NCBI GenBank assembly: GCA_963668175.1 | Contig: OY764159.1 | Coordinates: 3,776,001 to 3,840,000, forward strand | DNA length: 64,000 bases | From: Syntrophales bacterium | GTDB taxonomy: Bacteria; Desulfobacterota; Syntrophia; Syntrophales; PHBD01 | Direction of reading: 5' to 3' | Shown: piece by piece, positions 1 through 64,000 of the stretch | Layout: each line of letters opens with the position of its first letter | Position numbering within the stretch: the stretch's first letter is position 1 | Translations under genes and position numbers: made by a program | Notes under the pieces: generated by a model | Databases searched by the model: none | Seen by the model: the letters and a program-made list of their open reading frames with translations, nothing else | Told to the model about the DNA's origin: nothing

Positions 1-10
1 AGTATTCCAT
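1..10 (-). CDS. possible 5' start of a gene running off the window
   Basis: Minus strand reads GTAGGAGAA-ATG GAA TAC T, an SD-like AGGAG closely followed by ATG at 10; only 3 codons visible. Confidence 0.3.
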
Positions 11-119
11 TTCTCCTACAGTGTGGGATATCCCCTATGCAGCCGCCCCGAAAAACAAGGCCCGCCCCTGAAAGGCGGGCCGCGTCATGAATATCCGGTC
101 GGAGCCGCGAGACCCGCAA

Positions 120-383
120 TCAACATTTAAAAGGATAGAAATGACTGTAGCAATACGCTTCCGGATCGCTCTGCTTCAGCTCCGCATCGATCATGCACTG
201 ACCGATCATCTTCTTGGAAACTTCTTCGTAATCGGCCCGCGCTTCTTCCTCTTTCTTGCACGCCATACAGATAGCTTTATGGTCGTAGCTCGACAATATC
301 CGTTGATCCTTCTGACCCAGACGGGCACGGCACCTCGGACATTCCGTCGCACAGTAGAGTTGCTCTTTCCAATCCTTCGCCAT
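120..383 (-). CDS. small Cys-rich hypothetical protein, possible metal (Zn) binder
   Basis: 87 aa ORF; CxxxCxxC, CxxC and further Cys; AGGAGGA SD upstream. Confidence 0.75.
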   Translation of the reverse strand: MAKDWKEQLYCATECPRCRARLGQKDQRILSSYDHKAICMACKKEEEARADYEEVSKKMIGQCMIDAELKQSDPEAYCYSHFYPFKC

Positions 384-644
384 ATTCCGATCCTCCTTTC
401 CCTACCCTGATGAATAGCCTCTGTCCCGATATCGTCATGCAACCTGCAACCATGCCGGACCTCTACGCCGGAATAAATGGACTGACATTTCCCCCACTTC
501 GAGTCCATTCATTAATGATATATGTATCGCCGGACGTGCTGTCAATAGCAGGAGGATTGAATCAAGGATGGTACGGATTCCCCTGTCCTGCGGATAGATT
601 ATGTGCGGCGGGACGGGCAGAAAGTTCACGCCCGCCTTCGGGAA

Positions 645-1064
645 TCACTCGCCGATGATTTTGACGAGGACGCGTTTTCGCCTTCTGCCGTCGAATTCGC
701 CGTAGAAAATCTGCTCCCAGGGGCCGAAATCGAGCCCGCCTCCCGTTACGGCCACCACGACTTCCCGACCCATGACCTGTCTCTTCAGATGGGCGTCGCC
801 GTTGTCCTCCCCGGTGCGGTTGTGGCGGTACAGGGAGACAGGTTCGTGGGGCGCCAGCTTTTCCAGCCAGACTTCGTAGTCCTGGTGAAGCCCCCTTTCG
901 TCGTCGTTGATGAAGACGGACGCCGTGATATGCATCGCGTTGACCAGCACCAATCCTTCCTTGATGCCGCTTTCCCTGAGGCACATTTCGACCTCCGGCG
1001 TAATATTCACAAATGCCCGGCGGGTCGGAATGTCAAACCATAATTCTTTGCGATAGGATTTCAT
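645..1064 (-). CDS. yjbQ: YjbQ/UPF0047 family protein
   Basis: Motifs [29 protein letters not shown]; start placed at ATG 1064 behind GAGGGG. Confidence 0.9.
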
Positions 1065-1073
1065 TTTCACCCC

Positions 1074-1529
1074 TCAATAGATGCCCTCGACACAGCCCCC
1101 GGCCAGCACGCCGCCTAATTCCTGGCATTTCTCCAAAGTCTCTTCCGTGACTTTTCCCTTGCAGACAACCGGATTGTAGACCATTTTGAATTTATAGCCC
1201 AGGGCTATTCTTTCGATGGCTCGGAGGGCGCCCGTTCCGTCATTGCCCGCACAGACGAATACGACGTAAGGTTTCCGGAAAACCTTTTCGTGGGCGGGGT
1301 AGAAGGTCCGGTCGAAAAAGTCCTTGACCATGCCCGCCATGTATCCGAAATTTTCCGGCGTGCCGACGGCGAGCCCGTCGGCCGCGAGCAGGTCTTCGGT
1401 GGTCGTATCTCCGGCCCTTTTCAGCTCGACCGAGACGCCTTCAATCTGCCTGGCCCCTTCGGCCACCGCCTCGGCCATCTTTTGGGTATTGCCGGTCTGG
1501 GAATGATAGACGATGAGTATCTTGGCCAT
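1074..1529 (-). CDS. flavodoxin/WrbA-like NAD(P)H-dependent oxidoreductase
   Basis: FMN phosphate loop YHSQTGNT, GTPENFG. Confidence 0.85.
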   Translation of the reverse strand: MAKILIVYHSQTGNTQKMAEAVAEGARQIEGVSVELKRAGDTTTEDLLAADGLAVGTPENFGYMAGMVKDFFDRTFYPAHEKVFRKPYVVFVCAGNDGTGALRAIERIALGYKFKMVYNPVVCKGKVTEETLEKCQELGGVLAGGCVEGIY

Positions 1530-1668
1530 TTGTTTATATTAAAAAAATGGTATTTATTCAACATGTTAGTGCATATCGAGGCGGAAATGGCATGCAAGCG
1601 ATCGAAACTTCCCCTATGGAAAAAAGCGCCCCACGGGAACCGTGCGGCAAGCTCATTCGGCCGCCGGA

Positions 1669-2286
1669 TCAGATGATGCCTAAAAGCTTCTTCTTTTCCT
1701 TGAAAGACTGGGCCATCTCGTCGATGATGTCGTCGAGGAGTTTCCCCGCCGAGGCGGCCTCGGATTCCCTGTCGATGATGTTGAGGATCTTCTTTTCGCC
1801 GACGTTCTTCGCCTTGTCGTTTTTCATGATCTCGCCGGACCACAGGACTTCGCCCGTTTCCACCTTCACCATCTTGGCCGTCAGGTAGACTTCCGAAAAG
1901 TGGATGAAGTTGTTTCTCCGGTCTTCCGTGTAGGTGTGGAGCGTCCCCGTCAGAATGGTATCGGCGCCGAGCTGTTTCAACTTCTGCTTCGTTGTCTCGT
2001 CCATGATCCCCGAATCGGTCTGCTGAAACTTGACCTCCTCCATCACCTTCTTGATGTCCGTCCGGTCGACGAGCTTAAACTTGGAATCCACGAGGGCAGC
2101 CGTGAATTTATCCGCGATGATATCCCGGTGGACGGAGACATGATCGCCCCGGTTGAATGTCAGAATGGCGATCCTGTTGATCTTAGCGGGACTGTAATCC
2201 TTGGAAAAATTGATCTTGTGAACGACCGCGGCCGAACAGGCCGTCAACAAAAACAGGCTGATTGTGACACAAAGCTTCGTTTTCAT
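1669..2286 (-). CDS. lipoprotein, CsgG/LpoB-like fold
   Basis: Lipobox LLTAC after MKTK; LVDRTDI..VMEE, LGADTILTG, VKVETGEVLWS motifs; GGAGGTG SD. Confidence 0.7.
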   Translation of the reverse strand: MKTKLCVTISLFLLTACSAAVVHKINFSKDYSPAKINRIAILTFNRGDHVSVHRDIIADKFTAALVDSKFKLVDRTDIKKVMEEVKFQQTDSGIMDETTKQKLKQLGADTILTGTLHTYTEDRRNNFIHFSEVYLTAKMVKVETGEVLWSGEIMKNDKAKNVGEKKILNIIDRESEAASAGKLLDDIIDEMAQSFKEKKKLLGII

Positions 2287-2516
2287 AGCTTGACACCTCC
2301 CCGTTTCTCCCCCCAAGTTTAAGGGCAAATTGCTATGATTAGGCGGACCTTGTCAATCGATTTTTTAATGATAATATAGATTATAGAAAACGCCGTCCAG
2401 GAACGGGTTCATGTTGTCGTCGTCTCGCGACGCAACACGAGAATTTCCGATATAATATTTGACATCCGGATTGGGTCTGTGGCAGATAAAATCACTTTTA
2501 AATGCAGAGTTTAAGG

Positions 2517-3419
2517 ATGACATCAACCGGCACGGTGAAAAAAAGCGACGAGACTTTTCCCGTAAGCCTGGCCCCCGGTCTCTGGATGCTGGGTCACGGC
2601 TTCTTTACGGTCTATCTCGTTCAGGGAAGCCGAAAGACGGCCCTGATCGAGTTGGGCGTCTCGGCCACGGTCGACGCCGTCGTCGCGCAATTGCAATCCC
2701 TGGGGATCGCCCCCGATTTTCTCGTCATGATGCATCCTCACGGCGACCATATCAACGGTCTTCCGGGGCTCCTCCGCGCTTATCCCGCTGCCCGGGTCGT
2801 TGCCGGGCCGGGCGCCGAAGCGTTTATCGCCCATCCCAAAACGGCCAAGGCACTGGTGGACGAAGACCGGTTCATTACCGATTTTATGGCCGCACAAGGG
2901 GTCGTTTCCGTATATTCGCCGCTCACGGAAGCCCCGACGCTGGCCGGTTCCCGTGCAGTCAACGACGGCGATACGATCGACCTGGGAGGCCGGACACTGC
3001 ATTTCCTTACCGTCAAGGGTCACGCACCCGGCGGTATCGCCGTTTCCATCCCGGAGATCGGGGCCCTCATGCCGTCCGACAGCCTCGGTTACCGCTTCTC
3101 CCGGGGCGGCTTCTTTCCCATATATTTTACCGGATACAACGACTATATGGCCACAATCGACCGCCTGGCGTCACTGCAACCGGAAATACTGTGTTTACCG
3201 CACCAGGGGGCCTTGTGCGGCGAAGGCCGGAACCGGGCCTTTGCCGATGCGCGCCGCGACGCCGCCGACATGCGGAACAGGATTCTGAACGATGCCCGCA
3301 GCGACGATGATATCGTGGCGGATATCTTCGCCGATTTCTACCGCGACGAATTGAAACTTTACACCAGGGAAAATATCGTCGGCTGCTGCCGCCTTCTGAT
3401 CAAGAGGAGCAGAGAGTAA
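2517..3419 (+). CDS. MBL-fold metallo-hydrolase
   Basis: HPHGDH (HxHxDH), GHAPG, SD and PHQG metal ligands; start uncertain (2502 or 2517). Confidence 0.85.
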   Translation: MTSTGTVKKSDETFPVSLAPGLWMLGHGFFTVYLVQGSRKTALIELGVSATVDAVVAQLQSLGIAPDFLVMMHPHGDHINGLPGLLRAYPAARVVAGPGAEAFIAHPKTAKALVDEDRFITDFMAAQGVVSVYSPLTEAPTLAGSRAVNDGDTIDLGGRTLHFLTVKGHAPGGIAVSIPEIGALMPSDSLGYRFSRGGFFPIYFTGYNDYMATIDRLASLQPEILCLPHQGALCGEGRNRAFADARRDAADMRNRILNDARSDDDIVADIFADFYRDELKLYTRENIVGCCRLLIKRSRE

Positions 3420-3423
3420 TCCA

Positions 3424-4965
3424 TTGAAACAGCGATTGTTTATTCTTTTTACCGTCCTCGTCCTTTTGTTTCCTTCCGCCGGCCGGGCCAATTCCAATGG
3501 AACATTTTCGGATGCATCCGTCTTTCAGGGTAACGAGCTGATCAATCTGGAGCGTTTCCGGCAGATCGTCGAGGCAGCCCTCTCACGTTTTGAAATGCAG
3601 GGCACCCTGGCCGGCTTCAAAGTCGTCGACCTCAATACGGGCCTCATCATTTACGATTTTAACGGCAACGTCCTTTTCAACCCCGCCAGCAACATGAAGA
3701 TCGTGACAACATCGGCCGCCCTTTACGGCCTCGGCCCCGGATACCGTTTTACGACGTCGATCCGAACGGAAACCCCTCCGGACACCAGGGGAACGGTCAG
3801 GGGCGATCTCTACGTGATCGGTCGCGGCGACCCTTTGCTCAATCACGAAAACCTCCAGCGGCTGGCGGCGGACCTGTACCGTTCGGGGCTGCGGACCGTC
3901 AGGGGGGATATCGTGGTGGACGATTCCTTTTTCGATGCCGCCCGTCAGATTCCCGGATGGGACAACGATAACGACCAGAGCTGCTACTGCGCTCCCATGG
4001 GCGCCCTTTCCGTCCAGTTCAACACGGTCTGGGTGGCCGTCCAAGCGTCGCCCAAGGCCGGGCGAAGGGTCCTGGTCGGCCTCACGCCCCAATCGGACTA
4101 CTTCCGCATCCGGAATTCAGCCACAACGGTCCGCAAAGGACGCGCGAAATTGACCGTGAAGATATTGCCGGGAACTCAGCATCCCCAACTTATTATCCAG
4201 GGACGCCTCAACCGCCGGGACGGCAGCGTCACGGCATGCCGGAAAGTCGCCGATCCCGCGGCATATGCAGGGTGGACGCTACGCCGTTACCTGACGGCAC
4301 AGGGCATCCGGATTCGCGGCAAGGTTAAAGTCCGGAAGGCCGACGGCCTTGCGAAAAACGAGATTCTGAATTTCTACAGCCCTACCTTGGAAGAGCTGAT
4401 CTATCATCTGAACAAGGAATCGAACAACTTCATGGCGGAACAGATATTCAGGACTGTGGGCGCCGAAAAGAAGGGGGCGCCGGGTTCGTGGGAAAACGGC
4501 AGTGGCTTTACCGGCGAATTCCTTTCGCAGGTGGTCGGCGTCAAGGAGGGCAGTTACGAGATACAGAACGGTTCCGGCCTGGGCATGGACAACCGTCTTT
4601 CCCCGGACGCCCTGATCCGCGTCCTGCAATACATGTATACCAATCCGGCCCTGAAGAATGCATTCCTCGCGTCGCTCCCCGTCATGGGACTGGACGGTAC
4701 GCTTCGCAACCGCCACAAGAACAGCGACGCATCCAACCGGATCATCGCCAAGACGGGCCTCCTGAACAACGTCATGACCCTCTCGGGTTACGTGGAAACG
4801 AAGGGTTGCGACAGGCTTGCCTTCTCCCTTCTCTTAAACAGGATCGCAATGGAACCCAAAACTCCCCTACGGAAAATCCAGGATGAAATCATCCTGGCCA
4901 TGAGCAACCTGGTCCTCAATCCGGCCAACCAAAGCTGTCCGGCCCTGCGGCCGGCGGCGCAATAA
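3424..4965 (+). CDS. dacB: D-Ala-D-Ala carboxypeptidase/endopeptidase (PBP4, peptidase S13)
   Basis: Signal peptide; SxxK (PASNMK), SxN (ESNN), KTG; NGSGL. Confidence 0.92.
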   Translation: MKQRLFILFTVLVLLFPSAGRANSNGTFSDASVFQGNELINLERFRQIVEAALSRFEMQGTLAGFKVVDLNTGLIIYDFNGNVLFNPASNMKIVTTSAALYGLGPGYRFTTSIRTETPPDTRGTVRGDLYVIGRGDPLLNHENLQRLAADLYRSGLRTVRGDIVVDDSFFDAARQIPGWDNDNDQSCYCAPMGALSVQFNTVWVAVQASPKAGRRVLVGLTPQSDYFRIRNSATTVRKGRAKLTVKILPGTQHPQLIIQGRLNRRDGSVTACRKVADPAAYAGWTLRRYLTAQGIRIRGKVKVRKADGLAKNEILNFYSPTLEELIYHLNKESNNFMAEQIFRTVGAEKKGAPGSWENGSGFTGEFLSQVVGVKEGSYEIQNGSGLGMDNRLSPDALIRVLQYMYTNPALKNAFLASLPVMGLDGTLRNRHKNSDASNRIIAKTGLLNNVMTLSGYVETKGCDRLAFSLLLNRIAMEPKTPLRKIQDEIILAMSNLVLNPANQSCPALRPAAQ

Positions 4966-5002
4966 AGGGAAGGCCGCCCCGAGAGGATCGGCCGGACTTG
5001 CC

Positions 5003-6742
5003 ATGACCCATCATGCGACTAAAGAGGATATCGGCAAAATCTTCGACGAGATCGCCGTCTTTCTCGAACTGAAAGGCGACAATCCCTTCAAAATAAGGGC
5101 CTATCAGAACGCCGCCCGCCATATTGAATCCCTGGAGGATTTCGAAAGACTGGCGGCGGAAGGAAAACTCTCGACCATCAAGGGAATCGGCGAGGCCCTC
5201 AATACGAAGATCATGGAACTGATAACCACCGGACGCCTTGCCTTTTATGAAAACCTCAAGCGGGAGATTCCGCCCGGGCACCTGGAAATGTTGAAAATAC
5301 CGGGGCTGGGACCGCGAAAGATCAGGACGCTTCATGAACTCCTGAACGTGGCATCGATCGACGACCTCGAGAATGCCTGCAAAGAGAACAGGCTCATGCA
5401 GATTGCCGGATTCGGGAAGAAGACGCAGGACAAGATCCTTGCCGGCATCGAACACCTCAAGGTCTATCACCAGCGCCGACTCCATGCGGACGTTACGGCC
5501 GAGGCCGGGATTCTGCTCGATCAGGTTGTCAGGCACCCCGATACGGTCGAGGCGAGCATTGCCGGATCGCTCCGCCGCTGCAAAGAAACCGTCAAGGACA
5601 TCGACATCGTCGCCTCTTCCCGCAATCCGCTCGCTCTCGGTGGCCATTATGCCGGCCTGTCCATGGCAACGTCCGTCATCGCCCGGGGAGAAACGAAGGT
5701 CAGCATCACGACGGCCTCGGGGATCAATTCCGATCTCAGGATCGTCGCACCGGAAGCCTTTCCCTATGCCCTCCATCATTTCACCGGGAGCAGGGAGCAC
5801 AACACCGCCATGCGGGGCCGGGCGAAAAAGATGGGACTCAAAATGAACGAATACGGTCTCTTCAAGGGCGAAGCCAATATCGTCTGCCGAAGCGAGGAGG
5901 ACCTGTTCGAGGCCTTGGGGCTCCATTATATCCCGCCCGAGATGCGGGAGGATATGGGAGAAATCGAGGCCGCGGAGGCCGGTACGATCCCCGAGCTCAT
6001 CGAAGAAAAAGACATCCGGGGCCTCTTTCACATCCACACGTCGGCGAGCGACGGTACCAACACGCTGGATGCCCTGGTCAAAAAGGCCGTAGAAATGGGT
6101 CTTTCCTACATCGGCATCTCCGATCACAGCCAGGCGGCCTATTACGCCGGCGGCCTTTCACCGGAAGCGATCAGGCAGCAACACGAGGCGATTGATGCCC
6201 TCAACGCCGCAGCGGCTCCGTTTCATATTTTCAAGGGCATCGAGGCCGATATCCTGCCGGACGGAAGTCTCGACTACGACGAGGATATCCTGGGCCGGTT
6301 CGACTTCGTCATTGCGGCCGTTCACTCCCACTTCAACATGCCCGAAGCGGCCATGACGGAAAGGATCGCGAAAGCCCTCGCCAACCCGTTCACGACCATG
6401 CTGGCCCACCCCACGGGACGGCTGCTCCTGGCGAGAGAGCCCTATGCGGTCAACCTGACGGCGGTGATCGATTGCGCCGCCGAATACGGCAAGGTCATCG
6501 AGCTCAACAGCCATCCCCAGCGCCTCGACCTGGACTGGCGCCACTGTATTTACGCCAAGAAAAAGGGCGTCGCCGTGGCCATCAATCCCGACGCCCATCA
6601 TCTGGAGGACCTGACAACCGTCCGCTACGGCATCCACATAGCCAGGAAAGGCTGGCTGGAACGCCGGGACTGCATCAATTGCCTGGATACCGCCGGCATC
6701 AAGGCCCTTTTGAAGCGTACCCGGCATCAAGGTACTGGCTAG
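5003..6742 (+). CDS. polX: DNA polymerase X with PHP domain
   Basis: NPFKIRAY, GSLRR, KDIDI (DxD), HFTGS, NEYGL; PHP motifs HIHT, SDHS, HPTGR, PDAH. Confidence 0.95.
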   Translation: MTHHATKEDIGKIFDEIAVFLELKGDNPFKIRAYQNAARHIESLEDFERLAAEGKLSTIKGIGEALNTKIMELITTGRLAFYENLKREIPPGHLEMLKIPGLGPRKIRTLHELLNVASIDDLENACKENRLMQIAGFGKKTQDKILAGIEHLKVYHQRRLHADVTAEAGILLDQVVRHPDTVEASIAGSLRRCKETVKDIDIVASSRNPLALGGHYAGLSMATSVIARGETKVSITTASGINSDLRIVAPEAFPYALHHFTGSREHNTAMRGRAKKMGLKMNEYGLFKGEANIVCRSEEDLFEALGLHYIPPEMREDMGEIEAAEAGTIPELIEEKDIRGLFHIHTSASDGTNTLDALVKKAVEMGLSYIGISDHSQAAYYAGGLSPEAIRQQHEAIDALNAAAAPFHIFKGIEADILPDGSLDYDEDILGRFDFVIAAVHSHFNMPEAAMTERIAKALANPFTTMLAHPTGRLLLAREPYAVNLTAVIDCAAEYGKVIELNSHPQRLDLDWRHCIYAKKKGVAVAINPDAHHLEDLTTVRYGIHIARKGWLERRDCINCLDTAGIKALLKRTRHQGTG

Positions 6743-6794
6743 AGCAGAAGTAACCGATCCTTGACCCGGTCGGGGAAGTATGAGAAACGGAGAT

Positions 6795-7289
6795 ATGCGT
6801 AAAAGACCTTCCCAGCTCAAGCTCCAGCACGTCGGGGATCTCCTCCAGAAGATCCTCGGGAAGAATATCGATATCCATCCGCAAAACAAAGCCCTCACCG
6901 CCCTGTGGAATAAGGCCGTAGGCCCGGTCATCGCCGCCCAGACGAGACCGGAAAAGCTTGTCCGGGACGTCCTGACCGTCAAAGTGAACGGTTCGGTCTG
7001 GCTGCATCAGCTCCAGTTCCTGAAACAGGAAATCATGGATAAGGTAAACGGCGCAAGAGAAGGCAACCCCTTCAAACAGATCCGTTTTATCCTGGATACC
7101 AGCCCGCCGCCAGCGGCAGGAAAGGGGACGTTCGATTACACGGAACACCCGCTTCGCGCGAAGGACAGGAAGTACATCGAGAAAAGCACGGAGAACGTGG
7201 TCGACGGGGAATTGAAGGATTTACTGCAACGGGTGATGACCAAGGACATTATCCGCAGGCGTCTCATGGAGAAGAAAGGCGGCCGTTGA
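6795..7289 (+). CDS. DUF721/DciA-family protein (putative helicase loading factor)
   Basis: W..AVG..IA.QTRP..L....L.V.V.GSVWLHQL.FLK pattern; start 6795 or 6780. Confidence 0.75.
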   Translation: MRKRPSQLKLQHVGDLLQKILGKNIDIHPQNKALTALWNKAVGPVIAAQTRPEKLVRDVLTVKVNGSVWLHQLQFLKQEIMDKVNGAREGNPFKQIRFILDTSPPPAAGKGTFDYTEHPLRAKDRKYIEKSTENVVDGELKDLLQRVMTKDIIRRRLMEKKGGR

Positions 7290-8022
7290 GGAGCATGGCT
7301 GCCGTTTCGCTCGTATAAGCACCGTCATGCTCGTAAATGACGAGGGGTTTCAGAACCTCCAGTTCCTCCCTCCCTCCTTTGACACCCTCCAGGAGGACAA
7401 ACTCGCCCCCGGTATCACGGCGGGAATGGACCATCATGAGCCGTTTCGGCTCCAGCTGGTTGTCCCTCATCCTGGTGATGGCCTCCACAAGCCTTGTCGC
7501 CGGATAAATGAGCGACACCCTCCCGGCCGCCTTCAACGCATATCCGGCCGCCTTGAGGAAGTCGTCCAGCGTCCCGTTGATTTCGTGGCGCGCCGCCGCC
7601 TTCTGGCCGTCGGGATTGATGCGCCCGGAATGGAGCTTCCGGTAGGGGGGATTGAAAACGATCCCGTCGAACGAACCTTCGTCGACCAGCGAACTTATCG
7701 CCCTGATGTCGCCTTCGCAGATCCGGATCACGCCGTTGAGGCCGTTGAGCGTAACGGCCCTGCTCGCCATGTCCGCCAAATCGTGCTGAATCTCGATGCC
7801 GACGGCGCTTCGGCAATGACCGCAGGCAGCCAGGATCAGGCCTACAATCCCGCTTCCGCAGCCCAGATCGAGCAGACGGTCTTCCGGACGGGATCGGGTA
7901 AAAGAGGCCAGAAGGACGGCGTCGATGGAGAAACGGTACCCTTGCGCCTTCTGAAGGACCTTAAGCCGCCCCCCCAGTGCCGTATCGACAGTCTCCGCTT
8001 CCCCCGCATCCTTTTTTCCCAT
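7264..8022 (-). CDS. tRNA1(Val) adenine37-N6 methyltransferase family (YfiC/TrmN6-like)
   Basis: GYRFSIDAVLLA, LDLGCGSG SAM motif, NPPY, ARHE. Confidence 0.88.
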   Translation of the reverse strand: MGKKDAGEAETVDTALGGRLKVLQKAQGYRFSIDAVLLASFTRSRPEDRLLDLGCGSGIVGLILAACGHCRSAVGIEIQHDLADMASRAVTLNGLNGVIRICEGDIRAISSLVDEGSFDGIVFNPPYRKLHSGRINPDGQKAAARHEINGTLDDFLKAAGYALKAAGRVSLIYPATRLVEAITRMRDNQLEPKRLMMVHSRRDTGGEFVLLEGVKGGREELEVLKPLVIYEHDGAYTSETAAMLLNGRLSSP

Positions 8023-8031
8023 ACCTTACCG

Positions 8032-9273
8032 TCAGTCCAAAAGATGAACAAAAAGACCGCTGCGCAGCTTCGGCTCAAACCAGGTCGATTTCGGGGGCAT
8101 GACCGCAGCCGCATCGGCCACCGACATCAACTCGTCAAGGGACGTCGGATAAAGGGAAAAGGCGACTGCAGCGAGTCCCGAATCGACCAGACGCTCCAAC
8201 TCAATCATTCCCCGGATGCCGCCGACGAAATCGATCCGGCGGTCCGCTCTCGGATCATGGATGCCGAGGATCGGCTCCAGAACGGTGTTCTGCAGGATGG
8301 AAACATCGAGCGAGGCCACGGCATCGTTGCCGCCCGCCGCGACATCTTTAAGAGCCAGTCTGTACCAGTTGCCGTTCAGATACATCCCGAACGTATGGCT
8401 CTCGGAAGGGGATTTTGCGGAAAATCCTTTTTCGACGGCGAAATTCCCGGCAAGGCGATCCAGGAAAGCGGCTTCCGTAAGGCCGTTCAAATCCTTGACC
8501 ACCCTGTTGTAATCCATGATCTTCAACTGGTCGTGGGGAAAGAGGACACTCAGGATGTAATTGTATGCCTCGTCGCCCCGGTGCTCAAGATTGCCCTCGC
8601 GCTTCATCCGGGCGACGGCGGCAGCCGCTGCGGCCCGGTGATGGCCGTCGGCGATATAGGCGACGCCCGCCGCAATAAATTCCCCGACCAGCAACTCGTT
8701 CAACGCTTTTCCATCGATGCGCCATGCGGCATGGGAGACACCGTCGTCCGCGGTAAAGGTATATAACGGTTCGCCCGCCGCTGTCTTCGCCACAACATCG
8801 TTGATGACGGGGGAAGACCGGTAGATGACAAAGACCGGTCCCGTCTGGGCGTTGATCCTGGCGATGTGCTTTGTTCTTTCCAGTTCCTTGTCCGCCCGGG
8901 TGAATTCATGTTTTTTGAGACGGCCCGCCTCATAGTCGGCGACGTGAATGCCGGCCACAAGGCCGTATTGCTCATGGGACCCCAGGCGCTGCCGGTAGAC
9001 GTAGAAACAGGGCTCTTCATCCCTGCAGAAAATGCCGTCCTTGACAAATTGATCGAGGTTTTTCCTTCCCCGGTCCAGAACGGCCTCGCTGTCCGTCGGC
9101 ATGTCTGGCGGCAGATCGATCTCCGACTTTTCAACCCGGAGGAAGCTCAAAGGATTGGCCTGGGCGATGGCCCTGGCCTCTTCATAATTGACGACGTCGT
9201 ACGGCTTTGCAGCTACATCCTTGGCATATGAATCGAGCGGTTTTAACAACCGTAATGTGCGAACCTGAACCAT
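8032..9273 (-). CDS. DUF1015 family protein
   Basis: PYDVV, KKHEFT, YIADGHHR, DYNR, MPPKSTWFEPKLRSGL. Confidence 0.9.
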   Translation of the reverse strand: MVQVRTLRLLKPLDSYAKDVAAKPYDVVNYEEARAIAQANPLSFLRVEKSEIDLPPDMPTDSEAVLDRGRKNLDQFVKDGIFCRDEEPCFYVYRQRLGSHEQYGLVAGIHVADYEAGRLKKHEFTRADKELERTKHIARINAQTGPVFVIYRSSPVINDVVAKTAAGEPLYTFTADDGVSHAAWRIDGKALNELLVGEFIAAGVAYIADGHHRAAAAAAVARMKREGNLEHRGDEAYNYILSVLFPHDQLKIMDYNRVVKDLNGLTEAAFLDRLAGNFAVEKGFSAKSPSESHTFGMYLNGNWYRLALKDVAAGGNDAVASLDVSILQNTVLEPILGIHDPRADRRIDFVGGIRGMIELERLVDSGLAAVAFSLYPTSLDELMSVADAAAVMPPKSTWFEPKLRSGLFVHLLD

Positions 9274-9388
9274 GACCGAAACTCTCCTTGCGATATTTCC
9301 TTAATGCTGACATATTGTGTCCTCATACCACATGAGCCGCCCGATGGACAGGGCAATCTTGATGCGGCAGGCCGCCGGAGGAGACCTT

Positions 9389-9901
9389 ATGGAATGGATA
9401 CGGGTATTCATTCATGGATTGGAAAGCACAAGCCGGGGAGCCAAGGGGCAGTACTTTCGAGCCCGATACCCGGACATGATGATCGGCGACTATGAAGGTC
9501 CCCTGGAAAACCGCATGGCGAAACTCGGGCGCGAGCTTGACGGAAAGAAAAATCTGATTCTGGTCGGTTCCAGCTTCGGGGGGCTGATGGCGGCCATCCA
9601 TACCTGCCAGTATCCGGAAAGCGTCCAGCGCCTGATCCTGTTGGCTCCGGCCCTGAGTTTGCCCGATTTCAAACCGTACGCCGCGCGCACGGTGAAGACA
9701 CCGGTGATCGTTTTTCACGGCCGCGGCGACGATGTCGTGCCCTTTCCCCCTGTCCGGACGATCGCCCGGAAAGTCTTTACAAACTTGGAATATCACCTCG
9801 TGGACGACGACCATTCCCTCCATGAAACCTTTCCGGACATGCCTTGGAATGAGCTCCTTCTCTTTCCCGACACAAAGAAACCTCAGGCGCATAAAGGCTG
9901 A
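9389..9901 (+). CDS. YqiA/YcfP-like alpha/beta hydrolase
   Basis: FIHGLES, GSSFGG nucleophile elbow, HGRGDDVVP, DDDHSL; start behind GGAGGAG. Confidence 0.85.
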   Translation: MEWIRVFIHGLESTSRGAKGQYFRARYPDMMIGDYEGPLENRMAKLGRELDGKKNLILVGSSFGGLMAAIHTCQYPESVQRLILLAPALSLPDFKPYAARTVKTPVIVFHGRGDDVVPFPPVRTIARKVFTNLEYHLVDDDHSLHETFPDMPWNELLLFPDTKKPQAHKG

Positions 9902-9927
9902 CAGGTGGACACTCCCTTATTTTAAGA

Positions 9928-9956
9928 TTGACTTTCGAATCATTTCGACTTAAAAT
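9928..9956 (+). promoter_or_regulatory. sigma70-type promoter of phaE-phaC
   Basis: TTGACT-17 nt-TAAAAT. Confidence 0.65.
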
Positions 9957-10184
9957 TCAATCAGATTCTTGTGATTTAACATGCGGTGCGCGCAGCGGTT
10001 CCTTTTCGTCAGGACCTGTCTGCGGCTTCCCCACATCTTTCATCGTTAGGCGTCCCACGGGACGCATGCGGACATTCGGGATAACAAGGCCCGGCAAATG
10101 AACGTATCCGCTCAGCCCGAAGAAGACATTCACCGCCGGACAGCGATGAACACCATTTTTCTTTCACCCGTCAAGAGGTCGATC

Positions 10185-11087
10185 ATGAGTGATGAAACCC
10201 GGAAAGAAACACCCCTGGAATCGATGTTTTCCGAATGGACGAAGTCTCCGGCCAATTTCATGAATTTCTTTGCCCAGCTATCGAAACAGTCCGTACCGTC
10301 CGGCACATCTGCCGGACAGACATCGAGAAGCCGAACCGCCGAATCGTGGGAATCGATGATGAAAATGTGGCAACTCACGACATCTACGCTCAGCGACCCT
10401 GATTCAGCCGAACTCTTTCTCAAAGGTGCGGGCGCCCTCCCCGATATCGTCATGAAGGTCGCCCAGGCCGGATGGGATGCAAGCATTGAGATGCAGAGGA
10501 GAATCATCGAAAAGGCGGGCAAGATCGGCCAGAGGACGGAGGCTTACAACTTCGACCAGATCGACGAGGGCCTGTTCAAGGCCTGGAAAGAAATCTACGA
10601 GCAGGAGCTGAGCCAGTTCCTGAAGATACCCAACCTGGGCCTGGCACGGTATTACCAGGACCGTCTCTACCATCTTCTCGATAGGTATAACGTCTTTGAG
10701 GCGACTTTTTCCGAATTTCTCTATGTCGTCTATCAGCCGATCGAAAAATCGAAAAAAGTCCTGGAAGAGAGGCTGCAGCAGATGGCCGCGGAGGGAAAGA
10801 TTCCCGAGAAATCGAAGGAACTCTACAACATGTTCATCAAGATCCTGGAAGGCCATTACATGACCTTGTTCCAATCGCCGGAATATGAAAAGGTCCTGCG
10901 GGACATGCTCAGTCAGTTGAATGCCTTCTGGCTCGCGAAGGACGAAGTCATGCGCGACATGCTGCAGATCCTTCCCGTCCCGACCCACAAGGACATGGAT
11001 GAGCTTTACAAGGACATCTATCTTCTGAAAAAGAGGGTGAGATCTCTCGAAGATGAGTTGAAAAACGCCAAAGCAAAACAGGCTTAA
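10185..11087 (+). CDS. phaE: class III PHA synthase subunit PhaE
   Basis: P.LGL.R.YQ, FQSPEY, LPVPT.KDMDELYK.IY.LKKRV motif; directly upstream of phaC; start behind AAGAGG (10146 also possible). Confidence 0.88.
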   Translation: MSDETRKETPLESMFSEWTKSPANFMNFFAQLSKQSVPSGTSAGQTSRSRTAESWESMMKMWQLTTSTLSDPDSAELFLKGAGALPDIVMKVAQAGWDASIEMQRRIIEKAGKIGQRTEAYNFDQIDEGLFKAWKEIYEQELSQFLKIPNLGLARYYQDRLYHLLDRYNVFEATFSEFLYVVYQPIEKSKKVLEERLQQMAAEGKIPEKSKELYNMFIKILEGHYMTLFQSPEYEKVLRDMLSQLNAFWLAKDEVMRDMLQILPVPTHKDMDELYKDIYLLKKRVRSLEDELKNAKAKQA

Positions 11088-11105
11088 AGCCGAAGGAGAC
11101 GAGCG

Positions 11106-12377
11106 ATGGCCCAGACGAAAATTCCACTCGATTTGATTTTGAACAATCTGGCCGAAGAGGCGGAAAAGGCCAAGGACAGGGTGAGCAAGGCGTCGGATGT
11201 TCTCCTCAGTCCCTTGAATACGGCCATTGCGTCCACACCGTACGATATCGTATGGGAGCAGGACAGGGTCAAGCTGAAACACTACCACACCCACGGCGAC
11301 ATCACCCTGAAGACTCCCTTGCTGGTCGTCTACGCCCTGATTAACCGGGAAACCATGCTTGACCTCCAGCCGGACAGGAGCGTCGTTCAGACTTTCCTCA
11401 ACAACGGCATCGATCTTTACATGATCGACTGGGGTTTTCCCACCCGCAAGGACCGCTACCTCACCATCGACGACCACGTCAACGGCTATATGAACGACGT
11501 CGTGGATTTCATCCTCGCCAGGCATCAGATTCCCCAGGTCAACCTCATGGGAATATGCATGGGGGGATCGTTCTGCGTCATGTACTCGGCACTCCATCCG
11601 GAAAAGATCAAGAACCTCATCACGACGGTTACGCCGAGCAGCTTCGACACGGACAAGGGGCTCCTGCATACATGGATGCGGGCCATCGACGTCGACAGAC
11701 TCATCGACGCCTACGGCAATCTGCCGGGGGACATCATGAACATGGGTTTTCTGCTTCTCAACCCGGCTCGCCTCATGATCGACAAATACGTCGGTTTTAT
11801 GGAACAGATGGACAACCAGGTATTTGTGGAAAACTTCATTCGCATGGAGAAATGGATATTCGACAGCCCCGACGTGCCGGGAGAGACTTTCCGGCAGTTC
11901 ATCAAAGACTGCTATCATAACAACCTCCTGATTCAGAGCAAAATGAAAATCGGGGGCAAACTCATCGACCTCAAAAAGATCACGATGCCGATGCTGAACT
12001 TCTACGGTCAGTACGACCACCTCGTTCCCCCGGAGGCCTGCAACCAGATCACCAGCCGGGTGGGCAGCAAGGACACGGAGGATATCTGCCTGGACACCGG
12101 CCATATCGGCATCTATGTCAGTTCCAAGACCCAGAGGGAATTCGCCCCCAAGATCGTTTCCTGGCTCAAAGAGCGGGACGGCAAGCCTGCGGCGGAGGAG
12201 GCGCCGAAGCGCAAAGCGGCGAGAAAGAAGCCCCTCCGGCCGCAGATGGTAGCCGTGGAAGCCGGCCGGGGTAAAGCGGTATCCGGCAACGCATCGTCCC
12301 GGCCTTTGGAACCGCCCGACGGGGCTCCGGATAAGTCACACTTACGCAGGGCCTCATCCAGGCCGGCAGTAGGTTAA
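11106..12377 (+). CDS. phaC: class III PHA synthase subunit PhaC with basic C-terminal extension
   Basis: PLLVVYALINR, DLQPDRS, IDWG, catalytic GICMGG, RMEKWIFDSPD, DHLVPP, GHIG. Confidence 0.96.
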   Translation: MAQTKIPLDLILNNLAEEAEKAKDRVSKASDVLLSPLNTAIASTPYDIVWEQDRVKLKHYHTHGDITLKTPLLVVYALINRETMLDLQPDRSVVQTFLNNGIDLYMIDWGFPTRKDRYLTIDDHVNGYMNDVVDFILARHQIPQVNLMGICMGGSFCVMYSALHPEKIKNLITTVTPSSFDTDKGLLHTWMRAIDVDRLIDAYGNLPGDIMNMGFLLLNPARLMIDKYVGFMEQMDNQVFVENFIRMEKWIFDSPDVPGETFRQFIKDCYHNNLLIQSKMKIGGKLIDLKKITMPMLNFYGQYDHLVPPEACNQITSRVGSKDTEDICLDTGHIGIYVSSKTQREFAPKIVSWLKERDGKPAAEEAPKRKAARKKPLRPQMVAVEAGRGKAVSGNASSRPLEPPDGAPDKSHLRRASSRPAVG

Positions 12378-12407
12378 TACGTTTAAAATCCTGAGAGAGG
12401 TCCATCC

Positions 12408-13454
12408 ATGACGATAGAGAACGACTATTTCAGAGCAATATGCAAGGTGAGCAGGGCTTTCGGGACAACGTCCAGCAAGAAGGAAATTCTTGACCTGATC
12501 GTGGGGAGCGCCATCGATACCATGCAGGTCAAGGCGGCAAGCCTTTTTCTGCTTGACGCCGACAAGGACATTTTTTTAACGGCGGCCCAGAAAGGACTTT
12601 CCAAGAACTATCTCCACTCTCAACCTTTCAAGGCCAGAAAAATGGTGGACGATCTTGTGAAAAAGGGATATCTGGCCATTCCCGACGCCATGAAAGACCC
12701 CCGCGTAGAGAATCCGCAATCAAAGAAGAAGGAAGGTATCGTTTCGATTCTCGTCGTTCCGGTCCTGGTCAGAGGGAAGGCAATCGGCGTCCTGTCCCTC
12801 TATACGGCAAGCCCCAGGAAATTCGGCAAAGATGAGATCGAATTCCTGTCGGCCCTTGCAGAACAGGGCGGCATGGCAGTGGAACATGCCCGCCTGCTGG
12901 AGAAAATCAGGGAAAACATCAAGATTTTTCTCGATCTGTCGTCCAATATCAATTCAACCCTGGATCTGAAGACGATCCTCCAGGGCCTGACGAAAGACGT
13001 GGCCGTCGCTCTCGGCGTCAAGGCCGCCTCCATACGCCTGTTGAACGATAAAAAGACAACCCTTCAGTTGGCGGCCAGTTACGGACTCAGCGATAAATAC
13101 ATCAACAAGGGACCCATTTCCGCCGAAAAAAGCATCGCCGAAGCCCTTACAGGCAAGCCGGTCGTCGTCAATAACGCATCCACGGACAAGGGCGTCCAAT
13201 ACAAGAAAGAGAAGAAAGAGGAGGGCATTGTGTCCATCCTCTGCGTCCCCATCAAGGTCAAGGACGAAGTGATCGGAGTACTCAGGCTCTACAGCGCCGT
13301 CGCCAGGGAGTTCGCCGAAGATGAAATTATCCTCGTTACGGCCATAGCCAACCATGGCGGCCTCGCCATTCAGAACGCCGGCCAGTACCTCCTTCTGCAG
13401 AATGACGTCAAAGACCTCAAGGACGATACCTGGTCTCACAGGAGTTGGTTTTAA
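12408..13454 (+). CDS. tandem GAF-GAF protein without output domain
   Basis: Two internal repeats (VKAAS..LL ... EGIVSIL.VP...IGVL.LY...R.F..DEI ... GG.A). Confidence 0.85.
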   Translation: MTIENDYFRAICKVSRAFGTTSSKKEILDLIVGSAIDTMQVKAASLFLLDADKDIFLTAAQKGLSKNYLHSQPFKARKMVDDLVKKGYLAIPDAMKDPRVENPQSKKKEGIVSILVVPVLVRGKAIGVLSLYTASPRKFGKDEIEFLSALAEQGGMAVEHARLLEKIRENIKIFLDLSSNINSTLDLKTILQGLTKDVAVALGVKAASIRLLNDKKTTLQLAASYGLSDKYINKGPISAEKSIAEALTGKPVVVNNASTDKGVQYKKEKKEEGIVSILCVPIKVKDEVIGVLRLYSAVAREFAEDEIILVTAIANHGGLAIQNAGQYLLLQNDVKDLKDDTWSHRSWF

Positions 13455-13564
13455 CGGCCTAGACCCGCATCACGTCAGGAAAGGCAAACGGCAAGGAACA
13501 GGGGGAGGGATCGTTTGGATCCGCACGCAACAGAAACCGTGATCAGCGAATTCAAGGGGGATTC

Positions 13565-13993
13565 ATGATAGGAAAGACCATCACGCAAATCAGTGTCGGT
13601 TCGGCAGCCGAATTGGTCAAAACGGTATCGGAGACGGACATCTATCTGTATGCGGGCATTACCGGCGATTTTAACCCCGCCCATTTGAACGAGGTCTACG
13701 CCAAGACGACTTTTTTCAAAACAAGGATCGCCCACGGCATGCTGACGGCGGGATTCATTTCCGCCATTCTGGGTACCCAACTGCCGGGACCGGGAACGAT
13801 CTACCTGAAGCAGGAGCTGAATTTCCTGGCGCCCGTTTTGATCGGAGATACGATTACCGCCCGGGTGGAGGCGGTGGAAGTCATTGCGGAAAAGAATCGT
13901 GTCCGCTTCAAGACGACCTGCAGCAATCAGGACGGGAAAATCGTGCTGGACGGCGAAGCCCTGGTGATGCCGCCGAAAGCACCAAAGTCATGA
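13565..13993 (+). CDS. phaJ: MaoC-family (R)-specific enoyl-CoA hydratase
   Basis: Hydratase-2 motif YAGITGDFNPAH, IAHGML, LPGPGTIY; PHA context. Confidence 0.85.
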   Translation: MIGKTITQISVGSAAELVKTVSETDIYLYAGITGDFNPAHLNEVYAKTTFFKTRIAHGMLTAGFISAILGTQLPGPGTIYLKQELNFLAPVLIGDTITARVEAVEVIAEKNRVRFKTTCSNQDGKIVLDGEALVMPPKAPKS

Positions 13994-14012
13994 CGGGAGC
14001 GGTTGTTCGTTT

Positions 14013-14044
14013 AAAGGGGCATGGTGACCATGCCCCTTTTTTTT
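14013..14044. terminator. intrinsic terminator, probably bidirectional
   Basis: AAAGGGGCATGG-TGA-CCATGCCCCTTT plus T run, between convergent genes. Confidence 0.85.
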
Positions 14045-14535
14045 CAAGCCTTCTTCTTGCCGAACGAGGAGAGATTGTTCATGAGTTTCTGGAATTCATT
14101 GGCCTGTTGCTCCAGAAGCTCTCGAAAACCTTCGGCGATGTTGTTATGTTCACCGCTTCCCGTTCCCATCAATTTCCGCAATTGTGCGATGGTCTCTTCC
14201 TGTTCGCTTAATTTCCCTTCGAGGTCGGCAACCTTCTTTTCCAGATCCAGATAATCGGCCTTGGGGACCATATCGAACATGGCCAGATACTCGCGAAACG
14301 ATTTCCGGAACATCTCGACAGACTGTTTGTAGATCCCCATGTAGTCCGCTGCGTCTTCTTCGCCTTCTTTCGGGACATCGGGTCGATATGGATTTTTGTA
14401 AAGCGGCGCCATCTGCTCAAAGCCCTTGAGCCCCTGGGTCATCCACTGGCCGAAATCCTCCATCTGCTGCTGGGTTTTGGCTGCATTCAGAAACAACTGT
14501 CCCCATATTTCGAAGAAGTTCTTATCCATGTTCAT
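14044..14535 (-). CDS. hypothetical helical/coiled-coil protein, likely PHA granule-associated
   Basis: 163 aa, last gene of the phasin-like run; PKADY..LEKKV..LE.KL coiled coil reminiscent of PhaE/phasin C-termini. Confidence 0.7.
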   Translation of the reverse strand: MNMDKNFFEIWGQLFLNAAKTQQQMEDFGQWMTQGLKGFEQMAPLYKNPYRPDVPKEGEEDAADYMGIYKQSVEMFRKSFREYLAMFDMVPKADYLDLEKKVADLEGKLSEQEETIAQLRKLMGTGSGEHNNIAEGFRELLEQQANEFQKLMNNLSSFGKKKA

Positions 14536-14548
14536 GGCTTATAATTTT

Positions 14549-14827
14549 CTACTTGGATTTACCCTTTTCGATTCCGGCGAAGAGGGCGTCAACTTTCTTA
14601 TAGCTTTCGTCGACCGATTTTTTGAAGTCTTCGCGGCCTTTCTTGAAGGCCCGGCTCCAATCCCTTATAACCTTCCTACCATCTTCAGGCAGCCAGGGAG
14701 ACTGATCGATGAACATATTGATCATTCGTTCGGTCTGTTCCTGGAGAGCAGCCATGGCATTGAAAGAATTATCGAAGGCTGTCTTATTGAATTCAATCAT
14801 CTGCTTGGTCACCTGCTTAGGATCCAT
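14549..14827 (-). CDS. phasin-like small protein, paralogue 4
   Basis: 92 aa; shared motif KQMI.FNK..FDN.FNAM..LQEQ.E...PW.PE.G...W.....GR.DFK..VDE; AAGGAGG SD. Confidence 0.8.
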   Translation of the reverse strand: MDPKQVTKQMIEFNKTAFDNSFNAMAALQEQTERMINMFIDQSPWLPEDGRKVIRDWSRAFKKGREDFKKSVDESYKKVDALFAGIEKGKSK

Positions 14828-14867
14828 TGTGTTCCTCCTTCAATGATGGGTTATCACAAACAAAAAT

Positions 14868-15152
14868 CTATTGCTGTCCCGCCTCTTTCTTCTCTTCCTG
14901 CAAGTAGTAATCGTCAATTTTCCTGAAGTTTTCGTCAATGGCGGCCTTGAAATCGCTGCGGCTTTTCCTGTAGGCCTTGATCCATTCGCCCACGATCTTC
15001 TTTCCTTCCTCAGGAAACCAGGGCGTATGCTCGAAAAACATACCGATCATCTTTTCCCGTTGCTCCAGAATCACAGTTACAGCGTTGAAGGCGTTTTCAA
15101 AAACGGATCTGTTGAAAGCGATCATCTGCTTCAGGATGTCATTGGGGTCCAT
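14868..15152 (-). CDS. phasin-like small protein, paralogue 3
   Basis: Same motif; start MDPNDIL behind GGAGG/GGGAG. Confidence 0.8.
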   Translation of the reverse strand: MDPNDILKQMIAFNRSVFENAFNAVTVILEQREKMIGMFFEHTPWFPEEGKKIVGEWIKAYRKSRSDFKAAIDENFRKIDDYYLQEEKKEAGQQ

Positions 15153-15212
15153 CTCCCTGCCCTCCTTCCAAATGCTGTCCCGACGCAACCTCATTCTTTC
15201 CGGAGGCCTTCC

Positions 15213-15470
15213 CTATCCGGCAAAAAAATCCTCCACTTTCCTATAATGGGCATCAACGGCCGCTTTGAAGTCGTTGCGCCCTTTCTGATAGGCCCTGATC
15301 CATTCACCGACGACATTTTTCCCTTCTTGCGGAAACCACGGCGACTGCTCCAGAAACATGTGCATGACCCGTTCCGCCTGGTCCTGCAAAGCGGTCATGG
15401 CCTCGAATGTATTGTCGAACGCCTTCTTGTTGTACGCAATCACCTGCTTGGTCATCTCCTTGGGATACAT
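15213..15470 (-). CDS. phasin-like small protein, paralogue 2
   Basis: Same motif; AAGGAGG SD. Confidence 0.8.
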   Translation of the reverse strand: MYPKEMTKQVIAYNKKAFDNTFEAMTALQDQAERVMHMFLEQSPWFPQEGKNVVGEWIRAYQKGRNDFKAAVDAHYRKVEDFFAG

Positions 15471-15554
15471 GTCGTAAACCTCCTTGGTTGGGCATCTTCG
15501 GTCTCACGGATTTGTCCGGAGTTCGCAGACGAATCGCCGTTCGACCTTCGCATC

Positions 15555-15848
15555 CTATTTTCCGCCGCCCGCCGGCTTGTCTTCACTCTTGTAAATCTTG
15601 AAGTAGGATTCCACCTTCTTGTAGCTTTCATCGATTGTACTCTTGAATTCATCGCGTCCGGTCTTGTAAGTCGCAAGCCATTCTTCGACCGCCGCCTTCC
15701 CCTCTTCCGGCAACCAAGCAGCCTGGCCCAGCAACACCCTCACCATCTTCTCGGTCTGCTCCTGCAGAATCATCATCGCATTGAAACTGCTGTCGAACGT
15801 CGTTTTGTAAAAACCTATCATCTGCCTTACGATTTTTCCCTGATCCAT
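15555..15848 (-). CDS. phasin-like small protein, paralogue 1
   Basis: Same motif; start MDQGK behind TGGAGG. Confidence 0.8.
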   Translation of the reverse strand: MDQGKIVRQMIGFYKTTFDSSFNAMMILQEQTEKMVRVLLGQAAWLPEEGKAAVEEWLATYKTGRDEFKSTIDESYKKVESYFKIYKSEDKPAGGGK

Positions 15849-15901
15849 CGCACGCCTCCATTTCATTATTTGATACGATATTGCTGACGTTATGTCGGAG
15901 A

Positions 15902-15930
15902 AATATAATATCAGGCGTTTCCCATGTCAA
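15902..15930 (-). promoter_or_regulatory. sigma70 promoter of the phasin-like operon
   Basis: TTGACA-17 nt-TATATT on the minus strand. Confidence 0.7.
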
Positions 15931-15935
15931 GGAAA

Positions 15936-15953
15936 ATGTTGCATCGCAGCAAT
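15936..15953. promoter_or_regulatory. putative PhaR operator
   Basis: ATGTTGCATCGCAGCAAT, imperfect palindrome with TGC-N3-GCA core, between the phasin-like operon and phaR. Confidence 0.6.
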
Positions 15954-16107
15954 ATCCGTTCTATCCGGATCCTGTCTTTGATTTGTCTTCCATAGGTACT
16001 TCTTTGCAATTACTGATTATTTTACAATCATTAAAAATACCGCAATCAACGCTTGATTTATTTTTTGCATTGTGCCATTAATCTTCGCGCATCAGGAGAT
16101 GGGGATT

Positions 16108-16629
16108 ATGGCTGAACCGCTGCTTATCAAGAAATACGAAAACAGACGGCTGTACGATACGGAAAAGAGTACTTATATCCGGCTTGACGATATCGCCGGC
16201 TTCATCAAGCAGGGTCGTATCGTGAAGGTCGTGGACGCTAAGACCAACGCGGACGTCACGGCCTTCATCCTGACACAGATCGTCCTCGAACAATCGAAAG
16301 AAAACAGCCTTCTGCCCGTCTCCATGCTCCATATGATCATCCAGTACGGGGATAATGTCTTGAACGATTTTTTTGAAAACTACCTGCAACAAATACTGAA
16401 CAACTATCTCTCGTACCGGGCCATGGCCGATGACAGCTTCAGACAGTGGCTGGACCTGGGTATGGATTTCTCCCAGGCCGCTCAGGAAACCATCCACAAG
16501 ATGACACCCCTCAGGCGGTTTATGGATATGTTTCCGGACAAGCCGCCCGCGCCCTCGTCATCCGCTCCGCAGGATGAAGCCCCGGACAGGCAAAAGGCAA
16601 AAAGTCGCGGGAAGAAAATGGAGAAGTAA
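16108..16629 (+). CDS. phaR: PHA synthesis repressor PhaR
   Basis: IKKYENRRLYDT..STYI.L, VVDAKT..DVT..ILTQIVLE, LH.II.YG. Confidence 0.92.
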   Translation: MAEPLLIKKYENRRLYDTEKSTYIRLDDIAGFIKQGRIVKVVDAKTNADVTAFILTQIVLEQSKENSLLPVSMLHMIIQYGDNVLNDFFENYLQQILNNYLSYRAMADDSFRQWLDLGMDFSQAAQETIHKMTPLRRFMDMFPDKPPAPSSSAPQDEAPDRQKAKSRGKKMEK

Positions 16630-17134
16630 TCCCCTTCGCGTCTGCGTTATCTTCCTCCCACCCGAAATCGGACGCCGCTGCCGATATCCCTCCCTCACCG
16701 CAAGACCGTTACACCATCCTCAGATACCGGACAATGAAACCGCCGGCCTGCCCGGCTCGCATGGTTCGAGATATCTCTACGCCAATATCGCCGAAATCCG
16801 CCGATTATCTCATCCATGGCGATTTTGAACTCTAATTCCTCCGCTGTCAAGAAGAAACATAAGCACAATTTTAATCTTCCATAGGGGAAATACATTAAAG
16901 CATGCCTTCTGAGGATAGCCTGTAAGAGAGGGGCTTGTTCCTCCGATATGGACCCTCCACGATGAAATAAGGTCTTTTCTTCATTACAAATGGGGTATCC
17001 GACTGATTTACTCCTCCGGCCTTCCTGTTAATATGGCTCCCGAAAGAAAAGGTACGGCGCTTGGCAGTGATAGGCCGTATCCGCAACGACCCGGCCGGTC
17101 ATTCTTATTAAAAGCTTTCGTTCGAGGTGAAAAC

Positions 17135-17740
17135 ATGGCGCAGAAAAAATCAACGGAAAAGACAGATGACGGTTTCAAAATCGGCGATAAACTCAAGACT
17201 TTAAGGGAGAAGAAGAAGCTGACCATCCATGACCTCGCGGCCAAGTCCGGAGTGGTAAAGACTGTCCTGGCCGATATCGAAGAGAACAAGATCATCCCCC
17301 CCGTGGCTACCCTTTTGACCATCGCCTCCGCGTTGGACGTCGGTATGGCTGACTTCTTCAGCGACGATCTCACCGACGAGACGATCTCTCTGACCAGGGC
17401 CGGCGAAAGGACCAAGATCAAACGGAGGCCACACCACATCCTCGAAGGCGAAGTCAGCTACATTTACGAGTCCCTGGAAACAAAGAAACCCAAGAAACAC
17501 ATGGAACCCCTCTTCGTGGAATTCCTCCCGGCTGAAACGAGCGACATGGTCTTCACCAGCCACAGGGGCGAAGAGTTTGTCTTCCTCGTGGAAGGCAGTC
17601 TGGAATTCAGAACCGACGACCGCGTCGAGGTTCTGAAACCCGGCGACAGTCTCTACTTTGAATCACACATCAACCACAGTTTTCGGGGTTTAAAAAACAA
17701 ATCGGCCAAGGCGATCGTCGTCGTCTGGAGCAGACTGTAA
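17135..17740 (+). CDS. XRE-family transcriptional regulator with cupin domain
   Basis: N-terminal HTH (IGDKLK.LR...LA..SG......IE....PP), C-terminal cupin (H.GEEF.F..EG, GDSLYF.S...H). Confidence 0.9.
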   Translation: MAQKKSTEKTDDGFKIGDKLKTLREKKKLTIHDLAAKSGVVKTVLADIEENKIIPPVATLLTIASALDVGMADFFSDDLTDETISLTRAGERTKIKRRPHHILEGEVSYIYESLETKKPKKHMEPLFVEFLPAETSDMVFTSHRGEEFVFLVEGSLEFRTDDRVEVLKPGDSLYFESHINHSFRGLKNKSAKAIVVVWSRL

Positions 17741-17752
17741 TCTGGAGGTATT

Positions 17753-18331
17753 ATGCTGGAGATACGCTTTCACGGACGCGGCGGCCAGGGGACGGTCGTA
17801 TTGTCCATCCTGCTCGCCAAGGCCTTTTTTCAGGCAGGATTTCAGGTCCAGAGTTTCCCCTTTTTCGGCGTCGAGCGCAGGGGAGCCCCGGTCGAAGCCT
17901 ACCTGCGCCTGGACCAGAAAAAGATTCTTGCCAGAACCAATGTAACGACGCCGGACCACGTCGTCGTTCAGGACCAGACATTGCTTAACAGTATCGATCT
18001 TACAAAGGGCTTGCGTCCCGGCGGCTGGGTGTTGCTCAACGGCACAGCCCAATCGGTCGACGTAGACCGTTTTCCTCACCAAAGGATAGCTGTCGTCGAC
18101 GCCGGCAAGATCGCCCTGAAGCACGAACTGGGGAGCCGCACGCATCCCATCGTCAATACGGCCATGATGGGCGCATTCGCCCGCATGATGGAAATGCCGC
18201 CGATGGACGCCATCGTCGCGGCCATCCGTGAGGAAGTGCCCGCCGAACCGGACAGGAATATCGCCGCGGCTGAAGAGGCCTATCGCGAAGTCCAGTTCAT
18301 CAGAAATATCATCAGCGAGGATCGAAAATGA
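17753..18331 (+). CDS. 2-oxoacid:acceptor oxidoreductase gamma subunit
   Basis: EIRFHGRGGQG, FGVERRGAP, NTAMMGA. Confidence 0.93.
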   Translation: MLEIRFHGRGGQGTVVLSILLAKAFFQAGFQVQSFPFFGVERRGAPVEAYLRLDQKKILARTNVTTPDHVVVQDQTLLNSIDLTKGLRPGGWVLLNGTAQSVDVDRFPHQRIAVVDAGKIALKHELGSRTHPIVNTAMMGAFARMMEMPPMDAIVAAIREEVPAEPDRNIAAAEEAYREVQFIRNIISEDRK

Positions 18332-20076
18332 ACACAGCGACCCAAGATACCAAAGCTTTATACATGCCTCGTTCCCACGAAACGACGGAAAGCAACAAGA
18401 CCGGATCATGGCGCTACCTCCGCCCCCGGTATGAGGAAAAGACATCTCCGTGCAGCAACGCCTGCCCGGCGGGGGAAGATATCGCCAGGATCGAGATGCT
18501 TACCACCCAGGCATCGTTCAAGGAAGCATGGGAAACCATTCTCATGGAGAATCCGTTTCCCGGGGTGTGCGGATGTGTCTGCTTTCATCCCTGCGAGAAT
18601 AACTGCAACCGGCAGCATTTCGACTCCGCCATCGCGATCAATAAAATAGAACGTTTCCTCGCCGATACCGCTCTTCGCAACGAACTCAAGCCCTTCCTGA
18701 CAAAACGCTCCGGCCAGCCCGAGAAGATCGCCGTCATCGGCGCCGGTCCCGCGGGCCTTTCCGCCGCCTGGTTTCTCAACATGCTGGGATACGCCTGCGA
18801 TGTCTTCGAATCCCAGGACGAACCGGGAGGCATCCTGCGGTGGGGCATTCCCGAATATCGCCTGCCGCTGGCCGTTCTGAAAACCGAAATCTCCAGGATC
18901 GAGGACCAGGGGATTAATATCCTCACCGGACAGAAGGTGTCGGAAAAGCGCCTGGAGGAGATTCGCAAGCAATACAAGGCCGTCTTCCTCGGTTGCGGTT
19001 ATTCCCTGAGCACGCCCCTCGGGATTTCCGGGGAGACGGAAGAAACCGTTCTGGACGGTCTGGCCTTTCTCCATAAAGTCAGAAACGGCGAGAAACCATC
19101 ATGTGATGGCGTCTCGGCCGTCATCGGCGGCGGCAACACCGCCATCGATGTGGCCCGTACGATCGTAAGGCTGGGAGGAAAGGCCGTAATCCTCTACCGG
19201 CGGAGAAGAGCGGACATGCCCGCCTTCGAGGACGAAGTGATCATGGCCCTGGACGAGGGCGTGGAATTGAACGAGCTGCTGGCTCCCGCCGGTATCGACA
19301 CACAAGGCGGTAAGAAGCTTCTGACCATGAAGAGAATGAAGGTCGAAGGCCAGGACAAAGACGGGCGGGGGCGGATCGTTCCCGCCGGCGACCAAACCGT
19401 CACGGTCACCGTCGACAGGGTCTTCACGGCGACGGGCGCCGGTGCGGACGAAACCTGGTACAATCCTCCCACGGCTGAGAAGGGCGTCAAGCCGTTCAGT
19501 CACTGTACGCTCGTAACCCGCGACGGAGCCCCGTTCCTTTACGGAGGCGATCTGACCAACGGCATCAAAAACGTCACGCAGGCCATTGCCTCGGGAAAAC
19601 AGGCGGCCATGATCCTGGATACATACTTCCGGGAAGGCATGGACCGCATCGTCCCCAGGCTCGAAGAATGCACGGTGGGCAGCGGCCCGTCCCTATCCAT
19701 GGAAATCTACATGGGCGGCCCCCGCAGCAAGCGCAGCCCCCACGTTGTCCAGTACAGCGAGATCAATACCGATTATTTTCAATTCGAACCCCGGATCTCC
19801 CAACCGCGTCTGCTGGCGGAGGAACGGGTAAAGACCTTTGCCGAGATCGATCTGAAGATATCGGCAAACCTGGCCATTCGCGAGGCGGAACGGTGTTTCA
19901 ACTGCGGCGTCTGCAACCAGTGCGACAATTGTTACCTCTTTTGCCCCGATGTCGCCGCACTCAGGGAAAGCAACAAGGAAAACCGCCATATCGACTACGA
20001 TTATTGCAAAGGCTGCGGCCTCTGTGCGGCGGAATGCCCCCGCAACGCAATGACGCTTGGAGAGGAGGGGATATAA
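18328..20076 (+). CDS. fused delta (2[4Fe-4S]) subunit / GltD-like FAD-NAD(P)H oxidoreductase
   Basis: N-terminal KTGSWR..RP (PorD-like); CSNACP and CGCVC..PCE..C; GAGPAG; GGGNTA; C-terminal CxxCxxCxxxCP and DYDYCKGCGLCAAECP. Confidence 0.85.
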   Translation: MNTATQDTKALYMPRSHETTESNKTGSWRYLRPRYEEKTSPCSNACPAGEDIARIEMLTTQASFKEAWETILMENPFPGVCGCVCFHPCENNCNRQHFDSAIAINKIERFLADTALRNELKPFLTKRSGQPEKIAVIGAGPAGLSAAWFLNMLGYACDVFESQDEPGGILRWGIPEYRLPLAVLKTEISRIEDQGINILTGQKVSEKRLEEIRKQYKAVFLGCGYSLSTPLGISGETEETVLDGLAFLHKVRNGEKPSCDGVSAVIGGGNTAIDVARTIVRLGGKAVILYRRRRADMPAFEDEVIMALDEGVELNELLAPAGIDTQGGKKLLTMKRMKVEGQDKDGRGRIVPAGDQTVTVTVDRVFTATGAGADETWYNPPTAEKGVKPFSHCTLVTRDGAPFLYGGDLTNGIKNVTQAIASGKQAAMILDTYFREGMDRIVPRLEECTVGSGPSLSMEIYMGGPRSKRSPHVVQYSEINTDYFQFEPRISQPRLLAEERVKTFAEIDLKISANLAIREAERCFNCGVCNQCDNCYLFCPDVAALRESNKENRHIDYDYCKGCGLCAAECPRNAMTLGEEGI

Positions 20077-20077
20077 T

Positions 20078-21247
20078 ATGAAACGGGTACTTGAAGGAAG
20101 CCAGTCCGTCGCCGAAGCCGTGCGGATGGCCAAGGTTCAGGTCGTATCGGCCTATCCGATCACGCCGCAGACGCACATCGTGGAGATCATCTCCGATTAC
20201 TGCGCTACCGGCAAGATGGACGCGCGGTTCCTGCGCGTAGAGAGCGAGCACTCCTGCCTGGCCGCCCTGATCGGCGCCGAAAGCATGGGCGTGCGCACCT
20301 TTACGGCGACATCCTCCCAGGGTCTGGCTCTGATGCACGAGCTCCTGCACTGGGCATCCGGCGCCCGCCTTCCTATTGTCATGGCCGAGGTCAACCGGGC
20401 CCTCGCCCCCGGCTGGAACATCTGGACGGACCAGAGCGACAGCCTATCCCAGCGCGATACGGGATGGCTCCAATTCTACTGCGAAGACGGCCAGGAAGTC
20501 TACGACACGACGCTCCAGTCTTTCCGCCTGGCCGAGACGATCAACCTTCCGGTCATGGTGGTACTGGATGCCTTTCTCCTTTCCCACACGTACGAACCGG
20601 TGGACGTCCCCGAACAGGAGGCCGTCGACCGCTTCCTGCCCCCGTATAAGCCGGAGTTTCGTCTGGATACGCGGGACCCCTTCGCCTTGAGCCCGCTGGT
20701 AACGCCGGTCAACTACATGGAGATGCGATACGATATCGCCACGGCCATGGACGAGGCGAGGGTGCGTTTCAACGATATCGAGAATGAATTTGCAGGCATC
20801 TTCGACCGCCGTTACGGACCGATCGAGGCCATTGCCTGCGACGATGCGGAGATTGTCCTCGTAACATCGGGAACCATGACCAGCACGGCCCGCCAGCTTC
20901 TCGAGGAACTGCGGGCCAAGGGCGAGCGGATCGGCGTCCTGAAGATCAAAATGTTCCGGCCGTTCCCCGTTGAGGAGGTCCGCAGGGCCTTAAAGAGTGC
21001 CCGGAAAGTGGCCGTGATCGACCGGAATTTCTCTTTCGGCGCGAGCGGCATCTTCGCCCAGGAAATCAGGGCCGCCCTTTGCAACGTACCCGGTCATCCG
21101 CCCGTATTCGGATACATCGCCGGGCTCGGAGGCCGGGATGTAACGACATCCGTGCTGTCGGATATCTACAACCGGACCAAAACCAGCAACGTCCCTGCAA
21201 CGGAAAGCATCTGGGTGGGGCTTCAGGAGGTGAAACGTGCAAATTGA
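20078..21247 (+). CDS. 2-oxoacid:acceptor oxidoreductase alpha subunit
   Basis: AYPITPQT, VESEH, TATSSQGL, GLGGRD. Confidence 0.93.
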   Translation: MKRVLEGSQSVAEAVRMAKVQVVSAYPITPQTHIVEIISDYCATGKMDARFLRVESEHSCLAALIGAESMGVRTFTATSSQGLALMHELLHWASGARLPIVMAEVNRALAPGWNIWTDQSDSLSQRDTGWLQFYCEDGQEVYDTTLQSFRLAETINLPVMVVLDAFLLSHTYEPVDVPEQEAVDRFLPPYKPEFRLDTRDPFALSPLVTPVNYMEMRYDIATAMDEARVRFNDIENEFAGIFDRRYGPIEAIACDDAEIVLVTSGTMTSTARQLLEELRAKGERIGVLKIKMFRPFPVEEVRRALKSARKVAVIDRNFSFGASGIFAQEIRAALCNVPGHPPVFGYIAGLGGRDVTTSVLSDIYNRTKTSNVPATESIWVGLQEVKRAN

Positions 21248-22118
21248 CGCTTTCGATCGTGAATATATGTGCTCGGGCCATGTCGGATGCCCGGGCTGCG
21301 GTGCAACCATCGCCATGCGCTTTGTGATGAAAGCCTTGGGCGAAAAAACGGTCATGGTCCTTCCCGCCTGCTGCTGGTCGGTTATTTCCGGGCCGTATCC
21401 CCAGTCGACCATGAAGATTCCGGTTCTCCACACGGCCTTTGAAACAGGCGGCGCGGCGGCCAGCGGCGTCCGGGCGGCCCTCGACATGAAGGGCGATACC
21501 GATACGACCGTCATCACCTGGGCCGGCGACGGCGGGACATTCGACATCGGCTTCCAGGCCTTAAGCGGGGCCGTCGAGCGGAACGAAGACTTCATCTATA
21601 TCTGCTACGACAACGAGGCTTACATGAACACGGGCATCCAGCGAAGCTCGTCCACGCCTTACGGAGCCTGGACGACGACGACGCCGGGACAGGATTGGAA
21701 GAAGATGCGGAAAAAGAACATCGTGGAATCCCTTGTCGCCCACCGCATCCCCTATGCGGCCACGGCCAATATCGCTTTTCCGGAAGATCTGGTCCGCAAG
21801 GCGAGGAAAGCCCGTGAAGTGAAAGGCTCCCGGTTCCTGCATATCTACGCAAGCTGCCCGACCGGCTGGAAGATTCCCTCCGAGTTGTCCGTAAAGATCG
21901 CCCGGATGGCCGTGCAAACCAATATTTTTCCCCTCTACGAAGTTGAAGACGGCGTCCGCTATACGATCAATTACCGGCCGAAGGAGTATCTCGTCCGGGA
22001 ATACTTCAAACTTCAGGGACGTTTCCGGCACCTGACCGACCAGGACCTCGACCATATCCAGCAGATGGTGGACGAAGACTGGGCGCTTCTCTTGAGAAAG
22101 GCGGGCGAACGTTTGTAA
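21237..22118 (+). CDS. 2-oxoacid:acceptor oxidoreductase beta (TPP-binding) subunit
   Basis: CPGCG, GDG..DIG ... DNEAYMNTG, CPTGW; GTG start behind AGGAGG. Confidence 0.93.
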   Translation: MQIDAFDREYMCSGHVGCPGCGATIAMRFVMKALGEKTVMVLPACCWSVISGPYPQSTMKIPVLHTAFETGGAAASGVRAALDMKGDTDTTVITWAGDGGTFDIGFQALSGAVERNEDFIYICYDNEAYMNTGIQRSSSTPYGAWTTTTPGQDWKKMRKKNIVESLVAHRIPYAATANIAFPEDLVRKARKAREVKGSRFLHIYASCPTGWKIPSELSVKIARMAVQTNIFPLYEVEDGVRYTINYRPKEYLVREYFKLQGRFRHLTDQDLDHIQQMVDEDWALLLRKAGERL

Positions 22119-22152
22119 CTGCTCAGACGGACCAATCATCCGGATAAAAGAA

Positions 22153-22191
22153 GAGGCACAGGCGGTTCCAAAGCCTGTGCCTCACTTTTTT
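22153..22191 (+). terminator. intrinsic terminator
   Basis: GAGGCACAGGC-9 nt-GCCTGTGCCTC followed by T run. Confidence 0.8.
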
Positions 22192-22274
22192 CAAACAGTC
22201 TGATCTCGGCCGGAACGTTGTTACGGACCTTCTCTTTCGCTTTTTCCAGACAGGTCCCTGCACCTGATAGATAT

Positions 22275-23534
22275 CTACTGGGCCTTCTGTACTTTCTTCG
22301 CTTTCTTGCCCTTTTTCTTCACAACCTTCTTGGCGGCCTTCTTCTCAGGCTTCGCTTCCATGACGCCGTCGTCAACCTTGCCGGACGAATCGAAGACGGC
22401 CTGGACCCTGCGGTTTTTCTGCCGTCCCTCCGCCGTGCCGTTATCCGCAATGGGTTTGTCCGGACCGAAACCGACCGCTTTCAGGCGGGCGGGAGCGATT
22501 TTGAACTTTTTCACGAGGTAATTCTTGATGCTGTTGGCCCTGTCCTGGGACAGCCTCATATTCTTGGCATGCTTGCCGACGTTGTCCGTATGGCCTTCGA
22601 TCACGGCCGTCGTTTCGGGATACTGGTTCATGTAATCGGCCACTCTCTTGATCTCGTCGTGATACTTGGCCTTGACATTCGACTTGCCCGTATCGAATTC
22701 CACCGCCAGCTCGATGGTGGGCTTCGCTTCCGCTTCCGCCGGAGCGGCTGCCGCCTGCTTACGTTCTTCGACCACCGGGGGAGGAGGCTCCGGTTTTGCC
22801 TTTACTTCCGGTTTTGGAGCAGCCTTGCTGAGAAACACTTTTTCCACGTAATCGCCCATGGCGGCGCTGGCGGCGATATCATCCCCGCTCGTATAGAAGC
22901 CGCACCCTCCCGCCTCGGCGACCCGCTGGAGCAGTTTCTTGCCGCTGGGATGATCGCCCATCTGGATCGTATAGATGCAGACCCTGCTGCCGTACTGTCC
23001 TTTCATCCTTTCAGCCGCCTGGACGGGGCCGTCATCCTGATCCTGGCCGTCGCTTACGATGATTACGGCCATCTGCCCCTTCGCCGTTTTCAGATCGCCC
23101 GTCGCGCCGTCGATGGCTGCCGCCAGAGGCGTCTGGCCGCCATCACGGCCCAGATTGCCCAGAGCTTCTGTCAAACCTCCTTTTGTATATGGAGTCAGGC
23201 CCCAAACGAGCTTTGAATTTTCAAGGCTCATACCCTCGAGGTAACCGAATGACCGCAGGCCGGCATCGAGCTTCAGGTCAGGAATGGTCTGGTTCATCCG
23301 CTTGATCGTCTCGGCTCCCTGGATCAATTTTGTTGCCCCGCCGTAATTTTCCGACATGGATAAAGAGACATCGTCCAGGATGAGAAAAGTGTCCACCTTC
23401 TGGGCAAGCTGCCCGCTTTGCAGCTTCGGGTTGAGATCAACCGGTGTGAAGACGGTCTGCGGCATCTGGGCCGCACATCCTGTAAAAACGGCACAAATAA
23501 AAACGATAAGCAACTTGAACGATCGTTTCTTCAT
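22275..23534 (-). CDS. lipoprotein with vWA and OmpA-like peptidoglycan-binding domains
   Basis: Lipobox FTGC; MIDAS DVSLS, TPL, VSDG; IEGHTDNVG, NRRV; Lys-rich tail. Confidence 0.88.
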   Translation of the reverse strand: MKKRSFKLLIVFICAVFTGCAAQMPQTVFTPVDLNPKLQSGQLAQKVDTFLILDDVSLSMSENYGGATKLIQGAETIKRMNQTIPDLKLDAGLRSFGYLEGMSLENSKLVWGLTPYTKGGLTEALGNLGRDGGQTPLAAAIDGATGDLKTAKGQMAVIIVSDGQDQDDGPVQAAERMKGQYGSRVCIYTIQMGDHPSGKKLLQRVAEAGGCGFYTSGDDIAASAAMGDYVEKVFLSKAAPKPEVKAKPEPPPPVVEERKQAAAAPAEAEAKPTIELAVEFDTGKSNVKAKYHDEIKRVADYMNQYPETTAVIEGHTDNVGKHAKNMRLSQDRANSIKNYLVKKFKIAPARLKAVGFGPDKPIADNGTAEGRQKNRRVQAVFDSSGKVDDGVMEAKPEKKAAKKVVKKKGKKAKKVQKAQ

Positions 23535-23562
23535 GGCGTAGCCTCCTTACTTTCCGGTTTGG

Positions 23563-24492
23563 TTAAGGATTGGACTTCTTGGCCTTAAGTCTATCATAGA
23601 CTTCATCGTGCAGAGGGGTCGGTATGCCGAGGGCCTTGCCGGCTTTTACGATATATCCGGTGAAAGTTTCCAGTTCCGTCGGCTTCCCTTTTTCAAAATC
23701 GAGTTGAAGGGACGTCTTGGTCTCATACGGAAAAGCGCCGACCTTGCCGAGCGTCGCTTCGATGATATCCGGCGGCAGCTTGACACCTTTGGCCTTGGAA
23801 ATAAGCAAGGTCTCCTTGATCAATCCCATCAGCAGATCCCGCGAACCTTCGTCGGCCATAATGGCGCCGAAGGGCTTCATGAGCATCGACGTAATGCCCG
23901 CAGCCGGACTGATAAACACGAATTTCGTCCAGAGCGGCACCAAAGGATCGTTCGTCAATTCCGATTTAATGCCGGCTTTAAGGAAAAGTTCCTGGATAGG
24001 CTGGTAGGCCGAAACACTCCCGTTTTCCGGTCCGAAGATGAGCTGACAGGAACCGCCCACCTGCTTGACGGCCCCCGGCCCCTCAATGAATGCCGAAATG
24101 TAGACGCAGCCGCCCAAAACGTCGGCCTTAGGAAGCACCGTCCGCAGCCGCTCCGAAATGTCGACGCCGTTTAGAAGGGGAATGATAACCGTCTTTTCGT
24201 GAACGTTGCCGGCAATCTGGGATGCAGCCTGTTCCAGACCGTAACTCTTGACCGCGAACAGGACGATGTCGAAAGGCCCTGCTGCAGCCGGATTATCCGT
24301 CGCCATCGTCGGTACGGCCTTGAATGCACCGTCCTGCGTAACCAGCTGAAGTCCCTTCTGCTTAATCGCCTGGAGATGCTCCCCCCGCGCGATGAAAATC
24401 ACCTCATGCTCACTGGAAGCCCCGTAAGCAAGCGCCAGTTTACCTCCATAGAAACCTCCCACGCCTCCGATGCCGACACAAGCAATTCTCAT
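23563..24492 (-). CDS. panE: 2-dehydropantoate 2-reductase
   Basis: GIGGVG, ARG.H, VKSY, LLNG, W.K, TSLQLD..GK.TE. Confidence 0.88.
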   Translation of the reverse strand: MRIACVGIGGVGGFYGGKLALAYGASSEHEVIFIARGEHLQAIKQKGLQLVTQDGAFKAVPTMATDNPAAAGPFDIVLFAVKSYGLEQAASQIAGNVHEKTVIIPLLNGVDISERLRTVLPKADVLGGCVYISAFIEGPGAVKQVGGSCQLIFGPENGSVSAYQPIQELFLKAGIKSELTNDPLVPLWTKFVFISPAAGITSMLMKPFGAIMADEGSRDLLMGLIKETLLISKAKGVKLPPDIIEATLGKVGAFPYETKTSLQLDFEKGKPTELETFTGYIVKAGKALGIPTPLHDEVYDRLKAKKSNP

Positions 24493-24617
24493 CTATCTGT
24501 TCCTCCTTCATTTGATCAATAGGTTTATGAACTTCTTGACAGGATTACCAATTTGCCATATGAAAATATTGAAAGACAAGGGTTGTCGTACTTAAAATCA
24601 TAACCGACGGATCAATC

Positions 24618-25037
24618 ATGGAATCAAGCTATTCAAAAAAGGTCGTCATTCGTTATTCGGCCGATAACGTGGATCAACCCATTATCTGTCAGCTTGTTAA
24701 GAAATTCGACCTACAGTTTAATATCCTGAAGGCCCGGATATTCCCGCGCAGGGAAGGCGTCATCGTCCTCGAACTCGGCGGCTCCCAGGAAGCCTTTGAC
24801 AGCGGAATCAGATTTCTCAAAGAGAAGGGATTGCGGGTCGAGCCGCTCTCCAAGAGCGTATTTCAGAACATAACCAAATGTGTTCACTGCGGTGCATGTA
24901 CGGCCTTCTGCCCCACGGACGCCCTTTCCATCGAGAGGCCGTCCATGCGGATCGTCTTCGATGCGGAGAAATGTAACGGCTGTGAGCATTGCGTAACGGC
25001 CTGCCCGGTCCGGGCGATGGAAGTCAACCTTTTCTGA
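24618..25037 (+). CDS. NIL domain plus 2[4Fe-4S] ferredoxin protein
   Basis: QFNILKA (NIL); two CxxCxxCxxxCP motifs. Confidence 0.88.
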   Translation: MESSYSKKVVIRYSADNVDQPIICQLVKKFDLQFNILKARIFPRREGVIVLELGGSQEAFDSGIRFLKEKGLRVEPLSKSVFQNITKCVHCGACTAFCPTDALSIERPSMRIVFDAEKCNGCEHCVTACPVRAMEVNLF

Positions 25038-25098
25038 AGGGCGTCCACCCCGGCTCCAGCCTCTATTTCGAAGTGCGTGTCTCCGATCGATGTGAGTC

Positions 25099-25383
25099 CT
25101 ATTTACCCTTCTCGATCATGTCCTTGCCCTTCTCGTAGACGCCTTTTCCCTTCTGGTAAAGCTCTTTGGTCTGCGTCGTTCCCTTTTCAAGGGCCTCGCG
25201 GAAACCGGATGTCCCTTTATAATAAAAATACCCCGCAAGTCCCAGCAGTATAATCGTCGCATAGATGGCCATCTTGAAGAATTGCTTGGCGATAAAGAAA
25301 AGGAGCAAGGCGCCGACGATGATCAAACCGACGACGGCCGGGGGATGAGTCGATAAGTAATGGATCAGGCCTTCCACGAGCAA
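25099..25383 (-). CDS. small membrane hypothetical protein
   Basis: Two hydrophobic segments and a charged tail; AAGGAG before TTG. Confidence 0.65.
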   Translation of the reverse strand: MLVEGLIHYLSTHPPAVVGLIIVGALLLFFIAKQFFKMAIYATIILLGLAGYFYYKGTSGFREALEKGTTQTKELYQKGKGVYEKGKDMIEKGK

Positions 25384-25509
25384 ACTCCTTCGGTCTGTTC
25401 TTATTTAAAAATACTCTTTTCTCCGGTGAAAATCCAGAATTTCTTTAACCTTGACAAATCCTAAATGCGACGTCTAAGTATAGAACCGACCCGGAAAGGA
25501 CAGGCATTT

Positions 25510-26814
25510 ATGAAAATAGCGGTCGCGACGCTGGGCTGCAAGGTCAATCAATACGAATCGGCGGCCATGATGGAGGCCCTCGATGGATTTACGGTCGTCC
25601 CTTTCGAAGCTGTTGCCGACTGTTATCTCATCAACACATGCACGGTCACGGGAAAGACCGATTACCAGTCCCGGCAGCTGATTCGCCGGGCGCTCAGGAA
25701 CAATCCGGGAGCGACCGTCATCGTGACCGGTTGCTATGCCCAGAGGGCCCCGGAAGAGATAGCCCGTATTCCCGGCGTAACCCTTGTCGCCGGGAATGAA
25801 GAAAAGGCCGATATCGGCCGCATCCTGAAAAGCCTGTCCCGAACGCAAACCCGCATTCTGGTCGAGGACATCCGGAACCGAAAGCGGATATCGAATCTCG
25901 CCGCCACGTCCTTCGCGGGACATACGCGCGCTTTTCTGAAAATCCAGGACGGCTGCAACGCCCATTGCAGCTACTGTATCGTCCCCCTGACGAGAGGGCC
26001 GGCCCGAAGCCTCCCCATGCCGGAAGTCCTGTCGCAAATCGAGCAACTCTCCGGCAAGGGCTACCGTGAGGTCGTACTCACGGGCATCCATCTCGGAGAA
26101 TACGGCCGCGATCTCGATCCTTCCGCCTCTCTGGCCGGCCTTGTGGCCCGCATCCTGGCGGCCGGTAAAATCGAAAGGCTCCGTCTGAGCTCCATAGAAC
26201 CCGGTGAGATCACCGATGAATTGCTGGATATTTTCAGGCAGTCCCCGATCCTTTGCCGCCATCTCCACATCCCCCTCCAGAGCGGAGACGACCGCATCTT
26301 GAGGGCGATGGGGCGGGACTACGATACGGCCTTTTACCGGAACCTGCTCGACAGAATCGTCTCCGCCGTTCCCGACATCGCCGTCGGTATCGACGTCATG
26401 GCCGGCTTTCCGGGCGAAGACGAAGAGGCATTCGCCAATACCGGGCAATTCGTTGCATCGCTTCCTGCGGCCTACTTCCATGTCTTCCCTTATTCAAGAC
26501 GTCCGGGCACGAAGGCGTCTGCCATGGCGGCGCAGGTCGGGGAAAACGACAAAAAGCGGCGGGCGGAGATTCTGAGGGGTATCGGCAGGGACAAAAAAAA
26601 GGCCTTCATGGAAAAGCTCATAGGAAAACGTCTGGCCGTTCTCATAGAGAACGGGAAAAAAGTAAATTCGGGCCAGGTCAAGGGCCTGTCCGAACATTAC
26701 ATGCCGGTCATCATTACCAACGGAGAACAGTACCATGGGAACCAAATTGTCTGTGTGGTTGCAGAGCATCTTCAAAACGGATTCCTCGTCGGATCTGCCG
26801 CTGACCCTGACTGA
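25510..26814 (+). CDS. mtaB: tRNA t6A37 C2-methylthiotransferase
   Basis: TLGCKVNQYE, NTCTVT, TGCYAQ, KIQDGCNAHCSYC, HVFPYS.R.GT. Confidence 0.93.
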   Translation: MKIAVATLGCKVNQYESAAMMEALDGFTVVPFEAVADCYLINTCTVTGKTDYQSRQLIRRALRNNPGATVIVTGCYAQRAPEEIARIPGVTLVAGNEEKADIGRILKSLSRTQTRILVEDIRNRKRISNLAATSFAGHTRAFLKIQDGCNAHCSYCIVPLTRGPARSLPMPEVLSQIEQLSGKGYREVVLTGIHLGEYGRDLDPSASLAGLVARILAAGKIERLRLSSIEPGEITDELLDIFRQSPILCRHLHIPLQSGDDRILRAMGRDYDTAFYRNLLDRIVSAVPDIAVGIDVMAGFPGEDEEAFANTGQFVASLPAAYFHVFPYSRRPGTKASAMAAQVGENDKKRRAEILRGIGRDKKKAFMEKLIGKRLAVLIENGKKVNSGQVKGLSEHYMPVIITNGEQYHGNQIVCVVAEHLQNGFLVGSAADPD

Positions 26815-27538
26815 GGACAGGCTTTCCCTTCTCAGGATTCTGGAAGATAATCTTTCATACCGTTTCAACGACATAAGGCTTCTGGACCATGCCTTAACGC
26901 ACCGTTCCTTCGTCCATGAAAACCTCGCCCTCTGCTGCCGGGACAACGAGCGCCTGGAATTCCTCGGAGACGCCGTGCTGCAGTTGTGCATCAGCGATAT
27001 TCTCATGAAAAAATATCCGGGACATACGGAAGGCGTCCTCTCCAAATTGCGGGCATCATTCGTCAACGAAAGACCCCTGGCCGATCTGGCCCGGCAATAT
27101 CGTATCGGCGAGGCACTGCTTCTGGGCAAAGGGGAGGAGAACTCCGGAGGAAGAAAAAAATCTTCTCTCCTGTCCAATGCCTTTGAAGCCGTCATGGCGG
27201 CCATCTATCTGGACGGCGGCTTTTATAAGGCTTATGTCTTCATCGAAGCGTTATTTACGCGCTTCATTGCCGAACAAGGTTCTTCCCAGGGTTATGCGGA
27301 CTACAAAACGGCCCTGCAGGAACTCAGCCAGGAATATTTCAAGGAGGTGCCGAAGTATTCCCTGATCGGGGAAGAAGGACCGGATCACGATAAGACCTTC
27401 GAAATGCAGCTATCCCTGGCAGGAGTCATCACGACAGCCGGCAGAGGCAAGACGAAGAAGATGGCCGAACAGGATGCCGCCAGAAAAGCCCTGGAACAGA
27501 TGCGGGACCTGGAAAAAGAGGAAAAGACGGATGACTGA
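26735..27538 (+). CDS. rnc: ribonuclease III
   Basis: ALTHRS, NERLEFLGDAVL, dsRBD (YKT.LQE, GPDH.K.F, KK.AEQ.AA); start uncertain, 80 nt overlap with mtaB. Confidence 0.95.
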   Translation: MGTKLSVWLQSIFKTDSSSDLPLTLTEDRLSLLRILEDNLSYRFNDIRLLDHALTHRSFVHENLALCCRDNERLEFLGDAVLQLCISDILMKKYPGHTEGVLSKLRASFVNERPLADLARQYRIGEALLLGKGEENSGGRKKSSLLSNAFEAVMAAIYLDGGFYKAYVFIEALFTRFIAEQGSSQGYADYKTALQELSQEYFKEVPKYSLIGEEGPDHDKTFEMQLSLAGVITTAGRGKTKKMAEQDAARKALEQMRDLEKEEKTDD

Positions 27539-27601
27539 AAGGCGCCGCCCGCCGGGACGGGAAAGCAGCCGAATGTCACTCGCGGAGAGAACAATAGGGT
27601 C

Positions 27602-28663
27602 ATGCCCCTGATTATTCCGATCTTCATCAAAAACCGCGGCTGCCCGCATCGCTGCATTTTCTGCAACGAGAGCATGATTGCCGGGGAGCATCCCGATGAT
27701 ATCACGGAGGCTTCCGTACGCTCTATCGTGGAACAATACCTGGCGGGGACGGCGAAGAAACGGGGGGGTATCCAAATTGCCTTTTACGGCGGCAATTTCA
27801 CCGGGCTGGATGAAGACGAGCAAACAAGGCTTCTGGGACTGACAGAGCCTTATCTCGAAACGGGCCGGGTCCAATCCCTCAGGATATCCACACGGCCGGA
27901 CGCCATTGACAGAAGAATCCTCGACAGACTGTGCACATACCGGGTCCGTACCGTTGAAATCGGCGTCCAGTCCATGAACGACGAGGTTTTAACGCTTTCG
28001 GAAAGAGGGCACACGGCCCGGGAAGCTGTGGAGGCGGTCCGCCTCCTGAAGGAAGGGGGGTTGGAAGCGGGTGTACACCTGATGGCCGGTCTCCCGGGTG
28101 ACAATCCGGAAAGGTTCTCGGAAACGGTGGATGCGGTGATCGCCATGAAACCGGCAATGATCAGGATTCACCCGGCGATTGTTTTTCGAGGCACCGCGTT
28201 GGGCCTGCTGTACAGCACCGGCGGCTACCGGCCCCTGTCTCTGGACGAAGCCGTATCGCTCTGCAAAACGGCCGTCGCAAGATTTGCCGCCCGCAACATC
28301 CCGGTCGTCCGCCTCGGCCTGCAGACCACGAAAGAGATGGAAGCCCCGGGCAGCATCCTGGCCGGTCCTTTCCACCCGGCCTTCGGAGCCCTCGTCTATG
28401 AGTCCCTCTTCTGCGACATGGCCAAGGCGCTTCTCTCCCGCCGGTCGCAGCCTGAAGAAAAGGTTGCGTTTCGCGTGTCTCCGGCCGATGTTTCGCATCT
28501 GCGGGGCCGCGGCCAATCCAATCTGAAGGCCTTGAAAGAAGCCTTCGGGCTTTCGGAAATCACTGTCGCATCCGATGAAAACCTCAGGCGCGGCATGCTG
28601 TCCATGCAGGCAGAAGCACTTGGTGCCCCTCCCCTATCCACGTCCCTGTCCGACCTGGTATAG
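27602..28663 (+). CDS. Elp3/YhcC-like radical SAM protein
   Basis: GCPHRCIFC, AFYGGNFT, STRPD, EIGVQS, AGPFHPAFG. Confidence 0.9.
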   Translation: MPLIIPIFIKNRGCPHRCIFCNESMIAGEHPDDITEASVRSIVEQYLAGTAKKRGGIQIAFYGGNFTGLDEDEQTRLLGLTEPYLETGRVQSLRISTRPDAIDRRILDRLCTYRVRTVEIGVQSMNDEVLTLSERGHTAREAVEAVRLLKEGGLEAGVHLMAGLPGDNPERFSETVDAVIAMKPAMIRIHPAIVFRGTALGLLYSTGGYRPLSLDEAVSLCKTAVARFAARNIPVVRLGLQTTKEMEAPGSILAGPFHPAFGALVYESLFCDMAKALLSRRSQPEEKVAFRVSPADVSHLRGRGQSNLKALKEAFGLSEITVASDENLRRGMLSMQAEALGAPPLSTSLSDLV

Positions 28664-29197
28664 GTCCGAATGCTGGCGGTGCTTCTGCCAGTTATCGAGA
28701 TACTTCGCGGCCAGATCCCGGTTCTTAATGATCAGGAGATTTTCCGCGTTGTTTTCCTCGGCTGCGCGGGAGAAATTGAAGCTTCCCGTGATGACCGTCT
28801 CCTGATCGATGATCATGATCTTGTTGTGGGCGATGTTGTGCCTGTCGTCGATATAAGTGGGAATCCCCTTATGGGCCGTAAAATCCGCAGCGCTGTACCG
28901 GTCGGAACGGTTCGATTTGTCAAGAATGATCTCTACCTTCACATTGCGGCCTGCTGCCTCCGCAACGGCCTGGGCGATGGGTTTGGACGTAAAGGAATAA
29001 GCCTGTATCTTGATCTCCGATTTGGCTTTGCCGATTTCGGCTACGATCGCTTCGGTACAGCCCCCATGAGGACTGAAATAGACCCTGACCTGGGAAGTAT
29101 CAATCTTCTGCTCCTTTTCCTGGGCACAGGAAAAGAGGCCCCCGATCAGTATTAATACGGCTATAAGAACAGCGGCTTTATTCGTGCCATGATGCAT
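28634..29197 (-). CDS. phospholipase D-family (Nuc-like) nuclease, lipoprotein
   Basis: Lipobox LFSC; AYSFT, single HxKxxxxD (HNKIMIID), TGSFN, N.EN; start behind AAGGAG. Confidence 0.88.
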   Translation of the reverse strand: MHHGTNKAAVLIAVLILIGGLFSCAQEKEQKIDTSQVRVYFSPHGGCTEAIVAEIGKAKSEIKIQAYSFTSKPIAQAVAEAAGRNVKVEIILDKSNRSDRYSAADFTAHKGIPTYIDDRHNIAHNKIMIIDQETVITGSFNFSRAAEENNAENLLIIKNRDLAAKYLDNWQKHRQHSDLYQVGQGRG

Positions 29198-29354
29198 ACG
29201 ATATATCTCCTTCTTTCGATTGTCGGCCATGTCTATAAGATACGGGCCGTTTTCGTCAAGTGTCGACTTTGCGTGTCGTCGCCGGCCCTTCGCGACAACC
29301 GTTGCATAGATACGTATGAGGTGGTATAGAGTTTTTTTTACCAAGGGGAGCGAT

Positions 29355-30248
29355 ATGTTCAAATCCGGTTTCATCGGTATCATTGGCAGGCCTAATGTAG
29401 GAAAGTCGACCCTGCTCAACGCCGTTGTCGGCGAGAAGATCGCCATCGCCACCCACAAGCCGCAAACGACCCGCAACCGCATCACGGGCATCCTGAACAC
29501 CGAACAGGGGCAGTTGGTCTTCGTGGACACGCCGGGCATACACAGGCCCGAAACCATGCTTAACAGGCAGATGGTCGCGTCGGCCAACGAAACCTTCAAG
29601 AATACCGATATTCTTTGCCTTCTCGTGGATGCCGTTGCCGGATTTCACCGGGACGACCGCCCGGTCATCGATTCCGCAGGCCTTGCGGGCCTGCCCCTCG
29701 TTCTCGTCATCAACAAGACGGACCTCATCGTGAAGACGAAGCTCCTGCCGCTCATGGATGAGATACGGCGATATCGCGATTTCGAGGCGATCATACCCGT
29801 TTCGGCCTTGACCGGCGAAGGCATCGCAGACCTTATCGGCGTGCTCTGGAAGATGCTTCCGGAAGGCCCTCCCTACTTTCCCGAAGAGATGATGACCGAC
29901 CGGTCGGAACGTTTCATTGCCGCGGAGATGATCCGGAAACAGATTATCGTCCTGACCCACCAGGAGGTTCCCTACGCCACGGCCGTTATGGTGGACGCCT
30001 TCAAAGAAATCGAATCGAAGAATCTGATCCGCATCCAGGCGACCATTCATGTGGAGAAGGAATCCCAGAAAGGCATCCTGATAGGACGGAAAGGGGCGAT
30101 GCTGAAAAAAATCGGCACCCGGGCCAGGGAAGAGATGGAATCCTTCTTCGGGGCGAAGGTCTTTCTGGAGCTGTTCGTGCGGGTCCAGAAGGATTGGACC
30201 GAGGACGAGCGCATGCTTCGCGAATTCGGCTATTCGGGAAAGACGTGA
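29355..30248 (+). CDS. era: GTPase Era
   Basis: GRPNVGKST, QTTR, DTPG, NKTD, KH domain SQKGILIG. Confidence 0.97.
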   Translation: MFKSGFIGIIGRPNVGKSTLLNAVVGEKIAIATHKPQTTRNRITGILNTEQGQLVFVDTPGIHRPETMLNRQMVASANETFKNTDILCLLVDAVAGFHRDDRPVIDSAGLAGLPLVLVINKTDLIVKTKLLPLMDEIRRYRDFEAIIPVSALTGEGIADLIGVLWKMLPEGPPYFPEEMMTDRSERFIAAEMIRKQIIVLTHQEVPYATAVMVDAFKEIESKNLIRIQATIHVEKESQKGILIGRKGAMLKKIGTRAREEMESFFGAKVFLELFVRVQKDWTEDERMLREFGYSGKT

Positions 30249-30299
30249 TCCCCATCGACTCGCTCTCCCCAACCGTATAAGCCAGGCCGATTGCCCCAT

Positions 30300-30532
30300 T
30301 AACAGCTTGTTGAAAACCTCGATATTGATCGGGCCGCGCCCCCTGCATAGGGGGTGTTCAAAAATGTCCAGATGTAAGGCGCGCAAAAGCCGAGGAATAA
30401 GGCATACATAGAAGTATGACGATTGACGAGGCTTACCCCCTCAGAGGGGGCGCGGCAGCGCAACGTCACCTGAAGGTGATAAACCCCCTGAAGGGGACAA
30501 GCAACAGATGGGCGTTTTTCAACAGCCTGTCA
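30300..30532. mobile_element. MITE/REP-like non-autonomous element with imperfect terminal inverted repeats
   Basis: Left TAACAGCTTGTTGAAAAC vs reverse complement of right end TGACAGGCTGTTGAAAAA; internal CCCC-N-GGGG hairpins; no coding capacity. Confidence 0.55.
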
Positions 30533-32068
30533 AACGGGCAGGTGCTGGGGACGAAGGAGATCGTTAACCGTCTTCACGGGATTGAACGTTTCGATGGGGA
30601 CTTCGATAAAGACCGTATTCCACAGGGACATGGAGCCGTTCCACAACCCAGGAAGTTCGAGGGCTTTCAATTTCCGGCCCTTTTCCGTCTTTTCGGAAAT
30701 AGAGACCGCTTTTTCGTCGACATACCGGCCCAGATCGAACTTCTCCCCTTTATAATCCTTGACCCCGCAAACGATATCCACGGGATTGAAATGTGTCGCC
30801 GACTGCCAGGCCGCCCGCTGCTCTTCCGACGTTTGATCGACCTGGAAGGATTCGACGATCTGGAGAGTCTGGCCGCCGTCATTCTCGTCCACCCAGAAGG
30901 GACCGCCGCCCGGTTCCCCTTCGTTCCTGACCATCCCGCAAACCCTGACAGGACGGTTCAGCTGTCTCCACAAGACATCTTTCCTTTCGCTCGCGGAGAG
31001 GTTGTCGAAGTGGGGGGGCAGGGCCGCCGGAAGCCGCCTCTTGCAGAAGGCCGCCACATCCCGCAGGACGGACGCGCTCGCTTTCGCATTGTCCAATCGC
31101 CGCAGGTTATGAAAAATCTCGTCCTGGAGGCGCACCAGGTATCCGCCCAGGACTTTCTTGTAGAGGACCGTCGCGCCTTTGATCCGGTCGGGAACGATAT
31201 TGTCGATATTCTTGATAATGACGATATCGGCGTCGATACGGCCCAGGTTTTCAAGAAGCGCTCCGTGACCGCCCGGCCTGAATACCAGGTTCCCTTCCTC
31301 ATCCCGGAAGGGCCTGTTTTCGAGATCGACGGCGATGGTGTTCGTCGATGATTGCTGCGTGGAGATGCCGACGTCGAAACTCACGCCGTAACGGTGGCCG
31401 TAGCCGTCGAGTATCCGGGAGAGGCAATCCCTCACCAGGGTTTCATGCTCCTCGGAAACGGTGAAGTGGATGCGGCAGACCTGGCTGGCGTCGCGGGCAT
31501 AGAGGGCCGCTTCCGTAAGGTGCTCCTCCAGGGCCGTCCTGCTTCCGTCGGCATAGTCGTGGAATTTCAACAGGGCCTTGGGCAGCATCCCGTAGTCGAG
31601 CCCCCTGGAGGTCAGGACATACGAGAGGACATCGCCATATCTCCCGGCCTTCATCAACTCGGCAAGGTCATCACCGGCCTTGGATGCAGCGGCCTCCAAA
31701 TCCCTATAGAAGGCGTAACGGCCGAGGGCCGCGGCAAACTCGCCTTCAGCTTCTGGCGTTGGGAAAGACCCCTGCTCCATAACCTGAAACCAGCTCTGAA
31801 ACATGCGGCTGGCCGCACCGGAGGCCGGCACAAACTTGACGACGCGGCCTTTTTTTACCTCGTCATCGTATGCCCGGACCAGTCTGGCCTCTTCCTTTGC
31901 CGGGATAACGATAAGACCGTCAGCGATCCGGCAGGGCCGGTTCAGCCTTATAGGAACAGCTCCGCGGCTCAGGCAGTTTACCTGCGCTTCAAGCTTCTCA
32001 AGGGTTAGCCCCTCCTCCTCGATCCGGCGAAGGTCTTTTGTCGAGTAGGACAGGGCCGGTTTAATCAT
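30530..32068 (-). CDS. DUF4301 family protein
   Basis: KFVPASGAASRMF, PKALL.FH, EEHL.E, FRPGGHGALL, KNIDN, GEPGGGPF, THFNPVD, LWNG, TFNPVKTV.DLL. Confidence 0.9.
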   Translation of the reverse strand: MIKPALSYSTKDLRRIEEEGLTLEKLEAQVNCLSRGAVPIRLNRPCRIADGLIVIPAKEEARLVRAYDDEVKKGRVVKFVPASGAASRMFQSWFQVMEQGSFPTPEAEGEFAAALGRYAFYRDLEAAASKAGDDLAELMKAGRYGDVLSYVLTSRGLDYGMLPKALLKFHDYADGSRTALEEHLTEAALYARDASQVCRIHFTVSEEHETLVRDCLSRILDGYGHRYGVSFDVGISTQQSSTNTIAVDLENRPFRDEEGNLVFRPGGHGALLENLGRIDADIVIIKNIDNIVPDRIKGATVLYKKVLGGYLVRLQDEIFHNLRRLDNAKASASVLRDVAAFCKRRLPAALPPHFDNLSASERKDVLWRQLNRPVRVCGMVRNEGEPGGGPFWVDENDGGQTLQIVESFQVDQTSEEQRAAWQSATHFNPVDIVCGVKDYKGEKFDLGRYVDEKAVSISEKTEKGRKLKALELPGLWNGSMSLWNTVFIEVPIETFNPVKTVNDLLRPQHLPV

Positions 32069-32479
32069 TGGTTTTCTTCTTGAAGGTTTTCACTTTGTCG
32101 TATCGCTCCGGCTTGACCTTTTTTTTCTCCCGCAACAGCCGGGAAACGTCCTTCTGCCTTCTGGTAATGCGTTCCTTTGACATAATTTCGCCCCTGATAT
32201 ATCTCTTTCAACGATATGGGGTTGCTTGCGTGCTTAACGGCCGGGGTCACGGCCTTGATATGAAATGTTAACATACCCGTTTCAAATAATGAACAGCCGC
32301 TCTAACTCTTACAAAGGATCTTTTTTGTCAAGCGGAAAAGGATGATAATATCTTCAAGGCATAAAAAAGCGGCGAATCAAACCTGCGGGACACCATGAAT
32401 AAGGATTGATATTTCCCGGATAACAGGCTATGGTGTCGCCCCGGTTGACACGCAAGTTTTCGATAATTAAAGGTTTTAT

Positions 32480-33823
32480 ATGATGTCCGAGATGAATGAA
32501 CGCCCCTTCAAACCCCTGGTAGCCATTGTAGGGAGGCCGAATGTCGGAAAGTCTACCCTCTTTAACCGTCTTTCCGACCGGAAAAAAGCCATCGTCATTG
32601 ACGAACCGGGAGCAACGAGAGACCGGAATTATACCGATGCGTCCTGGGGCGGCAAGGGATTCATGCTTGTCGATACGGGTGGCTTCGAACCGGCCAGCAA
32701 CGAAAAGATCCTCGTTCAGATGCGCGAGCAGACAAATCTGGCCATCGAAGAGGCGGACATCATCATTTTTCTTCTGGACGGCAAGGAAGGGTTGACCCCT
32801 TCGGATCTCGAAATCGCCCGCATGCTGCGCCAGATCAATAAGCCCGTATTTTACACCGTTAACAAGATCGACGGGCCGAAGCACGAGGCCCTGGCCCTGG
32901 AGTTCTACCGTTTAGGCATCGAAACGTACTATCCCATCTCCGCCCAGCACGGCGGTGGCGTGGCGGAACTTCTGGACGACGTCGTGGCCTATGTCGAAAC
33001 AACCGAGGGAATGGAAGAAGATGAAGAAGACGAGACCGTCCGGATCGCCGTCATCGGCAAGCCGAACGTCGGCAAATCGTCTCTCGTGAATAAAATTCTG
33101 GGCTTCGAGAGGACGATTGTCAACCCCCTCCCCGGAACCACGCGCGACGCCATCGACACGCCCTTCACCGTCAACGGCCGCAAGTATCTCCTGATAGACA
33201 CGGCGGGCATCCGCAAAAAGAGCAAAGTGAGCCTCGCTCTGGAGAAATACAGCATCATTCAGGCCCTTAAAACCCTGAACCGCTGCGAAATCGCCTTGCT
33301 TATGATCGATGCCGGGGAAGGCATCACCGAGCAGGATGCGAAGATCGCGGGGCTGGCTTTCGAAAGGGGCGTCGCCTGCATCGTCGTCATCAACAAGTGG
33401 GACCTCGTGGAAAAGGACAACAGCACGGTCGGTATTTATGTAGAGGAGATCAAGGATCGCCTGAAATTTCTCGATTATGCCCCGATCATTTTCGTTTCCG
33501 CCCTTTCAGGGCAGCGGGTCATGAAGATATTCGACCTGGTGGACGCAGTCCACGGCCAGTATATCAAAAGGATAGGTACCGGCGAATTGAACCGCGCCGC
33601 CAGGGAATACATCGACCGGAACCCCCCGCCCCGCCTGCAGAACAGGCCGAATACCTTCGGCTATATCACCCAGGTATCGGTCAAACCGCCCACTTTTGTC
33701 CTCTTTGTACGAGACCCCCGGGCGATCCATTTCTCCTACGAACGATACCTTACCAATCGCCTGCGGGAGCATTTCGGCTTCGATCACTGCCCCATTCGCC
33801 TTTTCTTCAAGAAGAACAAGTAA
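32480..33823 (+). CDS. der: ribosome biogenesis GTPase Der (EngA)
   Basis: Two G-domains (GRPNVGKST, GKPNVGKSS; DTGG, DTAG; NKID, NKWD). Confidence 0.97.
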   Translation: MMSEMNERPFKPLVAIVGRPNVGKSTLFNRLSDRKKAIVIDEPGATRDRNYTDASWGGKGFMLVDTGGFEPASNEKILVQMREQTNLAIEEADIIIFLLDGKEGLTPSDLEIARMLRQINKPVFYTVNKIDGPKHEALALEFYRLGIETYYPISAQHGGGVAELLDDVVAYVETTEGMEEDEEDETVRIAVIGKPNVGKSSLVNKILGFERTIVNPLPGTTRDAIDTPFTVNGRKYLLIDTAGIRKKSKVSLALEKYSIIQALKTLNRCEIALLMIDAGEGITEQDAKIAGLAFERGVACIVVINKWDLVEKDNSTVGIYVEEIKDRLKFLDYAPIIFVSALSGQRVMKIFDLVDAVHGQYIKRIGTGELNRAAREYIDRNPPPRLQNRPNTFGYITQVSVKPPTFVLFVRDPRAIHFSYERYLTNRLREHFGFDHCPIRLFFKKNK

Positions 33824-33922
33824 TTTTTCACCTTGACCCACCGACCCTTTTGCAGTAGTTATGCGCTGACTTTGACCGGATATTTTCCGATCCGCATCAT
33901 TATTTAGCAAGGAGGACAAAAT

Positions 33923-35041
33923 ATGCGACGTGGATTTTTCTCTTTCCTGGCTACGGTGGTGTTTTTCATGTTCGCGGCGAACATGTCTCTGGCCGCCGAT
34001 ACGATCAAGATCGGGGTTGCAGGCGCCCACAGCGGTGATCTGGCTTCCTACGGCCTGCCGACCGTGAAGGCGGCGGAACTCGTTGTCAAGGACGTCAACG
34101 CCAAAGGAGGCATCCTGGGCAAAAAAGTCGAACTTCTCATCGAGGACGACGTCTGCAAGCCCGAAGTGGCGACCAATACGGCCACCAAACTCATATCGCG
34201 GGGCGCCCATGTCATCCTGGGCCATATTTGCAGCGGCGCCACCAAAACGGCGCTGGGCATTTACAAGGATTCCAAGATTATCGTCCTGTCACCCTCCGCA
34301 ACCAGCCCCGAACTGACCCAAAGTGGCAAATACCCGACTTTCTTCCGCACGATCGCCCCGGACGACTCCCAGGCCAAACTGGAAGTCGACTTCGCTCTCA
34401 ATACCCTCAAATTAAAGAATATCGCCGTCCTCCACGACAAAGGGGATTACGGCAAGGGGCTCGCCGAATACGCCAAAAAGTTCCTGGAGGATTCCAAAAA
34501 AGCCAAGGTTGTTCTCTTTGAAGGCGTCACCCCCGGTGCCGTGGACTATTCCGCAGTTGTCCAGAAGATCAGGCAGTCCAAAGCGGACGGCGTCATTTAC
34601 GGCGGGTACCACCCGGAGGCAGCCTCGATTGTCGGCCAGATGAGAAAAAAGAATATTAATATCCCATTCATCTCCGACGACGGCGTTAAGGACGACACCT
34701 TCATTAAAGTGGCGGGCAAGTATGCCGAGGGGGTTTACGCCTCCGGCCCGAAGGACACAACCAAGAATCCCCTGGCCGTTGCAGCCGTCGCCGCCCATAA
34801 GAAGACCTACGGTTCCGACCCCGGCGCCTTTTTCCTGAACGGCTACGCCGGCACCCTGGCCCTGATCAACGCCATCGAAAAGGCCAAATCGACCGAATCC
34901 AGCGCCGTCGCCAAGGCTTTGAGGACCTACGATGTGAATACGCCTCTGGGTAAGATCAAGTTCGACAGAAGAGGCGACGCCATCGGCGTCGGTTTTTCCA
35001 TGTACCAGGTGAGGAACGGCACTTACGTCGAAGTGAAATAG
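33923..35041 (+). CDS. livK: branched-chain amino acid ABC transporter substrate-binding protein
   Basis: Signal peptide; DD.C.P, GH.CSG, SPSAT, FFRT..PD, YGKGLA, YGGYHPEA. Confidence 0.9.
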   Translation: MRRGFFSFLATVVFFMFAANMSLAADTIKIGVAGAHSGDLASYGLPTVKAAELVVKDVNAKGGILGKKVELLIEDDVCKPEVATNTATKLISRGAHVILGHICSGATKTALGIYKDSKIIVLSPSATSPELTQSGKYPTFFRTIAPDDSQAKLEVDFALNTLKLKNIAVLHDKGDYGKGLAEYAKKFLEDSKKAKVVLFEGVTPGAVDYSAVVQKIRQSKADGVIYGGYHPEAASIVGQMRKKNINIPFISDDGVKDDTFIKVAGKYAEGVYASGPKDTTKNPLAVAAVAAHKKTYGSDPGAFFLNGYAGTLALINAIEKAKSTESSAVAKALRTYDVNTPLGKIKFDRRGDAIGVGFSMYQVRNGTYVEVK

Positions 35042-35054
35042 ATTTTCCGACAGG

Positions 35055-35083
35055 AAAAGGGCATGCTCGCCATGCCCTTTTTT
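35055..35083 (+). terminator. intercistronic hairpin/terminator after the binding-protein gene
   Basis: AAAAGGGCATG-CTCGC-CATGCCCTTTTTT. Confidence 0.75.
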
Positions 35084-35098
35084 ATGTAACAGACATCC

Positions 35099-36001
35099 AT
35101 GGATTATTTCTTTGAACTATTTTTCGGCGGCCTCACGCGGGGAAGCATCTATGCCCTGATCGCCCTCGGTTACACGATGGTGTACGGCATCATCGAGTTG
35201 ATCAACTTCGCGCACGGCGAAATCTACATGATCGGTGCGTTCACTGCCCTCATCGTCGCGTCGGTCTTGACGATGTCGGGCTGGACGGGACTCCCCGTTC
35301 TCATTCTGGCAGCCGTCGTCGCCGTTTTCTATTCCGCCGCTTACGGATTCACCGTGGAGAAGATCGCCTATAAACCGATCCGGCGGGCACCCCGCCTTTC
35401 TCCGCTCATCAGCGCGATCGGGATGTCCATTTTCCTCCAGAATTACGTCATGCTGGCGCAGACGTCCGATTTTCTCCCCTTCCCCAATCTTCTTCCCGAA
35501 CTGCCTTTCATGCAGCCCTACGCCCATATTGTCGGCTCGACGGAGGTTATCATCTACGCCACGACCACGGTGATCATGATTCTCCTCACGCTGCTCATCA
35601 AATTCACCCGCATGGGCCGGGCCATGAGGGCCACGGCCCAGGACAGGGACATGGCCATGCTGGTCGGCGTGAACGTCAACCGGGTCATATCGAACACGTT
35701 TATCATCGGCTCGGCGCTGGCGGCCGTCGGCGGCGTCCTCATCGCTTCCCATGTCGGCAGGATCAACTTCTTCATCGGCTTCATCGCGGGCATCAAGGCC
35801 TTCACCGCCGCCGTCCTGGGCGGTATCGGCAGCATCCCGGGAGCCGTTCTGGGGGCATTGATCCTGGGATGGACGGAGAGTTTCGCCACGGGCTATATCG
35901 CGAGCGACTATGAAGACGTCTTTGCCTTCGCCCTCTTGGTGTTGATCCTTATTTTCCGGCCCTCGGGAATCCTGGGCAAGGGAACGACGCAGAAGGTGTG
36001 A
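35099..36001 (+). CDS. livH: branched-chain amino acid ABC permease
   Basis: GSIYALIALGYTMVYG..LINFAHGE, KAFTAAVLGGIG. Confidence 0.94.
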   Translation: MDYFFELFFGGLTRGSIYALIALGYTMVYGIIELINFAHGEIYMIGAFTALIVASVLTMSGWTGLPVLILAAVVAVFYSAAYGFTVEKIAYKPIRRAPRLSPLISAIGMSIFLQNYVMLAQTSDFLPFPNLLPELPFMQPYAHIVGSTEVIIYATTTVIMILLTLLIKFTRMGRAMRATAQDRDMAMLVGVNVNRVISNTFIIGSALAAVGGVLIASHVGRINFFIGFIAGIKAFTAAVLGGIGSIPGAVLGALILGWTESFATGYIASDYEDVFAFALLVLILIFRPSGILGKGTTQKV

Positions 36002-37227
36002 CGGTGACTCCCATGAAGATACTGGATGAATTGAAACAATCGCTTGTCATATCGGTCTGGTTCATGTTTCTTACCATGCCCATCATGGTCGTCCGGGTGA
36101 ACACGATTGAAAAGATCGTCGAATGGCGCTGGCAAAACATGATATACATCGGCATCGGCAGCTTTTTGCTATCCTTTGTCTGGCGGTATATGCTCGCAAG
36201 GAAGGAACACACCCGGAAGCGGAAAGAAGTCGATGATGCGCCCGAACAACCCTTACTTCAGAAAATCACCGACAACAGGAGGATACGGCTTCCGGCCCTA
36301 GTCGTTGTCGCCGTCTTCTGCCTTCTCTTTCCCTTCTTTTTCTCGACGTATCAGACCGGTATTATGACCACGGCGCTCATGTATGTCATGCTCGGTCTCG
36401 GCCTCAATATCGTGGTCGGTCAGGCAGGCTTGCTTCACCTGGGTTACGTCGCCTTTTACGCCGTTGGGGCCTATACGTATGCCCTTTTGAACTACCATTT
36501 CGGCATCGGTTTCTGGACGGCGCTCCCCCTGGGAGCCATTGCCGCGATGATCTTCGGCTTCCTGCTCGGATTTCCTGTCCTGCGGCTCCGGGGGGACTAT
36601 CTCGCCATCGTGACCCTGGGATTCGGGGAAATCACCCGGCTCGTCCTGGAGAACTGGAACGACTTTTCCTTCGGCCCGAGCGGGATTGCAGGTATCCCCC
36701 GGCCGGGATTTTTCGGACAGGAACTAAGCCTGAACGAGGCAACCGTTTATCTCTATTACCTCATGATCGTCCTTTGTCTCGTCACCATCTTTGTCGTCAA
36801 CCGCCTTCAGAATTCCCGTATCGGCAGGGCCTGGCTAGCGTTGCGGGAGGACGAAATCGCCTGCCAAGCGATGGGCGTCGATACGACCATGGCAAAACTG
36901 ACGGCCTTCGCCCTCGGGTCGACCTGGGCGGGACTTGCCGGCGTCATTTTTGCGGCCAAGACCACCTTCGTCAATCCCGCGAGTTTCACCTTTCTCGAAT
37001 CGGCGATGATCCTTTCCATCATCGTCCTCGGGGGCATGGGTTCCATCCTGGGGGTTGCGATCGGGGCCTTTATTCTTATCCTGGTTCCTGAGTACCTCCG
37101 GGCCTTCAGCGACTACCGAATGATCCTTTTCGGCATGATCATGGTCCTGATGATGGTCTTCCGGCCCCAGGGCATCGTGACGGGAGTGCGGCGGATATAC
37201 CAATTTACGGATCGGAAGAATGGCTGA
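35998..37227 (+). CDS. livM: branched-chain amino acid ABC permease
   Basis: GLNIVVG.AGLL.LG, LRLRGDYLAIVTLGFGEI, REDE; start may be 36013. Confidence 0.94.
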   Translation: MTVTPMKILDELKQSLVISVWFMFLTMPIMVVRVNTIEKIVEWRWQNMIYIGIGSFLLSFVWRYMLARKEHTRKRKEVDDAPEQPLLQKITDNRRIRLPALVVVAVFCLLFPFFFSTYQTGIMTTALMYVMLGLGLNIVVGQAGLLHLGYVAFYAVGAYTYALLNYHFGIGFWTALPLGAIAAMIFGFLLGFPVLRLRGDYLAIVTLGFGEITRLVLENWNDFSFGPSGIAGIPRPGFFGQELSLNEATVYLYYLMIVLCLVTIFVVNRLQNSRIGRAWLALREDEIACQAMGVDTTMAKLTAFALGSTWAGLAGVIFAAKTTFVNPASFTFLESAMILSIIVLGGMGSILGVAIGAFILILVPEYLRAFSDYRMILFGMIMVLMMVFRPQGIVTGVRRIYQFTDRKNG

Positions 37228-38035
37228 TACACGTGCAACATCCCCGGCGGATCCCGTTCTGGAAGTTCGTGGCCTGACCATGGACTTCGGGGGATTAAGA
37301 GCCCTGGATCAAATCGACATGCACGTCGGGCAGGGGGAGATCGTGGCCCTCATCGGACCGAACGGCGCCGGCAAGACGACTTTCTTCAACTGCATCACCG
37401 GAATCTACAGCCCGGCCCGCGGCGATATCTACATTGCCTCGCCTGGCAAAAAGAGTGAAAGGATCAACGGCCTCAAAGTCAACCGGGTCACGGCTCGGGG
37501 AATGGCCCGCACCTTCCAGAATATCCGTATTTTCCCCGACATGACCGTTCTCGAAAACGTGATGGTCGGGCGTCACTGCCGATCACATGCCGGCGTCGTC
37601 GGCGCTATCTTCCGGGACAAGTCGACCCGGAATGAGGAACAGTCCATCGTCGACGTAAGTTATGCCATCCTGGAAAAGATCGGCCTGGCCGGACAGGTGA
37701 ACCTTCTTGCCAAGAACCTCCCTTACGGCGACCAGAGGCGCCTGGAGATTGCCCGCGCCATGGCGACCGATCCCTTTCTCCTGCTTCTCGATGAACCGGC
37801 GGCGGGCATGAATCCCCAGGAGACCAAGGACCTGGACGAATTGATCGTCCGCATCCGCAGAGAGGAGAAGATATCCATCCTGCTCATCGAACACGACATG
37901 AAGCTCGTCATGAGCCTTTCGGACCGCATCGTCGTCCTCGATTACGGCAAGAAAATAGCCGAAGGGACCCCTGCCGAGATCCGGGAGAATCATACCGTCA
38001 TCAAAGCCTATCTGGGAGAGGATTCCGATGCTTGA
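37220..38035 (+). CDS. livG: branched-chain amino acid ABC ATPase
   Basis: GPNGAGKT, RTFQNIR, LPYG.QRRLEIAR, LDEPAAG, IEHDM. Confidence 0.95.
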   Translation: MADTRATSPADPVLEVRGLTMDFGGLRALDQIDMHVGQGEIVALIGPNGAGKTTFFNCITGIYSPARGDIYIASPGKKSERINGLKVNRVTARGMARTFQNIRIFPDMTVLENVMVGRHCRSHAGVVGAIFRDKSTRNEEQSIVDVSYAILEKIGLAGQVNLLAKNLPYGDQRRLEIARAMATDPFLLLLDEPAAGMNPQETKDLDELIVRIRREEKISILLIEHDMKLVMSLSDRIVVLDYGKKIAEGTPAEIRENHTVIKAYLGEDSDA

Positions 38036-38735
38036 GTTGAAGGACATCCAGACGGCATACGGCAATATCCGCGTCCTGAAGGACGTATGTCTCAAGCTTT
38101 CTGCCGGGGAGATTGTCACGCTCATCGGCGCCAACGGAGCAGGAAAAACAACTACCCTGATGTCGATATCGGGTATCGTGGCCCCCCGGTCGGGCGAGAT
38201 CCTTTTCATGGGCAGGCCGATTCAGCATCTGAGTCCCGACCGGATCGTCTCGCTGGGGATATCCCAGGTGCCCGAGGGCCGTCGCATCTTCCCGCGACTG
38301 ACCGTCAGGGAGAACCTGGAGATGGGGGCCTTTCTCAGGGAAGACAAGGCTGCCATCAAGGCCGACCTGGATCACGTCTTCGCTCTCTTCCCGCTCCTGG
38401 CGGAGAGGCGAAACCAGCAGGGCGGCACGTTGAGCGGCGGGGAGCAGCAGATGCTGGCCATATCGAGGGCATTGATGGCGAGACCGAAACTGCTGCTGCT
38501 GGACGAGCCTTCATTGGGGCTCGCCCCTCTCGTCGTCAAGCTCATTTTCGAGATCATCAGGAAGATCAACTCGGAGAGCGGAACCACCATCTTCCTTGTG
38601 GAACAGAACGCCAATATGGCCCTCAAGGTCGCCCATCGGGGTTACGTCATGGAAAACGGCCGCCTGACGATGGAAGGCACGGCATCCGAACTCCTGAACA
38701 ACGAGGATGTCCGCAAGGCCTACCTGGGAATGTAG
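38028..38735 (+). CDS. livF: branched-chain amino acid ABC ATPase
   Basis: GANGAGKT, PEGRRIF, LSGGEQQM, LDEPSLGLAP, VEQNA. Confidence 0.95.
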   Translation: MLELKDIQTAYGNIRVLKDVCLKLSAGEIVTLIGANGAGKTTTLMSISGIVAPRSGEILFMGRPIQHLSPDRIVSLGISQVPEGRRIFPRLTVRENLEMGAFLREDKAAIKADLDHVFALFPLLAERRNQQGGTLSGGEQQMLAISRALMARPKLLLLDEPSLGLAPLVVKLIFEIIRKINSESGTTIFLVEQNANMALKVAHRGYVMENGRLTMEGTASELLNNEDVRKAYLGM

Positions 38736-38745
38736 AACGACCCGT

Positions 38746-40707
38746 ATGATCTTCGTCAACAATATCCATCTCTCCTTCGCCACCAAAGCCATATTCGCCG
38801 GCATCAACTGGACCATCGGCGACAGGAGCCGCATCGGCCTCGTGGGCGACAACGGAACGGGCAAGACCACGTTGCTTCGCGCCATCATGGGACAGATCGA
38901 CCTGGACGAGGGAACCATCGAGATCGCCGGCCGCAAGAACAGGACCGTCGGATATCTGCCCCAGGACCTGATCGAACTGGAGCCGGTACCGCTCATCGAT
39001 TATTTAAAGAACCGCTGCGGGATCTCCGATCTGGAAAATGCCCTCAGACGGTACGAAGAGGCCATAGCGGCCGGCGGCCAGGGAGACCTGAACTACGACC
39101 TCCTTAAGAATTATGAGAATACCATGGCCGAATTCAACGCCCGGGAGGGTTATGCCTTCGAAGCGAGGGCCAAGCAGGTCCTGAACGGTATCGGCTTCAG
39201 GGACGACGAGTTCCACAAGAGGTGCTCCGATTTCTCCGGCGGCTGGAAGATGCGCATCCTCCTCTCCGTCATCCTTCTTTCCCGTCCTGATATCATGCTC
39301 CTCGACGAACCGACCAACCATCTCGACACGGAGAGTATGGAGTGGCTGGAAAGTTATCTGAAGGACTATCCGGGAACCATCATCACTATCGCCCACGACC
39401 GTGTCTTTCTCGACCGGATCGTGAGCCAGATCGCCGAACTCGCCAACGGCAATATCACGATCTATAAGGGAAGCTATTCTTCCTTCCTGAAGGATAAGGA
39501 ACAGCGTCTGGAGGCACTGAAGAGAGAGACTGCCCTGCAGAAGTCGGAAATCAAACGGACCCAGGAATTCATCGAACGCTTCCGCTACAAGGCCACGAAG
39601 GCCAAGCAGGTCCAGAGCCGGATGAAGGTTCTGGAGCGCCTGGAGGTTGTCCGGGAGCAGGAATCGTCCCGGACGGTCCGTATCAAGTTTCCCGAAGGCC
39701 CGCAGAGCGGCCGGGAAGTGGCCGCCATCCACGACGTATCCAAATCCTACGACGGTTTGCCCGTTCTGAAGCATATCCAATTCCATATCCATCGGGGCGA
39801 GAAGATCGCCCTGGTCGGCATGAACGGGTCCGGCAAGTCCACATTGTCCCGGTTGTTGGCTAAGACTGAAGAGCCGACGGTGGGATCGGTCCGTTACGGC
39901 CTGAATGTCGCCATGAGCTTCTTTTCCCAGGAAAGCGCGCAGAACCTGAATTACGAGATGACCGTCTGGGAGGACATCAATACGGTGGCCACCATGAGCA
40001 ACGATCAGGAAAAGCGCAACATTCTCGGCGCGTTCCTTTTTTCCGGGGACGACATCCACAAGCCGGTATCGGTTCTCTCCGGCGGCGAAAAGTCCCGCCT
40101 GGCCCTGCTTAAGATACTCCTTACGGAATCCAACTTCTTGATTCTGGACGAGCCGACCAACCATCTCGACCTGCGCACGAAGGAAATCTTCCAGAACGCT
40201 CTCCTGAATTATCGCGGCACGCTGGTCATTGTCTCCCACGACCGGTTCTTTCTCGACCACCTCGTCCACCGCGTGATCGAAATACGGGAACGCGGGATTC
40301 AAGATTACCCGGGCAATTACTCCTACTTCATCGAGAAGCGGAAGCAGCTGATGGAGGAGCAGAGCACTTCCGAAATCCAAAAGCAAGCGGATGCATCCGG
40401 GAAAATCGTTTCGGCCGTGAAGACCAAAGAGGAAAAGCGCCGGGAGGCCGAAGAGAGAAACCGGCTGTCCCGCACGCGCCGGGCGATGGAAAAGGATCTA
40501 CAGGGCGTGGAAGCGGACATTACGGCCCGGGAAACCCGAAAGGCGGAGATCGAGGCCCTGCTGTGCAATCCGGAAACCTTGAAAGACGGCGGCAGAATCA
40601 AGGCATTGAACATGGAGTTGAAAACCGTCGTCCTTTCCCTTGAAGCCGATTACCTGCGCTGGAACGACCTCGCCGCCCGGATTGAGGACATGAACGGCCA
40701 AGGTTGA
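38746..40707 (+). CDS. ABC-F family ATPase
   Basis: Two ABC domains (GDNGTGKT/FSGGW/LDEPTNHLD; GMNGSGKS/LSGGE/LDEPTNHLD), no transmembrane segments, coiled-coil C-terminus. Confidence 0.93.
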   Translation: MIFVNNIHLSFATKAIFAGINWTIGDRSRIGLVGDNGTGKTTLLRAIMGQIDLDEGTIEIAGRKNRTVGYLPQDLIELEPVPLIDYLKNRCGISDLENALRRYEEAIAAGGQGDLNYDLLKNYENTMAEFNAREGYAFEARAKQVLNGIGFRDDEFHKRCSDFSGGWKMRILLSVILLSRPDIMLLDEPTNHLDTESMEWLESYLKDYPGTIITIAHDRVFLDRIVSQIAELANGNITIYKGSYSSFLKDKEQRLEALKRETALQKSEIKRTQEFIERFRYKATKAKQVQSRMKVLERLEVVREQESSRTVRIKFPEGPQSGREVAAIHDVSKSYDGLPVLKHIQFHIHRGEKIALVGMNGSGKSTLSRLLAKTEEPTVGSVRYGLNVAMSFFSQESAQNLNYEMTVWEDINTVATMSNDQEKRNILGAFLFSGDDIHKPVSVLSGGEKSRLALLKILLTESNFLILDEPTNHLDLRTKEIFQNALLNYRGTLVIVSHDRFFLDHLVHRVIEIRERGIQDYPGNYSYFIEKRKQLMEEQSTSEIQKQADASGKIVSAVKTKEEKRREAEERNRLSRTRRAMEKDLQGVEADITARETRKAEIEALLCNPETLKDGGRIKALNMELKTVVLSLEADYLRWNDLAARIEDMNGQG

Positions 40708-40846
40708 TTCTTGCCCTGCAAGATTGACTCGTAGCTCTATCGGTTTATCCTTCCGTTTACAGATCATTCGGTCGAATCCGGACCGAGAATGGTTCAGCTA
40801 GAATGAAACGGCACGATCAATCCAGCTATCGCGGACGACTTCCATA

Positions 40847-40874
40847 TTGACAGAGGCTGGAAATTCGATAAAAT
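40847..40874 (+). promoter_or_regulatory. sigma70-type promoter
   Basis: TTGACA-16 nt-TAAAAT upstream of the HhH gene. Confidence 0.55.
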
Positions 40875-40900
40875 AAGAAATAAAATGAAAGGAGTACAGC

Positions 40901-41221
40901 ATGAAAAAACATCTTTTACTGAGAATCTCGACCGTCTTATTTGCCATTCTGTTTGTAACCGGCCTGTCCTATGCGGCCGACATGAAAGCCAAGGCAGCAG
41001 ACCAGCTGAAAACGGCCGCCAAGGCCGAACTGATCGACATCAACACGGCAACCGATCAGCAGCTCAAGTCATTACCGGGCGTCAGCGATGTCTACTCCAA
41101 GAAGATTATCGACAACCGCCCTTACAAGAAGAAGGATCAGCTTGTATCGAAGAACGTCATCCCCAAGGGAACCTACGACAAGATCAAGGATCTGATTATC
41201 GCCAAACAGCCCAAGAAGTGA
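40901..41221 (+). CDS. exported ComEA-like helix-hairpin-helix DNA-binding protein
   Basis: Signal peptide; IDINTAT..QL.SLPGV...KKII..RPY; AAGGAG SD. Confidence 0.85.
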   Translation: MKKHLLLRISTVLFAILFVTGLSYAADMKAKAADQLKTAAKAELIDINTATDQQLKSLPGVSDVYSKKIIDNRPYKKKDQLVSKNVIPKGTYDKIKDLIIAKQPKK

Positions 41222-41239
41222 GCACGTTTTCGCTCTTCA

Positions 41240-41269
41240 AAGAACCCCTCGGTGTGCCGAGGGGTTCTT
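41240..41269 (+). terminator. intrinsic terminator
   Basis: AAGAACCCCTCGG-TGTG-CCGAGGGGTTCTT. Confidence 0.8.
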
Positions 41270-41398
41270 CTCTTTCACTTGCCATAGATAACCCCGGAGA
41301 AACCGAAAGGGAGGATAGCGGCAGATTCTTATCGCCGGTTATTCAGGTTCCCCGGACCTTCATTCTTTTCCGGGATTAATGAAGTTTACCGCGCAACG

Positions 41399-41695
41399 AT
41401 GAAGCATTACGAAAGAATAAACGTGGAATGTTACAGCGGCTATAAAGCCAACGAGCGTCCCACGGCTTTTATCCATCGGGATCGACGATGGAAGATAGAA
41501 GCGATCATCGACCGGTGGTATGAAGGAGGGAGGGACCCGCAACAGCCGGCCGTCGACTATTTCAAAGTCAGAACCTGCGAAGGGATGGTCGTGATCCTTC
41601 GCTATCTCGCCCTCTTCGATTCATGGTCCATACTGACGGACGACCAAACGCTTCACAAGAACCCTATTGAAACTCCACAACGACAGGGTAGTTAA
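41399..41695 (+). CDS. hypothetical protein (possibly DUF6504-like)
   Basis: VECYSGYKA.ERP, IIDRWY, YFKV pattern. Confidence 0.65.
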   Translation: MKHYERINVECYSGYKANERPTAFIHRDRRWKIEAIIDRWYEGGRDPQQPAVDYFKVRTCEGMVVILRYLALFDSWSILTDDQTLHKNPIETPQRQGS

Positions 41696-42572
41696 GCTCC
41701 AGTCTGAAGCCGGGAAGGCCTTTCAGTAATGTTTTCGTCTCTTCGACCGATTGCGGCTTGGCCTCGTTCATCTTCTTGAGAAGTTCGTAGTCGCCGACAA
41801 TTTTGCCGAAATCGATCTCCATGAGGGTGAGCGTCGTACCGTCCCGGTAGGTTGCGTTCGTCCGGGTAATAGTCCCGACAATAGACAGCGAGATACTCAG
41901 CTTCATGTCCTGGAACATCGCTTTCAACATGTCGAGGCTTTCTTTCTCCGGCGGCTTGCCGGTACTATCCCCAATACCCTTCGTTTTCTCATCAGCAGAT
42001 GATTTCTCGCCGCCTATACCCTTCAATTCCGGAGAAAGAACAGTGAGCCGGGAGGGCGAACCCTTTTCAAATTGGAAGGATAGGGTTTCCTCCTTTTTTA
42101 CACCACCGTTATTTTTACTTTTATCGCCTTCGACCTTGTCCCCGGGATTCTGATTGACCCGGATCATGTTGATGTCCTTGAACGAATACAAGGCCGTGTA
42201 GCCCCCTGCCGTTTCCGTCTTGAACGGTTTGCTCTCGATGAATGTCACGGCGCCGCCGAATTGTCTCACCTGCTTGCCGGCGTCTTTGGCCATATCGCGT
42301 ATGATATCGTCGCGGGTCTTCTTGACCGGCTTCGGCGGACTTCCCTGGGCTCCATTCGATTCCTTGTTCGGAGTATGATCGTCCTTGTCACCGGGATTAT
42401 CCATCTGCGCCATGGAGACCATAAAGTCCAGCATCGTATTCGAATAGAGGACCGTTTCCCTGATGAATCCGCTGCCGTCGGGATGGACTTGAATAACGGT
42501 GTCGTTCTGAATGCAGCCGGAAAGCAAACCGGCGAGCAGAGCGGCCAGGACCTTCATTTTGATATGCTTCAT
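41664..42572 (-). CDS. hypothetical lipoprotein
   Basis: Lipobox LLSGC, V.PDGSG; GGAGG SD. Confidence 0.75.
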   Translation of the reverse strand: MKHIKMKVLAALLAGLLSGCIQNDTVIQVHPDGSGFIRETVLYSNTMLDFMVSMAQMDNPGDKDDHTPNKESNGAQGSPPKPVKKTRDDIIRDMAKDAGKQVRQFGGAVTFIESKPFKTETAGGYTALYSFKDINMIRVNQNPGDKVEGDKSKNNGGVKKEETLSFQFEKGSPSRLTVLSPELKGIGGEKSSADEKTKGIGDSTGKPPEKESLDMLKAMFQDMKLSISLSIVGTITRTNATYRDGTTLTLMEIDFGKIVGDYELLKKMNEAKPQSVEETKTLLKGLPGFRLELNYPVVVEFQ

Positions 42573-42968
42573 GCGTCTATCCTCCGGATCGTGCAACTTC
42601 ACTTGTTAACGGTTATTCTCATACTTAAAAGCATTTCAGAACCCCCACTCTTCTTGCCGATACGGATACGATGAGCCGACGGATTCACTCTGCTGATCAC
42701 AAAGCGGAAAGTCAAGGAATTCTTCCCAATACACCTTCTTTACAGATCATTACCGCCGATAAATCCCAAGATAATCGATCCGTCGGAATAATCCTCACTA
42801 ACAGCCGCATCGACGCCTGCCGCGCTGCACAGCGGTATGATCGCCGGGAAATAAAACCGTAGCCCACATCCCGACGCGGCGACCGGTCTTGGCGGATCAT
42901 CGTATATTCCTTCTCTGACCGGAGGCATTCTTATTGATAATCGGAAAGGGCTCTGTTATTTTAAGAGA

Positions 42969-43892
42969 ATGTCATCTGCTTTTCGCTTTAAAGATCTTGT
43001 ACTCGTTTTCGTTATTCTGGCCTCCATGACCGTCGGAATCGCATTCCCCCGTTTCGGAGAGTTGTTTCAGGATTTTCCGATTTACTGCATGATGTGCGTC
43101 TTCTTTCTCAGTTACCTGTCCATCGAGCTGAACACGGTCTGGCGGATGCTGAAGGCGCATACGGGCAGGATCCTGGGTTTCACCTTCCTCAAAAGCATCC
43201 TGATGCCGATTCTGATATACTATGCCTTTCTCGCGATTGCGCCCGATTACGCCCTTTCCGCCTTGCTTCTCACGGGTGTATCCACGGGGGTCGCCGCACC
43301 GTTTGTATCCAATATGGTGAAAGGCAACAGTTCGTTCGTCCTGGTTATCGTCGTGACGACATCCTTCCTGGCGCCTATCACCTTGCCTTTTCTCATCGAC
43401 ATCATAACCGTCAAAAAGTTGGAAATTTCCCTGCTAGGCATGATGCGGATGCTGGCGATGGTCATCTTCGTTCCGACCCTGGCCGTCGAGGTCTTGAGGC
43501 GTTTCTCCCCGGGCCTGCTGCAGTACGCCCGACGTCGGCACTTTTCTCTTTCGCTCGTCTTGTTCGCCGTTATGAATCTCGGCATCTTCTGGCGCTATTC
43601 GCCTCTTCTTCGGAATGATCCCGGGATGATCGTTACGGCATCGTTGGTCGCCATGATCCTGTCCGCCGTATACGGCATCTTCGGCATTCTTTTCTTCAGC
43701 AACCAAAGCCTGGAGAATCAAATGGCCGGAGCCGTCATGATGTCCAATATCAACAATGTCCTCATCGTCGTCTTATCCGCCAACTTTTTCGGGCCGCTGG
43801 AGTCGATTGTCGCCACCATGTATATGATCCCTTTTTTCGGTATCGTGATCCCCCTTCGCTATTACTATAACCGAAAAGCGACCGTCGCCTGA
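42969..43892 (+). CDS. bile acid:sodium symporter (BASS/SBF) family transporter
   Basis: About 9-10 hydrophobic segments; TGV.AP, KGN, T...AP.T.P. Confidence 0.75.
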   Translation: MSSAFRFKDLVLVFVILASMTVGIAFPRFGELFQDFPIYCMMCVFFLSYLSIELNTVWRMLKAHTGRILGFTFLKSILMPILIYYAFLAIAPDYALSALLLTGVSTGVAAPFVSNMVKGNSSFVLVIVVTTSFLAPITLPFLIDIITVKKLEISLLGMMRMLAMVIFVPTLAVEVLRRFSPGLLQYARRRHFSLSLVLFAVMNLGIFWRYSPLLRNDPGMIVTASLVAMILSAVYGIFGILFFSNQSLENQMAGAVMMSNINNVLIVVLSANFFGPLESIVATMYMIPFFGIVIPLRYYYNRKATVA

Positions 43893-44191
43893 CGGCCGGT
43901 TCCATATCGGGATTACCTATTCTCCCTTTCGGGCGGTCGCCGCCTGCGGTCCTGAAATGCCTGCCTCATTTTCCGCGAATTCCGGCCAACCACTCGATTA
44001 TCCGGTGTCGGCACGCCCATGCACTGAGGCGACCGGATCAATCAGTCCTTGTTTCTTGTATTTTCATGATTACATTATAACTAAGGAGAAGACGCGTCAT
44101 GGTTGGGATGAGAAGCCATTTACACCGGCGAGCAGGATGACCCAATACTGTGGAGCCGGTCGCTTGCGCGGGCAACCGAAAGGAGTGGCCT

Positions 44192-44368
44192 ATGAAAAAG
44201 GATATTCTGAAAAAGATCGTTCGCGATCCTTCGTATGGTGTGCCGATCCGAAGCCGTAACGAGGAGGAAATGGTCGAGACAGCCGTAATGCAAGCTGAAC
44301 AATTCCATAGAACGGACCTGGCAATCAAGGATATCAGGGCCTTGGTTGAAGATGCCAAGAATGGATAA
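44192..44368 (+). CDS. small hypothetical protein (58 aa)
   Basis: AAAGGAG SD before ATG 44192. Confidence 0.5.
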   Translation: MKKDILKKIVRDPSYGVPIRSRNEEEMVETAVMQAEQFHRTDLAIKDIRALVEDAKNG

Positions 44369-44472
44369 CGGGAAAGGCTACCGAGCGAGCGTGCTTTCGA
44401 GATAGCATGACTTCAGGGGGGATCGACCGCCGCGCATTAAACAGCAATGCAGAGGTTGGAGAAGAAGCGGAT

Positions 44473-44508
44473 AAAAAAAACCCCGGGGGCTGACGCTCCC
44501 AGGGTTTT
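44473..44508. terminator. intrinsic terminator of the CoA-transferase gene
   Basis: A8-CCCCGGGGGC-TGAC-GCTCCCAGGGTTTT, imperfect stem with U tract on the minus strand. Confidence 0.75.
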
Positions 44509-44534
44509 CTTATTGAATGAATGGTTTATAAAGC

Positions 44535-45869
44535 TTATTTGCTGCTCTTTCTCCAAATATTCATCTTCTGCGCGTCCTTGACCAATTCATCCCGCAGGTC
44601 GGGATGGGCAATACCGATCAGGGCTTCGGCTCTCTGCCAGGTGGATTTTCCTGCGAGGTCCGCGACACCGTATTCCGTTACGATCATATGGGCCTGGGTA
44701 CGGGGAACGGTCACGATCGATCCCTGGGGAAGCATCGGGGTAATGCGGGATTTCACATTGCCCTGTTTGTCCTTGTAGGAGGCGTTGCAGCAGATGAAGG
44801 ACATGCCGCCGTTGGACATATAGGCGCCGGTCGCATAGTCCAGCTGTCCGCCGGTGCCGCTGATGTGCCGCGGGCCGGAAGATTCGGACGAGATCTGCCC
44901 GAACAGGTCGACCTCGACACAAGCATTGATGGAAACCATATTGTCATGCTTCGCCATGATATGCGGCGCGTTGGTGTAGGATACCGGGTACGATGCCAGC
45001 GACGGGTTCAAGTCCATCCAGTCATAGAGGAACTGGCTGCCGGCGGCAAAGGCGTAAGCGCTCTTGCCTTTATCCAAACCCTTCTTCTTGTTGGTCAGCT
45101 TGCCCGCTTCATGCATATGGTAATAGGCGTCAACCAGCATCTCCGTATGGCAACCCAGGTCCTTGATATCCGATTCTGCGAGCATCGTGCCGACGATATT
45201 GGGCAGACCGCCGATGCCCAATTGGATGCAGGCGCCGTCCGGAATCATGGGAACGACGTGCCCGGCGATTTTCTTGTCGATTTCCGTCGGCGCAGCCGGG
45301 GGAATGACCTCGACCTTGGACTCGTGCTCGACGATATAGTCAACCTCGGAAACATGGACGACTTCATCACATCCGCCCATCGCCCAAGGAAGGAGGGGAT
45401 TCACTTCCAGGATAATTTTCTTGGAAATATCGAGGGCGGCGCGCACCGAGGCATTTCCCATATGGAAACTGAAGAATCCGTCCTTGTTCATCTTGGTCAC
45501 CCGGATCATCGACACATCCACGCTCTTGATACTTTTCTTGTAAAAGAGCGGCTGATTACGGAAGATCATCGGATGATAGTAGGCCCTGCCGCGGTCATGC
45601 AGCTTGCGGACGTATCCACTGAAATGCCAGTCTTGCAGGGTGAATACGTCGCCTTCGGGATCGGCCTCGATACAGGCCTGGGGGGTCAAGGTCAACGTGT
45701 GCCTGATGTTGATGTTCTTGAGCTCATCTTTGCGGGCTGCGAGGGCCTTGTCAAGTGCGACCGGCTTGGTGTGGCCGAATCCGTACTCAATCCAATCTCC
45801 ACTCTTCACCACTTTCACTGCTTCTTCGGGGCTAACAAGTTTCCTGCGATACTCTTCTGCGTGTGACAT
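44535..45869 (-). CDS. acetyl-CoA hydrolase/transferase family CoA-transferase (butyryl-CoA:acetate / 4-hydroxybutyrate type)
   Basis: EEY..KLVS..EAV..VKSGDW, QLGIGG, catalytic HTEM, SGTGGQLD, VTEYG, IAHPD.R. Confidence 0.9.
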   Translation of the reverse strand: MSHAEEYRRKLVSPEEAVKVVKSGDWIEYGFGHTKPVALDKALAARKDELKNINIRHTLTLTPQACIEADPEGDVFTLQDWHFSGYVRKLHDRGRAYYHPMIFRNQPLFYKKSIKSVDVSMIRVTKMNKDGFFSFHMGNASVRAALDISKKIILEVNPLLPWAMGGCDEVVHVSEVDYIVEHESKVEVIPPAAPTEIDKKIAGHVVPMIPDGACIQLGIGGLPNIVGTMLAESDIKDLGCHTEMLVDAYYHMHEAGKLTNKKKGLDKGKSAYAFAAGSQFLYDWMDLNPSLASYPVSYTNAPHIMAKHDNMVSINACVEVDLFGQISSESSGPRHISGTGGQLDYATGAYMSNGGMSFICCNASYKDKQGNVKSRITPMLPQGSIVTVPRTQAHMIVTEYGVADLAGKSTWQRAEALIGIAHPDLRDELVKDAQKMNIWRKSSK

Positions 45870-46321
45870 CGAACTACCTCCTATTTTTTTTTATGCCTCT
45901 GGTATAGGTGGCGCGTCTGTCCAAAAACGACTTCGATTTGTATAAGAATATGTCTGCCGAAAACGTTTTACATGTTTAACCCTGCCTCACCACACCACCT
46001 AAACAAAATGCAGTGACAGCTATCATATCTGCCATCAAAAAGCAATCGTGAATTGTCAGCCTGTAATCGTCGTCTTTTTAGTTTATTTTACAAGCAATTG
46101 GCGACTTGTTCGACGGAAATATCACCGATTCTCGACGATGCACGGGACCGCCATGCGAGCTGCCCCGTCAACCGTTATGTAACGATTAACCAATCGACGA
46201 ACACACCACAGCAATTTATATGTAATTGATTTTTCTACCGATTGAATGGGACAAAGATACGGTCAAGGAATTGAACGTATTATATTGTTATGCGCTTGAG
46301 GTTTTACGGTCATCATGAATC

Positions 46322-46354
46322 GACAAAAAGAGGCTGCCCGATCAGGGCACGCCT
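46322..46354 (-). terminator. intrinsic terminator downstream of two small ORFs
   Basis: Minus strand AGGCGTGCCC-TGATC-GGGCAGCCT-CTTTTTGTC. Confidence 0.55.
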
Positions 46355-46521
46355 ACGAGGCCCATCGCTCTTTTCCGCAGTCTTCCCAACGGCCAGATCT
46401 GAATAGACAGCGGGCTCGCCTCTTTTGTCAGGTTGTGCGATTCCTCCTCAAGATACTTTAAACCAGGAGCACTCGACTCGCGCGGCGCTCAATCCACTCC
46501 CTACCCCTGAGAGAAAGGTGT

Positions 46522-46632
46522 TTAGTGCATAACGTCGTTCACAAGAGTCGACTCGTAGCATTCCAGAGTTTCCTGCTTATCGGCATATTTATCTTTGCTT
46601 TTTCGATCTATAGGTTTGTCTTGCTTTTTCAT
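46522..46632 (-). CDS. putative 36-aa small protein (60 aa if GTG at 46704 is used)
   Basis: AAAGGAG SD; MKKQDKPIDRKSKDKYADKQETLECYESTLVNDVMH. Confidence 0.4.
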   Translation of the reverse strand: MKKQDKPIDRKSKDKYADKQETLECYESTLVNDVMH

Positions 46633-46826
46633 CGCTTTTCTCCTTTCGTTGTTTTTCGTCTTCACCTTAAAAGAAACGCTCCCGATCCATGATCCTGCGA
46701 TCACTTTCTCCTCCTCCATTCGTTCATGGACGGGGGCGCCCCCCCGCCTATAAACGAATGTTAGGAGATAGTCAGTGTCGTATTGCAGAATATACGATGA
46801 CTGACCAAGAGCTTCCGGAAATATTG

Positions 46827-46919
46827 TTACCTGAACATCGGGCCGCACATGGGATCGACCCACCGCTTCGCATCCAACTGTTTTTCTCTTTTGACTTCCT
46901 TCTTGATCGCCTTTCTCAT
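46827..46919 (-). CDS. putative 30-aa small protein
   Basis: Near-perfect SD TAAGGAGGT; MRKAIKKEVKREKQLDAKRWVDPMCGPMFR; absent from the ORF track. Confidence 0.45.
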   Translation of the reverse strand: MRKAIKKEVKREKQLDAKRWVDPMCGPMFR

Positions 46920-47374
46920 GACGCCACCTCCTTAGGGTTGAACATCGATGATATTTAAGGGGCCCGATTCACGCCTTTCCAGGCCCCGCCCTTCTTCCGT
47001 TGATGCTATGCTATCACACCGTCATTTAAAAAAAATCCGCAGCAGTCTGAAATCTCAATCAGACGTCCATCATTAAATCGCTCGGAATAGACGGCACCAG
47101 GCCATCGGACATTGTCTGATGCGATCCCGGAAAACGTTTAAGTATCCAGGCTATATTTCCGTCTTCCATCTACACCTGAGACATTAAATGTGGCAGGACG
47201 CCCCGCCGCAGATTCCGCAAAAAAAAGACTTGAGGTAAATCCTCTTCAATGCTTAAGTAAAATGAAGAGAGCTGACGACCGAGTTTCACGCCGAGTTCCA
47301 GGATATCCATCTTCTTACTCATCATTTCGAAGCAGTTGACTTTTGGTAATAAACTTTATCCTCAACCAATCGTT

Positions 47375-48670
47375 ATGACCGTCGACACAAAGCCGAACAA
47401 ATTGATGACCCGCGAACCCTTTCTGTCAATAACGCAGGCAGACAAGGGCTTCCTGCCGCTTTTGGAGGAACTGAGCAAAGCCGAGCAGGAAAAATCGGTC
47501 ATTCTGGACGCCATGACCGAACTCGTCCTGTACCTGGACAAAGACCTGAGGGTTATCTGGGCCAACAAGGCGATGCAAGCCGCTTTCAGCCTGGTTCCCG
47601 GACAATTGAACGGGAAATACTGTTTTGAAGTACTCCACAAGAGGAACAGGCCGTGCAGCAGTTGCCCGGCGGAAAAAACCCTGAAGACCGGCGAACCCCG
47701 CGAGGTCGTCAATCTTACTTCTTATAAGAAAAACTGGGTCTTGCGCAGTTACCCCGTTCGGGACGAAAACGGGGAGCTTTCGGGCGTCGTGGAAATCGTC
47801 ACGGACATCACCGAAAGAAGGCGCGCCGAAGAGGCTTTGAGAAAGTCGGAGCGCAAGTACCGGGAACTTTTCGAAAACGCGAACGACATCATTTTTATAC
47901 TGGATTTCACCGGCAAGATCCTGTCCAGCAATACGGCCTTTTCCAAGACATTCGGTTACGAACCGGAACAGATCAGAGGGCAAAGCATCGAACATATCCT
48001 TCATCCGGACGATGTTCTCCTGGTCCGTCAATTCCTGCAGAAGAAAGCGAGCGAGATCTACGTTCAGAACCCCCTTGAATTCCGGACGATGACCAGTTTC
48101 GGAGAAACGATCTGGCTGGAAGTCAACGCCAGGATCGTCAAGGAAGACGGCAGACAAGTCTCCATTCACGGCATTGCCCGCAATATCACGGAAAGGAAGA
48201 GAATGGAGGAAGCCCTGAAGAGGAGGGAACGGGAACTGGAAGAAAAGTCGAGGAACCTGAAAGACGCCAACACGGCACTTAAGGTCCTCCTGAAACGCCG
48301 TGAAGAAGACAAGACCGAACTCGAAGAGAAGGTCTTGTGCAACATGAGGGAACTGATCCTGCCTTACATCGAGAATCTTAAGCTTGCCACCGTCGACAGC
48401 CTGCAGCGAAATCAACTGAAAATCATCGAACGGAACATCAACGAGATCATCTCCCCTTTCCTGCGCAGCCTCTTCTCGAAATATCCCAACCTTACACCCA
48501 CGGAGATCAAGATCATCAATTTTATCAAAGAAGGACGAACAACCAAGGAAATGGCCGATTTTCTCAATGTATCGGCACGGACCGTCGAGGTTCACAGGGA
48601 CAACATCCGAAAAAAACTGGGGTTGAAAAACAGGAAGGCCAATCTCCGGTCCTATCTTATGTCCATCTGA
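47375..48670 (+). CDS. PAS-PAS-LuxR(HTH) one-component transcriptional regulator
   Basis: Two PAS/PAC domains (DITERR, NITERK), coiled coil, LTPTE ... TVEVHRDNIRKKLG; start uncertain. Confidence 0.9.
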   Translation: MTVDTKPNKLMTREPFLSITQADKGFLPLLEELSKAEQEKSVILDAMTELVLYLDKDLRVIWANKAMQAAFSLVPGQLNGKYCFEVLHKRNRPCSSCPAEKTLKTGEPREVVNLTSYKKNWVLRSYPVRDENGELSGVVEIVTDITERRRAEEALRKSERKYRELFENANDIIFILDFTGKILSSNTAFSKTFGYEPEQIRGQSIEHILHPDDVLLVRQFLQKKASEIYVQNPLEFRTMTSFGETIWLEVNARIVKEDGRQVSIHGIARNITERKRMEEALKRRERELEEKSRNLKDANTALKVLLKRREEDKTELEEKVLCNMRELILPYIENLKLATVDSLQRNQLKIIERNINEIISPFLRSLFSKYPNLTPTEIKIINFIKEGRTTKEMADFLNVSARTVEVHRDNIRKKLGLKNRKANLRSYLMSI

Positions 48671-48699
48671 AGCCCGATCGCGGCTCTACATAGCATATT

Positions 48700-48727
48700 T
48701 ACGTAGATAATAAGTATTTTTTCCGTA
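48700..48727. promoter_or_regulatory. three phased hexamer repeats, candidate regulator binding site
   Basis: TACGTA-N5-TAAGTA-N5-TCCGTA (11-bp period) directly before a TTGCAT -35-like box. Confidence 0.4.
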
Positions 48728-48838
48728 TTGCATCTTCATTCAATCGGTGTTTCTATCAACCCCAAAAGGATAATGCCGATTGTCGGATGCAGAGACAGCC
48801 AGCTCATTTTGACCGAATTCCATAAGGAGGTGTAACCT

Positions 48839-49381
48839 ATGACACGAGAAGAAAAGATTGAGGAAATACGCCAGCGCGCCCGGAAGAATTTTTCCCTGGG
48901 GTACAATTGTGCCGAATGCGTGACCGAAGCCGTTTTAAGTCTCGTTGACACGGGACTCCCGCCTGAAGTGAAGAAAGTGGCTACAGGGTTTGGCGGCGGC
49001 ATCGGGCTTTTCGGAGATACATGCGGAGCCTTGGCGGGGGCCGTTATGGCCGTAAGCGCCGTTCACGGAAGGGCATCTCTTCCCGAGGGAGCAGACCCCA
49101 AGGAAGTCGCCATGAAATCAAAACAGAACTTCTATGGCAAACCGGGCGTTTACAGGATTTTCAATCAGGTGCCCAACCGCTTCATGGCCAAGCACGGCAA
49201 GACCCTGTGCCGGGAATTGACGGTTTTATGGCAGGACTCCTGGCTTTGCAAGGAGCACGCCCTTTTCTGCCGGGAATTGATCACCGACGCCGCAGGCATC
49301 GCCGCGGACCTCATCCTTTCCGACAAGGCGGAACTGTCCATGAAACCGTTCGGAAAAAACGTGGAAAACCTGAAAGACTGA
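48839..49381 (+). CDS. C-GCAxxG-C-C family putative redox-active protein
   Basis: YNCAE, GFGGG...TCGALAG, LCREL, FC; TAAGGAGG SD. Confidence 0.88.
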   Translation: MTREEKIEEIRQRARKNFSLGYNCAECVTEAVLSLVDTGLPPEVKKVATGFGGGIGLFGDTCGALAGAVMAVSAVHGRASLPEGADPKEVAMKSKQNFYGKPGVYRIFNQVPNRFMAKHGKTLCRELTVLWQDSWLCKEHALFCRELITDAAGIAADLILSDKAELSMKPFGKNVENLKD

Positions 49382-49584
49382 AGTCTGTCCGGTGAATACC
49401 TGAGGCGTAACGAGATAAAATATAGCGAGTTACATCCTTCGGAAGCATACCGGAGGCCTGAGCGCAGAGGTGTTGAATCGTTGCGCATGCAAGGATCCTT
49501 CCGGGACGTCGCGGAGTTTTCGAAGACGACACCCGGAAGACATCCGGCAGCGACGAGAAAAAACAGAAGGAGAATGCAGGAGAC

Positions 49585-50919
49585 ATGGGACGTAAACTGG
49601 TAGTAATCGGCGGCGGTGCGGCAGGCCCCTCTACGGCCGCGGAAGCGAAGAGAAGAGACAAGTCGCTTGACGTTACGATGATTGAAGGAGGCAACTTCGT
49701 CTCTTACGCGGCCTGACCGATGCCTTATTACATCGGTGATGTAATCAAAGATTACAAGCGGCTGGTGATCCGGACACCCGAAGATTTCGAAAAAACGGGC
49801 GTCCATGTGAAAATCAATACCCGCGCGGAAGACATCGACGCCCAAAAGGGCCTGGTCCGCTTATCCGACCAATCGAGCCTGCCTTACGACATTCTGGTCA
49901 TGGCCACCGGAGCCGCAGCGCAACGCTTGAACATTCCGGGCGCCGACATGGAAGGTGTTTTCGTTCTCAGAGATCTCGGCGATGCCCTTAAGATTAAAGC
50001 CTACTTGAACGAGAAGACCTGCCGTAAAGCCGTTCTTATCGGCGCCGGCTACGTCGGGATGGAAATGTGCGAGGCATTGCGGAATCTCGGTATCGAGACG
50101 ACCGTTCTCGATATCCTTCCCCGTCCTGTTGTTCGCTGGGATGCGGAATTTTCAAAACTGGTCCTCGAAGAACTGGGAAAGAACAACGTCCCTTTCCTGG
50201 CGGAGACGAAACCCCTTGCCATCGAACCGGGGAAAGAGAGCCGCCTTATCCTGAGAACCGACAAGGGGGACATGGATGCGGACCTTATCTTAATGGGCGT
50301 CGGCACCCGTCGGGATATGACACTGGCAAAAGCCGTGGGCATCGAGGCGGGCGCCAGCGGCGCCATCAAAGTGGATTCCCGGCAGCGGACATCTATTCCC
50401 GATATCTACGCCGTCGGCGACTGCTGCGAGGTCTTTCACAAAGTAGCCAACCGCTGGGTCTATTTCCCTCTGGGCGACATCGCCAACAAGCAGGGTCGCG
50501 TAGCCGGCCAGAACATCGGCGGAAATCCCGCCGAATTCCCCGGTATCGTTGGCGCCCAGTCTTTCAAGGCGTTCAACCTTGAAGTCGGGGCCACGGGACT
50601 TACGGAAGACGAAGCGACATTGTATGGATTCCAGCCTGTAAGTTCCCTCATCTGGGGGCTCCCCATCGGGCGGCCGATGGCAAAAGGCGAGAAACTGGGG
50701 ATAAAACTCATAGCAGACAAGACCACGGGAAAGCTTATCGGTGGTCAATGCATCGGTGAAAAAGGGGCCATTCAGCGCGTTTTCGCCTTGTCCGTAGCAC
50801 TATGGTCGGGTTTGCACATCGATGAAGTCGGCTACCTGGACTTTCCTTATGCACCGCCTTTCGGCGGCGCCTGGGATGCCATTCACATCGCCGCCCAGGA
50901 TCTGGCGAGAAAGATATAA
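49585..50919 (+). CDS. probable selenocysteine-containing CoA-disulfide reductase/NADH oxidase family flavoprotein (444 aa, Sec44)
   Basis: ATG 49585 behind AGGAG; GGGAAG FAD motif; SYAA-TGA-PMPY where the family has SYAAC/SFANC-GxPY; in frame with track ORF 49720..50919 (ATG, GAGYVG, YAVGD, ANKQG, YAPPF). Confidence 0.88.
49727..49745 (+). promoter_or_regulatory. putative bacterial SECIS element
   Basis: Perfect 8-bp stem ATTACATC-GGT-GATGTAAT; G-first loop starts 18 nt after UGA 49714-49716. Confidence 0.7.
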
Positions 50920-50980
50920 CAAGCATAGGCCTCACGGGGGACAGGTCGCAGGTTACACAAGAACATTCAGGAGGTCGGCA

Positions 50981-51301
50981 ATGGCGGCAAGTGCGTCGGG
51001 AGTAGAGATGATCGCAATAAGTATGGACGGTAAGGTACACCGTGTCTATCAGGGTTTGTCCGGTACCTTTGCCGGTCTGTCTTATTGCTGCGTCGATAAA
51101 AGGATGCTGCCCGGTTTTTTCGAGAAAGACCTGGTTGCGGAAGCCGCGTTAAAAGACCGGAAGCTTTCCCTTTCGCTTTCGGGACATCTCTCCAGATCGG
51201 AATTGCTGGAGATATTGGAAACAGCTTTACTGAACATGGTGGCCTTCCCCCTCCCGGGGAGCAAGGCCGATTTCTTCATAGAGGCTAAATCCAACAAATA
51301 A
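50981..51301 (+). CDS. hypothetical protein (106 aa) with vicinal CC
   Basis: CAGGAGGT SD; fills the gap between the flavoprotein and dehydratase genes; SYCCVD. Confidence 0.6.
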   Translation: MAASASGVEMIAISMDGKVHRVYQGLSGTFAGLSYCCVDKRMLPGFFEKDLVAEAALKDRKLSLSLSGHLSRSELLEILETALLNMVAFPLPGSKADFFIEAKSNK

Positions 51302-51312
51302 GGGAGGTCATT

Positions 51313-52761
51313 ATGGCATTAAAGACGGCGAACGAATTTTTGGACAGCATCAAAAAAATGAAGCCCCGTGTATACTGCGGAGGGAAATGGGTCACGAATC
51401 TCTTGGACAATCCCGTTACCCGATCGATGGTCATGGCCAACTCGGCAATCTACGGACTGGCGGAAGACCCGAACAACAAAGAGGTCATGGTGGCGACATC
51501 CCACTTGACGGGGGAACCGATCAACCGTAACCTTAACGTGGCCAGAAACATCCACGACCTGGATATGCGCCAGGAAATGGCCCTGCTCACCAGCCAGACC
51601 GTCGGCACCTGCAACTACCGCTGTGTCGGCTGCGACGCCTTAAACAGCCTGGCTGCCACGACATGGGAAATGGACCGCGATCTGGGCACGAAATATAATG
51701 AGCGATTCAATAAATGGCTCACCTATGCGCAGAACAACGACCTGGCCGTTTCCGGCGCAATTACCGACGCCAAGGGCGATCGCAAGAAGAGGCCTTCCCA
51801 GCAGGACGACATCGATACCTATATCCACTTAAACGAAAAGCGCGACGACGGCATCGTGGTAAGCGGAATCAAGGTCAGCCAGAGCGGAGCCATCGGTTCC
51901 CATGAAACACTCGTCCTCCCGGGCGGTGGAATGAAGGAAGGAGAGGAAAAATTCGCCTTGGCCTTCGCCGTTCAGAACAGTGCTCCAGGCGTGACGTATA
52001 TCTGCCAGTACAACGCCTACTCGGCGGAACGGGCTGCATGCGACAGCGAAGACGAACTGGGAAATCCGATTTACGGCCAGCGGGAAACTTCGACGATGGT
52101 CTTCGACAACGTCTTTATCCCCTGGGAGCGGGTCTTTCTTTGCGGCGAAACGAAATACTGCGGCAAGATGGTTACCCGCTTCGCCAAGGCCCATCGCATG
52201 AACTGCGGCGGCGCCTGCAAGGTCGGATTCGCCGACCTGATTATCGGCGGCGCCATGATGGCAGCCGAATTAACGGGTGTTGAAAAAGTCCCGCACATCC
52301 AGGAAAAAATCATCGATATGGTCCGTTTCAGCGAAACCTCCCACGCTTGCGCCATCGCTGCCGCCATGCGGGGCAGAGAGGAGCCCAAGGGTTCGGGCGT
52401 CTACCTCCCGGACGATCTCTTCGGCAACGCCGCCAAGCTGAACATCGCCCACGGCTTCTGGGAAATACTGAAGAATGCCGGGGATATCGGCGGCGGGCTC
52501 GTCGTCACCATGCCGAGATTGAAAGACCTGGACAACCCGGAAGTCGGTCCGATGTTGAAGAAGGCATTTACAGCCGCCGGTCCGGCCGATCAGCGCTTAA
52601 AAGTCGCCAAGTTCCTGCAGCACTGGACGGCAGGCCTGCACGGGCCGGGGACATGGCATGGCGCCGGCGCGCCCCAGTCTCAGCGGGTCATGTTTACGGT
52701 CCTTACGGATTTCGAAACAAAGAAGAAAATGGCCAAGAAACTGATGGGCATGAAGGAATAA
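51313..52761 (+). CDS. 4-hydroxybutyryl-CoA dehydratase (AbfD)/HpaB-family FAD-[4Fe-4S] protein, atypical active site
   Basis: CNYRCVG.D, TDAKGDR..RPSQQ.D, VFDNVFIPWERVFLCGE, HRMNCGGACKVG, HGAG.PQ.Q. Confidence 0.88.
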   Translation: MALKTANEFLDSIKKMKPRVYCGGKWVTNLLDNPVTRSMVMANSAIYGLAEDPNNKEVMVATSHLTGEPINRNLNVARNIHDLDMRQEMALLTSQTVGTCNYRCVGCDALNSLAATTWEMDRDLGTKYNERFNKWLTYAQNNDLAVSGAITDAKGDRKKRPSQQDDIDTYIHLNEKRDDGIVVSGIKVSQSGAIGSHETLVLPGGGMKEGEEKFALAFAVQNSAPGVTYICQYNAYSAERAACDSEDELGNPIYGQRETSTMVFDNVFIPWERVFLCGETKYCGKMVTRFAKAHRMNCGGACKVGFADLIIGGAMMAAELTGVEKVPHIQEKIIDMVRFSETSHACAIAAAMRGREEPKGSGVYLPDDLFGNAAKLNIAHGFWEILKNAGDIGGGLVVTMPRLKDLDNPEVGPMLKKAFTAAGPADQRLKVAKFLQHWTAGLHGPGTWHGAGAPQSQRVMFTVLTDFETKKKMAKKLMGMKE

Positions 52762-52769
52762 TCAGGAAC

Positions 52770-52808
52770 AAAAACCCCGGACCGTTTCTTCGGATGGTCC
52801 GGGGTTTT
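52770..52808. terminator. bidirectional intrinsic terminator
   Basis: AAAAACCCCGGACCGTT-loop-GATGGTCCGGGGTTTT between convergent genes. Confidence 0.85.
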
Positions 52809-52829
52809 ATTCCCCGATGAAACGTTGTC

Positions 52830-55800
52830 TTATACCCTACCGTCCAAAACGTCCCGGACAATCCTGCCCAGGTCCTTTTTCGCAAAGGGCTTCATGATAA
52901 AAGCCCTGATTCCAAGTACCTTTGCCCGTGTTTCATCGATATACTCGCTGAATCCCGTGCACAGTATAATGGGTATATCCGATCTGATTTTCATGATTTC
53001 TCTTGCCAGCTCACTTCCCGGCATTGTCGGCATCGTCATATCCGTGATGACCAGATCGAATTGCGCAGGATCGGCGATAAACATCTTTAAGACCTCCACG
53101 CTGCTTGTCCCCGCCGTTACTTTATAACCGAGAGATTCGAGGATCATTCGGGCCAGATCAAGGAGTATCTTGTCGTCATCCGCATACAGGATATGTTCGT
53201 GTCCACGGGAAATGGTTTCCTCGCCGGCTATCTCCATTTCTGTGTCCTCTTTCTCGATTGAGGGAAGATAGACGTCGAAAATCGCGCCTTTCCCGCTTTC
53301 GCTGGTTACGTAAATCATACCGTCGTGATTCTTAACAATGCCGTAAACGACGGAAAGCCCAAGACCGGTCCCTTCTCCCGTCGCCTTGGTCGTGAAGAAA
53401 GGTTCGAAAATGCGTTCCTCGACGGCAGGATCTATCCCCGGTCCCGTATCGGCCACGCTCAATTTGATATAAAAACCGGGTCGAAAATCGGAATGGCCGG
53501 GTAATTTTTCAACCCGCAGATCCGCCTGTGAAAGATCGACCGTAAGGATACCCCCCTTCTCTCCCATAGCCTGGGCGGCATTTGTGCACAGATTCATGAT
53601 GATCTGGTGCATCTGGGTAATATCCGCATTGATCGTGCAGGAGGCATTGGTTATCTTCTGACGGATTTCAATTGTTGTCGGGAAGGTGGAACGGATGAGT
53701 TTGAGGGCCTCTTTCGCAATCGGTCTCAGATCGACGGGTTTCTTTTCATAGTCCGTATGGCGGCTGAAGGTCAGGATTTGCTTGACGAGGTTCTTCGCTC
53801 GGCTGGAGGCATTCAAAACTTCACTGAGTTTGCGACGGCGGCTTATGGGATCGTGTTCATCGAGCGACAACTCCGTGTAGCCGATAATCGCCGCCAGGAT
53901 GTTATTGAAATCATGGGCGATACCCCCGGCCAGCGTACCGATGGCTTCCATTTTCTGGGCTTGATGGAACTGCGTTTCTAAGTGGACACGTTCCGTTATA
54001 TCCTGGACCGTCTGAACAGCCCCGGCTACTTTTCCGGCCGGATCGAAAATTCTCGCCGCCTGAATGGATACGATCCTCTCTTCGCCATCCGGCCAGATCC
54101 TGCCGGTACTCTCGAATCGTCCGGAGAACTGGGCATTCTTCAGAATCCCCCGGTGACCGAATTTTGTCATGACTTCATCGTCCGTCATGTTCAGAAGGAG
54201 TTCGGCAAGGGATGGATGCGCTTTTCCCTTGAAAAGATGGCTGATATCCAATTCTCGTCCCATGACGTCCTCTTTTGACTTCCCCATGAAGATTTCGCTG
54301 CTCCGGTTCCAGAGGACAACTGTCCGGTCGCGGTCGATGACAAAGGCGGAAATGGGAATCCTGTCAAGGATGGCCACAAGGCGGTCGTGTTCTTGGGACA
54401 AGGCCTCTTCCATCCGGCGCCTTTCGGTGATGTCCCTGATTGATTCAATGGCGCCGACGATGGCGCCCCTTGTGTCATAAAGAGGCGCGGCCGTTCCGAG
54501 CAGGTACGCCTTTCGTCCCTGCAGGTTATGTATGTATGCCTCCCCGATGATTAAATCGTCCTGTCTTTTGATACCTTCATATTTGTTTTCAAGGCCTTCC
54601 CGAGGTTCAAACACCAGGTCGATGAGTATCGGCCTTTTCACACCATAAAAGGGGATTGCGTATTCATAATCCCCTTTCCCGAGGATATCCACGGCCATGA
54701 ATCCGGTCAGGGCTTCTATGGCCCGGTTCCAGGCGATCACCCTTCCTTCTCTGTCGATGACCATAGTCGCATCCGGCAGGAAGTTGATAATGTCGGAAAG
54801 GCGGCGTTCGCCTTCATGCAGAGCCTTTTCCGCCTGCTTACGCCGGGTGATATCAATGATAGTTCCTGAAACCAAGTTCTCTTCAAGAACGCAGGAAGTC
54901 AGGATAAATTTTGTTTCCCCGGATTTCGAAAGAACCTCTATCTCGTAATTCAGGACACGGCCATATTGCTGAAGCGACTCAAGGAATTTTCTCCGGTCGT
55001 TCCAGTCCTTATACAATGTTACGGCGTTCACTCCTATCATCGCGTTTGCCGACTCATATCCGAATATATCGGCATAGGCCTGGTTCGCGAATAATATCCG
55101 GCCGTCCGCACTCGCCTGATAAACACCGACAGGTGTATTGTCGACGAGATCCCGGTACTTCTTCTCGGAACGCCTCAGATCTTCTCCGATTTTCTTGCGC
55201 TCCGTATTGTCCCGGATACATTCGATCGCACCGATGATCTCGCCCTTCGAATTGCGGAGGATTGATGCCGTGGCGGAAAGATGGGCCCCTCGGCTCCCCT
55301 GCAGGGCCGGCGTATAGGATTCTCCGAAGAGAATCTCACCTCTTCTTTCGAACGTCGTATATTGCTTCTCAAGCTCCTCATCGGGATTCAGAACGAGATC
55401 GATAAGGGTCGGACGTCTCACACCGTAGAAAGGAACGCCATGTTCATAATTTCCCTTACCGATCATGTCTTTGGAATCGACTCCTGTCATGTCTTCCATG
55501 GCCCGGTTCCAGGCGATCACCTTTCCCTCCCGGTCGATAACCATGGTCGCATCCGGCAGAAAGTCGATAATGGTAGCCAGTTGCCGCTCGCTTTCCCGAA
55601 GGGCCTGTTCGACCTTCTTCCTCTCGGTAATATCACGGATCGACTCAATGGCCCCCGTCAGGGCGCCTTTACTGTCGTATAAAGGGCTGGCGATGCCCCA
55701 GAGGATACATGGCCTGCTTTCGGTGGACACGTCCGCTTCGGCCAGGAGCGAGCCGTCTTCGCTGCGCTGCACAAAAAGATACCTTTTTTCAATATCTTCT

Positions 55801-57332
55801 TCGGTTTGAAAGACGAGATCGATCAGAATCGGTCGCCGAACCCCGTAAAAGGGCAAGGCATATTCGTAATTCCCCCTGCCCAGCATTTTAGAAGCGCCGA
55901 TTCCGGTCATTTCCTCAATGGCCCTGTTCCAGGCGATGACACAGCCTCCTTTGTCGATGACAAAGGTCGCATCGGGCAGAAAATCAATGATATGGGCGAG
56001 CCGCTGCCGGGATTCCCTCAACTCGTCGTCGGCCTTCTTGCGCTCGGAGATGTCCCTCCAGGTCGTGTATAGAAGCCTTTTTCCCTTTACCTGAATCGAT
56101 GTCAGCATAACATCCAGATAAAGCTCCGTTCCATCCGGACGCTTGCGAACCCATTCGAAGCGGTTCGATCCCTCGGCAAATGCCAGATTGATCATCTTCT
56201 TCGCCTTTTCCGACGACAGCTCCCCATCTGGTTGCCTGTAAGGGGATATATCCTCCGGCGTCAAACCGAGAAGCTGCGATTTGTCCGAAAAACCTGCAAT
56301 TCTCAGGGCGGATTCATTGCAGTCGACGTAGCGGACCCCGTCCGTGATCAGATTGGCGTCGCCGGATTTTTCAAAGAGAAGACGGAAGACCTCCTCGCTT
56401 TCCCTCAGATGATCCTGCATCCGGATTTGCTCGGTAATATCGCGGCAGGTTCCTTCATAATAGAGAATGCCGCCCTGATCGTCGCTGACAGATCTCGCGT
56501 TAACGGCCACCCAGATTTTGCTCCCGTCTTTGCGGCGTACCTGATATTCGATGTTATCGATCCGCCCGTGCGCTTTAAGGAGACCGGAAAATCGCTCTCG
56601 CTCGACAGGATCGGCGTAGTACTCACGGGATATATCCGAAATCGCGTCGATCATCTCCTGTGGCGAGTCGTACCCGCACATGGCGGCCATGGCCGGGTTG
56701 ACCCGGATGAACCGGCCCTCCGGCGTGCTGTGGTAGATACCGACGAGCATGTTTTCATAGATGCTCCGGTAACGCACCTCGCTTTCTCTTAGTGCCTCGT
56801 TTGCCTTCAAAAGGGCAGCCGTCCGTTCCTCGACCTGCATAGACAGTCTTTCCGTAAGCTGGACAAGCTCGGCTTCCGTACGTTTCTTCTCGGTAATATC
56901 GATCGTATTGCCCAGGACGGCTCTCTTGCCCTGGTACATAATCGAAACCACTTTTTCCAACAGCCATCTGACGCTGCCGTCTTTGCAGAGGATTCGATAC
57001 TCATAAGGCGTCGGGTCTCTGCCCTTCAGCATCCCGATACCTGCGGCCCTGACCCGTATCTGATCCTCCGGATGAACAGTGTCGCTTATCAGGGAGAGTT
57101 TCAAAAGTTCTTCTTCGGAATAACCTGAATAGGAGGAAATGTGCGCATTGGTGAAAACGGTTCTGCCGTTCTGGACGATGTAGATACCGGCCTGCACACT
57201 GTCGGCGATGATCCTGAAGACGTTATCCTCCAGGTTCGACAGGGACATATCCTTCCTCAGACTATCAATCTGCAGCCGCAAGCGGGATACTTCCTCAATA
57301 AGTTCTTTTTTGTCTTTTTCGCCGTCGCGCAT
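52830..57332 (-). CDS. cytoplasmic hybrid histidine kinase with about 8 PAS domains and a receiver domain
   Basis: Repeated PAS/PAC units; [46 protein letters not shown]; start 57332 or 57365. Confidence 0.94.
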
Positions 57333-57768
57333 CGAAAAGTCCCGCCGACCGGAAAGATAGAACAAGGGATAGACACCCCGGCGGACGGACCCGAAACGTC
57401 CGTTCGGTATCCCTTGTAATTTGAAGGCTGGTTGATAATCGCCAAAGTATCTGATGAATCAACTATGAAAGAAACATGCCATGAACCAGCCGGACATCAC
57501 AGGCGATTATTATTCAGTATTTACAAAGAGATAAATGTAAGACAAGAAAAATGGGAACGACAGGGAAGGCGTTCATATCTTTTATCCCGGACGGGGCAGG
57601 AACAAGGGTCTTGGAATCAAACATCTTTCCGGAACAGAAATACGACCTTCACATCGCGAGAAAGGTCTTCACCGTATTGACTGGTATGTTTTGTCTGTTC
57701 CAAGAGGCCTTTGTCCCTCTATGACGGCGATCTCATCGGAAAGACTGCTATTCATACCGATAGTCCTG

Positions 57769-57777
57769 TGCTATAAT
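57769..57777 (+). promoter_or_regulatory. extended -10 promoter element
   Basis: TG-C-TATAAT about 30 nt upstream of the phosphoesterase start. Confidence 0.5.
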
Positions 57778-57808
57778 CCTTCCGCAGTTCTTTTTGGGGA
57801 TCATGCCC

Positions 57809-59509
57809 ATGAAGATTATCTACCTTGCCGATATCCATGGCGACTTTGACCGGGTTAAGAGGCTCCTGGCCTCGACCGACGCCCAGGTTTACATCGTCGC
57901 CGGCGACCTCATCGACCGGCCTTTCTTCTCGGAAGCGATGGCGGCCAGGTACAGAAACTTGCAGTCCTCTTTTTCTTCCCTCCAGGGCCGATGGAAAGAC
58001 GATTCGGCCGACTTGGACGATTTTATCGATACCCTTTTGAAACATACGGACCTGGCCGTCGATATCCGGGAACAGGCTGCGGCATACCGGGAGACAACGG
58101 TCCGGGCCCGGAGAAGCATGCAGCAGAAATATAAGATTCTCGAGAGTATCCTGTTTCTGAAAGGTACGTCCCGGATTCTCTGTCTGCCCGGCAATTACGA
58201 CATGGACCTGCAGTATACGTCCCTCCACGGAAGAGATCTGCACCGTCATTGGTATCATGTGGCTGAGCTTCGGATTGCCGGTTACGGAGGGGCCGATGTG
58301 ACCACGCCGGGTATCCCCAATCGATATGCCGTACCCTATAACGCCGATCGCGGTTCAAGCGAAATGACCCGGTTTTTCGCCGAGACATGCCCCGACATCA
58401 TCGTAACGCACAAACCAGCCCACGGGATCCACGATCACGTATCTCCCATGGGGGAAAGCGGATCACCGGAACTGCGAAGATTCTGCGAAGAAAACCAGGT
58501 ATTGTTGTGCCTGACGGGCCACATCCACGATCAATGGGGATTCGAAGAATTCGAGGGAACGATCTTTATGAACCCGTCGAATTTCGGTGCCGTACCGAAG
58601 CCCGGCGGACAGGTGGCCGAAGGCGGGTTCTTTTACGACATTGACACCAGGGATCGGCAGATCATATCGGTTACATTAAGCAAACTGGTGGGCGACAAGG
58701 TTCACGATATCGTGGTTCATGAATCTACCGGGGGGCAATGGAACAAAGATATCGTTGACCGGGAGCGCTTTGGGGCATTGCTTTCGGGCAAGAACTGCGA
58801 CCGGCGGGAGGAAGATGAAAATCGCGTCCCGAAGAGCGACATAGTGCAGAAAATGCGACTGTTTTTTCCGGAACTGGCGACAGCCGGGGCAACAGATGCG
58901 CTCGCAGAGGATGTGGAACGTATTGCCGCCCGGATCGAAAAACAATTCGGCGTGGCGGTTGCCGTGGACCTCCTGGGCGAAGACAGATTGACGACCTCCC
59001 GTGCCTCTTCGGTCCTGGAGGTCGTCGTCTATTTGCGTCGCGATGGAGATAAGACGGGAGGAAAGCATCCGGAAGAAGGCATCGGCCGGCCCGGATGCAA
59101 CGACATTCTGCTGGCTTTGCAGGACGCTTTTTCATCCTTGCCGCGTATACGCGTCGCCGACTGGATCGATCTCAACCGGACAGCCGGTGCCATACAGACT
59201 CACGACTATGAATGCGACGTTGCCCAGCGCTTCGCGGCCTACAGGGCGCTCGCCCGACCCCTCTGCGGATCGGCAGCGGACCTCGTCGAGCGGCAGCTAC
59301 AGGCATCCCCGGCATACCGGAGCGAAATAGAGGGAACCGGCTGTGCCTACATGGAAATATTCCGGAATCTGGCCGGCCGGGCGAAGGACATGAAGGTCTT
59401 CGAAGCCCGCCTGCGGGAACTGGGCATCACGGCACCCCCGGCCTTCAAAAAGAAGATCGAGGCAATCCTTTATGGCCGTAACGAAACGCAAGATCAAGAA
59501 TGTGATTAA
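57809..59509 (+). CDS. calcineurin-like metallophosphoesterase with a C-terminal domain of unknown function
   Basis: ADIHG, AGDL, PGNYD, VTH, TGHIHD; about 70-aa insert after GD; about 230-aa extra C-terminal domain. Confidence 0.85.
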   Translation: MKIIYLADIHGDFDRVKRLLASTDAQVYIVAGDLIDRPFFSEAMAARYRNLQSSFSSLQGRWKDDSADLDDFIDTLLKHTDLAVDIREQAAAYRETTVRARRSMQQKYKILESILFLKGTSRILCLPGNYDMDLQYTSLHGRDLHRHWYHVAELRIAGYGGADVTTPGIPNRYAVPYNADRGSSEMTRFFAETCPDIIVTHKPAHGIHDHVSPMGESGSPELRRFCEENQVLLCLTGHIHDQWGFEEFEGTIFMNPSNFGAVPKPGGQVAEGGFFYDIDTRDRQIISVTLSKLVGDKVHDIVVHESTGGQWNKDIVDRERFGALLSGKNCDRREEDENRVPKSDIVQKMRLFFPELATAGATDALAEDVERIAARIEKQFGVAVAVDLLGEDRLTTSRASSVLEVVVYLRRDGDKTGGKHPEEGIGRPGCNDILLALQDAFSSLPRIRVADWIDLNRTAGAIQTHDYECDVAQRFAAYRALARPLCGSAADLVERQLQASPAYRSEIEGTGCAYMEIFRNLAGRAKDMKVFEARLRELGITAPPAFKKKIEAILYGRNETQDQECD

Positions 59510-60476
59510 GATGGGGGATCTCCTTTGCGCCTCTTTCAACCTGGAAGAGGCCTACGGCGTCATCGGACAGGAGATGCCCCGCCTTTTTCCCGCCGGCGCC
59601 TGTTATCGCTTCGACCATGCAAGGAATCTCCTTGATGCCGCCGTGTCATGGGGCGACGGGCCTCTGGAAACCGTATTCGCACGAGACGATTGCTTCGCCG
59701 TCCGCAGAAGCCGGCCCCATCTTGTTGTCGGCACGGATGAAGGAATCCCCTGCCCCCATATCTCCCGCAGGATGCAAGACCGGGCTTCCATCTGCGTACC
59801 CATGAACGTCCATGGCGTATTCATGGGCCTTATGCACATCCTGTTCCCTTACCCCTTAAGCGCAAGCAACCGTCTGGAAAAAGAAAAACTGGGAGCCGAC
59901 GAGCAACTCGCCCTCATCGCAACACGGCAAATAAGCCTGGCCCTGCGGAACATCCAACTTCGCGAAGAACTGAGCAATCTATCGACCATCGATGCCTTGA
60001 CAGGGCTGATCAACCGCGGCCATCTGGAGGAAAAATTGAACCGGGAGTTGAAGAAGGCCCAGCGGGAGGAAAAACCCCTCAGCATCGTCTTTATCGATAT
60101 CGACCATCTCGGTCAATTCAATCGCATGCACGGCCTGGAAGCAGGAGAAAGAGTGATTCAGGACCTGGGACACTTTCTGGGCGAGCAAATCAGGGAAACG
60201 GAGATCGCGTGCCGCTGGGGGGCCGATGAATTCGCGCTGATCCTACCCGGGTCAACGCTTGCCGCAACGCAAAGGCGTGCCGAGAACCTCAGGGAATTGC
60301 TGAAAGATCACGCCGCCTATGACGATCACAAACAGATGAGGCGTGTCACGCTTTCCATCGGAGTGGCGTCGCTCCCGGATCATGGAGAAACGGCGGGCGA
60401 CCTTCTTCAATCCGCCAGATCCGCAGTAAAAAGGGCCAAAAGCGAGGGACGCGATCGGGTCCGTATTGCCGATTGA
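59472..60476 (+). CDS. GAF plus GGDEF-domain protein with degenerate GADEF motif
   Basis: DALTGL.NR, FIDIDH, CRWGADEF, T.SIGVA, AK..GRDR; start 59472 or 59511. Confidence 0.88.
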   Translation: MAVTKRKIKNVIKMGDLLCASFNLEEAYGVIGQEMPRLFPAGACYRFDHARNLLDAAVSWGDGPLETVFARDDCFAVRRSRPHLVVGTDEGIPCPHISRRMQDRASICVPMNVHGVFMGLMHILFPYPLSASNRLEKEKLGADEQLALIATRQISLALRNIQLREELSNLSTIDALTGLINRGHLEEKLNRELKKAQREEKPLSIVFIDIDHLGQFNRMHGLEAGERVIQDLGHFLGEQIRETEIACRWGADEFALILPGSTLAATQRRAENLRELLKDHAAYDDHKQMRRVTLSIGVASLPDHGETAGDLLQSARSAVKRAKSEGRDRVRIAD

Positions 60477-60734
60477 CGAGGAAACATGGCGGCATGTCGG
60501 GACACAAAACCGCAGCCAGCGCTCCCTCGAATAGGTCATCATTTCAATCCATCGACAAATCCCGGTTCACCGGAATCCAATCGTCCGGCGCACCCGCTAT
60601 TTCCGGTCGAGCCGGACCCCATCCGTAAAAAACGTAGGACAGGATTCTGCTTCGCATGTGTTACCCGCCCAATACCTCGCTGTTCTTAGCACTTGCGTGC
60701 ATGACCACAAACTCCGAGCGAGCGTAAACTCGTA

Positions 60735-60750
60735 TGGCATAAACTTTGCT
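60735..60750 (+). promoter_or_regulatory. sigma54 (RpoN) -24/-12 promoter
   Basis: TGGCATAAACTTTGCT, GG-N10-GC with canonical flanks, upstream of the MCP gene. Confidence 0.65.
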
Positions 60751-61055
60751 GCCTACATAATGCTTTCCCGGATTGGCTGGTTCTCGTGTTCTGCTGATAT
60801 TCTGTAATAACGCCTCTATAACCCTCTCTCTTTCCGATGATACGCAACCGGATTGCCTGCCTCGTCGCGAATTCCTCCGGCAGGTGAAGCAAATATGTCA
60901 TGAGTGCGGGAGCAAGATACAACGCATTATTCCGAAACACGGAATCGGCAAGGCATCATGAAGCAAAGACCGGCGCAAAAATCATGAAGTGACTTAAAAC
61001 CCGGGGAATTGCCGGTGTATTGGACTTAAGAGTAATCGGACAGGAAGGAGAAATT

Positions 61056-62606
61056 ATGCTCAAGAAGATGAAATTAGGAACAAAAATAACGGGCGGTTTT
61101 ATCGTCATCATGGTGATCACGGCTTCCATCGCCTATGTCGGCTGGGACAGCCTGCAAGTCGTCACCGACCGGTTCTTCAAAGTGGATGACCTGGACTGCA
61201 TCACCAAATGCATCCTGCAGGCAAGGCGACACGAAAAGAATTTCATCATCCGCAATGACAAGCAATATATTGAAGAGGTCAATCAAGCGGTCGGGAAGCT
61301 GAAGACAACGGCCAACAATCTCAAGACGAAGCTCAAAGACCCGGCGAATGTCCGTCAGATGGATGCAGTTCTCGCCGCCGCCGCTTCCTATGAAAAGACG
61401 TTCGCGGACATGGTCTCTTTTCTGGGCAAACCGGGTATCACAACTGCCGAAAAGGATGAGAAGCTGAAAGCCTTCGACAGTCAGCTGCGCGACGCCGGCC
61501 GGGCCGTGGAAAAGGAATGTACTGAAGCCAAGAACGGCCACTTCGAACGCCTCAAATCCCAGATCGCCGGCGCCAATGCGTACATCGTCGGCGGAACCAT
61601 CGCCGCCATCGTGCTGGGACTTATTTTCGCCGTCGTCATGACCCGGATGATCACCAAGCCCATCCACCTCGTCATCGAAGGTCTGAATAATGGGGCCGAT
61701 CAAGTAACGGCGGCATCGACGGACGTGGCGACGTCAAGCCAGTCTCTCGCGGAAGGAGCCAGCGAACAGGCGGCGGCCATCCAGGAAACGTCCGCCTCCC
61801 TTGAAGAGCTTTCGTCCATGACCCGCAGGAACGCCGACAATGCCGCCCAAACAAGGGTCATGATGAAGGAGGCAAAGGAGGTTGTCGAAAAAGCAAGCTC
61901 CGAGCTGAATCAGATGATTATCGCCGTCGAAGACATCGCCAAGACAAGCGAACAGATTGAAAAGATTATAAAAACGATAGACGAGATCGCATTCCAGACC
62001 AACCTTCTGGCGCTCAACGCCGCTGTAGAAGCGGCGCGGGCGGGCGAAGCCGGGGCAGGATTTTCCGTCGTGGCCGAAGAAGTGAGAAACCTAGCCATCA
62101 GGGCCGCCGAGGCGGCGAAAAGCACCAATACGTTAATCGAGAATTCCATCAAGTCGGTGAAGCGCGGCAGCGAACTGACGTCTTCCACTCAGGACGCCTT
62201 TACGGCCAACAAGGACATCTCCATGAAGATCGCCAACCTGATCGACGAAATAGATACCGCCTCACAGGAACAGGCCAAGGGAATCGAGCAGATCAACAAA
62301 GCGGTCGTGGAAATGGATACGGTGATACAGAGAAATGCGTCCAGCGCCCAGGAAGCGGCGGCAGCCTCGGAAGAGTTGAATGCCCAGGCGGTAGAAACGA
62401 AGACCCATGTACAGAACCTGATGGCGGTTATCGGCATGTCGCAGGCCGACAATCGCAGCAACGGGGAAAAGGCGGTGAATCTGCACGCAGGCCAGGCTCA
62501 CGGCATTATGAAACCCACCGGGAAAAAGGGGAAATCAACGAACAAGGCTTTTCACCCGTCTCAGAGACTTTTGAGCCGGGATACTGAGGCTGCGCACGAT
62601 TTTTAA
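61056..62606 (+). CDS. methyl-accepting chemotaxis protein
   Basis: Two TM helices flanking a helical sensor; [48 protein letters not shown]. Confidence 0.95.
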
Positions 62607-62629
62607 GTGCTTCAATTAAGGAAGTCTGT

Positions 62630-64000
62630 ATGCTAAAAACGATTTCATCCTGGTCCATAAGGGTCCATCTGATCATTCTGGTCATCGTGGCCATCCTGCC
62701 GGCCCTGGCGATCATCGTCTTCACGGGGATGGAGCGCAGGCAGGCGGCTATTGAGGACGCCAAACGCGCCATCAGGCAGTTAACCCTGGGCGTGGCAATC
62801 CAGCAGGAACAACTGACCAACAGCACCCGCCAGTTGCTCATGACGCTCGCCCAGGTTCCGGCGGTGCGGGTGCGGGACGTTCGCGCCTGCAATCAATTTC
62901 TGAAGGTTCTTTTAAAACAGAACCCGTGTTATGCGGCAATCAGCATTGCAACCCCCAACGGAAAGGTCTTTGCCAGCGCTCCCAGTATACAGCCGTTCAG
63001 TATCGCCGGACGGAAGTATTTTAAGGATGTATTGACCAGGAAGGAGTTTTCCGTCGGCGAATACGTCCTCAGCCACTCCGCTGGCCGCCCCGTTTTGCAT
63101 TTCGCCTACCCCGTTTTGGACGAAGGCAATCGTCTGATCGGCATTATCATGGCGGCGTTCGACCTCTCTTATTATAAGCAATCCTTTGCGACGGCCAAAC
63201 TCCCCGAAGGATCGGCGCTGGCACTGACGGACAGCGGCGGCGTCCGTCTCTACCGTCACCCCGATTTCGAAAAATACGCCGGCTTGAAGGATCTCCCCGA
63301 AATGATCACGCGAATGACCTCCGGAGAGCGGGAGGGAAGCTTTTTCGCCCCCGGTGTCGACGGCAAGAGGCGCCTCTACGGTTTCAAGCGTATGTATCTG
63401 ACGAAGGGCGCAGAACCCGATCTCTTCATCCGCGTCGGCGTGCCGGAAGCCGTCGTCCTGTCTGAAGCCAATCGCAACATCACAAGAAATATCGGAATTT
63501 TAGGATTGGCCGCGCTGTTGGCCACGTTCCTGGCCTATACGATAGGCAACTATCTCATTGCCCGTCCCCTGAATCTGATGGTGAAGGCATCAAAAAGGAT
63601 TGGGCGGGGCGATCTTACGACCCGTACGGAATTGTCGCATGGCTATAATGAAGTCGGCCAGTTGGCCGGATCGCTCGACGAGATGGCGTCTATGCTGGCA
63701 TATCGCGAGTCCGAACGGAAATGGGCGGAGTCCAGGATCGAACAGTTGAGGTTGGAAAGGGAACAAATCCTGAATTCGGCGGGGGAAGGGATTATCGGAC
63801 TAAATGCCGACGGCGAACATATCTTCGTCAACCCTGTAGCGGCAAAGATGATGGGCTACGACATCGCGGAACTTATCGGCCGGAAGAGCCATTCCATCCA
63901 TCATCATACGCGGACGGACGGCAGCGATTACCCGGAAAGCGAATGCCCTATCTATAGCTCCTACCGGGAAGGAAAGATATTCCAGGCATCCGATGAAATT
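62630..64000 (+). CDS. membrane sensor protein (Cache-HAMP-PAS), truncated by the window end
   Basis: Open frame from ATG 62630 (MLKTISSWSIRVHLIILVIVAILPALAIIVF); RKYF Cache motif, second TM, HAMP (RPL ... EVGQLA), PAS (ILNSAGEGIIGL..G..IFVN); not in the ORF track because no stop is seen. Confidence 0.85.
   Translation, partial: MLKTISSWSIRVHLIILVIVAILPALAIIVFTGMERRQAAIEDAKRAIRQLTLGVAIQQEQLTNSTRQLLMTLAQVPAVRVRDVRACNQFLKVLLKQNPCYAAISIATPNGKVFASAPSIQPFSIAGRKYFKDVLTRKEFSVGEYVLSHSAGRPVLHFAYPVLDEGNRLIGIIMAAFDLSYYKQSFATAKLPEGSALALTDSGGVRLYRHPDFEKYAGLKDLPEMITRMTSGEREGSFFAPGVDGKRRLYGFKRMYLTKGAEPDLFIRVGVPEAVVLSEANRNITRNIGILGLAALLATFLAYTIGNYLIARPLNLMVKASKRIGRGDLTTRTELSHGYNEVGQLAGSLDEMASMLAYRESERKWAESRIEQLRLEREQILNSAGEGIIGLNADGEHIFVNPVAAKMMGYDIAELIGRKSHSIHHHTRTDGSDYPESECPIYSSYREGKIFQASDEI

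Follow-up and report, generated by a model that had tools for sequence, protein, structure and literature searches.

Gene content of the locus

The window, which is the whole 64,000-nucleotide stretch of Syntrophales DNA analyzed here, carries four genes on the same (+) strand between positions 48839 and 52761, with intergenic gaps of 203, 61, and 11 nt. A co-oriented four-gene cluster with a PAS-LuxR gene ahead of it, described in an earlier note on this DNA, was thus confirmed on the + strand. The features of the locus are as follows:

44535–45869, minus strand: butyryl-CoA:acetate-type CoA-transferase, 3 kb upstream of the cluster
47336–48670, + strand: PAS-PAS-LuxR (GerE) regulator gene (Pfam PAS_4, PAS_9, GerE)
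48839–49381, + strand: C-GCAxxG-C-C protein, 180 aa (PF09719, TIGR01909)
49585–50919, + strand: FAD flavoprotein of the CoA-disulfide reductase (CoADR)/NADH oxidase (Nox) type, 444 aa, with selenocysteine (Sec) at residue 44
49714–49716, + strand: in-frame UGA read as Sec (TGA kept in orthologues)
49724–49750, + strand: SECIS-like stem-loop with a GGU apical loop (RNAalifold consensus)
50981–51301, + strand: 106-aa orphan protein in which C37 is the one invariant Cys, an ORF behind a GGAGG site
51313–52761, + strand: AbfD-family enzyme, 482 aa, HRMxCGGxCK subfamily (HpaB_N and HpaB_C)
52788–52804, + strand: terminator-like hairpin, extending to 52814 with its T-run (weak, from a consensus scan only)

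We infer that the four genes are co-transcribed, and the PAS-PAS-LuxR protein is likely the regulator of the cluster; of 48 Syntrophales loci, 35 have its orthologue no farther than 6 kb away, and some of these are without the redox pair (the flavoprotein and the C-GCAxxG-C-C protein). Two elements of the earlier description need correction. The terminator said to close the cluster is a weak consensus match with seven pairs, four of them G-C, and as the scan found six such sites vs 9.4 in shuffled sequences, the hairpin alone provides no evidence. The CoA-transferase, which had been noted near the cluster but is not part of it, was absent from all 20 related loci inspected and is particular to the source genome.

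An AbfD-type enzyme with an altered active site

The protein encoded by the last gene matched HpaB_N (5e-80) and HpaB_C (6e-53), so that the two-domain HpaB fold was covered over its full length. Its closest solved relative was 1U8V (E 1.7e-106, with 1U8V residues 2–490 aligned), and 6VJR was also matched (E 4.5e-96); these are AbfD (4-hydroxybutyryl-CoA dehydratase/vinylacetyl-CoA isomerase) of Clostridium aminobutyricum and Nitrosopumilus AbfD, respectively. The [4Fe-4S] ligands of AbfD are Cys99, Cys103, His292, and Cys299, and Tyr296 and Glu455 are active-site residues. Alignment with 1U8V placed C100, C104, H294, and C302 of the window enzyme at the four ligand positions, which are invariant in 24 orthologues, and Glu257 of AbfD is kept as well. 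However, Tyr296 is replaced by Cys298 after a one-residue insertion, the position of Glu455 is gone through a four-residue deletion (GLHGPG----TWHGAG vs VGYRTESMHGAG), and Gln101 is changed to Tyr. The atypical character claimed for this enzyme was therefore borne out by the alignment.

The Cys at the Tyr296 position was present in all 88 subfamily genes read, and the signature HRMxCGGxCK in 50 of 50, 35 of 35, and 3 of 3 of them. Subfamily matches scored 726 to 963 bits vs at most 566 for the next matches. In the source genome, the enzyme gene is a single copy, and the same genome encodes six canonical-type paralogues that retain HRQSYGG-C and TESMHGAG. Judged by sequence, the enzyme is a member of a distinct AbfD subfamily with the signature HRMxCGGxCK, although orthologues are named 4-hydroxybutyryl-CoA dehydratase in public records. 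Its presumed cofactors are a [4Fe-4S] cluster and FAD, and its presumed substrate is an acyl-CoA.

A selenocysteine-containing flavoprotein

The reading frame of the flavoprotein is open only when TGA 49714–49716 is read through (residue 44, SYAA-U-PMPYY). The product contains FAD/NAD(P)H and dimerization domains (Pyr_redox_2, Pyr_redox, and Pyr_redox_dim). Its top NCBIfam models were CoA-disulfide reductases, but the scores lay below the curated equivalog cut-offs (361.5 vs 458 bits for NF007123 and 356.5 vs 578.8 bits for TIGR03385). The best solved relatives were the NADH oxidase 6RUZ (4e-87) and CoA-disulfide reductases, with the CoA-persulfide reductase 8A56 (2e-63) also among them, and the similarity to the CoADR, NADH oxidase, and NADH peroxidase group of single-Cys flavoproteins (6RUZ, 4FX9, 3KD9, and 1NHP) extended over the full length. 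In contrast to longer solved relatives (551–588 aa, some with a C-terminal rhodanese domain), the window protein has 444 residues and no rhodanese domain. U44 aligns with the redox-active Cys of 6RUZ and 6PFZ, which in this group lies near residue 43. A selenoprotein form of this group is already known, and a review lists it as UGxP, while the window protein has U-P-M-P.

The presence of Sec, which had been proposed as probable, was well supported. The TGA was retained in 12 of 12 orthologues read, while two orthologues (in loci L070 and L096) have Cys in place of Sec. A SECIS-like stem-loop follows the UGA, with its base 8 nt and a continuous 8-bp stem 11 nt downstream. In an RNAalifold consensus of 15 sequences, every one retained the core stem pairs; wobble changes were seen twice and compensatory changes at one pair. 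No Rfam family was matched by the stem-loop. Furthermore, SelB (wing domain) and tRNA-SeC were found in the source genome. On the basis of the conserved TGA, the conserved stem-loop, the Cys orthologues, and this decoding machinery, we consider the flavoprotein a selenoprotein.

Of 201 genomes of the order, 149 encode homologues, almost always with a single TGA; the family is a common housekeeping selenoprotein of Syntrophales. Those at 49–58% identity occur in a TrxB-like, Lgt, flavoprotein, and SpoU context, whereas the cluster-linked flavoproteins are more conserved (61–81%), though two copies in the Lgt context reach 62%. In the source genome, the cluster copy is the sole copy.

The C-GCAxxG-C-C protein and the 106-aa protein

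The first gene of the cluster encodes a member of PF09719 (E 5e-24, 85.1 bits, cut-off 27) and TIGR01909 (62 bits, cut-off 47.4). Alignment showed that Cys 24, 27, 62, 124, and 144 are invariant, and all four motif cysteines are present as C27 (or C24), C62, C124, and C144. The AF2 model (pLDDT 80.7) matched 1H21, the split-Soret cytochrome c of Desulfovibrio desulfuricans, in Foldseek (chain A, probability 1.0, TM 0.61) and in VIA (Z 12.8, rmsd 3.7 Å over 153 of 180 residues, 20% identity), with the next VIA match at Z 4.8. A profile match to 1H21 that brings the GCAxxG motif and the final Cys into register was marginal (E 0.58). The window protein is shorter (180 vs 247 aa) and cytoplasmic. 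The title of the 1H21 entry names a "novel iron centre," which Abreu and co-workers are said to have recognized in 2003 as a Cys-bound [2Fe-2S] cluster. Because of this structural kinship, we regard the modeled protein as a probable electron carrier with an iron centre rather than as the plain thiol protein that it had been taken for.

The 106-aa protein matched no Pfam or NCBIfam family, and it is represented by only 25 clusters among 1.84 billion representatives. Its AF2 model (pLDDT 91.2) corresponded to no clear solved fold: the best VIA score was Z 4.5, to unrelated chains, and the best Foldseek rows were weak and of the DUF59 type (3CQ1, E 0.18, probability 0.44, TM 0.37; and 3LNO). Of the two adjacent cysteines pointed out earlier, the second (C37) is invariant, but the first is not. 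The gene is a single copy in the source genome, where it ends 11 nt before the enzyme gene; in 47 of 48 Syntrophales loci, its counterpart immediately precedes the enzyme gene. Among 201 genomes of the order, 53 contain this gene, 49 an enzyme orthologue, and, by our reading, 48 both. Identity among orthologues is 38–52% for the small protein vs 83–91% for the enzyme. The 106-aa protein is probably a clade-restricted small subunit or partner of the enzyme, and the two may be in physical contact.

Conservation of the linkage

The main linkage count was made on the 48 Syntrophales loci, which an earlier 20-locus set overlaps in species; the genomes are related, so that the counts overstate independence. 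The selenoflavoprotein gene was found within 6 kb of the enzyme gene in 36 of these loci, as against 34 for the C-GCAxxG-C-C gene, and the redox pair lay 9–17 kb away in three further loci. A gene for an HdrD-like CCG iron-sulfur protein, with a weak match (32 bits) to NCBIfam NF045663 "diclust_near_Sec," was present in 17 loci. At least five gene orders were seen, with the redox genes upstream or downstream of the enzyme gene or split by the HdrD-like gene. Neither redox gene was found in the stretch fetched for nine loci, some of which are cut by contig ends; in two genomes, the pair is on another contig, and the enzyme occurs without redox partners in L014, L018, and L017. Conversely, L121, L132, and L133 have the C-GCAxxG-C-C and flavoprotein genes as a pair with no enzyme gene. 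The cluster is patchy within genera, and its proteins are 83–91% identical across families.

Either partner was also found beside more distant subfamily members: a Sec-flavoprotein gene directly upstream of a 48%-identical member in L129, and, in L167 and L187 of two other families, C-GCAxxG-C-C genes adjoining members with about 50–55% identity. In a sample of 35 subfamily members from other orders of Desulfobacterota, the 106-aa gene was found near none, a C-GCAxxG-C-C gene near two, and no close selenoflavoprotein was encoded within about 8 kb. Since these members stand mostly alone, the enzyme fold as such needs no encoded neighbors. The proposed linkage of the enzyme to its three partners is therefore conserved in Syntrophales, where it survives rearrangement, but for the most part it does not extend to the wider subfamily.

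Discussion

Canonical AbfD is a self-contained, redox-neutral dehydratase that is not known to need an external redox partner. The window enzyme is, in contrast, encoded with a small partner and redox proteins, and the conserved cluster suggests that, unlike its textbook relative, it works with redox helpers of its own. The flavoprotein differs from the CoADR group in a similar manner, as its partner is a C-GCAxxG-C-C protein and its gene stands beside that of an AbfD-type enzyme. A comparable arrangement is described in a report on Clostridium ljungdahlii (PMC5640608), where a syngas-induced operon comprises an aldehyde oxidoreductase, a fusion of a disulfide oxidoreductase with a CCG domain, a 4-Cys protein, and a C_GCAxxG_C_C protein. 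Both systems place a flavin disulfide oxidoreductase, a CCG domain, and a C-GCAxxG-C-C protein beside a presumed client enzyme. In C. ljungdahlii, a single fusion protein unites the flavoprotein with the CCG domain, and an aldehyde oxidoreductase takes the place of the client, whereas in Syntrophales the genes are separate, the flavoprotein contains Sec, and the client would be of the AbfD type.

Our preferred reading, put forward tentatively and at somewhat less than even odds, is that of an accessory operon in which a relay fed by NAD(P)H would supply a Cys-dependent enzyme of the AbfD type or readjust its redox state. The operon, probably controlled by the PAS-LuxR protein, would consist of two tight gene pairs: a catalytic one, formed by the AbfD-fold enzyme and the 106-aa single-Cys protein, and a redox-supply one, formed by the selenoflavoprotein taking electrons from NAD(P)H and the C-GCAxxG-C-C iron-centre protein, to which the HdrD-like CCG protein would be added in many genomes. 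Electrons would pass from NAD(P)H through the selenoflavoprotein and the C-GCAxxG-C-C protein to the enzyme, with the CCG protein or the small protein as optional intermediates between the latter two. CoADR-type proteins are thiol or two-electron enzymes, and the coupling of the flavoprotein to an iron-centre carrier is therefore only putative. By this relay, Cys298, FAD, or the cluster would have its redox state adjusted or re-established, so that the enzyme might perform a net redox reaction or stay active, unlike the redox-neutral canonical dehydratase.

The interpretation in the earlier note was partly supported. It had offered two mechanisms, persulfide recycling with a sulfur-substituted substrate and activation or protection of the enzyme, and our data favor neither over the other. 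Several other explanations have to be weighed against this relay. There is perhaps one chance in a few that independent modules merely travel together, the redox pair being a general unit for thiol homeostasis or against oxidative stress (reducing CoA-disulfide, peroxide, or polysulfide) that became adjacent to the enzyme through shared regulation or by hitch-hiking on a mobile island. The wide distribution of TGA-containing flavoprotein homologues in the order, the TrxB-like/Lgt/SpoU context of the more distant ones, the loci with the pair and no enzyme, the genomes in which the pair is far off or on another contig, and the largely solitary wider subfamily all agree with it; the sole flavoprotein copy may also do housekeeping, and the patchiness within genera combined with high identity across families fits a mobile unit. 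However, proximity survives at least five gene orders, either partner recurs beside distant subfamily members, and the cluster-linked flavoproteins form mostly a distinct group, the two Lgt-context copies at 62% notwithstanding. The changes at Tyr296 (now Cys) and Glu455 (lost), positions that in canonical enzymes face the leaving group, could instead point to catabolism of a sulfur-substituted acyl-CoA, in which the enzyme would eliminate a C4 thiol or thioether, e.g., from 4-mercapto- or 4-methylthio-butyryl-CoA, and the selenoflavoprotein would act as reductase for the persulfide, CoA-persulfide, or mixed disulfide so formed. The CoA-persulfide and CoA-disulfide reductases among the flavoprotein relatives, the HdrD-like proteins in about a third of the loci, and the AMP-binding ligases, enoyl-CoA hydratase, and mutase encoded near subfamily members elsewhere are in line with such a route. 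We nevertheless regard it as quite unlikely, given that no conserved rhodanese, DsrE, or TusA gene occurs in the cluster, the flavoprotein lacks the C-terminal rhodanese domain of some longer relatives, and the C-GCAxxG-C-C protein resembles an iron-centre carrier.

Maturation or repair, in which the small and/or C-GCAxxG-C-C protein would insert or repair the O2-labile cluster with the flavoprotein as reductant, appears improbable. The DUF59-type Foldseek rows of the small protein, its fast evolution, as is often seen in accessory factors, and the probable iron binding by cysteines of the C-GCAxxG-C-C protein speak for it, but the fold matches are not significant, the small protein has no DUF59 Pfam match, and most subfamily members have no such genes nearby. 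Most improbable of all is an ordinary 4-hydroxybutyryl-CoA dehydratase of a 4-hydroxybutyrate or crotonate pathway with unrelated neighbors. Family membership by Pfam and 1U8V, the names of the orthologues in public records, and the CoA-transferase on the other strand would suit it; against this, two catalytic positions are not kept, the genome already has its six canonical-type paralogues, the CoA-transferase is missing from the related loci, and the cluster contains no other 4-hydroxybutyrate pathway gene.

The relay reading may be taken a step further. The HRMxCGGxCK proteins might represent a new class of AbfD-fold radical enzymes with an active-site Cys that catalyze a partner-dependent acyl-CoA transformation, a proposal that we consider unlikely, at roughly one chance in five. 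Such an enzyme would have a dedicated small subunit in Syntrophales and would receive NAD(P)H electrons via the selenocysteine flavoprotein and the split-Soret-type iron-centre protein, and its reaction would be net reductive or otherwise partner-dependent, e.g., a reductive C-O or C-S cleavage. If this were true, it would be the first relative of the ketyl-radical dehydratases with a selenium-dependent redox chain of its own, and the C-GCAxxG-C-C family would gain its first assigned role.

Gene organization of the cluster

The earlier note had proposed a four-gene system, closed by a terminator, in which redox proteins are encoded together with an AbfD-like enzyme. Five genes were found on the + strand between positions 47336 and 52814 of the window, followed by a hairpin:

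Features of the cluster (window position, strand, description)
47336-48670, +, PAS-PAS-LuxR regulator
48839-49381, +, C-GCAxxG-C-C protein
49585-50919, +, pyridine-nucleotide-disulfide oxidoreductase (flavoprotein)
50981-51301, +, 106-aa ORF (small protein)
51313-52761, +, HpaB/AbfD-family protein (enzyme)
from 52788, +, weak terminator-like hairpin (consensus scan)

The intergenic gaps after the regulator gene measure 168, 203, 61, and 11 nt, in this order. The second of them (49382-49584) compares with about 17-100 nt in relatives and contained neither an ORF nor an Rfam match. As for the terminator, a hairpin is indeed present, but it is weak, and the promoter and terminator scan of the region was uninformative, giving fewer sites than shuffled sequence; the hairpin is therefore compatible with an operon end and does not establish one. 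Converging from the - strand (52830-57365) is a gene for a hybrid histidine kinase of 1511 aa, rich in repeated PAS modules, which is not conserved beside the cluster in relatives, where PAS-domain cross-matches alone appeared. The interval of about 1.5 kb between the regulator gene and a divergent CoA-transferase gene (45870-47335) is without a convincing ORF or an Rfam match. The genome itself is complete (4.57 Mb), and its closest relatives are metagenome-assembled genomes (MAGs) labelled Syntrophales, Syntrophus or Smithella. Elsewhere in the window, we noted a class III PHA synthase pair (PhaE/PhaC-like) with GAF, MaoC, and PHB-regulator genes (10098-16629) and a four-gene 2-oxoacid:ferredoxin oxidoreductase set including a Fer4_20/Pyr_redox_2 subunit (17753-22118).

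The AbfD-like enzyme and its subfamily

Full-length alignments were obtained between the enzyme and two solved relatives, AbfD of C. aminobutyricum (1U8V, E 1.7e-106) and the Nitrosopumilus protein (6VJR). C100, C104, H294, and C302 of the enzyme are the counterparts of Cys99, Cys103, His292, and Cys299, the cluster ligands of 1U8V. Four further residues of that structure (Thr190, Glu257, Tyr296, and Glu455) were also compared. Glu257 is retained and Thr190 is replaced by Ser, whereas Tyr296 gives way to Cys298 after a one-residue insertion (HRMNCGGACK in the enzyme versus HRQSYGG-CK) and Glu455 is lost through a four-residue deletion (GLHGPG----TWHGAG versus VGYRTESMHGAG). The HRMxCGGxCK signature was present in 50/50 genes from Syntrophales loci, 35/35 from other Desulfobacterota, and 3/3 intermediate genes, and it marks a separate subfamily. 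When a profile of this subfamily was run over 401 sampled genomes of the phylum, 38 matches scored 726-963 bits and the next ones at most 566 bits. The enzyme is thus atypical, as had been claimed. Cys107 was considered as a marker of the clade that carries the small protein and was rejected: it occurs in 47/50 clade genes, yet also in 9/38 others.

The genome of the window encodes ten AbfD-family members, namely this enzyme, six of canonical type (Tyr and Glu kept), and three of another divergent type, the latter with HRHSYTG-CK and no Glu at the 455 position. The other nine genes lie outside or near the window, at genome positions 3472565, 1831573, 1765676, 3499131, 3559214, 544343, 3172436, 3856541, and 3554635. 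Among the canonical-type copies, four differ very little from one another, which suggests a recent duplication of larger segments.

Conservation of gene linkage in Syntrophales

Three samples were used: 20 species-representative loci, 48 fetched loci with an enzyme of at least 80% identity, and 201 genomes sampled evenly across the order, in which an enzyme orthologue was accepted at 83% identity or above. Because these are related genomes, with species common to both locus sets, the counts below speak for conservation and not for independent events.

Genes found with the enzyme (20 loci; 48 loci)
Small protein: 17; 47, directly upstream of the enzyme
Flavoprotein: 14; 36, within 6 kb
C-GCAxxG-C-C protein: 12; 34, within 6 kb
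PAS-LuxR regulator: 12; 35
HdrD-like protein (Fer4_8 and CCG domains): in the 48 loci, 17
CoA-transferase: in the 20 loci, 0

In three more of the 48 loci, the flavoprotein/C-GCAxxG-C-C pair lies 9-17 kb away, and in two genomes (L107 and L111) it is on another contig. Wherever the two genes are linked, the C-GCAxxG-C-C gene immediately precedes the flavoprotein gene in nearly all loci. With P for the regulator, C for the C-GCAxxG-C-C protein, F for the flavoprotein, S for the small protein, A for the enzyme, and H for the HdrD-like protein, the orders P-C-F-S-A, H-P-C-F-S-A, P-C-F-H-S-A, H-P-S-A-C-F, S-A-H-C-F, and S-A-C were found. Among the 201 genomes, the small protein was present in 53 and the enzyme orthologue in 49, both occurring in 48 when the two tables are compared; in the five genomes with the small gene only, it sits at a contig end or beside a truncated enzyme gene. 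The proposed linkage to the three partners is accordingly conserved, while the divergent CoA-transferase, which had been noted nearby, is rejected as a member of the cluster (0 of the 20 loci).

The HdrD-like orthologue in the genome of the window (72% identity) lies outside the cluster and adjoins a thioesterase-family gene. Mutase and MeaB genes follow the cluster at L001, L003, and L009. At L017, from a MAG labelled Bacillota, the small-protein/enzyme pair (33% and 76% identity) lacks redox partners and is accompanied by a divergent TetR regulator, suggesting that this pair was transferred alone.

Subfamily members outside the order

Thirty-five subfamily loci from outside Syntrophales were inspected over up to 8 kb on each side, and the small-protein gene was found in none of them. 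An adjoining C-GCAxxG-C-C gene was present in two (L167 and L187), a PAS-LuxR-like gene in two, and flavoproteins, at only 26-27% identity, in two. ORFs upstream of the distant members at L139 and L148 were tried as relatives of the small protein and dismissed (hhalign probability about 1% or less). Within the order, at L129, a Sec-flavoprotein gene (63% identity) immediately precedes that of a subfamily member with 48% identity. In genome G288 (L159/L187), genes for an enoyl-CoA hydratase, a C-GCAxxG-C-C protein, the subfamily enzyme, a metallo-β-lactamase-fold protein, and a BcrAD/BadFG-type ATPase are tightly packed on the same strand, and the L187 set looks like an operon. Because some members of this ATPase family activate other radical dehydratases, its presence may hint at electron injection. 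In one Desulfobacterota family (L143, L150, L154, and L158), a second AbfD paralogue (33-35% identity) is arranged in tandem with the subfamily gene (57-60% identity), and the latter adjoins an aldehyde:ferredoxin oxidoreductase gene, joined at one of these loci by a methylmalonyl-CoA-mutase-like gene.

The partner proteins

The flavoprotein frame is open solely with readthrough of a TGA (49714-49716), which places Sec at residue 44, within SYAA-U-PMPYY; in the alignment, solved NADH oxidases and CoA-disulfide reductases carry their redox-active Cys there. The TGA was retained in 12/12 orthologues inspected; among 38 motif matches in Syntrophales loci, 37 had the stop codon and one had Cys, and one further Cys form was spotted by eye. 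A stem-loop that begins 10 nt after the UGA and has a GGN apical loop shows nucleotide-level conservation in 15/15 sequences, housekeeping paralogues included, with two wobble changes and one pair showing compensatory changes; the SECIS region and the long spacers had no Rfam match at either threshold. The genome encodes a SelB wing domain and tRNA-SeC. Sec-containing proteins resembling CoA-disulfide reductase are tabulated as a selenoprotein family in two publications (PMC13188914, PMC9312934). Taken with these tables, the UGA, the stem-loop, and the Sec machinery identify the flavoprotein as a member of a known selenoprotein family, in agreement with its earlier assignment as a probable Sec protein.

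Flavoprotein homologues occurred in 149/201 Syntrophales genomes. Those of 49-58% identity share the context TrxB-like, Lgt, flavoprotein, SpoU, and this housekeeping locus (L116-L131; TrxB-like reductase, SpoU methylase) is conserved across many Syntrophales families; the genome of the window lacks it, and the cluster copy is its sole one. At L121, a C-GCAxxG-C-C gene is inserted in the housekeeping locus. At L067 (G100), the flavoprotein gene matches as two overlapping pieces in different frames and may be frameshifted; at L076 (G151), a fragment of it lies 94 nt upstream of the enzyme gene, with no small-protein gene between.

The C-GCAxxG-C-C protein has five invariant Cys (C24, C27, C62, C124, and C144). 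Its AF2 model (pLDDT 80.7) matched one solved structure far above the others, split-Soret cytochrome c (1H21_A), both with Foldseek (probability 1.0, TM 0.61) and with VIA (Z 12.8, rmsd 3.7 Å, 153 aligned residues; next match Z 4.8). The family profile matched 1H21_A weakly (E 0.58), and it was precisely the GCAxxG motif and the final Cys that aligned. The PDB entry is entitled 'a novel iron centre', and Abreu et al. in 2003 reportedly described that centre as a Cys-bound [2Fe-2S]. Together, the structural match and the title move the view of this family away from thiol proteins and toward electron carriers with an iron centre: the family identity given in the earlier note stands, but the thiol role attached to it is what the model points away from. 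Related genes are described in two sources: in C. ljungdahlii, the same trio (flavin disulfide oxidoreductase, CCG domain, C-GCAxxG-C-C protein) lies beside an aldehyde oxidoreductase (PMC5640608), and in Desulfococcus biacutus a C-GCAxxG-C-C protein is induced by acetone (PMC4103992).

The small protein, encoded by a single-copy gene in this genome, matched nothing in Pfam or NCBIfam and had no usable match in the protein atlas. Its profile, run against 1.84 billion representatives, retrieved 25 clusters only, none with fused forms except for one weak match. In an alignment of 18 sequences, C37 is the single invariant Cys, so that of the 'CC' pair noted previously the second Cys is invariant but the first is not. 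The AF2 model was confident (pLDDT 91.2), and no solved structure resembled it significantly (best values: Foldseek E 0.18, VIA Z 4.5).

Discussion

These data support two tight pairs, small protein with enzyme and C-GCAxxG-C-C protein with flavoprotein. In Syntrophales the two pairs usually stay together, with a PAS-LuxR regulator as their probable control and in many cases an HdrD-like protein as a further companion. AbfD is a textbook radical dehydratase requiring no outside redox partner. Our preferred, though tentative, reading is that the C-GCAxxG-C-C/flavoprotein pair would form a chain that supplies redox equivalents to, or re-poises, an enzyme with an active-site cysteine. Its main rival, which we regard as rather unlikely, makes the redox pair a unit of general thiol or oxidative-stress function that merely travels along with the enzyme pair; at L132 and L133, the redox pair is present without the enzyme, and in Syntrophales the two pairs recur together in several gene orders.

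Three further readings are less probable. A sulfur-substituted substrate appears improbable to us, and a role of the partners as maturation factors more so. That the enzyme is an ordinary dehydratase seems very improbable, given an active site in which Tyr has become Cys and Glu is deleted. None of the four families is new, at least at the level of the fold. In the literature searched, which was largely without subscription journals, no publication was found on the cluster, on the HRMxCGGxCK subfamily, on the orphan protein that accompanies it, or on the conserved linkage of these to a selenoflavoprotein and a split-Soret-type protein.

The cluster supplies three groups long listed without function with a concrete client and setting: the C-GCAxxG-C-C proteins, the Sec-containing CoA-disulfide-reductase-like proteins, and the orphan 106-aa family. 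Subfamily proteins are named '4-hydroxybutyryl-CoA dehydratase', 'aromatic ring hydroxylase' or 'HpaB N-terminal domain-containing protein' in public records, and these names may mislead pathway reconstructions that use the enzyme as a marker, e.g., of carbon fixation. The altered active site of a widespread sister subfamily of AbfD, together with the co-encoded selenoflavoprotein and iron-centre protein genes in syntrophs, points to a chemistry not yet described for this fold.
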